A model generated the notes under the pieces. The model was not told the DNA's origin and searched no databases. It saw only the letters and a program-made list of their open reading frames with translations. 32,000 nucleotides of DNA, from contig NZ_LT934425.1 in NCBI RefSeq assembly GCF_900232105.1, positions 570,001 to 602,000 on the forward strand, given 5' to 3'. Positions 1 through 32,000 of this stretch are shown here, piece by piece (within the stretch, counting starts at the first letter, position 1; every line of letters starts with the position of its first letter). This stretch comes from Candidatus Kuenenia stuttgartensis (lineage in GTDB: Bacteria > Planctomycetota > Brocadiia > Brocadiales > Brocadiaceae). A program made the translations under genes and the position numbers.

Positions 1-423
1 CGTACCGTTAAGATAAACATTTTCTCTCCCGGTGAGTTCCGGATGAAATCCTGTTCCAACCTCAAGAAGGCTTGATATTCTGCCTTGAATTTCCGCTCTT
101 CCACCAGTCGGTTCGGTAATCTTAGAAAGTATTTTGAGAAGCGTTGATTTCCCCGCACCATTTAGTCCTATTATGCCAACAATTTCGCCCTGCCTGACTT
201 CAAAAGAAACATTCTTTACCGCCCAAATTATATCAGAACTGTCATTCTCACGGTTCAGGTCATTAAATCTGTAGAGGGAACGATATTTCCGGTAATTTTC
301 CAGAGGGCTTTTTATAAAGCTGAATATGCTCTTTGCAAAACTGTCGTGCATATTCTCTTTTAGCCCGATCCGATAACACTTACTGATATTTTCAACTTTT
401 ATTACTATGTTTTTGTCTTGCAT
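1..423 (-). CDS. ABC transporter ATP-binding protein, polysaccharide/O-antigen exporter type (Wzt/TagH-like). Only the N-terminal 141 aa are present; the C-terminus runs off the left edge of the window.
   Basis: Absent from the ORF track because it is open-ended. Minus-strand ATG at 423-421 is preceded by GAGGA. Translation [20 protein letters not shown]...[70 protein letters not shown] carries a Walker A (GLNGAGKST) in the context typical of Wzt/TagH ATPases. It starts 29 nt downstream of the ABC-2 permease gene. Confidence 0.85.
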
Positions 424-452
424 ATTATTCCTCATAAGCTGAAATAGCCAAA

Positions 453-1286
453 TCAAATTACATCTACAATAATTCTCTCCATACGTCTGAAGTAGTATGC
501 ACCGCTCAAAACCAGAAAAATGGCCGTGATTATTCCAGGCCATATGAATGGCCAGGGCAACGGCGTACCAAGCAGGCTCGCCCTGAAACCTTCGATCACG
601 CCTACTATAGGGTTAAAAGAATAAATAATACGATATTTTTCCGGAATGGTGGATGCTGAATAAACAATAGGCGCCGTATAGATCAGTAGTTGCAGCAGAA
701 AAGGTATTGCATGCTTAATATCACGAAACCTTATAGCAAGTGAAGAAAGCCAAAGTCCTATAGCCGCAGGAATTGATGCCATAAGGAGTATAAATAACGG
801 CACAAAAAGAAGATTGAGGGTAGCCGGAACATTATAATAAAACATAACTGCCAGTACAATTACTATGGATATTGCGAAGTCAATAAGTCTTGATAGTATT
901 GGCACAAGGGGGAATATCAGTCTTGGAATATAAACTTTACCCAGCATTTGCTGCCCTGACACCAGACTCTGACTGGATTCCTGCATCGCCTGTGACATAT
1001 ACGTCCAGGGAATAATTGCCACAGTTGAAAAGAGAAAATATGGTATACCCTCTGTTGACACGTTGGCAATTTTCCCAAATATGATGCTAAAAACAATAAT
1101 TTGCATGCCCGGTTTGAGTATGGCCCAGAATAATCCCAGAATTGTCTGAGCATACATAATCTTGATATCTCTCCAGGCAAGAAAATAAAACAGGTCTCTG
1201 TATTCAATAAATTCCTTCAGATTCAATATTTGCCAGCCCTTTTTCGGCTTAATAACAGTCAACTTGGTGTTGCTTGCGTTCAACAT
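453..1286 (-). CDS. ABC-2 type polysaccharide exporter permease (Wzm-like), 277 aa
   Basis: The ORF track gives 453..1370. I prefer the internal ATG at 1286 (MLNASNTK...), which has AAGGAG 10 nt upstream and overlaps the upstream stop by 7 nt (ATGTTGA). Multiple hydrophobic TM stretches are present, and [28 protein letters not shown] is typical of ABC-2/Wzm permeases. It is paired with the downstream ATPase. Confidence 0.85.
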
Positions 1287-2095
1287 ATCCCTTGATCTCC
1301 TTGATTCTCTTTTGCTAAGTTTACATATAAAGCCTTCATCAAATCTTCGGGTGTACCAATGTCCAGACAATTACCCTCTTTGAAAAGTACAGAATCAATC
1401 CGTATCTTATTCTCTATAGCGGCCTGAATAACATCTCCTACAAACAATTCTTTTTTATATCCTAAATTATCGCTCTCTTTTCTGCCTGATACATAATTAT
1501 GCATGTAATCTGTAAAAGCCGGTGTCCATACGGCAATCTGCCATGTATAAGTCAGTTGAGTATTTTCCGGTTTTATATGAAGCGCGCGAATCTGGCTATT
1601 AGTATCGAGTTCTACCATATCGTTTTTATGAGGACGATCAGTGGGAAAAAGCCCAAGCACTATGTCAGAACCTGTCTCTGCCTGTTTGTCAAGTACGCGC
1701 ACATATGCATTGTCCGGTTGAAATATTATATCAGGGAATCCTAAAGCAACGAGGGCATCCTGCACAAAGGGATATGCCTGATCCAATGTATAAGGTACTC
1801 CGTAAGGTAAACCCATCATCAAATATGCAAGGTGCATATCCAGCAATTTACCATCACCATAATAAGTGGGGATATCCCACTTCCCTTCACGTAATATAAT
1901 ATACGCCTTCGTGATGTTGGCCATTCGCATCTTCTCTAAAATATAATGACTGACAACTTTTGGACGCCGGGCATTATTATTTTCTACATAACGAAAGCCG
2001 ATAGGATACAATTCCTTGCTGCAGGGCAATGGGGAAATCCTGGAGGCTTTGCCACCAGCAGGTATAAGACCAACAATATCTCTTTTAGTTCTCAT
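1280..2095 (-). CDS. Sugar-phosphate nucleotidyltransferase (NTP_transferase family, RmlA-like fold), 271 aa
   Basis: The N-terminal GLIPAGGKASRISPLPCSKELYPIG matches the G-x-G-t-R-l...K-e-l-l-p signature of sugar-1-phosphate nucleotidyltransferases. Substrate is unknown. Confidence 0.75.
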   Translation of the reverse strand: MRTKRDIVGLIPAGGKASRISPLPCSKELYPIGFRYVENNNARRPKVVSHYILEKMRMANITKAYIILREGKWDIPTYYGDGKLLDMHLAYLMMGLPYGVPYTLDQAYPFVQDALVALGFPDIIFQPDNAYVRVLDKQAETGSDIVLGLFPTDRPHKNDMVELDTNSQIRALHIKPENTQLTYTWQIAVWTPAFTDYMHNYVSGRKESDNLGYKKELFVGDVIQAAIENKIRIDSVLFKEGNCLDIGTPEDLMKALYVNLAKENQGDQGIC

Positions 2096-2243
2096 CTATC
2101 GATTTTTTGATTCCTCTGGCCAGTCGTCCTTCCTGTTGTCACAATGTATCTGTAACCGGCCCTCTTTCATATATCTTTCAATGTTGTTATACTGGAATTT
2201 AATCGTCATGTCATTAATTGCCTTTTGAACGTCTGATCATATT

Positions 2244-3002
2244 TTATTTTTTTCTCCAGCACCCCAAATAGCTATCAAAATATTTTGGATCACTTGTAAT
2301 CTCATCAAAGGAACAATACTTTTTTGTCTGATGACTGGCAAATTTCTCATCAACAGATTCTAAATTATTACAAAAACCTCTGATCAACTCGAGATTGTAA
2401 ACTCTGCATCTGTTGAATAAAATGGTTGGCTCACTTCTGGCAATTAATGTGTTAAAGATCAAAAATCCGCCGGGTTTAAGTACCCTTTTCATCTCATTAA
2501 ATGCTTTGACATCGGCGTCTAAATCAAATTCGTCCCCATATCTTCCCAAACCAAAATGAGTAAATGCGCCCAAAGATATAACCGCATCAAATGATTTATC
2601 CGGTAAATCGAGTGATCGTGCATCACATGTTATAATTGTCTCATTTTTCAACATCGACTCTCTTTTACGGAAATCGATAGTCGTTACGTCGGAATGAGCC
2701 AACATTCCTATAATGAATAATCTCCATGAACCAATATCCAACACCTTTGACGGTTTTGTTTTGTATAAGTGATAGGCAGCAAAATCACAATGAACATTGC
2801 TGATAAACGTCGGATGTTCTCCGCCCTGATAACGGAAATCCTTTAAAACGCGAAAACCCCTGTTATTTCTCTTCACTTGTTCAAAGTCGCGATCACATTT
2901 TTCCATGGCTTCCCTTATTTCATTTCTTAACTTAAGAGGTTCTTTCTTATACTTGCTCAATCGGAGACCAAATAAGGATAAAACGTTGTTAACGGGATTC
3001 AT
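2244..3002 (-). CDS. Class I SAM-dependent methyltransferase, 252 aa
   Basis: Strong SD (AGGAGG) upstream of the ATG at 3002. Motif I is VLDIGS. Motifs II/III are FDAVISLGAFTHFG and LKPGGFLIF. Confidence 0.75.
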   Translation of the reverse strand: MNPVNNVLSLFGLRLSKYKKEPLKLRNEIREAMEKCDRDFEQVKRNNRGFRVLKDFRYQGGEHPTFISNVHCDFAAYHLYKTKPSKVLDIGSWRLFIIGMLAHSDVTTIDFRKRESMLKNETIITCDARSLDLPDKSFDAVISLGAFTHFGLGRYGDEFDLDADVKAFNEMKRVLKPGGFLIFNTLIARSEPTILFNRCRVYNLELIRGFCNNLESVDEKFASHQTKKYCSFDEITSDPKYFDSYLGCWRKK

Positions 3003-3242
3003 TGTATTACCTCCTTTTTCAATAATAGTTTGTAAAGTTTCTGAAAATATCCAATCTATCTACGGCTTATATTTTTACATTCTGGCAGGTGCCGGCATTC
3101 CCAATCATGCCGTAGCAGGTAAACCAGTCTGCTCCGTCTAAAACTTCTACTGCCTTCAAATTCCGCCTGGCAACTGTTATAACATCACAGACCGGACCGA
3201 CAAAGAGAGCCACGAAAACATTACTACAAATGTTAAACATGT

Positions 3243-4565
3243 CTATCGTGTTTCTTCACTCGCTACAATCAATCGGTTTTTTATAAGTGCATTGGCAGCA
3301 TCACTGACTAAGCAGAACTCCATGCCTGATTTTTCGGCTATGTCCAATAAGGTATGAGTACCATCTGAATAGTTCAGCACCCATAGAATTGCCATCTGAT
3401 CTATTATTTTATCGCTTTGCCCCCCTACTGAATCATAAAGCCCCCTTTTACCCAGTTGTGGTTCACACTTTGGATTAGTATTAAGATATGTCCTGTTATT
3501 CTCCAGGACATTTATAACTGAAAGATATTTCTTAAAAGAATCATAAAGATATTCAGGGCGAACAAAATCACAATTATCAGCAGAAGTGTGATATTCAGGA
3601 TACCTGCCATACGGTGTCCTTTGAAGGGACCCTACGGGTAAATTAAATCCGGGTGAACAAAACTGCCTCTCATCATAACCATACGGTGAAAAATTCATTA
3701 TATGATACTCATCACCAGAATGTTTCAGTACATGTTCAACTGCCCTGTCGATCTCGGCATTGCCGATTCGTGATCTTTTGTAAGTAGTTTTTCCGGGATC
3801 TCCTACGCATGAGACTACAAGTCCATGCTTAATTTTTGTTACACACCCTTCATTCATGGCCAGCCATGTGATAGCCCCGATTGTTGCCGGAATGATAATA
3901 ATTCTGATCGAATAATAATTGTTTATCGAACGAAGGTATTTCCCCAGCAGTGCGACTAATACCATCCCCGAAACGTTGTCATTGCAGAGAGAAGGATGAC
4001 ATGCATGGCATGATAATAAGATTTCCTTTGAAGTCTGTCCCTTCAGGTAACATTCGCCGTATGTTAAATGCCCCTCTTTCAGTTCAGAGTCGATATGTAC
4101 TTCATAATCGTCTTCTTCAAGCTGCATCATTTCATTGTAACTCATACAGAAGCCCCAATGTTCCTTGTAGTAAGACGTGCGATAGGGAATCCAGTCGGGA
4201 TGTTCGGGTAAGGTAATCAAATGCTGTTTTAATTCTGAAAGGGACACTGTTTTGTGTATAGGAACACTATAACCCACAACATGAAGATTTGACTTTTGAA
4301 AATCGATAACGCGTTTTCCTTTTGAATTTTTAACATATGCGTCCTTTATGTTCCATTCCTTAGGCACTTTCCAATCATAGACATCAGTCCCTGTTGGCAC
4401 CTCTACAACAGACAGAGATACGTAATCGTCAATAATGTTTAATGATTCCCTAAATCCTTTACCCGTAATACTCCGGCATATAGGATATAACCTCGCCATT
4501 AACCCGACCATTTCATTTTTTAGGTAATCTGAACTTAATGATTTCTCAAGGTCTGCAATATTCAT
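3243..4565 (-). CDS. DUF4910 / aminopeptidase-like domain protein of polysaccharide clusters (COG4310-like), 440 aa
   Basis: The N-terminal MARLYPICRSITGKGFRESL motif and overall length resemble the M28-peptidase-like proteins of unknown role found in polysaccharide loci. Assigned from memory of the family, not from a search. Confidence 0.6.
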   Translation of the reverse strand: MNIADLEKSLSSDYLKNEMVGLMARLYPICRSITGKGFRESLNIIDDYVSLSVVEVPTGTDVYDWKVPKEWNIKDAYVKNSKGKRVIDFQKSNLHVVGYSVPIHKTVSLSELKQHLITLPEHPDWIPYRTSYYKEHWGFCMSYNEMMQLEEDDYEVHIDSELKEGHLTYGECYLKGQTSKEILLSCHACHPSLCNDNVSGMVLVALLGKYLRSINNYYSIRIIIIPATIGAITWLAMNEGCVTKIKHGLVVSCVGDPGKTTYKRSRIGNAEIDRAVEHVLKHSGDEYHIMNFSPYGYDERQFCSPGFNLPVGSLQRTPYGRYPEYHTSADNCDFVRPEYLYDSFKKYLSVINVLENNRTYLNTNPKCEPQLGKRGLYDSVGGQSDKIIDQMAILWVLNYSDGTHTLLDIAEKSGMEFCLVSDAANALIKNRLIVASEETR

Positions 4566-4667
4566 ATTATCTGTCCCGATATGTACACAAGGCAGTCTCT
4601 GCTCACGTCATTCGCGATTCTCATTACCCTGCCCTGGATGATTGTATAGAAGATTAATGTCATAATT

Positions 4668-5906
4668 CTATTCATAGACCTTTACTTCGGGAATAAATAC
4701 GACAAATTTACCACCCCACTCCCGTATATATGACATCTGGGACATTATTTCATCCTTAATGTTCCATGGTAGAATTACTAAATAATCAGGTTTGGTTTTC
4801 TTTACTTCTTCCGGTAAAGTAATTGGAATATGAACACCCGGTAAATAATGTCCCTGCTTGTGAGGACTCCGGTCAACGGCATAGTCAATAAAGTCCGTCC
4901 TGATACCGCAATAATTTAAGAGAGTGTTTCCTTTGGCGGGTGCGCCATAAGCGGCGATTGACTTGCCGGCCCTTTTTTCTCTGACCAGAAAATCGAGTAT
5001 CTTTCTCTTTGTTTCTTTTACACTCTCACTGAACGTAACATAATGTTCTAACGTATTAAGCCCTTCTTTAATTTCTTTACTGATAAGCGCATTGACTTTA
5101 TTTGAAATATTCCTGGACTTATCTTCTTTGTGGCAAGCATAAATTCTCAGTGAGCCTCCATGTGTTTTTACCTCATCAACGTCAAAAACTGTCAGTGCGT
5201 GAAACTCAAACACGTCTCTTACTGTCTTGAATGAAAAATATGAAAAATGTTCATGATAAATTGTATCAAACAGGTTTTTCTCAATTAAGCGCATTATATG
5301 AGGAAATTCCATGGTAATAATTCCCTCCGGCTTTAGTGCAACTTTTAATCCTTTAACAAAGTCATTAAGGTCTGGAACATGCGCCAATACATTATTGCCA
5401 ATCAGCAGGTCTCCCTGAATCCCTTCTGCAGAGAGTTCTGACGCTGTCCTGGCACCAAAGAACTTAGATATAGTTTTTATTCCATTTTCGATTGCAGCCC
5501 TTGCCACATTTTCTGCAGGTTCAATACCTAAAACAGGAACTCCCTTTTCTTTAAAATACCGGAGAAGATATCCATCATTGCTGGCGATCTCTATAACCTG
5601 ACTCCGGGAGCTAAAGCCGAATCTTTCTATCATCATTTGGACATATTCTTTTGCGTGTTGTAGCATTGAATCAGAAAAAGAGGAAAAATAAGCATAATCA
5701 CTAAAGATACTCTCCGGTGATTCAAATTCAATAAGCTGTACCAGAAAGCATTTATTGCAAATATACGTATGAAGTGGATAAAAAGGCTCCATCTTATTAA
5801 GTTGAACATCTTTTATGTATGAGTTAGCCAGAGGCGACATACCTAAATCAACAAACGTGTACTTTAAAGAGGCATCACAAAAACGACATCTGTTAGCAAT
5901 ATTCAT
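4668..5906 (-). CDS. NDP-hexose C-methyltransferase-family enzyme (zinc-ribbon N-domain, class I SAM MTase, C-methyltransferase C-terminal domain), 412 aa
   Basis: CRFCDASL...CNKCFLVQL is a four-Cys zinc ribbon. VIEIASNDGYLLRYF is the SAM motif. C-terminal AAYGAPAKGNTLLNYCGI...DRSPHKQGHYLPGVHIPI...KPDYLVILPWN is typical of the TylC3/TcaB9-type family. Confidence 0.75.
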   Translation of the reverse strand: MNIANRCRFCDASLKYTFVDLGMSPLANSYIKDVQLNKMEPFYPLHTYICNKCFLVQLIEFESPESIFSDYAYFSSFSDSMLQHAKEYVQMMIERFGFSSRSQVIEIASNDGYLLRYFKEKGVPVLGIEPAENVARAAIENGIKTISKFFGARTASELSAEGIQGDLLIGNNVLAHVPDLNDFVKGLKVALKPEGIITMEFPHIMRLIEKNLFDTIYHEHFSYFSFKTVRDVFEFHALTVFDVDEVKTHGGSLRIYACHKEDKSRNISNKVNALISKEIKEGLNTLEHYVTFSESVKETKRKILDFLVREKRAGKSIAAYGAPAKGNTLLNYCGIRTDFIDYAVDRSPHKQGHYLPGVHIPITLPEEVKKTKPDYLVILPWNIKDEIMSQMSYIREWGGKFVVFIPEVKVYE

Positions 5907-5955
5907 TTAATCAACTCCGCATTAAAATTTTCAACATTATTGTACTAATGCCTTA

Positions 5956-6876
5956 CTATACAGGGCATTTAACAGGAACAAATGTCAACCCTACAAAAGG
6001 ATGAGAAGATAAACCTCTGACAATTTGAAAATATTGGTTTTGAAGTCTAACAAGGATATCTGATTTTTTATTAAGCGGCAGCCCCTCTATTGATTTAACC
6101 AAAGTTATTTCAGCAAGTGTCCCGCAGAGAGCAATCTCATCTGCAACAAGAAGTTCAGTACGGTCAATCGGACGGCGAACAAACTTAATGCCCTCAGAGT
6201 GTGCTATAGCTTCAACAATATCTATTGTTATACTTTCCAGCGCTCCTTCCGTGGCATGCGGAGTATAAATAACTCCTTCACGAACAATGAGAACACAGGA
6301 AGTTGTTGCTTCAGCGACGCGTCCCCACTGATTAAGAAGCACCATATCCTGACAACCCAGCGCCTTACCCTCAATCCTTGCGAGACGAGCAACCTGGTAA
6401 TTTGTACTTGTCTTAATTCTTGCCGGAAGTGAGACATCAGAACTTCTTTGCCACGTGCTCACACCAAGATTAATCGGTTCGGGGATACGCTTATCCATGT
6501 GATAAGCAGTTACAGCCAGGTCAGCAACAGTGTTTTCCCCCCAATACCCTTCGGTAACAAAGAGGGTAGTACGTGCCCACATATCACGGTCAGGACCCAG
6601 CAGCTCTCCGAGCAACTCATAAATCGCGCTACAGTACTCTTCATATGTGTGGTTAAATGGAATATGCAATAATCTGGCAGACCGGCATAGCCGTTCATAA
6701 TGGTGACTAAGCCGTACAACTCCAAAACGTCCATCATTCTGCCAATATCCCTTAATCCCTTCAAATACATTGAGACCACGATTCACAGCCTCACATCCGA
6801 TGTGAAGCGAGGCTTCATCCCATAACCGAAGCTTTCCGCCCATATAAACAAACTTCGGTTGTTGCAGTTTTACCAT
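5956..6876 (-). CDS. Aminotransferase class IV (branched-chain amino acid / D-amino acid aminotransferase fold), 306 aa
   Basis: The track ORF extends to 6918. The ATG at 6876 (MVKLQQPKFVYMGGKLRLWDEASLHI...) has AGGAGG just upstream and matches the canonical class IV N-terminus (..W.dG.l..w.eA.vh...GvFEGi+.Y). Confidence 0.8.
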   Translation of the reverse strand: MVKLQQPKFVYMGGKLRLWDEASLHIGCEAVNRGLNVFEGIKGYWQNDGRFGVVRLSHHYERLCRSARLLHIPFNHTYEEYCSAIYELLGELLGPDRDMWARTTLFVTEGYWGENTVADLAVTAYHMDKRIPEPINLGVSTWQRSSDVSLPARIKTSTNYQVARLARIEGKALGCQDMVLLNQWGRVAEATTSCVLIVREGVIYTPHATEGALESITIDIVEAIAHSEGIKFVRRPIDRTELLVADEIALCGTLAEITLVKSIEGLPLNKKSDILVRLQNQYFQIVRGLSSHPFVGLTFVPVKCPV

Positions 6877-6935
6877 TTTTGCCTCCTGATGATTATGTTT
6901 TAAATATGTTGAATACAATCATTATAATTCCCGGC

Positions 6936-8273
6936 TTAGAGGCCTATTCCCTCATATCTTTTAATGAGATGCTTTTTCAACATCCTGCGGCCGTCTATAA
7001 TCAGAGGCTGCTTTTCGCACTTTCCGATAATCTGATGGAGATTCTCGAACTCATCCCAACGGGTAAGCACCAGGATCGCTTCAGCTCCATGAATTGTTTG
7101 ATTAAGATCATCACAAAAAACAATATTCTTATCTTTAAAGAGTTTCATCGCTTCTTTCTTCGCAACAGAATCATAAGCCCTAATATTCGTATTCCTGGCT
7201 ATAAGTTCTGTAACAATGGGGATTGCCGGAGACTCTCTCATATCGTCAGTTCCCGGTTTAAAAGACATCCCCAGTACTGCAATCCTAACTCCTTCCAAAG
7301 ATGGAAAGTGCTTTTCAAGCATATGAATAATCTGCCGGGGTTGCTGCTCATTGATCTTCATCACCGCTTCCAGAAGCCACATTGGCTTGCCCAGTTTTTT
7401 CCCATAGGCATTTAACGCATTTACATCTTTCGGGAAACAACTCCCGCCGAAACCACAGCCGGCCTGAAGATATGTAGTAAACGCCGGAGTAATACGTTTC
7501 CCATTGTCCATGATAGGACTCAGTCGTTTATCCAGATGCAACCCACGCATGACATCAACAACATCAGTTCCACCAATTGCCGCACACAGATTCCCAATTT
7601 CATTTGAGAAGGAAATCATGGTAGCCAGCAGGGAATTAGAGGTGTACTTAATCATTTCTGCCGTTTTGTTATTTGTCCTCAGCATGTCAATATTATCGAA
7701 TACGCTATACATTTTTTCTAGTACACCAATACTTTTATCATCCATTCCGCCCATAACTATTCGGTCCGGGAACATAAAATCCTCGATCGCCTCTCCCTCT
7801 CTGAGAAACTCCGGGTTCATTCCAACACCAAAGTCTTTGCCGGCTTTCTTTCCAGAGGCATGTTCAAGGATGGGAAGAACAACGTCATCAGTTGTTCCAG
7901 GGACAACTGTACTCTTGACAACAACTACGTGATACGAGGATTTATCCCTCATGGCCATCCCAATCTGACGAGAAGCCTCTTTCACGTAATGCAAATCAAT
8001 TTCTGTCCCGTCAAATGGAGTCCCAACCGCTATGAGTGATAAATCTGTTTCCAGGACAGATTGATAAAGGTCTGTTGTTGCCCTGAAATTTGCATTGATG
8101 TTTTTCTTTAGTAATGCTTCCAGGTTTTTCTCGTATATGGGAGGAATCGCCTTATTAATCTTTTCTACCTTCATTTGATCCACGTCAACGCAAATAACCT
8201 GATGCCCTTTTTCGGCCAGGCATATGCCGGAAACCAATCCAACATATCCGGTACCAATGATAGAAATTTTCAT
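6936..8273 (-). CDS. ugd: UDP-glucose 6-dehydrogenase (nucleotide-sugar dehydrogenase family), 445 aa
   Basis: MKISIIGTGYVGLVSGICLAEKGHQV is the Rossmann motif. PPIYEKNLEALL and the catalytic GFGGSCFPKDV motif are present. The ATG overlaps the upstream stop (TAATG). Confidence 0.85.
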   Translation of the reverse strand: MKISIIGTGYVGLVSGICLAEKGHQVICVDVDQMKVEKINKAIPPIYEKNLEALLKKNINANFRATTDLYQSVLETDLSLIAVGTPFDGTEIDLHYVKEASRQIGMAMRDKSSYHVVVVKSTVVPGTTDDVVLPILEHASGKKAGKDFGVGMNPEFLREGEAIEDFMFPDRIVMGGMDDKSIGVLEKMYSVFDNIDMLRTNNKTAEMIKYTSNSLLATMISFSNEIGNLCAAIGGTDVVDVMRGLHLDKRLSPIMDNGKRITPAFTTYLQAGCGFGGSCFPKDVNALNAYGKKLGKPMWLLEAVMKINEQQPRQIIHMLEKHFPSLEGVRIAVLGMSFKPGTDDMRESPAIPIVTELIARNTNIRAYDSVAKKEAMKLFKDKNIVFCDDLNQTIHGAEAILVLTRWDEFENLHQIIGKCEKQPLIIDGRRMLKKHLIKRYEGIGL

Positions 8274-9421
8274 TATGCTTCCTCCGCTTCGCGATTATCG
8301 TTATACCAGATCAATGTCCTTTTCAAACCTTCATCTAAAGATACGCCCGGAGCGTATCCTAATTCCTTTCTGGCTTTTGTTATTACAGGACAGCGTCGGT
8401 TGGGGTTATGAGTCAGGTAGTCTTTATCGGTGCTTACTTTATAAACAACTTTGCCTTTATAATTAAAAAGTGCTTTAGAAAGAGACACCACTTTTTCTGC
8501 AAGCTCTGCTACGGAAATCTCCGGTTCTTCTTTTCCTATGTTATATGATTCCCCGTTCTTTCCATTAGTAAGAACCTTATAGTAACCGGTTATCGAATCT
8601 GCAATATAACAAAAGGTTCTGGTTGCTGACCCATCAGAAAGAAGTACAATATCTCTCCCTGTAAATACATCTCTCGCAAAATCAGGAAGCGCTCTTTTAT
8701 CGGTAATCTTCAACCCGGGACCATAATTGTTAAACGGTCTGGCAATTTTTATGGGGAGATTGTACTTTATGGCATAATTGACACAGAGTGTTTCTCCGTA
8801 TCGTTTTGATTCATCATAACATGCCCGGGGGCCAGTGCATGATACATGGCCAAAATATGTTTCAGGTGTAGGGATATTTTCAGGTGTCGGATCCCCGTAT
8901 ATTTCACTGCTAGAAAAAAATAAAAAACCCTCTACCGGTTTATTCTTTTCTTTTTGCCTGAGACAGTAATCCAGTAAATTACGCAATCCATTTACATTAG
9001 CATCCATAGTTTCTATTGGATACATTCTGTAAAAAGAAGGTGATGCAATAGACGCAGCGTGAATAACAAAATGAAAATCATCCATATCAACCGGGAGTGG
9101 ATGTGTAATATCATGCCTGATTAATTTTATATTCTCATTGTTTTTCTCTATAGTCGTAAGCCAGTGAGGTACACCACGGATAAAATTATCGTATACTGTT
9201 ACATTAATCTGCCTGGTTTTATCCACCTTTGTATTCCAATGTAAAAGAGCCTGTACCAGGTAATAACCAAGAAAGCCGGCTCCTCCGGTTATTAAGACTT
9301 TTTTCCCTGATAAATGTGCAAATTCTTTATTTAAGTTGTAACAGATTAATTCCAGATCCTTATTAATAATGTCCAGAGAATTTTCCATAATAGTTTTATT
9401 ATCAGTTCCTGATATATTCAT
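8273..9421 (-). CDS. Extended SDR NAD-dependent epimerase/dehydratase, UDP-glucuronate decarboxylase (UXS/ArnA-C)-like, 382 aa
   Basis: KKVLITGGAGFLGYYLV, SSSEIYGDP, GPRACYDESKRYGE and ARPFNNYGPG parallel UXS motifs (STSEVYGDP, PRSCYDEGKR, IFNTYGP). It lies directly upstream of ugd. The start could alternatively be the internal MENSLD. Confidence 0.75.
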   Translation of the reverse strand: MNISGTDNKTIMENSLDIINKDLELICYNLNKEFAHLSGKKVLITGGAGFLGYYLVQALLHWNTKVDKTRQINVTVYDNFIRGVPHWLTTIEKNNENIKLIRHDITHPLPVDMDDFHFVIHAASIASPSFYRMYPIETMDANVNGLRNLLDYCLRQKEKNKPVEGFLFFSSSEIYGDPTPENIPTPETYFGHVSCTGPRACYDESKRYGETLCVNYAIKYNLPIKIARPFNNYGPGLKITDKRALPDFARDVFTGRDIVLLSDGSATRTFCYIADSITGYYKVLTNGKNGESYNIGKEEPEISVAELAEKVVSLSKALFNYKGKVVYKVSTDKDYLTHNPNRRCPVITKARKELGYAPGVSLDEGLKRTLIWYNDNREAEEA

Positions 9422-9424
9422 CCA

Positions 9425-10198
9425 TTACCATACCTTCCAGGGCGCTTTACCCGATTTCCATAATTCCTCAAGCTCATACTTATCACGCAGATTATCCATC
9501 GCATGCCAAAAACCACTGTACCTGTATGCCGAAATAGCACCGTCACGGGCAAGATTCTGCATGGGATCCTGTTCCCAAACCGTTGAGTCGCCGGATATAT
9601 AATCAATAACACCAGGCTCCATTACAAAGAAACCCGCGTTTATCCATGCGCCGTCACCGTCCGGCTTTTCTTTAAAACTCGAAATCCTGGATTCTTCTTC
9701 ATTTATTTTTATGACCCCAAATCTGCCGGGCGGCTGCACAGCGGTAAGAGTTGATAGTGAATTCTGCTTCCTGTGAAATTCTATCAGCTCTCTGATATTG
9801 ATGTCCGAAACTCCATCACCATAGGTCAGACAGAATGTTTCTTTGCCCACATAGTCTTTGATCCTTTTTATCCTGCCTCCGGTCATTGTTTTTTCGCCTG
9901 TATCAACCAGCGTGACCTTCCACGGTTCCACGCCATTATTATGAACCTCTATCCTGTTATTTTTCAGGTCATATGTAACGTCAGACATATATAAAAAATA
10001 ATTTGAAAAATATTCCTTGATAACATGTCCCTTGTAACCAAGACAGATAATGAAATCATTCAATCCATAGGCAGAATAGATTTTCATAATATGCCAGAGA
10101 ATAGGCTTCCCGCCGATCTCCACCATTGGCTTAGGACGTATTGTACTCTCTTCTGATATGCGCGTGCCATAGCCTCCGGCAAGTATCACAGTTTTCAC
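9425..10198 (-). CDS. rfbF: Glucose-1-phosphate cytidylyltransferase, 257 aa
   Basis: The track ORF starts at a GTG at 10207. The second GTG at 10198 gives [40 protein letters not shown], the canonical RfbF N-terminus and length, with AAGGGA 9 nt upstream. Confidence 0.9.
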
Positions 10199-10510
10199 AA
10201 TAATCACTCCCTTTCTGTATTAAAATCAGAATTGTCTTGCGCAGGTGCATGATGTTTTATCCTAAGCAAACCAAAGACCAAAAAATTCGTAACGGATATT
10301 TCGATTTCATTGCTAACTGTTTAAAGCGAAAAAATATAAATATAAATTTGGAATAAAAATAATGATTCTCCGCTATTTTGCCGGAACTCCTGTCGATATC
10401 CTGTGAAAACTACTGTATGCTTTATAGAGAGCACGTCCGGTAGAATAGTTGAGGATTATACTACACATAGACAAGACAAGCTTAAGTGAAATGGTTTCAG
10501 GAAAATATTC

Positions 10511-10910
10511 TTATGCAGAATTTGCGTGATTGTATGCAATACCACGAAGTAAATGATATGCTGATATGACTGGTTATTGGAGGATATTCCATCTCCACAA
10601 TGCTAAGTAATAATAATATTACTTAGGTTTACTAAGCAGGAATTTGTGTAACAACAAATTTTGCTTATTATTTTTAACGCATGATTTGCGTGACTACAGA
10701 TTTCTTCGATATTAATTGATGCAGTTTGGTAATGGCAAGCCCGGGAAAAATATCTTCATTCCTTTTCGAATGTTCAGGATGTTGCAGATAATGACAACGA
10801 GACCATTGTTAACAGAAAATATCAGAGAAGTTGAGATAGATACTTAAACTCCAATGAATAGGTTTCCTCTCAACATTTTTAACGCAAGATTTGCGTGATT
10901 ATTGATTTTC
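10511..10910. repeat. Three dispersed copies of a ~35-45 bp motif containing the small palindrome ACGCA-N5-TGCGT followed by GA(T/C)T
   Basis: Copy a is 10511-10535 (ttatgcagaatttgcgtgattgtat). Copy b is 10670-10704 (atttttaacgcatgatttgcgtgactacagatttc). Copy c is 10874-10910 (catttttaacgcaagatttgcgtgattattgattttc). Core spacing is 164 and 205 bp. Copies a and c also share a ggtttc prefix. Confidence 0.6.
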
Positions 10911-10941
10911 TGTAAATATTTAGTATTTACAAAGGACTGAA

Positions 10942-11237
10942 GATGCACCGTAACTATTCAGCGTAATTTATTAAACTACCGGAGATCAGAGCGCGACTCT
11001 TTCCCAAACCTTGTACTGAACATATTGAAGTATCTGTTTGGGAACGTAATTGCACTGGAAACTTTGTTTCCAGTGAGGGTCTGACTTGACAAATTACAAA
11101 CTGCCTTAACCCTGTGATTTTATTCCCTATCTATCAGCAAACAGACGAGAAACCGGAGTTTCTCGAACAAATGCATTCCCAAACTGGAGTTTGGGAACGA
11201 GCCGTGTATCGTTTACGCTGAATAGTTACGATGCACC
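10942..11237. repeat. ~300-bp segment bounded by an inverted repeat and filled with short perfect hairpins
   Basis: Inverted repeat: 10949-10966 cgtaactattcagcgtaa pairs with 11213-11230 ttacgctgaatagttacg (18/18), with partially matching extensions. Internal hairpins: 11001-11044 (ttcccaaac...gtttgggaa), 11053-11075 (cactggaaac ttt gtttccagtg), 11147-11164 (gagaaac cgga gtttctc) and 11176-11197 (ttcccaaac tgga gtttgggaa). A degenerate third caaac...gttcgggaacgtaa module lies just outside at 11240-11266. Confidence 0.65.
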
Positions 11238-11779
11238 TCTCTCAAACTTGCTGTTCGGGAACGTAAAGGTGACGGAAACTACATTCGTGGGTTCACTCAC
11301 TCATTAGAAGGCTTTTGTCAAGGACAAAATATCTCCGGTCGCAAAAATATCTACATTTTCACGTTTTGAATACCCCTCCAAGTACGGAATCGCTCTTACT
11401 GCTGTTTACGAAAATGACTATACCGTTCACGTTTATCTACGCCCGTGGTATTTCGCAATTGTTTTGGTATCGTTCTCATCCGCACCATTCACCCATCGGG
11501 ATCAAGGCTTTGTGAAAGACTTTCTCACCGCCCCTGACTTATCTTCTGTCCCAGAAAACCATCGGTTCCATACCAGTGTCCAATCGTTATTCACAGAATA
11601 TTCGGCTCTACGGCCAAAACCTCACGGCTCATGGTATGGGCAGATCAGAATGGAATATTCTTTTTCGCCGATTCCTTTACCGGCACAACTCATAATAAAA
11701 GGTGGAACAACTTCCAATCAGGTTTCATGGATTGGTTACCTAACCCGCAACCGGTTCCTTGCACCACCTAATCTGCTTG

Positions 11780-12796
11780 CTACCCAAACATTTTTTTCTC
11801 GTCGTAGTTTACTTGCTCCTTTATTATGTAATAACATGCCCTGGCCAGCTTATTGCTCAAGGCTTTCGTTGCCAGAACTACATGGCTCTTTGACGCCTTC
11901 CTCTGATGCCATTTCCTTCCCTTTTCGCAAAATCTTACGTGAAAATGCGCTGCCTCCACATACGCCCACGCAAGGTATTTATTCCCGTTCTTACGGTTTC
12001 CTTTCCCTTTGCTCTTACCATTCGATAATTTTTTTGCCGATACGCATCTGCAATAAGATGAATACATCCCCACATCACTAAATCGCTCTATGTTCCCAGT
12101 CTCCAGCATTATCGTCATTGCCAGGATTTCGCCTATCCCTGGCACCTTGAGCAATTTCTTATACGGCTTCTTTAGCTTCACCTCCTTTAATACCGCTTTC
12201 TCTATCTTGTATATCTGCTTATTTAATACCTCTATTACCTCGTGATCGCACTGTGCTGACATGGTCAAATGCACGTCGCTGAACATCCCCATTACCTCTT
12301 CGTTACTCAGCTTCTTTATCGTATCACCGCTTATCGGTACTCCTTTGTTACGGTTTACCATCGTTTGCATACTCAATATATGCGCTGTCCTTTGTTGTAC
12401 CAACATCATCCGCTTCCTCAGTAAATCCCTCACTGACCGCGTCTCTTTGGGATAAATATATCCCTCTGGTAATATCTTTAACCGTAACATCTTTGCCAAC
12501 CAAAACGAATCCCTCGTGTCGTCAATGTACTTTAATCCCTCATACTGCTGCATTGCCGATGTATTTGCCAGGTGTACCTGATAGCCTGCCTCCATCAGAC
12601 CATCCACTATCCAGTACCAGTTAAAGGTCGATTCTACTACTATACCCTTTATTTCTTTTTTGTATGGCTCTAATACGCGCTTTATTTCATTGATGTCATT
12701 ACGGTTTCTCCTCTTGAATACCTTCCGATCCTCCTCATCGAGTATTCCAATATAATTATTATCACCATGTAAATCTATTCCTACGAAATATCCCAT
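11780..12796 (-). CDS. IS110-family transposase/recombinase (DEDD RuvC-like N-domain plus Transposase_20-type C-domain), 338 aa
   Basis: The ATG at 12796 has AGGAGG upstream (taaggagggagcgagcaATG). MGYFVGIDLHG, VVESTFNWYW and DDTRDSFWLAKM give the DEDD-type acidic residues. C-terminal LLKVPGIGEILAMTIMLETGNIERF...YSSYCRCVSAKKLSNGKSKGKGNRKNGNKYLAWAYVEAA is typical of the IS110 family. Confidence 0.9.
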   Translation of the reverse strand: MGYFVGIDLHGDNNYIGILDEEDRKVFKRRNRNDINEIKRVLEPYKKEIKGIVVESTFNWYWIVDGLMEAGYQVHLANTSAMQQYEGLKYIDDTRDSFWLAKMLRLKILPEGYIYPKETRSVRDLLRKRMMLVQQRTAHILSMQTMVNRNKGVPISGDTIKKLSNEEVMGMFSDVHLTMSAQCDHEVIEVLNKQIYKIEKAVLKEVKLKKPYKKLLKVPGIGEILAMTIMLETGNIERFSDVGMYSSYCRCVSAKKLSNGKSKGKGNRKNGNKYLAWAYVEAAHFHVRFCEKGRKWHQRKASKSHVVLATKALSNKLARACYYIIKEQVNYDEKKMFG

Positions 12797-12972
12797 TGCT
12801 CGCTCCCTCCTTACTTTGTTATTATTTAACAATCGCCTTTCACGGTATCCTCCATTTTACCATGAAGAGTGCGCTCGGAGGTGCCTTCTATATGATTATC
12901 AGGTTTGTAACCTGAACCAAACGTTTTATGCTTTCAATCCCGCCTTCTATTAGCAGAAAAATGGCAAAATGT

Positions 12973-12996
12973 ATCAGGAGCATCCCTGCTCCTGAT
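12973..12996 (-). other. Perfect 10-bp stem / 4-nt loop hairpin (atcaggagca ggga tgctcctgat on the minus strand)
   Basis: Seen directly. On the minus strand it is followed by acattttgccattttt, which is only partly U-rich. It could be a second terminator for the giant gene or part of the IS110 leader RNA. Confidence 0.4.
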
Positions 12997-13057
12997 TGCA
13001 ACCCACCGGGAATAACTTAGAAATGGTTTCAAAACACGTCTTTACCGCTTGAAAATG

Positions 13058-13080
13058 AAAAAAACAACCCTGACAGGGTT
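13058..13080 (-). terminator. Candidate rho-independent terminator of the giant gene
   Basis: Minus strand: aaccct gtc agggtt g ttttttt, beginning 4 nt after the TAG stop (13087-13085). The stem is only 6 bp, so it is weak. Confidence 0.5.
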
Positions 13081-13084
13081 AATC

Positions 13085-16000
13085 CTAATTCATCATAACC
13101 ACTTCCAGCGGAATCGTGTCGGACAATGTGTCTTTATTAAACAATAACAACACTTCCTCTTTACTTAATGCCTGATTATAAATGCGGACTTCATCTATGC
13201 TTCCACGGAAAAATCCCCAGTCGGTATATCTTGTTCCTATGGCCATATAATTCCGACTCGTTAATGGCACTATCACATTCCCCGATGGATGTGTTTGTGT
13301 ATCCGCCAACTGCCCGTCCACATATAACTTCTGTTCTCCCGTAGTCTTGTTGTATGTACCAACAACATGATACCAACTCCCATTCGAATCGGTAAAATCC
13401 TTTGTTGCATCTTTTACTGTCCTTGTCCCGCTTGTATTCCTTGTGACCACGACAAACCGAAGTCTGTTGGGCGTACCCGAATTAAAATACAAGTCAAATC
13501 CTTCCTGCAATTGCACATCAGCATTATATATAAAACCACCAAATATAACGCTAGTGCCAGATGCATTTTTATTGAACCATGCAGATACTGAAATCTCATC
13601 ATAATTCATTCTAGGAATTGTTACATAATCATTCCCGTCAAAATTCAATGCGCCACCGATTTTTCCCGTTGTCCATGTAGCTCCGGTAATTGTACCATTT
13701 CTGTTATTACCTGACGAATCCGTTGCAGTCGTTCCTCTCCCTTCATCAAATGTATAGTAGGCCTGCTGAGTCGTGTCCTGTGCAGCACCAGTGGTAAAGC
13801 TCCATGTGTAATTGGCCGCCATCGCATTCCCCGCCACATCCTTTACCCCCGTGGTAACCGTCACTGTGTACATTGTAGAATATGCCAGTGTACCTGACGG
13901 TGTAAACGTGACCGTCGTATCACTGCACGATACCGTTCCTCCTATAGTACCGTTCCCGTCACTCACCAGAAATGTTGACTGTGTTATGCTGCCGGCTTCC
14001 ATCGCCTCGCTGAACGTGCCGGTGATGACACTATCAATGGCAACATTGGTCGCACCATTTGCAGGACTTGTTGCGCTCACCGTCGGCGGCGTCGTGTCGG
14101 GCGCTGCACCAGTGGTAAAGCTCAATGTGTAATTGGCCGCCATCGCATTCCCTGACACATCCTTTACCCCTGTGGTAACCGTTACTGTGTACATCGTAGA
14201 ATATGCCAGACTACCTGACGGCGTAAACGTGGCAGTCGTACCGCTGTATGATACCGTTCCTCCTATAGTGCCGCTCCCGCCACTCACCAGAAATGTTGAC
14301 TGTGTTATGCTGCCGGCATCCATTGCCTCGCTAAACGTGCCGGTGATGACACTATCAATGGCAACATTGGTCGCACCATTTGCAGGACTTGTTGTGCTCA
14401 CCTCCGGCGGCGTCGTATCGGGCGCTGCATCAGTGGTAAAGCTCAATGTGTAATTGGCCGCCATCGCATTCCCTGACACATCCTTTACCCCTGTGGTAAC
14501 CGTTACTGTGTACGTCGTAGAATATGCCAGTGTGCCTGACGGAGTAAACGTGACCGTCGTATCACTGCACGATACCGTTCCTCCTATAGTACCGTTCCCG
14601 TCACTCACCAGAAATGTTGACTGTGTTATGCTGCCGGCTTCCATTGCCTCGCTAAACGTGCCGGTGATGACACTATCAATGGCAACATTGGTCGCACCAT
14701 TTGCAGGACTTGTTGTGCTCACCTCCGGCGGCGTCGTATCGGGCGCTGCACCAGTGGTAAAGCTCAATGTGTAATTGGCCGCCATCGCATTCCCTGACAC
14801 ATCCTTTACCCCTGTGGTAACCGTTACTGTGTACATCGTAGAATATGCCAGACTACCTGACGGCGTAAACGTGGCTGTCGTTCCGTTGTACGATACCGTT
14901 CCTCCTATAGTGCCGCTCCCGCCACTCACCAGAAATGTTGACTGTGTTATGCTGCCGGCTTCCATCGCCTCGCTGAACGTGCCGGTGATGACACTATCAA
15001 TGGCAACATTGGTCGCACCATTTGCAGGACTTGTTGTGCTCACCTCCGGTGGCGTCGTGTCGGGACTTACAGTGTCATTAAACAAAGACAACACCTCCTG
15101 GTCGCTCAGAGCCCGATTGTAAACCCGAACCTCGTCGACCTTACCGTCCATATAACCATTATTAACCCTTGAATACCCTATCCTCATATCTGAATAGGAC
15201 GTCAGTGGCACTATTGTGTTCCCTGCAGGATGGAGTTGGGTATTAACTAGCTGTCCATCTACATATAGCTTCTGTTCTCCTGTAGTTTTATTATACGTAC
15301 CTGCAGCGTAATGCCAATTACCAACTGAATTGCTAAAACTATACGTTCCTGTCTTAGTTGTCCTGGTTCCACTCACATTTTTTGACGTTAATATAAAATC
15401 AAGTCTGTCTGGAGAACTCGGATAAAATCGTAAATCAAAACCCTCCTGCTGTTGTAAGTTTGAACTCCATCTCCATCCACCGAATATGGCATCAGCGTTC
15501 GTCGTGTCATTTGCATTTTTATAAAACCATGCAGAAACCGAAATCTCGTCATAGTTTAAACGGGGAATCGATACATAATTGCTTGTACCGTTAAAACCCA
15601 AAGCCCCGCCGATTTTCCCTGTTGTCCATGTGGCTCCGGTAATTGTGCCATTTCTGTTATTACCCGACGAATCCGTTGCAGTCGCTCCCGTCCCTTCATC
15701 AAATGCATAGTGTGCCTGCAGAGTTGAGTCAGGCGATGCTCCCGTGGTAAAGCTCCAGACGTAATCGGCGTCCATACCATTGCCCGCCACATCCTTTACC
15801 CCTGTGGTAATCGTAGCCGTGTAGGTGGTGGATGAGGACAGGTTGCCAGACGGGGTAAACGTGGCAGTCGTACCGCTGTATGATACCGTTCCTCCTATAG
15901 TGCCGCTCCCGCCACTCACCAGAAATGTTGACTGTGTTATGCTGCCGGCATCCATTGCCTCGCTAAACGTGCCGGTGATGACACTATCAATGGCAACATT

Positions 16001-19000
16001 GGTCGCACCATTTGCAGGACTTGTTGTGCTCACCTCCGGCGGCGTCGTATCGGGCGCTGCATCAGTGGTAAAGCTCAATGTGTAATTGGCCGCCATCGCA
16101 TTCCCTGACACATCCTTTACCCCTGTGGTAACCGTTACTGTGTACATCGTAGAATATGCCAGACTACCTGACGGCGTAAACGTGGCTGTCGTTCCGTTGT
16201 ACGATACCGTTCCTCCTATAGTACCGCTCCCGCCACTCACCAGAAATGTTGACTGTGTTATGCTGCCGGCCTCCATTGCCTCACTGAACGTGCCGGTGAT
16301 GACACTATCAATGGCAACATTGGTCGCACCATTTGCAGGACTTGTTGTGCTCACCTCCGGTGGCGTCGTGTCGGGACTTACAGTGTCATTAAACAAAGAC
16401 AACACCTCCTGGTCGCTCAAAGCCCGATTGTAAACCCGAACCTCGTCGACCTTACCGTCCATATAACCATTATTAACCCTTGAATACCCTATCCTCATAT
16501 CTGAATAGGACGTCAGTGGCACTATTGTGTTCCCCGCAGGATGGAGTTGGGTATTAACTAGCTGTCCATCTACATATAGCTTCTGTTCTCCTGTAGTTTT
16601 ATTATACGTACCTGCAGCGTAATGCCAATTACCAACTGAATTGCTAAAACTATACGTTCCTGTCTTAGTTATCCTGGTTCCACTCACATTTTTTGACGTT
16701 AATATAAAATTAAGTGTGTTCGGGGAACTCTGATGAAATCGTAAATCAAAACCCTCCTGCTGTTGTAAGTTTGAACTCCATCTCCATCCACCGAATATGG
16801 CATCAGCGTTCGCCGTGTCATTTGCATTTTTATAAAACCACGCAGAAACCGAAATCTCGTCATAGTTTAAACGGGGAATCGATACATAATTGCTTGTACC
16901 GTTAAAACCCAAAGCCCCGCCGATTTTCCCTGTTGTCCATGTGGCTCCGGTAATTGTGCCATTTCTGTTATTACCCGACGAATCCGTTGCAGTCGCTCCA
17001 CTACCATCGTCAAACGCATAAAAAGCATGCAAAGCGCTGGATGTATCAGTTGATGGCATACCACTTGATGTTGTAAAGGACATTTTACTCCCATATGTCG
17101 TACCAGCACTGTTCTGCGCCGCTATCCTGTAATAATAAGTCTTTCCTGCCGATAATCCACTTATACCGATGCTTATCGTTGCCTCGTTCGACCCACCCGC
17201 ACTCTGCGTTGATGATTTACTGCCATAAGACCCGCTGGTCTCTCCATACTCGAACCACACCGTTGTCAATAACCCACCGGCATTCACCGTACCATTCAAT
17301 GTAGCAGTGCCAGACGTTACATCAGTTGCTGACCCTGTCGTCGCCGTCGGAATGGTGCCGTCAGGAGTGGTAGCACCAGTATAGATCACGGTAATCGTGT
17401 CTGTCTCCGTATTGCCTGCCCCATCTGTGGCTGTTATCGTGATTATATTCTCTCCACCTGATAAGCCTATGCCGGAAATATTCCAGCTTGTGCTTCCACT
17501 GGCCGTACCGCTTACACCCTTATTATTACTCCACGTTACACTGCTTACACCACTGGCACTATCTGAGGCATTGCCACCCAGGTTTATCATGCTGCTGGTA
17601 GTCTCATAGGTAGCGCTTGAAGTAGGACTGGTTATGGTTGCCACAGGATTGACCGTATCCAGAATGATAGAATCACTGGACGCTTCTGACACATTCCCTG
17701 CGGCATCCTTATACCACACATAGACCATCTTAGTACCATCCCCGCTGCTCAACGTATAGGAAACATCTTCGGTGTAACTGATAGAAGAAGTGACGGACGT
17801 CCACCCAGTGGCTGATGCTGATGGCGTCATGGAACTGGTAGAAAGGAAATATCCCGCCACCCCTACATTATCCGTTGCCGAAAGCGTCAGGGTTACTGTC
17901 CTTGAACCGATATAGGCATCGCCACTGTTTATACTGATCGAACAATTCGGCGCGGTGGTATCAGCGACAGAGGTTGATGACGGTGGCGGCAATTTCCATG
18001 TGCCGGCGAAAGAGCTTATGTAGACATAACTATTGTAAGGATTGACTGATATACCATGGATATTGATATCTGAACCCAGATTCCCATTAATATTCGTCCA
18101 GGTCATTCCATAATCGGTTGAACGAAAAATACCGTTTGAATGACCATACCATGAAGCATAAGCGGCTGCATACACCACATTGGGGTTGTTTGGGTCTACG
18201 GCTACTGAATTGATATCTTCGTATCCGTACCTGCTTTTAGTAATACCGTTGGCATTACCTCGGTATATCGTCTCTCCGCCATTGGCGCTTGTGTCTGTTA
18301 TGATATAGATACCTTCATTCCTCACCGCAGCATAGATTCTGTTTTGGTTTGTGGGGTCTATGGCAATTTGTTTAATATGATTACCACTTTTAACAGGTAT
18401 TGATGGATATAGGTTTGTCGCCGACCACGTGCTTCCTTTATCTGTGGATTTTTGAATATACCAATTACCGGTAGTACCATCTTTCCCCCAGGTATATACA
18501 ATGTCGCCATTCCCCTGAAACATGCCAAGGACGACTTTTGAATTCGCTACTGCAACATACGCATTAGATGTTCTTATATTATCAAACCTGTATTTGCCCG
18601 CATAAAGAATGTTATTATTTTGCGGATGGAAACTCATTAAACAATTTAACCAGTCATTTTCCCCCCCTTCAGTCCCGGATATAGCAGCAAAGGAATCTCC
18701 GCTATTTCTTGATACGGCAACTTTATATTCACCATCTGTCCAATTTCCATTAATTTCAACAATAATATTCCCCTTTATTGCCCCGCCAGCCGCAGATCCT
18801 TTTGGCGTGGCGGTTGAAATACTCTTAAAAGTATCCTCGCCATCCGTTGTTAGCATCGGCCCAAAGTCCATATGGAAAGTTGCCAATACATTTGGATCAT
18901 CTCTATCCCATCCAAACAGAGACGGACTGCTCACTATCCCAGCAGAGCCGGTATAGCCTGTATTTGAATACTTCCAGGTAACACCTCCGTTAGTAGTCTT

Positions 19001-21763
19001 TCTTACAATACTAGCATGCCCACTTATTAACGCCGTATTTTCAATGGTTGGATGAAAGGTAACCGGGACTGCCCATTCTCCTGAACCAGAAAAATCTTGA
19101 GTCCACTTACCGCCTTCAAACTCGGAGCCACATACCCAACCATCGCCATTTTGCTCGTCCATTGTATCCGTCAAAGTCCAATTCGTTCCTCCGTCGTGAG
19201 TATAATAAAGCTGTTTGGTCGGCCATAACCCAAGAAACCCTACCATTAATTTGTCAGGATTTACCGGACTCATCGCAATTTGTTGCGCTTGGCCGGTCGT
19301 TCCGTTACTAACAGGAGATGCCTTTGTTTGCGTGAATGTCAACCCCCCGTCTTTTGATTTATAAACGCCATTAGTATTTGCCGTTGCATACATAATATTG
19401 GGATTGTTGTAATTAATTACCGTCGCGTATGGATGAGATGGTAGCCCTGTTCCTATTTTTGTTACTGTTGCGGAACTGCCGTTATCCACAACCTTGTACA
19501 AGCCCCAGCCGGTTGATACAAATAGGATACTGCTATCAGTTGGATGTACTTTTATATCATACAACCCGTCATAGGCGTCTAAAACATACCCGCCTCCCGA
19601 TTTATTGACCAAATTCCACGTCGTGCCGCCATCGATTGATTTTAAGAGTCCGCCTTCACTCTGCGCCGCGTAAATCGTACTTCCCGCAAAAGCAAAATGA
19701 ATACCGCCCACGGCTTTGTATCTATGAAAATGCGCATCTTTAACCATTGTCCAATTATCGCCACCGTCGGTCGTCCTAAATATTCCTTCCGCGTCATGCT
19801 GTTTGGATATTGGCGTGCCACTGGCACTCATCTCACTTCCGGCAACATAAACGATATTCGGATTTGTAGGATCAACGACTATAGAAGCCCCGCCATTGGC
19901 AAAGAATCCATTTGCCTTTCTTTCCCATTTAATACTGTAAGGGTCTGCATTGGCATTTGTGGTTTTCCATACCTGATTTGTGTCGGAAACTAAATATGCA
20001 ATATTGGAATTGGATGGAGCATAAACAATACCACTTATCAACTGCCATCCCTCGCCCCCTGAAAGCCCCGCCGTCTTCTGAGCTTGCGTTCTTTTGACTA
20101 CCTGCTGCCATGTCTGTGTACTGCCAGATTGTTTAGAGATTATGGCTTTTGTACTCTTTTTTGACGATACACTGTTGCGTGATCCGCCAGCAGGATAGTA
20201 CTCAACCAACGTCGTATGCGTCAACTCACTGCCATTTACTGTTTCATCCGAAGTCTCCGAACCCGATGTCACATCTGACTCTGACTCTGTCTCTGACCCG
20301 GTCTCTACTGTCGACAAAGCACCATCTCCCGATACGGTAAAGATGTATCCTTCACCTATGTTATCCTTGCTCTTTAAACTTACCTCGTTACCAACAATGC
20401 TGACATCGGCGCTCCCATCCCCTGACTCAACAAAATAACCGTCAGTCCGCTGCACCGCGGTTACCGTCTCACCCACATTAAGCGTTATAGCCCCTGACAA
20501 CGTCAAAAACACAGCAAAAAGCTTTCCTGTCTTTGGATGACGTGAATACATGACATCACTCCCCGCATAACTCTTTGTACTATGATAAACACTGCCATCC
20601 CATGTACGTTCACTGAGCGGCACATTATTAAGATTATCCCAGTTGGGTATGCACCTTATGAGTTTGAGTCGGGGAGAAACCTCGGTAATACTCTTAAAAC
20701 CCGACATATCTCCTGTGTCGCCAAACCACCCAAACCAATTATACCAGCCGCCGTTAATGCCAGCCTTGGCTGCAAAAAGACGATTCCTGTATTCATCTGC
20801 TTCGTTTGTTTGGGAGTTGCCAACCTTGTCTTTTGTAATATCTACCCCGGCATTAAAATTGTTGGCATCATCTACATAATTTGTATTTTGCGGGCTTTTT
20901 TGGCTTAGCATATCCGGCGTTAGCTCATCCTTGTCTGCCCGGACTTTTACCTGATATATCCATTCATCATTGTCCGACTCACTATAGAGCAACGTTGGTT
21001 GAACGATCCATTTAGAATTCGTGAATTCCTGAGAAATCCTTGTCCTTAATTTCTTGTAAAATGCAGCCATTCCCTCTGAATACGTTGCATACTCATGGGT
21101 AATGGCGCCATGCACCAAACCCAGATCCGCTCCTGTCCAATAAGACAAATCTACAGATATGTTATTCCCCGTTTCGTCTAATCTGTAAAATTCACCTGCA
21201 AGCTTTGGCTCATCAATTATATATCCGCCAAAGGTGAACGGCAACCCTGGGTTTTCATAACTCTTTGCCAGGCTTATAATATTTTCAACTACCTCATCAA
21301 TAACCGCCTGTTGCTGAAAATCCCACATTACGTAAAATTGCTCTGAAGACCCGGCAGGGTGATAACCTGTCGCCAGATTGTAAGGAAACGGATCATGGCT
21401 TTTCCATACCATACGCTGATTGTAAAATTCCTTAGCTTCCTCTGAAAGAGGCTGCGTAATGTCTATCGCCCTGCTATATCCTGATAAAATCTGTGGATAC
21501 CATTGTGGGTTGATCAGATAATACTTAAGGCCTGTGCAATTGGGATTATTGTGATAGTCTGTAACTTCTGAGGATGGATTTATCGCAATGGAATCATACC
21601 CCATCTGCCTTGCATAGCTAACGTCCTCAGATGGTTTATCATTCCAGTGTATGCCATAAATATTTTGATATGCTTTTTCTTCCGCAAAATTCTTTTCGTT
21701 GAAAATAAAAATATGGGCAAATATTAAAAAGAAAATACTTACGCTGCTGATTCTTAGCTTCAT
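13085..21763 (-). CDS. Giant secreted multidomain surface protein, ~2,892 aa. Order: signal peptide, unassigned ~480-aa N-domain, S/E/T linker, Asp-box (BNR/sortilin-like) beta-propeller region, Ig-like x2, Fn3-like, LamG, Big_5 x2, LamG, Big_5 x4, LamG.
   Basis: The track ORF starts at a TTG at 21796. The ATG at 21763 has AGGAG 8 nt upstream and gives MKLRISSVSIFFLIFAHIFIFNEKNFAEE, which looks like a signal peptide. About nine Asp-box motifs are present (TTDGGDNWT, SIDGGTTWN, SKDGGLTFT, THDGGTNWT, TTNGGVTWK, STDKGSTWS, STDYGMTWT and others). The three LamG modules end in G(K/S)(V/I)DEVR(V/I)YN(R/Q)ALS, which resembles Laminin_G_3. The six units PDTTPPEVSTTSPANGATNVAIDSVITGTFSEAM...TVTTGVKDVSGNAM resemble Big_5/SbsA Ig-like domains. 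No C-terminal anchor or sorting signal was recognised. Confidence 0.9.
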   Translation of the reverse strand: MKLRISSVSIFFLIFAHIFIFNEKNFAEEKAYQNIYGIHWNDKPSEDVSYARQMGYDSIAINPSSEVTDYHNNPNCTGLKYYLINPQWYPQILSGYSRAIDITQPLSEEAKEFYNQRMVWKSHDPFPYNLATGYHPAGSSEQFYVMWDFQQQAVIDEVVENIISLAKSYENPGLPFTFGGYIIDEPKLAGEFYRLDETGNNISVDLSYWTGADLGLVHGAITHEYATYSEGMAAFYKKLRTRISQEFTNSKWIVQPTLLYSESDNDEWIYQVKVRADKDELTPDMLSQKSPQNTNYVDDANNFNAGVDITKDKVGNSQTNEADEYRNRLFAAKAGINGGWYNWFGWFGDTGDMSGFKSITEVSPRLKLIRCIPNWDNLNNVPLSERTWDGSVYHSTKSYAGSDVMYSRHPKTGKLFAVFLTLSGAITLNVGETVTAVQRTDGYFVESGDGSADVSIVGNEVSLKSKDNIGEGYIFTVSGDGALSTVETGSETESESDVTSGSETSDETVNGSELTHTTLVEYYPAGGSRNSVSSKKSTKAIISKQSGSTQTWQQVVKRTQAQKTAGLSGGEGWQLISGIVYAPSNSNIAYLVSDTNQVWKTTNANADPYSIKWERKANGFFANGGASIVVDPTNPNIVYVAGSEMSASGTPISKQHDAEGIFRTTDGGDNWTMVKDAHFHRYKAVGGIHFAFAGSTIYAAQSEGGLLKSIDGGTTWNLVNKSGGGYVLDAYDGLYDIKVHPTDSSILFVSTGWGLYKVVDNGSSATVTKIGTGLPSHPYATVINYNNPNIMYATANTNGVYKSKDGGLTFTQTKASPVSNGTTGQAQQIAMSPVNPDKLMVGFLGLWPTKQLYYTHDGGTNWTLTDTMDEQNGDGWVCGSEFEGGKWTQDFSGSGEWAVPVTFHPTIENTALISGHASIVRKTTNGGVTWKYSNTGYTGSAGIVSSPSLFGWDRDDPNVLATFHMDFGPMLTTDGEDTFKSISTATPKGSAAGGAIKGNIIVEINGNWTDGEYKVAVSRNSGDSFAAISGTEGGENDWLNCLMSFHPQNNNILYAGKYRFDNIRTSNAYVAVANSKVVLGMFQGNGDIVYTWGKDGTTGNWYIQKSTDKGSTWSATNLYPSIPVKSGNHIKQIAIDPTNQNRIYAAVRNEGIYIITDTSANGGETIYRGNANGITKSRYGYEDINSVAVDPNNPNVVYAAAYASWYGHSNGIFRSTDYGMTWTNINGNLGSDINIHGISVNPYNSYVYISSFAGTWKLPPPSSTSVADTTAPNCSISINSGDAYIGSRTVTLTLSATDNVGVAGYFLSTSSMTPSASATGWTSVTSSISYTEDVSYTLSSGDGTKMVYVWYKDAAGNVSEASSDSIILDTVNPVATITSPTSSATYETTSSMINLGGNASDSASGVSSVTWSNNKGVSGTASGSTSWNISGIGLSGGENIITITATDGAGNTETDTITVIYTGATTPDGTIPTATTGSATDVTSGTATLNGTVNAGGLLTTVWFEYGETSGSYGSKSSTQSAGGSNEATISIGISGLSAGKTYYYRIAAQNSAGTTYGSKMSFTTSSGMPSTDTSSALHAFYAFDDGSGATATDSSGNNRNGTITGATWTTGKIGGALGFNGTSNYVSIPRLNYDEISVSAWFYKNANDTANADAIFGGWRWSSNLQQQEGFDLRFHQSSPNTLNFILTSKNVSGTRITKTGTYSFSNSVGNWHYAAGTYNKTTGEQKLYVDGQLVNTQLHPAGNTIVPLTSYSDMRIGYSRVNNGYMDGKVDEVRVYNRALSDQEVLSLFNDTVSPDTTPPEVSTTSPANGATNVAIDSVITGTFSEAMEAGSITQSTFLVSGGSGTIGGTVSYNGTTATFTPSGSLAYSTMYTVTVTTGVKDVSGNAMAANYTLSFTTDAAPDTTPPEVSTTSPANGATNVAIDSVITGTFSEAMDAGSITQSTFLVSGGSGTIGGTVSYSGTTATFTPSGNLSSSTTYTATITTGVKDVAGNGMDADYVWSFTTGASPDSTLQAHYAFDEGTGATATDSSGNNRNGTITGATWTTGKIGGALGFNGTSNYVSIPRLNYDEISVSAWFYKNANDTTNADAIFGGWRWSSNLQQQEGFDLRFYPSSPDRLDFILTSKNVSGTRTTKTGTYSFSNSVGNWHYAAGTYNKTTGEQKLYVDGQLVNTQLHPAGNTIVPLTSYSDMRIGYSRVNNGYMDGKVDEVRVYNRALSDQEVLSLFNDTVSPDTTPPEVSTTSPANGATNVAIDSVITGTFSEAMEAGSITQSTFLVSGGSGTIGGTVSYNGTTATFTPSGSLAYSTMYTVTVTTGVKDVSGNAMAANYTLSFTTGAAPDTTPPEVSTTSPANGATNVAIDSVITGTFSEAMEAGSITQSTFLVSDGNGTIGGTVSCSDTTVTFTPSGTLAYSTTYTVTVTTGVKDVSGNAMAANYTLSFTTDAAPDTTPPEVSTTSPANGATNVAIDSVITGTFSEAMDAGSITQSTFLVSGGSGTIGGTVSYSGTTATFTPSGSLAYSTMYTVTVTTGVKDVSGNAMAANYTLSFTTGAAPDTTPPTVSATSPANGATNVAIDSVITGTFSEAMEAGSITQSTFLVSDGNGTIGGTVSCSDTTVTFTPSGTLAYSTMYTVTVTTGVKDVAGNAMAANYTWSFTTGAAQDTTQQAYYTFDEGRGTTATDSSGNNRNGTITGATWTTGKIGGALNFDGNDYVTIPRMNYDEISVSAWFNKNASGTSVIFGGFIYNADVQLQEGFDLYFNSGTPNRLRFVVVTRNTSGTRTVKDATKDFTDSNGSWYHVVGTYNKTTGEQKLYVDGQLADTQTHPSGNVIVPLTSRNYMAIGTRYTDWGFFRGSIDEVRIYNQALSKEEVLLLFNKDTLSDTIPLEVVMMN
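13790..15073 (-). repeat. Four tandem 321-bp units (107-aa Ig-like domain) in an alternating variant pattern, B-A-B-A in plus-strand order
   Basis: Exact 321-bp periodicity is visible in the track as antisense ORFs starting at 13812, 14133, 14454 and 14775. The units at 13812 and 14454 share the SDGNG/SCSDTTVTF variant. The units at 14133 and 14775 share the SGGSG/SY(S/N)GTTATF variant. This implies duplication of a 642-bp double unit. Confidence 0.95.
14753..15742 (-). repeat. Copy 2 of a ~990-bp near-identical segmental duplication (LamG module plus adjacent Ig unit); partner at 16064-17053, offset 1311 bp
   Basis: Direct comparison: 15061-15140 against 16372-16451 differs at 1 position. 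The LamG protein copies are about 95% identical, with differences clustered at 15390-15429 versus 16701-16740. Confidence 0.9.
15743..16384 (-). repeat. Two tandem 321-bp units of the same Ig-like repeat
   Basis: Same unit as at 13790-15073; antisense-ORF phase markers are at 15825 and 16086. The unit at 16064-16384 is near-identical to the one at 14753-15073. Confidence 0.9.
16064..17053 (-). repeat. Copy 1 of the ~990-bp segmental duplication (LamG module plus adjacent Ig unit)
   Basis: See the partner at 14753-15742. The 1311-bp offset equals 669 bp (LamG module) plus 642 bp (two Ig units). Confidence 0.9.
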
Positions 21764-22345
21764 TGCTATTGCTCCTAATAAAAGATTAACTAACAAACAT
21801 GGTGACCTGGCGAGCTTCGGTATTTCCGAAGCCCCATGGCTTTGCGTCCCAACCTCACGATTGGTTTGCCTTTTTCACGTCTGCTATCTCTTATCAGGAG
21901 TTAGCAAACATAAAACTCAATATTTAGATTTGGCGATTCCTCCCTTCTCACTTAAAAATCTTTATTTACGATTTATCTCTACAAATGAGTCCAGTTTTTT
22001 TAAATGTAACTACAACAACTGCAGCTTTCGCAGTTCGCGCAGATTTTGTAATATTAAATTCCACAAATTATTTTTATCTTTTGTCCCTGTAATCTGTGAA
22101 ATCTGCGGTTACAAACACTTTTATTGGTCTGAAGTTTTACCTCGTTAACTGTTATAAATATCGACAATTCTTGAAAATATTTAATAAAATTATAAAACTA
22201 TTTTTAAGAAAAATATTCTCAAAACTAAATATACTACAACCTAAATTCTGCAATGCAATAGCACGTAGATGAGCGCTGACAAAAGCGGATTAAACAAGGT
22301 GCAAAGGTTGCACATTCTAAAAGCTCATAAGAAGTTAAAATTCCC

Positions 22346-22374
22346 TTGCACTGCCCCTCCTGGTTATGTTTAAT
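22346..22374 (+). promoter_or_regulatory. Candidate sigma70-type promoter for the sulfotransferase gene
   Basis: TTGCAC (22346-22351), a 17-nt spacer, then TTTAAT (22369-22374), about 70 nt upstream of the ATG at 22443. Pattern match only; the host promoter consensus is unknown. Confidence 0.3.
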
Positions 22375-22442
22375 ATTGCTTGTAATTTTATTTTCTCAGT
22401 TGGTTACACTAACAACATCCGTTTTACAAAGCATAAGGTATT

Positions 22443-23420
22443 ATGATGAGATTACTATTAGATATCGCCCGAAAATATCGTAAAAAATTTCAACATTATC
22501 AGACTTACCAGAAAATAAAATATTTTGAATCTATCAATAATTTTGACCCAAAGAAAAATATAATAATTACAGGATCTCCGAGAAGTGGTACTACGTGGCT
22601 ACAAGAGTTGTTTTGTGACATTGAAAAAACGTATCCGTTGTTTGAACCACTGCATCTTGATGGCTCCCCAAAGTTTAAAGAAATAGGTTTTGAGTGGGGA
22701 CAGTACATTCCAGAAGATTATAATTGGCCTGAAGCAAAGGAGTTATTCGAAAGCCTTTTTAGAGGACAATATTTAACACCGTTCATGATTTCACATGCCA
22801 GGGTAGCGCAATTAAAAAATGCAGATTTCTTAATTATTAAATATGTAAGAGCAAATTCATTATTACCTTGGTTCGTTAGGCAATTCGATATCAGGCCACC
22901 TATTTATATTCTTAGGCATCCATGTGCTGCAATTGCTTCACAGATGAAAATGAACTGGTACACATGTTCAAAATTTACCATACCAAAAACGAAGTTCCCT
23001 GAAAAATATACAAAATATGAACATATATTAAATAATATTAATACAACACTAGAATATGTAGCAGCCAAATGGTGTTTGGATAATATAATACCATTAAATC
23101 ATCATGGAAATAATAGACTATGGATAACCGTTTTCTATGAAAATTTAATTGCGAACCCTCATGAAGAAGTACCCTATATTTTTAATAGGCTCAATCTGGA
23201 ATTACCTCGAAATCTATGGTATAAGGTTAATGTACCAAGTGCTATGACTGGTAGCATCTCGCCATTAAGACAAAACAAAATAGAACAATTAAGTAAATGG
23301 AAAAATGAGTTATCAGAAAGGGATATTGACTCTATCCTGGGTATGCTTAAAAAATTTGAGATAAAAATTTATGATGATAACATTTTCCCTGTTAAAACCA
23401 AGCAAACTCCAGCGAGGTAA
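22443..23420 (+). CDS. Sulfotransferase family protein (PAPS-dependent), 325 aa
   Basis: The 5'-PSB loop is IIITGSPRSGTTWLQELF. The 3'-PB-like region is ILRHPCAAIASQM. It is the only plus-strand gene in the window. Confidence 0.75.
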   Translation: MMRLLLDIARKYRKKFQHYQTYQKIKYFESINNFDPKKNIIITGSPRSGTTWLQELFCDIEKTYPLFEPLHLDGSPKFKEIGFEWGQYIPEDYNWPEAKELFESLFRGQYLTPFMISHARVAQLKNADFLIIKYVRANSLLPWFVRQFDIRPPIYILRHPCAAIASQMKMNWYTCSKFTIPKTKFPEKYTKYEHILNNINTTLEYVAAKWCLDNIIPLNHHGNNRLWITVFYENLIANPHEEVPYIFNRLNLELPRNLWYKVNVPSAMTGSISPLRQNKIEQLSKWKNELSERDIDSILGMLKKFEIKIYDDNIFPVKTKQTPAR

Positions 23421-23596
23421 AACCTCAGACCAATAAAAACCCCCATTTTTTTGTATAGTTCCTCAAATTCTTCAACCGTGGAAACCTTGTATTTCACTCG
23501 TATTTCAAATATCTCTGTTTTTATCTTTCACCATTTTTTGCAGTGCAGAAAGACTTTCAGACTCTCCCTGAACACTTCTTCCTTAAATTTTCAACA

Positions 23597-24733
23597 TCAA
23601 AGCGTACCTCTATATACATCCAGAGTCATTTCCGCTATCGTTTCCCAATTATATTTTTCGGCAATAGTATTTATCTGTATCTTCCTTTGTTCTTCGTTTA
23701 ATGATCTTTGAATAAATCCTTGTATCTTTAATGCAATAGCATCAACATCTCCGGGCTTAAAAAATCTGTCGCTTTCCAACCATACTTCTCTGTTAGCAGG
23801 AATATCGGATGCAATACAGGAAAGACCATAGCTCATCGCCTCAAGCAAAACTATCGGTAAACCCTCATAGTAAGAAGGTAATACAAAAAGCCCTGCGTGG
23901 CTATAAAGCTCCCACAGCGGTTCACCAGTGAGAAATCCTGTCAATATAATATTACTACTTTGGCTCGCCTTATTTTTTAAATCCAAGCTATATTTATCTT
24001 CATGATCAGCCCTGCCCACGATAACCAGTTTCCACTTTTCTGTTAGAAGGTGGGGGTTAGCAGTTGTCAGTTTATTAAAAGCGACAATCAGGTCGTGAAA
24101 CCCTTTTTCAGGCACAAAGCGCCCTACAGCAAGGATATATTTCTCTTTTGCGAGGGCATACTTTCTCAGGGTATTATTACCCGGTAAAATTGCTGGCAAC
24201 ACTACCCCGTTGGGTATTATTGTTACGCTTCTCTTGTATTTTGCATGAATATGATCCGCTATTGTTTGAGAAATAGTGATTATGTCGTTAGCCCATTTAC
24301 TCCCTGCAAGCTCGCCGAGTTTCAAAATACCCTTTGCCAGTATCCCCCACTTCTTTCTTTGATAATCAGGCCCATGATGAGTCATAACTACTTTTAGTCC
24401 AAAAAGCCGGGCGAGTGGTATGAACAAGGATGGTCCTATTGCATGGATATGCAGGATATCCGGAGAAAACTTTTTTGCAGCAAAAATTCCGATAAAGGTA
24501 TGTAAAAATGTCTCAAGGAATTTATTCTTTAGGCATGGCAAAGGAATTAATGTTACCCCTTTATACTCAGTAATATTTATATCAACGTAGGGTTTTCTGG
24601 TAAAAACTATTACCTCGCAACCTTTTTCAACCAATTGAGGATAGAGATTTTCGCAATGTGCCTCCACGCCACCCTGTATGTGCGGAAATCCACGGGTACC
24701 TAGAACGGCTATTTTAAGTTTAGAATGGTTCAT
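23597..24733 (-). CDS. Glycosyltransferase family 4 (DUF1972-type N-domain plus Glycos_transf_1), 378 aa
   Basis: KIAVLGTRGFPHIQGGVEAHCENLYPQLVEKGCEVIVFTR matches the DUF1972 signature (GtrGiP..yGGfE). C-terminal PSYYEGLPIVLLEAMSYGLSCIASD is the GT4 E-x7-E region. The start is ambiguous: ATGs at 24754 and 24733 both lie inside the heptamer array. 24733 is chosen by comparison with the usual family N-terminus. Confidence 0.8.
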   Translation of the reverse strand: MNHSKLKIAVLGTRGFPHIQGGVEAHCENLYPQLVEKGCEVIVFTRKPYVDINITEYKGVTLIPLPCLKNKFLETFLHTFIGIFAAKKFSPDILHIHAIGPSLFIPLARLFGLKVVMTHHGPDYQRKKWGILAKGILKLGELAGSKWANDIITISQTIADHIHAKYKRSVTIIPNGVVLPAILPGNNTLRKYALAKEKYILAVGRFVPEKGFHDLIVAFNKLTTANPHLLTEKWKLVIVGRADHEDKYSLDLKNKASQSSNIILTGFLTGEPLWELYSHAGLFVLPSYYEGLPIVLLEAMSYGLSCIASDIPANREVWLESDRFFKPGDVDAIALKIQGFIQRSLNEEQRKIQINTIAEKYNWETIAEMTLDVYRGTL

Positions 24734-24822
24734 GGATGATGGCTCTTGGCTCATGGCTCATGGTTCATGGTTCATGGTTCATGGCTGATGGCTCATAGGT
24801 TATGGCTCTTGGCTCATGGGTT
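24732..24822. repeat. Array of 13 imperfect heptanucleotide repeats (plus strand ATGGCTC / ATGGTTC / ATGGCTG / TTGGCTC)
   Basis: Read directly: atggatg atggctc ttggctc atggctc atggttc atggttc atggttc atggctg atggctc ataggtt atggctc ttggctc atgggtt. Confidence 0.95.
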
Positions 24823-24834
24823 TTACATCTAAAA

Positions 24835-24862
24835 TCAGCCATCAGCCATCAGCTATCAGCTA
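24835..24862. repeat. Four heptamers in the opposite orientation (TCAGCCA TCAGCCA TCAGCTA TCAGCTA); the last contains the stop codon of 4HB gene 1
   Basis: Read directly. TCAGCCA is the reverse complement of TGGCTGA, so this array is inverted relative to 24732-24822 across a 12-nt spacer. Confidence 0.95.
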
Positions 24863-25234
24863 AATAGTTTTCTTTATTGCATTTATAAGACTTGAAAGCT
24901 GCTTACCGATTGTATCTCCTGCTATTCGTAAATCATTAAGGTTTGAACTGGAAATCCATTTATTTTTGTAAAATATAGTTAGAAAAGTAATTGTTTCAAA
25001 TAGTGACCCACGTGCGATGTACAGGTATTGGATAAATTCTTTTTTAGAATTACGCCCTTTGCCTTCGGCAATGTTTGCGGAAATTGATGCTACAGATGAT
25101 TCTAATTGTTCTATAAGCCTGTAATGATTCCGATTAGTATTCATTATTTCAGCAATATCAATGACACTTACTGCAAAATCTACAGCTTTTTGCCAAACCT
25201 CCAAATCCTCAAAACTAAACTTTATTCCACTCAT
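24860..25234 (-). CDS. Four-helix-bundle protein (23S rRNA intervening-sequence protein / Avd-like family), copy 1, 124 aa
   Basis: FEDLEVWQKAVDF...HYRLIEQLESSVASISANIAEGKGRNSKKEFIQYLYIARGSLFETITFL matches the family signature (DL.VWQKA...QL.RA..SI..NIAEG..R.S.KE...FL.IA.GS..E). Strong SD present: GGGAGGGGAGGAAA-ATG. Confidence 0.9.
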   Translation of the reverse strand: MSGIKFSFEDLEVWQKAVDFAVSVIDIAEIMNTNRNHYRLIEQLESSVASISANIAEGKGRNSKKEFIQYLYIARGSLFETITFLTIFYKNKWISSSNLNDLRIAGDTIGKQLSSLINAIKKTI

Positions 25235-25255
25235 TTTCCTCCCCTCCCTTGACCA

Positions 25256-25297
25256 TCAGCCATGAGCTATCAGCTATCAGCTATCAGCCATCAGCTA
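25256..25297. repeat. Six heptamers (TCAGCCA TGAGCTA TCAGCTA TCAGCTA TCAGCCA TCAGCTA) between the two 4HB genes; the last contains the stop codon of copy 2
   Basis: Read directly. Confidence 0.95.
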
Positions 25298-25669
25298 AAT
25301 AGTTTTCTTTATTGAATTTATAAGACTTGAAAGCTGCTTACCGATTGTATCTCCTGCTATTCGTAAATCATTAAGGTTTGAACTGGAAATCCATTTATTT
25401 TTGTAAAATATAGTTAGAAAAGTAATTGTTTCAAATAGTGACCCACGTGCAATATACAGATATTGGATAAATTCCTTTTTAGAATTACGCCCTTTGCCTT
25501 CGGCAATGTTTGCGGAAATTGATGTTACAGATGATTGTAATTGTTCTATAAGCCTGTAATGATTCCGATTTTTATTCATTATTTCAGCAATATCAATGAC
25601 ACTAACTGCAAAATCTACAGCTTTTTGCCAAACCTCCAAATCTTCAAAACTAAACTTTATTTCACACAT
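25295..25669 (-). CDS. Four-helix-bundle protein (23S rRNA IVS protein / Avd-like family), copy 2, 124 aa
   Basis: The track ORF extends to 25690. The ATG at 25669 (MCEIKFSFEDLEVW) is preceded by the same GGGAGGGGAGGAAG SD as copy 1 and gives the same length. It differs from copy 1 at 6 of 124 residues, and the two genes are offset by exactly 435 bp. Confidence 0.9.
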   Translation of the reverse strand: MCEIKFSFEDLEVWQKAVDFAVSVIDIAEIMNKNRNHYRLIEQLQSSVTSISANIAEGKGRNSKKEFIQYLYIARGSLFETITFLTIFYKNKWISSSNLNDLRIAGDTIGKQLSSLINSIKKTI

Positions 25670-25691
25670 CTTCCTCCCCTCCCTTGACAAT

Positions 25692-25733
25692 CAGCCATCA
25701 GCTATGAGCCATGCGCTAAGAACCATCACCCAT
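25692..25733. repeat. Six heptamers of the same family upstream of 4HB copy 2, running into the last codons of the radical SAM gene
   Basis: Minus-strand reading: ATGGGTG ATGGTTC TTAGCGC ATGGCTC ATAGCTG ATGGCTG. The first two and a half units encode the C-terminal MGDGS-stop of the radical SAM ORF. Confidence 0.85.
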
Positions 25734-26744
25734 ATCCGGCAAGCACAATTCAGGTTCTTTGTTCATCATAACACGTAGTTTATTTTTTACAATCCACTTC
25801 ATTGGAATACGTATATGCTTCTTTATCACAGGCGCTGCATTACCAACCATCCAGCATCGTTTATCGCATGTATCAACGGCACTACGAACTATATCTGCCC
25901 CTTTGCTATTCCAGATATCTTCAAATGAACTTTCTCTAATATTTCCCATAGGCATTTTACAGTTCATGCCATTGCAGGGAAGAACGTCCCCTGATGGGTC
26001 TATAAAACAGGATTCGGAACCCATTTCACATTTTAAAAACCTATTGCCATCATAGATGTAATTCATAAGACCGTAATTAAAATATGCACGGAACCATTTC
26101 TTAATAGATTTCGACTTTAATAATTCTACGATCAGCCTGGAGAACTCTTTACACACCACATCTTTATTTTCAATGCGGTTATCCAGTTTGTAAAAATAGT
26201 GTGAGTTGTGAAGCGTTGCAGTGGCAAACTCATAGCCAAGTACATTTGATAACTCATAGAGTGGTATAAGATCTTTACAATTCATATCCTGGACTGTCAT
26301 ACCAAAGCCAATGTCCTTTAAACCCATTTTTCGCAATGTGAACAGTGTTCTCAACCCTCTGTCAAATCCCTCCGGAATTCCTCTAATAGTGTCATTCGCT
26401 TTTTGGAATCCTTCGATACTTATCCTTATTCCAAGATCAGGATGCTTTTGGCACAGCGCTACAATCCGGTCGGTAAAAAATCCATTAGTACTTATAACTA
26501 TTCGCCTTGTCTTAGGACGTATTGCTTCAATAATTTCAGCAATATCCTGCCGGAGAAAGGGTTCTCCACCGGTAATATTTATAAACCTCAACCCGGAAGG
26601 TAATTTTTCGATATCATTTATAGTAATTTCTTCGCTTGATTTAGTGGGATAATGCCACACATCACACATGTTGCACTTTGCGTTGCATCTGTAAGTAAGT
26701 ATGATACAAATTTCCCTTGGTAGTGGCATTTTCTGATTCACCAT
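25716..26744 (-). CDS. Radical SAM protein with a SPASM/twitch-like C-terminal Cys cluster, 342 aa
   Basis: A CX3CX2C motif is near the N-terminus (YRCNAKCNMCDVW), followed by ITGGEPFLRQD. The C-terminal CFIDPSGDVLPC (C..G-x4-C) plus further Cys residues (CNGMNC, CDKRC) suggest an auxiliary Fe-S domain. Confidence 0.8.
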   Translation of the reverse strand: MVNQKMPLPREICIILTYRCNAKCNMCDVWHYPTKSSEEITINDIEKLPSGLRFINITGGEPFLRQDIAEIIEAIRPKTRRIVISTNGFFTDRIVALCQKHPDLGIRISIEGFQKANDTIRGIPEGFDRGLRTLFTLRKMGLKDIGFGMTVQDMNCKDLIPLYELSNVLGYEFATATLHNSHYFYKLDNRIENKDVVCKEFSRLIVELLKSKSIKKWFRAYFNYGLMNYIYDGNRFLKCEMGSESCFIDPSGDVLPCNGMNCKMPMGNIRESSFEDIWNSKGADIVRSAVDTCDKRCWMVGNAAPVIKKHIRIPMKWIVKNKLRVMMNKEPELCLPDMGDGS

Positions 26745-27151
26745 AGTTTGTCCTTTTTTAGTAAAAAGAAGTTTTTAAAGTAAGTGAGTAACTTTACGCT
26801 GGCATAGCCAGAACCAAACAAGCACGAAACAAATTCTAATGACAAAATGATTTGAAATGCTAAACAAACGCATCTTTCGTATTTCGCGCTTCGTATTGTT
26901 TTGCCTGCCCGTGCGTGATCGCACGCAAACAGGGATGCTTTGGATTTGTTTTGAATTTTATGCTTTGTAATTAGGATTTGATTCGGATTTCGTATTTAGC
27001 ATTTTCGGATTTTACCATTAAATATTTTGTCAAAAAAATGTAAAGGAATTACTGATAAGGTACTATTACATATTTATTCGCCACACTAAGATACTAAAGG
27101 CGCGAAGCATTATTTCTTCTTTTCTTTGAGGCTCTGTGGCTTTGTGTGAGC

Positions 27152-28069
27152 TTATTTTTTTCTCGCCATTAGCATAACACCAAGCATTTTCATTTCTGAA
27201 GAATCCAAATTCCTGAATTTTTTATTTAGTCTCAGCTTAACTCTTTTTAAATATTCTTCTTCCACAACAATAACAGGTTCAATTATTACATCAACCCAAC
27301 CTTTTTTTTCTAACATATCTTTATACTCAAATGCCCTTACTCTATTTGGAGAGCCTTTAAACTTAAAGGTATTCCAAAACCAATCACTGTACCGATATAT
27401 ATTTAAAGGGTCACGATCTCTTATCCAGGAGGTGTGTGTCTTCAAATCAATTAATGTAACTAATACCCCCCCCCGATTAACTACATTGCTAAGTTCCATG
27501 AGAGTTCTTTCGACATCTGTAAAATGTTCAAAAGCCGCCTGGCTAAAGACAACATCAACCTTCTCTTTAATTTTTGAAATCGCAAAACCTTTATCTACAA
27601 TATAATTTATCTCAGTGTATTCCCTTTTATGGCACTTACTCAATGTTTCCTTTAAATGTTCAATATTACAGTTTGTATAACGTTTCTTTAATCGTTCAAA
27701 TAATTTGTCATAAAATTCTACTGGGGACGAAAAGGCTAACTTATTAACATCCAGTGCAATATACTTTTTCGCGCCAAGCGCCAATAATATCAAACCGACT
27801 CCAAAATCCGGACCGGGACCAAGCTCAAGGACTATTTTGTTCGTCAAAGGTTTTTCATCATTAGAATAAAAACGAAGATATTCAATCCAACTATCAACAA
27901 CCTTGAAATCATAATCAATAGACCGCTCTATTTCATTGATAGAAAAAGTTCTGGGCGTCTTATAACCAAAGAAGCTATGTCTCAAATAATTCAGTATAAT
28001 AAATACTGCACCAATAAGATGGTATCTAATATTTTTAACGTCTTCCGGTTTGACTGTTTTTATGTTCAT
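27152..28069 (-). CDS. Class I SAM-dependent methyltransferase, 305 aa; contains a G9 homopolymer tract
   Basis: Motif I is VLELGPGPDFGVGLILLALGAKKYIALDV. Also present are VDVVFSQAAFEHF and VNRGGVLV. The ATG is 1 nt after the upstream stop (TGAcATG). Confidence 0.8.
   Translation of the reverse strand: MNIKTVKPEDVKNIRYHLIGAVFIILNYLRHSFFGYKTPRTFSINEIERSIDYDFKVVDSWIEYLRFYSNDEKPLTNKIVLELGPGPDFGVGLILLALGAKKYIALDVNKLAFSSPVEFYDKLFERLKKRYTNCNIEHLKETLSKCHKREYTEINYIVDKGFAISKIKEKVDVVFSQAAFEHFTDVERTLMELSNVVNRGGVLVTLIDLKTHTSWIRDRDPLNIYRYSDWFWNTFKFKGSPNRVRAFEYKDMLEKKGWVDVIIEPVIVVEEEYLKRVKLRLNKKFRNLDSSEMKMLGVMLMARKK
27466..27474 (-). repeat. Homopolymer C9 on the plus strand (G9 on the coding strand) inside the methyltransferase CDS
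   Basis: Counted directly: taata ccccccccc gatt. The codons are CGG GGG GGG GTA (R G G V). It is the longest G/C homopolymer I found in the window. Confidence 0.95.
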
Positions 28070-28070
28070 G

Positions 28071-29318
28071 TCAATATTTTCCTATCGCTGATTGATAAAT
28101 GTTTATTAATCCCTGATAATACTTTTCAGCGTTCAAATTTTGCTCTACAAATACCCTGGCATTTTCCCTCATCTCTGCGACTTTACCAGGGTTATCCAAT
28201 ACGTATCTTATCTTTTCAGCCAGCTCATGGGCATTTCCTGATTCAAAAGTCAATCCTGTTATTCCCTCTTTAACTAATTCCGGAATTCCACCGATTTTTG
28301 CCCCGATAACTGGGACGCCAAGGGCAAAGGCCTCTAATACTGACATGGGATTATTTTCATACCACTCGGAGGGAAGAACAACAGCCAAACATTTTTTTAT
28401 CTCTTTATATAACGCCTCGCCTTTTATATATCCAGGGAATTGAATATTATTACTCCCATCCGATTTAGCCTTTTCTTCAAGGTCCCCTTTTATTGGCCCA
28501 TCACCGATTATCTTAACCTCGACTTTGCGGTTAGTATTTAGCAACTTTGTAGCTTTAATGAGTGTATATAATCCTTTCTCCGGCGCTAGTCTACCAAAAT
28601 AAACGAGGGAGTTCTCACGACCATTTTCCCCGTCTTTCACTTTTCCAAATTTCTTTATATCAATAAAATTAGGCAAATGAATGATTTTCTTCCTGAAACC
28701 CATCCCCGCCAGCTTTTTTTTCAGGAAAAAGCTTGGGGAAATGAAGGCATCCACATTGTCGTATATGTCAAAAAACCTGTGATGCACATACATCTCCAAT
28801 GCAGCAAGACAGCTTTTAGCAAGTGATCCTTTGACGCATTTGTTTTTGATTACTGCTAAATAGTTCCCCCCGGAACAGACCTCACAGTTTTTACCATTAG
28901 CCATCATCAAATAAGAGGCGCAAACCATCTTATAGTCATGAAGCGTCATCACAACAGGTATCTTTCTTTTTTTTAAAATATGCAAGATTGAAGGGGAAAT
29001 CTGATGGTGGATGTTGTGGAGGTGTGCAATATCAACGGGGTATTCATTCAACAATTTAGAAAGCAATTTCTTTGCCTTCAGAGAATAAAGAATCCTGCCT
29101 GTGCTTTTTAGTTGGTTTATCACGCCATTGCTACTCGTATTCAAGTCTACATAAGGCATGAAATAATCCTTGGTTTTACAGGATAGATTTTCCGGATGTT
29201 GCATGGAGAAGAATATAGATTTGTGACCGTGAGATTCCAGTATTTTTGCCGTCTCAAAGTAAACAGTCTCACACCCGCCACGCATATAATGAAATTTATT
29301 GATGTTAAGGATATTCAT
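28071..29318 (-). CDS. Glycosyltransferase family 4 (group 1), 415 aa
   Basis: C-terminal VVLPSEWYENNPMSVLEAFALGVPVIGAKIGGIPELVKEGITGLTFESGN is the GT4 E-x7-E region. The N-terminal half is GT-B-like. Confidence 0.85.
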   Translation of the reverse strand: MNILNINKFHYMRGGCETVYFETAKILESHGHKSIFFSMQHPENLSCKTKDYFMPYVDLNTSSNGVINQLKSTGRILYSLKAKKLLSKLLNEYPVDIAHLHNIHHQISPSILHILKKRKIPVVMTLHDYKMVCASYLMMANGKNCEVCSGGNYLAVIKNKCVKGSLAKSCLAALEMYVHHRFFDIYDNVDAFISPSFFLKKKLAGMGFRKKIIHLPNFIDIKKFGKVKDGENGRENSLVYFGRLAPEKGLYTLIKATKLLNTNRKVEVKIIGDGPIKGDLEEKAKSDGSNNIQFPGYIKGEALYKEIKKCLAVVLPSEWYENNPMSVLEAFALGVPVIGAKIGGIPELVKEGITGLTFESGNAHELAEKIRYVLDNPGKVAEMRENARVFVEQNLNAEKYYQGLINIYQSAIGKY

Positions 29319-29320
29319 TT

Positions 29321-30490
29321 TTACAAGTATTTTTTGAATTCGATATATCTGGCTTCCCAGGAATTTTCACTTATAAAGTGTTTAAACTGGTCATCCGGAA
29401 TTGCGCTTAATTTATTTTCGCCTTTAAACAGGGAATCCTGGACAAATTTAATGAACTCTTCTCCTGTATGGGCAACATATAAATATTTTTCATATTCAAG
29501 GATATCAGGTAATGCGGTTGAAACTATGGGCTTTTTAAAATACAGGTACTCAAAGAGTTTCGTTGGAAATACCCCCTTCCCGTGCTCGCTCAATGCATAT
29601 GGAATAATAAACAAATCCATGCAGTCCATATATATTGGAAGCTGCTTGAAATGTTTCCAACCAAGAAAAACAATATTATTACAATCGAGTTTCTTCTTTG
29701 CTTCGGATGTTTCACTTCCAATTAATATCACCGTAGCCGCAGGTATATCTACTGCAAGTTTTCTAACAAGGTCGAAGTCAAAGGTTTGATGGAAACTGCC
29801 GATATAACAAATTCTATTATTGCCCATATTTGCCAAATCGCCAGGTATTCCAACATCTTTTATTCTGTTAATATTATAATTCCCGATATCTATTCCTTGA
29901 GGTATGCGTACTACATTTTTATTCAATTCCAGTTTTTCACTAAAAATGGTTATTGAGTCAGCGATAACCAGATCAACCTTTTTTGCTATGTTTTTATCGT
30001 TAAAAACAACTTCTGGCGGAAAGTATTTATTGAATTCAAATCTCTGTACACAATCGTATATTCTTTTTACGGCAGGAATTTTATCAAAAATATCGTTCAC
30101 ATAATTCGCTGGATGGCTAATAATAACACTATCAAAATGGTTTATTTTGTACTTTTTCATTATTTTTCTTATCTGCAAAAGTGCTAACTTCGCATTGAGG
30201 AATCGAAAGATTCCTCTTTGAAGAGGGAATATCTTTAATTGTATAAAACAAAGATGCTTCATAGTAAATCGGCCTTTTCCACCAACGTTTCTAACCAAAA
30301 AGAATCTTTTAATGAATGCTTTAAGCATTTTGATAATTCCCACATTTTTAGCACTTATTCTTTCAATGTAAAATACATTAAAATCTTTAACCAAGAATTC
30401 GACTATTGTTTGTTGTCGTTGTTTTAATAACTCCCAATCACGAATAGAAAATGAACCTATAATCAAAATATTTTTATTTTTTGTATCCAT
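29321..30490 (-). CDS. Putative GT-B glycosyltransferase (group 1-like, TuaH-like), 389 aa
   Basis: ICYIGSF...VILIGSE...IVFLGWKHFKQLPIYMDCMDLFIIPY...FPTKLFEYLYFKKPIVST resembles the C-terminal nucleotide-sugar-binding half of GT1/GT4 enzymes. The N-terminal half is divergent. Confidence 0.65.
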   Translation of the reverse strand: MDTKNKNILIIGSFSIRDWELLKQRQQTIVEFLVKDFNVFYIERISAKNVGIIKMLKAFIKRFFLVRNVGGKGRFTMKHLCFIQLKIFPLQRGIFRFLNAKLALLQIRKIMKKYKINHFDSVIISHPANYVNDIFDKIPAVKRIYDCVQRFEFNKYFPPEVVFNDKNIAKKVDLVIADSITIFSEKLELNKNVVRIPQGIDIGNYNINRIKDVGIPGDLANMGNNRICYIGSFHQTFDFDLVRKLAVDIPAATVILIGSETSEAKKKLDCNNIVFLGWKHFKQLPIYMDCMDLFIIPYALSEHGKGVFPTKLFEYLYFKKPIVSTALPDILEYEKYLYVAHTGEEFIKFVQDSLFKGENKLSAIPDDQFKHFISENSWEARYIEFKKYL

Positions 30491-30625
30491 TAAAATCTTT
30501 TCTGGTTAATCACCTCTTAAAACGAGCTACTATTAAAGTGGTACAATAATTAATTATTTAAAATTCTTACGCCGCCTAAAGATACCGTAGGATATTCGTA
30601 TGATTCATACCTTTCTCCATTCATA

Positions 30626-31975
30626 CTAATTACTCTCAAACTCAAGACCTGAAGAAATATTTTTTTGCGGGTTTTCCCGTACGATTACCCCATTATATAT
30701 TCCTAGTAATCCCCAAAATATATGGCCGTTTGCAAGTGCGTTACCTGTTATACCATATACCAGAAAACTAACAAGCATTAGTAATGCAACCTTTGCAAAA
30801 TCGTTTTCTTTAAGGTTTTTTACGGCAAAAACAAGCATAGTAAATAATAGGGTTAGATAGCCTATTCCTCCGAAAATCCCCGTTTCGGCAAACATGAGCA
30901 TATAATCCCCATGTGCAGCTATATTTTTACCGAATTCGTGGGCGGATAATTCAAAAAATGTCCCAATCCCGCTACCAAAGATAGGATGCTCTTTGAAGAT
31001 ACTCAACGCATATTGAAACAACTCCAACCTTCCTAATGCAGAGCTATCAACAGTTGACGCACGAGAAATAATCTTGTTCGATATAAACACAAAGATTATC
31101 CCTAGCGGTAAAGCAAATCTCAATATTTTCTTATATTTGAACAAGAAGAAAAAAAGAATTAATTGGAGAGCAACTGCAATCCAGGTAATTCTGGTAAAAG
31201 TGAGAAGTATATTTAATAAAAATAAAAACGGTAGAAGACGATAAAGATATTTGCCGTCTTTCTTTCTCATGAAAAAATAGAGGTACAGCGGTAAAAATAT
31301 TAACAAGGCAAATGAATAGCCCGGCGCGTGCGGAAAGCTGGTTCGTATTCTTTCAAAACTTTGGATAATTTGATAATCCTGATAAATCAGATTAGTTATC
31401 GAACGTCCATAAAAGATATTATACCCAGTTATGTACTCAATAATCCCACAGATTAACAATGCGATAAAGATAGCCGTTATAAATTTGAATATCTTTTTTT
31501 CAATGTTATTGTTGCTGACAACAACAAAGTAGGTTAATAAATAAAAAGAAAACGCTGCAAGTACCCTGGTTAAACCCCTGACGGATGTCGACAGGCTCAC
31601 TGAAAATGGTGTCGTTAATACCAAATAGAGTGAAAATAGAAGTATCGGATATATGATGCTTTTATTCCAATACTCTCTTCTTACCTGAATAAAGTCTTTT
31701 AACCTTATATAAAAAAACAAAATCATCATTATATTTAGAATCCCCAGCAAATTAATGCTTTGGCTTCCCGATAATGAAATACTCAACCTATCTGCAAATC
31801 CTGCAAAAGCCAGATAGACAAAGAAATAAATATTTATAACTGCCAGTTCACTCCTCAAAATAAAGACGATGGTTATCGTCATTAACAAAAAGACAACCGC
31901 TAGTTTGGCATTATATAATAAAGAAACTGCAAATAGAGTTGAAAGCATCGCTACCGCAAAGACGTTCTTTCCCAT
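30626..31975 (-). CDS. O-antigen ligase / polymerase family membrane protein (Wzy_C domain), 449 aa
   Basis: Ten or more hydrophobic segments. The motif AHGDYMLMFAETGIFGG matches the Wzy_C hallmark (aHN.yL....E.G..G) shared by WaaL ligases, Wzy polymerases and PglL/WsaB-type O-oligosaccharyltransferases. Confidence 0.8.
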   Translation of the reverse strand: MGKNVFAVAMLSTLFAVSLLYNAKLAVVFLLMTITIVFILRSELAVINIYFFVYLAFAGFADRLSISLSGSQSINLLGILNIMMILFFYIRLKDFIQVRREYWNKSIIYPILLFSLYLVLTTPFSVSLSTSVRGLTRVLAAFSFYLLTYFVVVSNNNIEKKIFKFITAIFIALLICGIIEYITGYNIFYGRSITNLIYQDYQIIQSFERIRTSFPHAPGYSFALLIFLPLYLYFFMRKKDGKYLYRLLPFLFLLNILLTFTRITWIAVALQLILFFFLFKYKKILRFALPLGIIFVFISNKIISRASTVDSSALGRLELFQYALSIFKEHPIFGSGIGTFFELSAHEFGKNIAAHGDYMLMFAETGIFGGIGYLTLLFTMLVFAVKNLKENDFAKVALLMLVSFLVYGITGNALANGHIFWGLLGIYNGVIVRENPQKNISSGLEFESN

Positions 31976-32000
31976 TTCTTGTAACTTCTCAATAAATTGT

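Follow-up and report, generated by a model that had tools for sequence, protein, structure and literature searches.

A putatively secreted 2,892-residue mosaic protein behind a c-di-GMP-I-type riboswitch in an anammox glycan cluster

The gene and its modular product

The window, a stretch of 32,000 nucleotides from the genome of Candidatus Kuenenia stuttgartensis, carries on its minus strand one open reading frame spanning 13085-21796. The start ATG at 21763, preceded by AGGAG 8 nt upstream, gives a gene (13085..21763) for a protein of 2,892 residues, hereafter the giant protein. The length of ~2,892 residues reported in the earlier note is thereby confirmed, both by the single minus-strand frame and by the presence of an identical protein in NCBI/UniRef records. 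An intrinsic-terminator-like hairpin with a T-run (13065..13081, minus strand) lies 4 nt past the stop codon, and the gene is a self-contained unit composed of leader hairpin, riboswitch, Shine–Dalgarno (SD) sequence and ATG, reading frame, and terminator-like hairpin.

The mature protein has a mass of ~303 kDa and a pI of 4.65. By inspection, its N-terminus (MKLRISSVSIFFLIFAHIFIFNEKNFA/EEK) reads as a Sec-type signal peptide without a lipobox Cys (residues 1-27; 21683..21763), in agreement with what had been noted before, and the n/h/c pattern is common to the orthologs. Pfam detects six Big_5 domains, three Laminin_G_3 domains, one Big_7/Glucodextran_B-type Ig domain, and BNR motifs. With borders set by motif mapping, the signal peptide is followed by the N-domain (residues 30-480), an acidic linker (481-565), a propeller region (566-1262), two Ig-like domains (1270-1370 and 1373-1460), an Fn3-like domain (1475-1570), a LamG module (1582-1795), two Big_5 repeats (1798-2011), a second LamG module (2019-2232), four further Big_5 repeats (2235-2662), and a third LamG module (2670-2880). 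The domain order given in the earlier note, including its three LamG modules and 2 + 4 Big_5 repeats, is therefore correct. So is its statement that no sorting or anchoring tail follows: the last LamG module leaves a 12-residue tail in which motif mapping finds no recognisable sorting signal, and neither an anchor nor an outer-membrane export signal was recognised in the protein.

All modules are encoded on the minus strand. The linker (20069..20323), assigned by its S/E/T-rich composition, is 35% S+T, and its start corresponds to residues 453-472 of the N-domain query, where the pLDDT of the predicted structure falls below 50. The two Ig-like domains and the Fn3-like domain occupy residues 1263-1581 (17021..17977) and rest on weak Pfam matches to Big_7, Glucodextran_B, K319L-like PKD, and Fn3; modules of these kinds come after the N-domain in Brocadia paralogs. 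LamG module 1 (16379..17020), located by Pfam and motif mapping, is 96% identical to module 2 (15068..15709) and 63% identical to module 3 (13124..13756). Big_5 repeats 1-2 (15731..16372) and 3-6 (13778..15061), delimited by Pfam, DNA repeats, and motif mapping, are 321-nt DNA units that are 84-97% identical to each other, and 81-99% identical at the protein level. Above the gathering threshold, the Pfam totals are 551.6 bits over six stretches for Big_5 and 213.9 bits over three stretches for Laminin_G_3.

The N-domain and the propeller

The N-domain (20324..21676) had previously been described as a domain of no assignable family that might be a glycosidase-like barrel. Indeed, its sequence has no match in Pfam, in NCBIfam, or, by phmmer, in the PDB; a profile of its family finds nothing in the PDB either, and 0 of 43 family members match the glycoside hydrolase (GH) models of Pfam even at E<=1. 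These sequence searches were all empty, and it was structure prediction with Foldseek that proved informative. The AlphaFold2 (AF2) model (pLDDT 92.7, pTM 0.90) is a GH-like (beta/alpha)8 barrel with a C-terminal beta-sandwich, and has 198 Foldseek matches in the PDB at E<=1e-3. Nearly all of the 50 matches listed are TIM-barrel GHs or related carbohydrate-active enzymes, headed by GH66, GH13, GH36, GH31, and GH168, with a TM score to PDB barrel GHs of only 0.3-0.49 and an identity of ~10%. The DSSP string of the model contains nine beta/alpha units, which makes the numbering of the barrel strands ambiguous, and with it the choice among GH-A-like, GH13-like, and GH66-like schemes. The N-domain belongs to a small GH-like family of ~400 clusters (397 at 50% identity), now defined here, that no Pfam model covers.

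Four strand-end residues are conserved in the family, D119, D155, E226, and E260, and from this conservation and position the last three would be the catalytic residues. In the window, E226 is replaced by Q (Q255 of the protein) and E260 by K (K289), while the remaining pocket residues are retained. The loss extends to the closest relatives: D155 is changed to N and/or E260 is replaced in all 18 sequences with at least 63% identity, which are the giant protein and the 17 orthologs nearest to it. E226 varies also among paralogs in which D155 and E260 are otherwise retained. At the same time, no other part of the protein is conserved as well as the N-domain, whose identity among orthologs is 69-90% compared to 40-51% for the propeller. 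That the domain is conserved yet has lost its carboxylates points to selection for a non-catalytic role, and the N-domain is probably a pseudo-glycosidase retained for binding. The suggested barrel thus stands as a fold, but the replaced carboxylates make a binding module more likely than an enzyme. As a carboxylate-less subclade under strong constraint, these proteins offer a clean candidate case of a transition from enzyme to binding module.

Residues 566-1262 (17978..20068) form a tandem seven-bladed propeller of the BNR/Sortilin-Vps10 type. Where the earlier note saw about nine Asp-boxes and one or two propellers of unspecified kind, we count eight clear Asp-boxes by motif mapping, and the AF2 model (pLDDT 87.3) and Foldseek give two propellers that can be specified as GH74-like. 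With 76 bits, the match to the Pfam Sortilin-Vps10 model exceeds the cut-off of 33. The best 24 Foldseek matches in the PDB are all GH74 enzymes (24/24), aligned over the full length with E-values of 1e-23 to 2.5e-17 and TM scores of 0.64-0.70, and the profile of the propeller family matches the GH74 entries 1sqj (E 5e-43) and 2cn2 (E 1e-40). As sole query, the window region yields a match of ~50 residues at 1e-11, and the NCBIfam GH model stays below threshold on the propeller. Both fold and sequence similarity place the propeller with GH74, at 15-18% identity. In the HMM alignment, D594 is aligned to the catalytic D35 of 1sqj (OXG-RCBH), whereas D966 is paired with D465 by spacing rather than alignment, lying 43 residues past the aligned motif compared to 44 in OXG-RCBH. 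The two positions are Asp in 42/49 and 44/49 family members, respectively. Both GH74 catalytic Asp positions therefore appear to be kept, judging from the family profile and the conservation of the pair.

The propeller thus shares with the GH74 xyloglucanases and OXG-RCBH (1sqj, 2cn2, 5fkq, 6p2m) two seven-bladed Asp-box propellers of similar length and fold, and apparently the Asp at both catalytic positions. It differs in its low identity, in being embedded in a 2,892-residue protein, and in belonging to a branch with no known activity; moreover, it comes from a chemolithoautotroph, for which plant xyloglucan would be of no obvious use. GH74-like propellers hence occur in a setting unrelated to plant cell-wall degradation.

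These features raise the alternative that the giant protein is mainly an enzyme, which we regard as rather unlikely. The GH74-like propeller, possibly joined by the N-domain if other residues stand in for the lost ones, would cleave the polysaccharide of the surrounding gene cluster, as PslG, PelA, and BcsZ do in other EPS (exopolysaccharide) loci, so as to control chain length, release the polymer, or disperse the matrix, with the LamG modules, the Big_5 repeats, and the degenerate barrel serving in substrate targeting. The profile match to GH74, the alignment of D594 with D35, the near-identical spacing of D966, the retention of the Asp pair in 42-44 of 49 family members, and the modelled structural match all speak for catalysis. 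An enzymatic ancestor is also probable, because the D155/E226/E260 set is intact both in a deeper-branching ortholog that resides in the cluster (L022) and in members from Lentisphaerae encoded next to GH10 and MFS genes. On the other hand, the identity to GH74 is low, the second Asp equivalence comes from spacing, and the broad propeller family is annotated only as BNR or PSII-assembly-factor-like, with no known activity. In addition, the propeller is the fastest-evolving part of the protein and is absent from three cluster-resident orthologs (L012, L013, L029), whereas the best-conserved module is the N-domain that lacks the carboxylates.

The riboswitch leader and the glycan cluster

The most informative feature, missed in the earlier note, lies immediately upstream of the ATG: a c-di-GMP-I-type riboswitch aptamer (21797..21879, minus strand). 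Its best Rfam model is RF03167 (c-di-GMP-I-GGC), with 63.1 bits over the full model (1-80; gathering score 59, E 7e-13), and it scores 83.9 bits against a covariance model of our own. The scores place it in clan CL00126 (GEMM-I), and the orthologous leaders score 59.6-73 bits or match RF01051. In an alignment of 20 aptamers, pairing holds in 97.9% of cells, and compensatory changes occur at 10 of the 20 pairs, a level of covariation reached by 0 of 500 shuffles and by no slid register; the two-hairpin structure is thus supported by covariation. We take the ligand contacts to be G20/A47/C92 in canonical aptamers as opposed to G/G/C in the GGC variant, numbered according to the Vc2 sequence. At the variant column the consensus of RF03167 reads GACGC-G-AA, whereas the window and the 20 aligned aptamers, with the exception of that of L029, read GACGC-A-AA. 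With its A at this position, the window aptamer looks canonical, and the Rfam label was dropped as a sign of an altered ligand.

The aptamer, in many cases as a tandem, also lies 5' of orthologs from Kuenenia, Brocadia, Loosdrechtia, and related MAGs, and it precedes paralogs as well. In Brocadiales-like loci, 24 of 39 N-domain family genes have an aptamer upstream at a stereotyped distance and none was seen upstream of the other 15, while family genes from other phyla have none (0/24). In the literature searched there is no report of c-di-GMP riboswitches in anammox bacteria; elsewhere, c-di-GMP riboswitches, frequently as tandems, commonly govern surface or adhesin genes (PMC9481103).

Between aptamer and start codon, the expression platform (21764..21796, minus strand) contains UCUUUU(A/G)UUAGGAG, a motif conserved across 15 aligned leaders, with the SD AGGAG at 21772-21776, 8 nt from the ATG; no terminator is present between aptamer and reading frame in the window leader. 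On the other side of the aptamer, a leader hairpin (21880..21915, minus strand; GUUUGCUA...UAGCAGAC) contains the anti-SD CUCCU at 21896-21900, sequesters the 5' strand of P1, and reaches a few bases into the 5' end of the aptamer. Folded alone, 21872-21915 has a predicted energy of -18.5 kcal/mol (z -7.45), and equivalent hairpins are found in the leaders of L023, L031, and L033. In the alternative fold of the whole leader, the hairpin bases extend P1 and CUCCU pairs with the SD. The predicted folds are mutually exclusive and involve the SD, but the direction of control that they imply conflicts between loci. The P1-extended fold with anti-SD:SD pairing, found in the window, L008, L031, and L034, suggests an OFF switch, whereas in the RNAalifold consensus of the 15 leaders CUUUU and AGGAG form a local hairpin, which an extension of P1 could open, suggesting an ON switch. 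If the protein were mainly an enzyme, c-di-GMP would most likely repress the gene, as the OFF signal implied by the window fold would have it.

Glycan-biosynthesis genes flank the giant gene on both sides. The order GT4b-rSAM-GT4a-[giant gene]-rfbF/epimerase/UDP-Glc-DH or C-MT/DUF4910 is conserved in L008, L012, L013, L015, L017, L019, L020, L022, L026, L029, and L064. This placement, with GT4/radical-SAM genes to one side and nucleotide-sugar genes to the other, is shared by Kuenenia, Brocadia, Jettenia, and Loosdrechtia-type genomes. The link to a glycan locus drawn in the earlier note is borne out by this position, kept in several anammox genera, and the check for co-occurrence in relatives that it proposed has the main orthologs staying in the cluster rather than absent or relocated.

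An IS110-family transposase gene lies directly downstream (11780-12832), and the GC content of the giant gene is 0.44-0.54 compared to 0.33-0.40 in the flanks. Together with a close relative in which the upstream neighbours are unrelated (L001), these features could suggest that the gene is a passenger, carried in with the IS110 element or by chance and without relation to the glycan genes, an idea to which we give very little credence. In several genera, at least 10 loci without the IS have the gene at this position with the same neighbours, and the higher GC content fits a composition rich in Gly, Ala, Thr, and Ser. In L017 and L064, where the IS is absent, the last LamG module ends only ~240-340 nt from rfbF. 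Given the shared gene position in IS-less loci and this short distance, it is the IS110 that is a local insertion and not the gene; an IS110-borne or horizontally acquired gene was ruled out by the conserved synteny.

The 17 closest N-domain orthologs are distributed across anammox genera, and many paralogs of the N-domain family are located outside glycan clusters. In the genome H5_AMX3 (L010), the N-domain and propeller are encoded by one gene and LamG by a separate, adjacent gene at the same locus, with the gene for a Big_5 protein ~4.6 kb upstream of the pair; c-di-GMP-I riboswitches lie just upstream of both the N-domain+propeller gene and the Big_5 gene, and the LamG gene is followed by genes for a BBP2 porin and a Bac_transf protein, both typical of EPS loci. 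In other phyla, hints of a substrate are confined to the GH10/MFS neighbourhood in one Lentisphaerae locus; a Puniceicoccaceae locus contains phage genes and is uninformative in this respect.

The cluster also encodes a Wzy_C-family protein and methyltransferases, including a C-methyltransferase. The Wzy_C family includes both O-antigen ligases and PglL-type O-oligosaccharyltransferases. The giant protein could therefore be the acceptor of the locus glycan, that is, a heavily O-glycosylated structural protein of the surface or associated with the S-layer, with sugars on its Thr/Ser-rich Big_5 and Ig region, although we consider this improbable. A Ser+Thr content of 35% in the Ig/Fn3 segment and 28% in the C-terminal LamG/Big_5 part would suit such a role, as would the methyltransferases, given that the Kuenenia S-layer protein carries methylated O-glycans (PMC5088730). 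However, in published glycoproteomics the great majority of the glycopeptides from Kuenenia were assigned to its S-layer protein (bioRxiv 10.1101/2020.12.03.409086), and the glycopeptide of that protein, Kustd1514 (LGTQATSALPLIALTK), occurs neither in the giant protein nor in any of the six reading frames of the window. A role as substrate would also leave the conserved GH-like, GH74-like, and LamG modules unexplained. By this comparison with one published peptide, identity with Kustd1514 was rejected, and the S-layer-type protein proposed in the earlier note found no evidence in its favour.

Proposed role and relation to known systems

On balance, and with modest confidence, we favour the reading that the giant protein acts outside the cell under the control of c-di-GMP, binding and perhaps remodelling the glycan of its cluster. 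It would be exported via the predicted Sec signal peptide and bind the glycan built by the flanking genes, possibly also trimming it. A glycan-directed role is suggested by the GH74-like propeller and the three LamG modules: the degenerate glycosidase-like barrel, the GH74-like cleft, and the LamG lectin-like modules may provide the binding surfaces, with the Ig, Fn3, and Big_5 domains acting as spacers between them. Intracellular c-di-GMP would set the amount of protein through access to the ribosome-binding site. The reading frame, the domain folds, the loss of conserved carboxylates, the riboswitch with its conservation, and the synteny are shown by the analysis; that the protein leaves the cell, that it binds glycan, which glycan this would be, and that it takes part in aggregation or the matrix are inferred. 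In the literature searched, no paper deals with the giant protein.

The closest architectural parallel is offered by RbmC and Bap1 of Vibrio cholerae, secreted proteins with a beta-propeller and lectin modules that bind the exopolysaccharide. The rbm cluster lies between vps-I and vps-II, and expression of RbmC and Bap1 is under c-di-GMP control. Common to both systems are thus the secreted propeller and lectin-module architecture, the gene position between two halves of an exopolysaccharide cluster, and the link to c-di-GMP. The likeness is architectural, and no sequence relationship is expected: RbmC and Bap1 are much smaller and are controlled via the protein regulators VpsT and VpsR rather than a riboswitch, and the giant protein stands apart by its degenerate GH-like barrel and by a twin propeller of GH74-like type. 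Glycoside hydrolases encoded in EPS loci, such as PslG (GH39), PelA (GH166), and BcsZ (GH8), are small, single-function proteins that have kept their catalytic residues. Like them, the giant protein is encoded in a polysaccharide cluster, has a GH fold, and would be exported to the periplasm or the exterior; unlike them, it has a barrel that lacks the conserved carboxylates and falls into another family.

With regard to the leader, a triple-tandem c-di-GMP-I riboswitch stands before a collagen-adhesion gene of Bacillus thuringiensis (PMC4759541), and surface-anchor genes are known with tandem c-di-GMP-II riboswitches in front of them (PMC9481103). These cases resemble the giant gene in having a GEMM-I-type aptamer, single or in tandem, directly 5' of a gene for a very large secreted multi-domain protein, but the giant gene differs in its planctomycete host, the lack of an LPXTG-type anchor, the GH-like family, and the location inside a glycan cluster. 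Kustd1514 and BROSI_A1236 from Brocadia are likewise large extracellular anammox proteins tied to surface glycans and the biofilm matrix, for which, however, neither GH-like or GH74-like modules nor riboswitches are reported (PMC5088730, PMC10202920).

More broadly, the distribution of the aptamers may reflect an anammox-specific c-di-GMP riboswitch regulon around one secreted GH-like family, in which the giant member would be a lectin-like pseudo-glycosidase scaffold that couples c-di-GMP to the tethering or remodelling of polysaccharide. We put this forward as a tentative proposal, possible rather than probable. The level of c-di-GMP correlates with EPS in anammox granules and sludge (PMC11224092), and no direct c-di-GMP target in anammox bacteria is described in the literature searched. 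Dense granules are required for anammox wastewater treatment, and the giant-gene locus is a concrete candidate target that can be tested, since the riboswitch can be probed in vitro and the protein modules can be expressed separately. The giant protein may thus connect c-di-GMP to the aggregation of anammox bacteria and, if the regulon exists, would be the missing molecular link between c-di-GMP and the formation of granules or biofilms in anammox reactors.

Architecture of the giant gene and its protein

The giant gene is an uninterrupted ORF at 13085–21796 (−) in the window. The longest reading frame begins at an in-frame TTG (21796) that abuts the 3′ end of a riboswitch aptamer, but the ATG at 21763, which yields a protein of 2,892 residues, is the more likely start, since a proper ribosome-binding sequence (AGGAG) lies 8 nt upstream of it. 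An identical 2,892-residue protein is present in NCBI/UniRef records. Among named relatives, Candidatus Kuenenia is nearest: a fragment from a K. stuttgartiensis MAG (P0124) is 98% identical, and the N-domain of Kuenenia sp. Bin_40 is 89–90% identical to that of the window protein, which marks the host as an anammox planctomycete. At least six metagenome contigs carry identical copies of the stretch that joins the gene start to its upstream neighbours.

ORF reading, Pfam, and motif mapping bear out the single giant ORF and the module order described in the earlier note: a putative signal peptide, an N-domain of ~450 residues, an acidic S/E/T linker, an Asp-box region, two Ig domains, one Fn3-like domain, LamG, two Big_5, LamG, four Big_5, LamG, and a tail of 12 residues. 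Pfam reports six Big_5, three Laminin_G_3, Ig (Big_7/Glucodextran_B-like), and BNR motifs. The Asp-box region is present, with eight clear boxes mapped rather than the roughly nine claimed, and no sorting signal was recognised in the 12-residue tail, in agreement with the reported lack of a recognisable C-terminal anchor or sorting tail. At the DNA level, each Big_5 unit is a 321-nt repeat, with 84–97% identity among the units. The first two LamG modules are 96% identical, so the C-terminal part has expanded recently. The mature protein is ~303 kDa with a pI of 4.65.

The N-domain and the propeller

Sequence searches of Pfam, NCBIfam, and the PDB with the N-domain (residues 30–480) of the window protein gave no match, nor did those with 43 homologs, so that it is indeed unassignable by sequence, as first described. 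A word-indexed search found 121 homologs, and an exhaustive profile search of 1.84 billion proteins defined a family of 397 clusters at 50% identity, mostly from Brocadiaceae, with others from Elusimicrobia, Omnitrophica, Lentisphaerae, Verrucomicrobia, Bacteroidota, and further groups; many members stand alone, at 460–500 residues. An AlphaFold2 model built from the 43-sequence alignment (pLDDT 92.7, pTM 0.90) consists of alternating β/α units followed by a β-sandwich. Foldseek returned 198 PDB matches at E ≤ 1e-3. With few exceptions, the best 50 of these are glycoside hydrolases with a TIM barrel or carbohydrate-active enzymes akin to them, led by a GH66 dextranase (5e-9) and followed by GH13, GH36, GH31, and GH168, with TM-scores of only 0.3–0.49 and ~10% identity. 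The guess of a glycosidase-like barrel was thus right at the level of the fold, for a family without a Pfam model.

Four carboxylates are conserved in the family, D119, D155, E226, and E260 (query numbering; add 29 for the protein). They fall on the C-terminal ends of successive strands or just beyond these; their catalytic roles are presumed, and the DSSP string gives nine β/α units, with ambiguous strand numbering. In the window N-domain, D119 and D155 are present, but 226 is Q (Q255 of the protein) and 260 is K (K289). In all 18 sequences at least 63% identical to it, D155 is replaced by N, position 260 is non-acidic, or both, most commonly in the pattern D-D-Q-K, and these sequences include Kuenenia, Brocadia pituitae, Jettenia ecosi, and Loosdrechtia; more distant members are nearly all D-D-E-E. 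Position 226 is variable, too, among paralogs in which D155 and E260 are otherwise kept, and the argument for loss therefore rests mainly on the latter two. The pocket residues N100, Q121, Q122, H194, N298, N308, W311, W314, R336, and R341 are retained in the window, and orthologs are 69–90% identical in the N-domain versus 40–51% in the propeller. From this conservation, together with the lost carboxylates, we infer that the N-domain is a pseudo-glycosidase under selection, most simply a carbohydrate-binding module. In a Lentisphaerae locus, members with intact carboxylates have GH10 and MFS transporter genes as neighbours, as would suit descent from a true hydrolase.

The propeller (residues 566–1262), taken alone, scores 76 bits against Pfam Sortilin-Vps10 (cut-off 33). 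Its AlphaFold2 model (pLDDT 87.3) has full-length GH74 structures as all of its top 24 PDB matches (E 1e-23 to 2.5e-17, TM 0.64–0.70), and a profile of 49 homologs matches GH74 structures at 5e-43. What had been described as one or two propellers is accordingly a GH74-like twin seven-bladed propeller. In the profile alignment, the catalytic D35 of the reference enzyme OXG-RCBH (PDB 1sqj) aligns to D594; D966 was matched to D465 by spacing only, lying 43 residues past an aligned motif versus 44 in OXG-RCBH. Both positions are occupied by Asp in 42–44 of the 49 homologs, and the propeller may still be catalytic. It is also the fast-evolving part, as seen when the Bin_40 copies (L008/L009) are compared with the window, and in L016 and L017.

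A predicted c-di-GMP-I-type riboswitch in the leader

The single match in an Rfam scan of the whole window is a c-di-GMP-I-type aptamer at 21797–21879 (−), which matches RF03167 over its full length (63.1 bits; gathering score 59) and ends 33 nt before the ATG. This best model is the "GGC" variant, yet the aptamer carries A in place of the model's G (GACGC-A-AA). This A is probably the canonical A47 of Vc2 numbering, which would make c-di-GMP itself the likely ligand. Aptamers lie 5′ of orthologs in L001, L008, L010, L014, L016–L019, L021–L023, L027, L029, and L064; two are found in L014, L017, L019, L021, L022, L027, and L064, adjacent in tandem in all of these except L019 and L022. In an alignment of 20 of these aptamers, pairing holds in 97.9% of cells, and compensatory changes occur in 10 of the 20 pairs; the covariance model built on them detects 39 copies across 848 kb of related loci. 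Of the 39 family genes in Brocadiales-like loci for which the available upstream sequence was long enough, 24 are preceded by an aptamer on the same strand at a distance of up to 600 nt, typically 117–139 nt from the domain match; the same scan found none for the 24 family genes of other phyla. Bin_40 has two gene copies, and no aptamer was detected for the one in L009.

A terminator-like hairpin with a T-run lies 4 nt past the stop codon and no terminator was found between aptamer and ORF, so the gene appears to be monocistronic and controlled at translation. Two mutually exclusive leader folds are predicted. In one, an upstream hairpin (−18.5 kcal/mol, z −7.45; kept in L023, L031, and L033) sequesters the 5′ strand of the basal stem P1; in the other, a long P1 extension pairs CUCCU (21896–21900) with the ribosome-binding sequence, a geometry that suggests that c-di-GMP turns translation off in the window locus. 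The consensus of 15 leaders instead has a local CUUUU:AGGAG hairpin, which the P1 extension could open. An OFF switch would suit the main rival explanation, that the protein is chiefly an enzyme acting through its GH74-like module, for example in EPS trimming or dispersal, which we consider rather unlikely.

In the H5_AMX3 locus L010, from a Planctomycetia MAG, the N-domain plus propeller and a LamG protein come from adjacent separate genes. After the LamG gene come those for a BBP2 porin and a Bac_transf protein; the gene for a Big_5 protein lies ~4.6 kb upstream. Riboswitches lie just upstream of both the N-domain and the Big_5 genes, and this arrangement supports the view that the fused modules of the giant protein work together. 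The c-di-GMP-I riboswitches noted in L010 are at 2144–2238, 3567–3669, and 3786–3888 (+) and 17467–17561 (−); those additional to the one of the N-domain plus propeller gene, one single and one tandem pair, precede a Pfam-less 200-residue protein and a Big_5-containing protein a few kb from that gene, which points to a local c-di-GMP riboswitch regulon of secreted proteins. The cluster-resident H5_AMX3 ortholog (L064, 9935–11154) is broken by frameshifts or stops, with a 47-residue N-terminal ORF and N-domain matches in two frames; its tandem riboswitch is still present, and the downstream Ig/LamG coding sequence is intact.

Glycan cluster and proposed role

Both flanks of the giant gene encode glycan biosynthesis. 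To the left are an ABC-2 permease, two nucleotidyltransferases, methyltransferases including a C-methyltransferase (4668–5906, −), DUF4910, a class IV aminotransferase, UDP-glucose dehydrogenase, and an epimerase/dehydratase; to the right are a divergent sulfotransferase (22443–23420, +), three GT4-type glycosyltransferases, a radical SAM/SPASM enzyme (25716–26744, −), a methyltransferase, and a Wzy_C protein of the O-antigen ligase/O-oligosaccharyltransferase type (30626–31975, −). The sulfotransferase, the C- and SAM methyltransferases, the radical SAM/SPASM enzyme, and Wzy_C suggest a methylated, possibly sulfated glycan. Two tandem 23S_rRNA_IVP-family (four-helix-bundle) genes, 24860–25234 and 25295–25690 (−), lie between a GT4 gene and the radical SAM/SPASM gene; the strain variant L002 differs slightly at this pair (99.1% overall, with a second, 95% paralog match).

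Kuenenia S-layer O-glycans are heavily methylated (PMC5088730), and the giant protein might itself be a glycosylation substrate of the locus. This is possible but unsupported, and we hold it improbable: published glycoproteomics attributed the vast majority of Kuenenia glycopeptides to the S-layer protein (bioRxiv 10.1101/2020.12.03.409086), and the published peptide of that protein, Kustd1514, is not found in the giant protein.

When window proteins were compared by tblastn with 63 loci encoding N-domain relatives, the order GT4b-rSAM-GT4a-N-domain gene-rfbF/epimerase/UDP-Glc-DH (or C-MT/DUF4910) recurred in Kuenenia, Brocadia, Jettenia, Loosdrechtia, and other Brocadiales-like MAGs. The co-occurrence with glycan genes that the earlier note proposed to check thus holds across anammox genera. 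The link is not strict, however: one Loosdrechtia relative has unrelated upstream neighbours, and Brocadia paralog arrays lie outside such clusters. Still, this synteny contradicts a passenger gene with no tie to the glycan genes, to which we give almost no credence. Orthologs range from 1,159 to >2,119 residues with differing C-terminal module sets. A group II intron match (RF00029; L008, 130–207) lies near a Bin_40 contig end, upstream of the sulfotransferase homolog. (Near-)identical gene fragments in MAGs labelled Anaerolineae and Taibaiella (L053, 1,738 bp; P0240–P0242) are probably binning errors from a repetitive gene that breaks assemblies.

An IS110-family transposase (DEDD_Tnp_IS110 + Transposase_20; 11780–12832, −) occupies part of the 2.9-kb gap 10208–13084 that separates the giant gene, at its 3′ end, from the rfbF-like gene. 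The distance from the last LamG to rfbF is just ~240–340 nt in L017 and L064, and the element is thus a strain- or species-specific insertion parting the giant gene from the sugar-nucleotide genes. The giant gene as the insertion was ruled out by the conserved order in relatives. The remaining ~1.5 kb (10208–11780) has no convincing ORF, a 26-nt inverted repeat (10941–10966/11213–11238, 92% complementary), and two strong terminator-like hairpins (11146–11165 and 11174–11199, −), and may be a mobile-element remnant.

On balance we lean towards a c-di-GMP-gated, Sec-exported, extracellular protein that binds, and possibly remodels, the cluster glycan. Intracellular c-di-GMP would gate its production through the riboswitch; after Sec export, glycan would be bound by the degenerate barrel together with the cleft of the GH74-like propeller and the LamG modules, with the Ig, Fn3, and Big_5 domains as spacers holding them apart. 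The closest functional likeness is to RbmC/Bap1 of V. cholerae, matrix proteins whose genes lie between two EPS sub-clusters. Large Firmicutes surface proteins under single or tandem c-di-GMP riboswitches are also alike (PMC4759541, PMC9481103). c-di-GMP is reported to correlate with EPS in anammox granules (PMC11224092), and our literature search brought up no paper that deals with the giant protein or with anammox c-di-GMP riboswitches. Unlike the V. cholerae and Firmicutes systems, the Kuenenia locus belongs to a lineage-wide association of the riboswitch with one Pfam-less, GH-like family; in a constrained subclade of this family the carboxylates have been lost, and a GH74-like propeller is present as well.

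Follow-up and report, generated by a model that had tools for sequence, protein, structure and literature searches.

Two nearly identical small genes lie in a glycan operon of Candidatus Kuenenia stuttgartiensis, bordered by short tandem repeats. What kind of unit do they form, and how could an operon tolerate it? We addressed this in a window of 32,000 nucleotides (the whole stretch of DNA that was analysed), for which a sequence-only reading had taken the pair to look like a small selfish or RNA-processing module and not a glycan enzyme. The genes concerned are these:

26744..25716, minus strand: radical SAM/SPASM (rSAM) gene, 342 aa, Pfam PF04055 and PF13186
25669..25295, minus strand: PF05635 four-helix-bundle gene, upstream copy, 124 aa (MCEIKFSF...), PF05635 E 6.6e-30, TIGR02436 E 1.7e-30
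25234..24860, minus strand: PF05635 four-helix-bundle gene, downstream copy, 124 aa (MSGIKFSF...), PF05635 E 7.6e-29, TIGR02436 E 2e-29
24733..23597, minus strand: GT4 glycosyltransferase gene, Pfam Glycos_transf_1 / Glyco_transf_4

Pfam matches and strand confirm that the rSAM and GT4 genes are both co-directional with the cassette between them. The operon, said to be otherwise tightly coupled, is so except on the upstream side of the rSAM gene, where there is a gap of 407 nt. A search of 23400-27300 found no Rfam family, rRNA included; the cassette is not inside a 23S rRNA gene (helix 9, 25 or 45), and its neighbours are protein-coding.

Both ORFs belong to the four-helix-bundle family that had been proposed for them, by profile and also by fold. 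They score 100.5 and 103.9 bits against PF05635 (cut-off 33.8) and 102 and 105.4 bits against TIGR02436 (cut-off 24), and the NIAEG(K)G-R...S..E core motif is present, with N54, I55, E57, G58, K59, G60, R61, R75, S77 and E80 invariant among 38 homologues. The AlphaFold2 model of the downstream copy (pLDDT 89) has helices at 12-31, 38-60, 64-90 and 96-122, and Foldseek aligns it with 2GSC (TM 0.85), 2RLD (0.79) and Avd 4DWL (0.78); the XCC0516 (2GSC) and BT_0352 (2RLD) structures contain 5 chains each. The predicted fold is that of an Avd/XCC0516-type subunit, so the protein is most likely a nucleic-acid-associated factor. The PF05635/TIGR02436 family is very large (one search gave 2,873 relatives at E <= 1e-5); it has two crystal structures and, to our knowledge, no function outside the Avd branch of diversity-generating retroelements (DGRs). 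Profile searches with the cassette proteins gave no PADLOC (anti-phage defence) and no PHROGs (phage protein) match. The downstream-copy protein has an identical sequence on 18 Kuenenia-lineage contigs. Strong Shine-Dalgarno (SD) sequences, intact ORFs and family-wide purifying selection suggest that the protein is conserved and probably made. Against an expressed cassette stands the protein of the Coxiella 23S rRNA intervening sequence (IVS), which is apparently not made (PMC4990558).

The two 124-aa ORFs do differ at 6 residues, as had been counted, and at 13 nt (96.5% identical). Tandem Repeats Finder (TRF) reports a period of 435 in 24834-25712, with 2.0 copies, 95% matches and 0% indels. 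The tandem duplication described as exact is therefore exact in its period of 435 bp, but not in its copies, given the 13 differences in the ORFs. The remaining elements of the unit are as follows:

25737-25687, minus strand: 5' arm D1, a degenerate direct heptamer array, GATATGGGTGATGGTTCTTAGCGCATGGCTCATAGCTGATGGCTGAT (sequence, TRF, pattern scan)
25688-25670, minus strand: SD region of copy 1, GTCAAGGGAGGGGAGGAAG, two overlapping GGAGG 8 and 3 nt from the ATG (read from sequence)
25297-25253, minus strand: middle direct heptamer array D2, ~6 units (TRF period 7, 6.1 copies), beginning with the TAG stop of copy 1
25252-25235, minus strand: SD region of copy 2, TCAAGGGAGGGGAGGAAA (read from sequence)
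24862-24834, minus strand: post-stop direct heptamer array D3, ~4 units (TRF), beginning with the TAG stop of copy 2
24833-24820, minus strand: 3' hairpin loop, TTTAGATGTAAAAC, conserved but for one C/T change in the paralogue L011 (6409-6424)
24819-24722, minus strand: 3' arm I, an inverted heptamer array of 13.6 units (TRF score 106), CCATGAG/CCATCAG/CCATGAA/CCAAGAG

The direct arrays D1, D2 and D3 consist of CTSATRG heptamers, and GTCAAGGGAGGGGAGGAA(G/A) stands directly ahead of both ATGs. Each TAG stop is the opening triplet of a TAGCTGA unit; sequence and TRF both bear out that arrays surround each ORF and that its stop lies inside the next one. A two-unit heptamer pattern matches 23 times in the 32-kb window against 0.78 expected, and the matches are confined to 24736-25715, bar a few with 2 mismatches. 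The heptamer bracket that had been described holds in that arrays flank both genes, but these are not just direct: the array at 24819-24722, previously overlooked, is the reverse complement of the D1-D3 arrays. Because this final array is inverted, the unit is a gene between long complementary arms, like an ORF-bearing 23S rRNA IVS. Inverted repeats I1-I21 match the 3' arm with all three direct arrays, I1 joining the D1 array to the 3' arm over 47 nt at 79% complementarity. In the MFE fold, D1 pairs with 24761-24731 in helices of 17 bp and 10 bp, and D2 pairs with 24791-24779 (13 bp). The arm duplex has an energy of -66.3 kcal/mol vs -32.8 +/- 4.7 for shuffles, and the local 3' hairpin folds with z = -3.96.

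The cassette was thought to have remodelled the ends of its neighbours, and it provides the last codons and stop of the rSAM gene as well as the first codons of the GT4 gene. The last 5 rSAM codons (a DMGDS-type tail, ...LPDMGDGS) and the TAG stop (25718-25716) lie inside the 5' arm. The 3' arm overlaps two in-frame GT4 start codons, at 24754 and 24733, and encodes the GT4 N-terminal extension up to ATG 24754; homology to cassette-free orthologues restarts at KIAVLGTRGFP. Across strains, the rSAM protein ranges from 317 to 349 aa, shifting with heptamer counts. Such strain-variable unit numbers, altering the rSAM C-terminus and GT4 N-terminus in a surface-glycan operon, might be read as phase variation, in which heptamer slippage toggles the rSAM or glycosyltransferase gene and varies the surface glycan. 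We consider this very improbable. The rSAM stop and conserved core are unaffected, and only a short non-conserved tail differs. The arrays contain an ATG every 7 nt and therefore one in every frame, and the fixed ATG 24733 after the array is in frame with GT4 at any unit number. Furthermore, on/off switching is implausible because the same cassettes also occur in housekeeping operons, accB-accC and metK-ahcY.

At the rSAM-GT4 site, related strains carry 1 or 2 PF05635 copies. The unit number of D2 and both the unit number and unit order of the 3' arm vary by strain, and from strain to strain the tandem copies diverge by anything from 3 to 17 nt. The gene has duplicated, as claimed, and apparently has done so more than once; this strain variation suggests that the direct repeats on each side of every ORF (D1-D3) are the likely substrate of the 435-bp duplication or deletion. 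Two orthologous rSAM-GT4 junctions, L218 and L219, contain no PF05635 gene and no heptamers, which supports an insertion over a glycan enzyme. In L218 the rSAM protein is 80% identical and ends ...LHNGKHND, and GT4 overlaps; in L219 it is 84% identical and ends ...FPGRN, followed by a 75-nt gap. The same arm type is found at three other Kuenenia-lineage sites, four contexts in all:

L011, paralogue: site GT4 then epimerase; same arm type, without the GGAGG SD
L216, paralogue: site Wzz then TPR; same arm type, with a shorter GGGAGG SD
L215, paralogue: site adjoining a DDE transposase; same arm type
L217, paralogue: the same site in a more distant relative; same arm type, with a shorter GGGAGG SD

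Paralogues elsewhere in the lineage thus have the same kind of heptamer flanks, as had been anticipated. The very strong SD that had been noted, GGAGG, is present at the rSAM-site copies (the window and L001-L010) and is no general feature, as L011 lacks it.

Presence or absence at orthologous sites, several insertion sites within one lineage and 47-nt terminal inverted repeats of 79% complementarity are also what a DNA-level element would offer. The arrays would then be the terminal inverted repeats of MITE-like or hairpin-forming mobile DNA with the PF05635 gene as passenger, the arms serving recombination or transposition and not RNA processing, and the RNA stem a by-product. In the same direction point a heptamer hairpin apparently inserted in an NRPS adenylation-domain reading frame (L106, near 7969) and the transposases that adjoin some copies (L215, L038). 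We hold this explanation to be doubtful, since no target-site duplication is seen at the junctions (where ...TTGCCG meets GATATGGG, and where CCATT meets CTAAACTT), no transposase family and no integrase is associated with the cassette, and the arms are slippage-prone units and not fixed termini. Arm polarity and co-directional operon embedding would likewise be unexpected for such an element, though both could be inherited.

How general the design is was assessed in a sample of 78 PF05635 loci from diverse phyla. Period-7 arrays were found upstream in 55/77 loci and downstream in 59/77, and on both sides in 51/76 (67%) vs 7.1% of background windows; about a quarter to a third of the sampled genes have no detectable arrays. 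Gene-end zones, which make up 9.3% of bases, hold 156 of the 293 arrays (p = 5e-81), and the period is 7 in 133 of 180 flanking arrays. Arm complementarity is borne out by comparison of matched vs mismatched loci (p = 3.6e-11). Polarity is likewise regular, with G>C upstream in 37/43 loci and C>G downstream in 36/43, and the neighbouring gene is co-directional upstream in 61/68 loci and downstream in 55/69. In Xanthomonas, the XCC0516 orthologue lies between accB and accC with flanks of CGGGAAT x4.4 and CCCATTC x4.3, a result that fits the prior prediction that it is bracketed by the published GGGAATC repeat. We conclude that, across phyla, stand-alone PF05635 genes typically show this gene and heptamer-arm design, which is not locus-specific.

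Bacterial intergenic DNA is generally enriched in heptameric simple-sequence repeats (PMC4692102), and many arrays lie away from PF05635 genes, as would be the case if neutral repeats accumulated in any intergenic spacer and their association with PF05635 were incidental. We disfavour this account and find it barely credible. Arrays are enriched ~10-fold at PF05635 gene ends, the two sides pair inverted with locus-specific sequence, the G/C polarity is conserved, the empty orthologous junctions are without any heptamers, and the Xanthomonas prediction was successful.

A test for sense-strand RNA pairing was negative: among the non-Watson-Crick arm positions, G·U does not outnumber A·C (59 vs 79), a point in favour of the DNA-level explanation. 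Similarly, sense arm duplexes are not significantly stabler than antisense (p = 0.11), so pairing could be relevant in DNA and not just in RNA.

The more alike the proteins of two loci are, the more alike are their heptamers (Mantel rho 0.46, p <= 5e-4), and where paralogues share one locus or one genome, the arms differ between genes and each pair is self-matching. Since heptamer type follows protein lineage, gene and arms are, by this measure, inherited and transferred together. Additionally, a 7-mer in common with the local PF05635 arms is found in 38% of the other arrays of a locus, vs 9.8% for other loci, and cargo-less hairpins with the same heptamer type are abundant. Metagenome arrays of the same type lay beside a PF05635 gene in 0/40 interpretable loci; same-type arrays are mostly away from these genes, and the repeats are therefore a wider phenomenon than the cassette.

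These observations would suit a partnership in which the PF05635 protein is a putative trans-acting factor that binds, maintains or spreads the heptamers as RNA or single-stranded DNA. The arrays around the gene itself would serve as home copy of a genome-dispersed family, as with RAYT and REP, the cassette would be the autonomous member, and the cargo-less hairpins would be non-autonomous. The XCC0516-orthologue arms are the dispersed GGGAATC repeat of Xanthomonas, the fold relative Avd belongs to an RNA-protein complex (8UB7), and the heptamer papers postulate a binding protein (bioRxiv 10.1101/2022.06.06.494920; PMC2700814). We nevertheless judge the partnership unlikely. Simple co-inheritance of gene and arms accounts for the co-variation just as well, no catalytic motif is recognisable in the protein, and in the 32-kb window heptamers are found at the cassette only.

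Overall, we favour with moderate confidence a self-contained insertion cassette, of the ORF-bearing 23S IVS kind, in the polycistronic glycan mRNA. The unit comprises, in order, a G-rich direct heptamer arm, an SD, a PF05635 ORF and a C-rich inverted heptamer arm. In the transcript, the arms would fold into a long imperfect double-stranded stem around the ORF or ORFs, probably an RNase III substrate by analogy with the IVS stems of Coxiella, Leptospira and Salmonella; we infer RNase III processing of the cassette from the Coxiella IVS (PMC4990558). Cleavage would free the insert from the flanking cistrons, and we propose that insertion into the operon would be tolerable because the insert is cut away. 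The Kuenenia version has an extra direct array after the stop codon, such that direct heptamer repeats flank each ORF. Unequal recombination or slippage between these repeats could then produce the 435-bp duplication and the 1-copy/2-copy polymorphism, and slippage within arrays could change unit numbers and rewrite the rSAM C-terminus and GT4 N-terminus.

In Kuenenia, this cassette is a recombination-prone, strain-variable insert by which two glycan genes have had their ends reshaped. More broadly, gene and repeats form one unit of conserved design, with inverted arms, fixed polarity and a lineage-specific heptamer, and ORF-bearing 23S IVSs would be one special form of a cassette that invades operons in general. 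Heptamer repeat arrays have reportedly been described since 1990 in cyanobacteria and later in Xanthomonas, Geobacter, Beggiatoaceae and Bacteroidetes, and we know of no function or binding partner for them. It is conceivable, if improbable, that PF05635 proteins and heptamer arrays (cyanobacterial STRR, GGGAATC, Beggiatoa TAACTGA and others) are two halves of one system. If so, every lineage of the protein would have a 7-nt repeat of its own to recognise, maintain or spread, the gene would lie in the loop of a hairpin built from that repeat, cargo-less heptamer hairpins would be non-autonomous, and 23S IVSs would be just one niche. With gene and repeats in one unit, the open questions of PF05635 function and of heptamer-repeat function merge into one testable question, for which XCC0516 with GGGAATC in tractable Xanthomonas and defined stems for RNase III assays provide experimental handles.

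The cassette can be set beside several known systems. Integron gene cassettes are likewise small, promoterless, co-directional ORFs with an imperfect inverted repeat, capable of tandem arrangement and present or absent between strains. They have a single integrase-recognised attC 3' of the ORF, whereas the Kuenenia unit has two tandem-heptamer arms and no integrase.

Avd of DGRs, which works as a pentamer bound to reverse transcriptase (RT) and RNA, has the same four-helix-bundle fold, but is only 13-14% identical and gives no sequence-level match. A direct domain scan found no RT domain in ORFs 453-10207, 11780-12832 and 22443-29318, and there was none in ORFs 29321-31975, covered through the pre-computed annotation of L003, whose proteins are 100% identical; the 2903-aa ORF 13085-21796 was covered in part, through L001. 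The window has no template/variable repeat pair, as direct repeats of at least 45 nt occur only in the domains of the 2903-aa gene and in the 435-bp duplication. With no adjacent RT found in the ORFs covered and no such repeat pair, we rejected a DGR component.

REP/BIME sequences with their RAYTs (REPIN-RAYT) resemble the cassette in their possible workings. They too are short structured repeats between co-directional genes, with a single-copy gene flanked by inverted copies of a dispersed repeat and a repeat type for each protein lineage. RAYTs belong to the HUH tyrosine transposases and carry known catalytic motifs, whereas PF05635 proteins are small helical bundles for which we know of no enzymatic activity; REPs are fixed palindromes, whereas the repeats here are tandem 7-nt arrays.

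Tandem 7-nt units also make up the heptamer arrays of Xanthomonas (GGGAATC), Nostoc/Calothrix (STRR; GGGGAYT and others), Beggiatoaceae (TAACTGA) and Geobacter (GGACCGG). Those arrays are transcribed, lie in intergenic DNA that is for the most part flanked by co-directional genes, vary in unit number and often form convergent (inverted) pairs (PMC4692102, PMC4679880, PMC2700814); Xanthomonas GGGAATC has ~186 arrays and 70 convergent pairs per genome (PMC4692102). The Kuenenia arrays agree with them in co-directional neighbours, variable number and convergent pairing. Published arrays are treated as stand-alone, with no link to PF05635, whereas those of Kuenenia bracket a PF05635 gene, and we did not find the family-wide link between PF05635 and heptamers in the searchable literature.

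Finally, ORF-bearing 23S IVSs (Coxiella burnetii, Leptospira, Xanthomonas, Brucella) carry a PF05635 ORF within complementary long-stem termini, as the Kuenenia unit does. Their distribution is sporadic and looks horizontally acquired. Unlike them, the Kuenenia unit lies between protein-coding genes in an mRNA and has two long heptamer-array arms, a strong SD and a duplicated ORF. The Coxiella 23S IVS has strain-variable GACAGAT heptamers between its 5' end and the S23p ORF, and RNase III cuts at the first GACAGAT repeat (PMC4990558). The locus adds one more member to this known kind.

Candidatus Kuenenia stuttgartiensis is an anammox planctomycete, and in its glycan operon two four-helix-bundle genes lie between a radical SAM/SPASM (rSAM) gene and a glycosyltransferase (GT4) gene. 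The minus-strand order, 5' to 3', is rSAM, D1, ORF 1, D2, ORF 2, D3, loop, I, GT4, where D1 to D3 are direct heptamer arrays and I is an inverted array.

Features of the cassette (window positions)
25718-25716, minus strand: TAG stop of the rSAM/SPASM gene, which lies with the last codons inside the first array (D1)
25737-25687, minus strand: direct array D1, then a Shine-Dalgarno sequence
25669..25295, minus strand: ORF 1, PF05635 gene of 124 aa (profile match)
25297-25253, minus strand: direct array D2, then a Shine-Dalgarno sequence
25234..24860, minus strand: ORF 2, PF05635 gene of 124 aa (profile match)
24862-24834, minus strand: direct array D3, then a 14-nt loop
24819-24722, minus strand: inverted array I, 13.6 units of CCATGAG/CCATCAG/CCATGAA, the last and longest array
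24754 and 24733, minus strand: two possible start codons of the GT4 gene, within array I

The sequence-only reading had described two 124-aa ORFs, six residues apart, repeated with an exact 435-bp period, and ORF comparison and repeat analysis confirmed this (2.0 copies, no indels). The duplication was also said to be an exact copy, which it is not, as the ORFs differ at 13 nucleotides and the repeat has 95% matches. The substitutions, 6 synonymous and 7 nonsynonymous, suggest moderate purifying selection on the window copies. Membership of the four-helix-bundle family was borne out, both ORFs exceeding the curated cut-offs by a wide margin for PF05635 (E about 1e-29) as well as for TIGR02436 (E about 1e-30). 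Directly 5' of each ORF stands GTCAAGGGAGGGGAGGAA(G/A), and both copies are probably translated. The proposed arrays and the stop codon within them are likewise present: the TAG of each ORF opens a TAGCTGA heptamer, and a two-unit heptamer pattern gave 23 matches in the window versus 0.78 expected, essentially all within 24736-25715. Heptamers do bracket the genes as claimed, but the orientation of the last array had been overlooked, since I is the reverse complement of D1, D2 and D3.

Array I and the array upstream of copy 1 form an inverted repeat of 47 nt with 79% complementarity. In the minimum free energy fold of a 1,061-nt stretch, the outermost structure is D1 paired with the distal part of I, in helices of 17 bp (25734-25718 with 24747-24731) and 10 bp (25713-25704 with 24761-24752), and the partner of the proximal part of I is D2 (25265-25253 with 24791-24779). 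Duplex formation between D1 and I yields -66.3 kcal/mol versus -32.8 +/- 4.7 for shuffles, and the local D3-loop-I hairpin has a z of -3.96. These arms would be expected to fold in vivo. No intrinsic terminator and no promoter specific to the cassette stood out above shuffle expectation in the scans, and no Rfam family was matched apart from a single sub-threshold chance match (P26, 26 bits versus a gathering score of 36).

Several other features were observed in the window. A 2,903-aa ORF (13085-21796, minus strand) beside the glycan operon contains a tandem run of six domain repeats (13762-16338), each of 321 bp (107 aa) and with identities of 84-97%, and is probably a large surface protein. 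Between it and the sugar-nucleotide genes lies an IS110-family transposase (11780-12832, minus strand; DEDD_Tnp_IS110 and Transposase_20). A 407-nt gap from the methyltransferase to rSAM (26745-27151) contains short degenerate repeats (AAATCCG x4, CACAAAGC) unrelated to the cassette heptamer, and in the relative's locus L001 the methyltransferase is truncated at the point matching this gap.

The rSAM protein is strongly conserved across phyla (72-86% identity). In the relative's locus L218 (rSAM 80% identical) rSAM and the orthologous GT4 overlap by 20 nt; 75 nt separate the two genes in L219 (84% identical). Both the PF05635 gene and the heptamers are absent from these junctions, which provide the empty site to be sought in relatives' operons. 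Homology of the window to both loci ends after ...ELCLP and restarts at KIAVLGTRGFP. Because homology breaks there and the orthologous junctions are empty, we conclude that the window unit of roughly 1,016 nt (25737-24722) is an insert. Judged from these alignments, the insert supplies the rSAM tail and stop as well as the GT4 head, in agreement with the proposal that the cassette had remodelled the ends of its neighbours.

Copy number at this site is polymorphic. The downstream-copy protein is present on 18 contigs, and across assemblies the rSAM-GT4 site carries one copy in four and two copies in six, with two also in the window. Heptamer counts vary among assemblies in every array, and the length of the rSAM product lies between 317 and 349 aa. 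Divergence of the two copies amounts to 13 nt in the window and to 3, 10, 16 and 17 nt in the relatives' loci L010, L001, L002 and L006, respectively; L010 looks like a recently duplicated one-copy allele of the type in L004. Because copy divergence ranges from 3 to 17 nt among strains, either duplication occurred more than once or sequence was exchanged between copies, as is expected if the direct arrays flanking each ORF recombine. We infer such a recombination mechanism, by which direct arrays around each ORF would give rise to recurrent 435-bp duplication and loss, and slippage within arrays would alter the ends of neighbouring genes. Phase variation of GT4 is an unlikely use of this variability, given that a fixed ATG (24733) stands after the array. 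In a sister species, Candidatus Kuenenia sp. Bin_40, a 611-aa DDE transposase (IS) lies between rSAM and the four-helix-bundle gene at the rSAM-GT4 site (L038, 760-3400). The four-helix-bundle gene there is frameshifted, and the locus shows decay of the cassette.

Paralogues at 85-91% identity occur in other contexts in the Kuenenia lineage, and a scan of one genome per species gave at least two Kuenenia-lineage loci among the matches listed.

Kuenenia-lineage paralogues
L011 (strain CSTR1): between GT4 and an epimerase gene
L216: between Wzz and TPR genes
L215: adjoining a DDE transposase
L217: also at the rSAM site, in a more distant relative

The same heptamer flanks had been anticipated on other four-helix-bundle genes and were seen at all four paralogues, the upstream units being of the CTSATRG type and the downstream units of the CCATSAG type. 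Furthermore, the D3-loop-I hairpin of the window is kept almost base for base in L011.

The design extends across the family. We surveyed at least 80 loci with relatives at 32-91% identity, one genome per species, with arrays called by TRF and genes by HMM from the matches. Among the loci listed, a period-7 array lies within 150 nt upstream in 55 of 77, within 150 nt downstream in 59 of 77 and on both sides in 51 of 76; 7.1% of random windows from the same loci contain an array. Of 293 period-7 arrays in the loci listed, 156 lie no more than 200 nt from an end of a PF05635 gene, in zones that make up 9.3% of bases (binomial p = 5e-81), and chance is an unlikely explanation. Of the 180 flanking arrays of the listed loci, 133 have a period of 7, 9 a period of 8 and 15 a period of 9. 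Some PF05635 genes are bracketed by 8-nt units (L016, 1143-1616), which by eye are not clean reverse complements, or by 9-nt units (L086, 2885-3428), which are inverted copies of each other; a period of 7 is thus preferred rather than fixed.

The arms of each gene match one another. For the loci listed, the median ungapped complementarity score is 14 for own arms versus 7 for arms from different loci, and median duplex energy is -66.8 versus -48.9 kcal/mol for mismatched arms (p = 3.6e-11). Paralogues in one locus have distinct arms, each self-matching, as in L086, where one uses the 9-mer GCGAGACGA/CGTCTCGCC and another GAGGTCA/CTGACCT. The arms are also polar (G>C upstream in 37/43 and C>G downstream in 36/43 of the loci listed) and tightly spaced, the upstream array stopping about 26 nt before the start codon and the downstream one starting about 10 nt past the stop. 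Neighbours in the listed loci are mostly co-directional (upstream 61/68, downstream 55/69).

Heptamers vary by lineage (AGGGCGG/CCGCCCT, TTGGTTT/AAAACCA, GGGAGCA/CTCCCTG, GTCAGGG/ACCTGAC, AAAGCTC/CTTTCAG, AGCTCAT/ATGAGCT), and in the loci listed heptamer type tracks protein similarity (Mantel rho 0.46, p <= 5e-4), with exact 7-mers common to 86% of pairs at 65% identity or more versus 4% below 35%. The closest relatives of the Kuenenia protein among the matches listed (62-68% identity), from Nitrospirota, Omnitrophota, Desulfobacterota and Dadabacteria, have AGCTSAT-type units too. The commonest neighbours in the loci listed are sugar-nucleotide and polysaccharide genes, and housekeeping operons such as metK-ahcY are also hosts. 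Three Verrucomicrobiota loci (L089, L094, L078) have cassettes with AGGGTTC/CCTGAAC arms between metK and ahcY; the same arms and an ahcY neighbour on a contig binned as Nitrospirota (L077) suggest transfer or mis-binning. In Nonlabens sp. (L027, 2031-2885), nine AAAGCTC arrays at intervals of about 105 nt build up a higher-order repeat that adjoins the PF05635 gene on its upstream side, and a NusG/UpxY-like gene lies downstream.

Conserved polarity relative to coding direction, tight ORF spacing and co-directional operon position speak for co-transcription of the arms with the gene and for their pairing within the mRNA; none of these proves pairing to be a selected function. Pairing in the sense transcript only would predict more G·U than A·C at non-Watson-Crick arm positions. 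No such excess was found in 58 loci (59 versus 79), and the energies of the sense duplexes were not significantly different from those of the antisense ones (p = 0.11), so that RNA-specific pairing is unsupported. A DNA-level element with terminal inverted repeats is one main rival, compatible with an IVS-type cassette, that is, one like the intervening sequences of 23S rRNA. By analogy with those, RNase III may cleave the arms.

The AlphaFold2 model of the protein has four helices (pLDDT 89). Its closest solved structures are XCC0516 (TM 0.85), BT_0352 (0.79) and Avd of the Bordetella phage diversity-generating retroelement, including its RNP complexes (0.78), with identity to Avd of only 13-14%. 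A retroelement was rejected because no reverse transcriptase was found among the window ORFs scanned and the window contains no template/variable repeat pair, and defence-system and phage libraries gave no matches. The NIAEGKGR...R.S..E core is invariant across 38 homologues, and the presence of conserved members in many phyla points to strong selection on the family. The protein may have a role; in a partnership of the RAYT/REPIN kind, the other main rival and likewise compatible with an IVS-type cassette, it would act on the repeats. Arrays away from a gene share a 7-mer with its arms in 38% of cases within the same PF05635 locus versus 9.8% for other loci, among the loci listed.

Arrays also occur without the gene. 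In a metagenome scan no PF05635 gene was found near GCTSATRG x3 arrays at any of 40 interpretable loci, where most arrays had an inverted partner no more than about 100 nt away and formed cargo-less hairpins; exclusivity of this heptamer type to the cassette was thus rejected. Intergenic DNA of soil and sediment bacteria commonly contains cargo-less hairpins built from two inverted arrays around a short loop (L068 2099-2552, L095, L099, L115, L119, L163 and others), and in several the G-rich arm stops a few bases short of the following start codon. One hairpin on a metagenome contig (AGCTCAT units, loop, ATGAGCT units; L106, JABAOF010000545.1, about 7900-8100) seemingly lies in the reading frame of an adenylation domain, flanked by ...PELTAEKFI and LYKTGDLGRW..., and may have entered a variable loop of the protein as an in-frame insertion.

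Abundant intergenic heptamer arrays with no assigned function have been published for Beggiatoaceae (TAACTGA; PMC4679880), Geobacter (GGACCGG; PMC2700814) and Nostoc (bioRxiv 10.1101/2022.06.06.494920), and Xanthomonas GGGAATC forms about 186 transcribed arrays, including 70 convergent pairs, mostly between co-directional genes (PMC4692102). PF05635 is unmentioned in these four papers. We predicted that GGGAATC would bracket the Xanthomonas PF05635 gene, and this was then found: in X. campestris (L221 2429-2872, GCA_035012225.1) the XCC0516-family gene (PDB 2GSC) lies between accB and accC in a conserved operon, with CGGGAAT x4.4 immediately 5' and CCCATTC x4.3 immediately 3' of it. ATG 2501, annotated as the start, is apparently too far downstream, and the reading frame of the crystallised protein extends into the upstream array. 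GGGAATC has been published as a G-quadruplex-forming orphan repeat (Rehm et al.); as a general explanation this was rejected, the Kuenenia unit CTGATGG being without G-tracts.

Beyond an incidental observation in Coxiella, we did not find an association of PF05635 with heptamers in the searchable literature, which includes few subscription journals, and an earlier description is possible. In the Coxiella IVS, two to three strain-variable GACAGAT repeats lie 5' of the S23p ORF and RNase III cuts at the first repeat (PMC4990558). The best-supported reading of the locus is that of an insertion cassette of the IVS type, with lineage-specific heptamer arrays as arms and, in this case, a glycan operon as host. 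The locus adds a member to a known gene family, and its setting is reminiscent of a known element. As a general rule, PF05635 genes that stand alone lie between inverted, polar, lineage-specific heptamer arrays, and published orphan repeat families are among these arrays.
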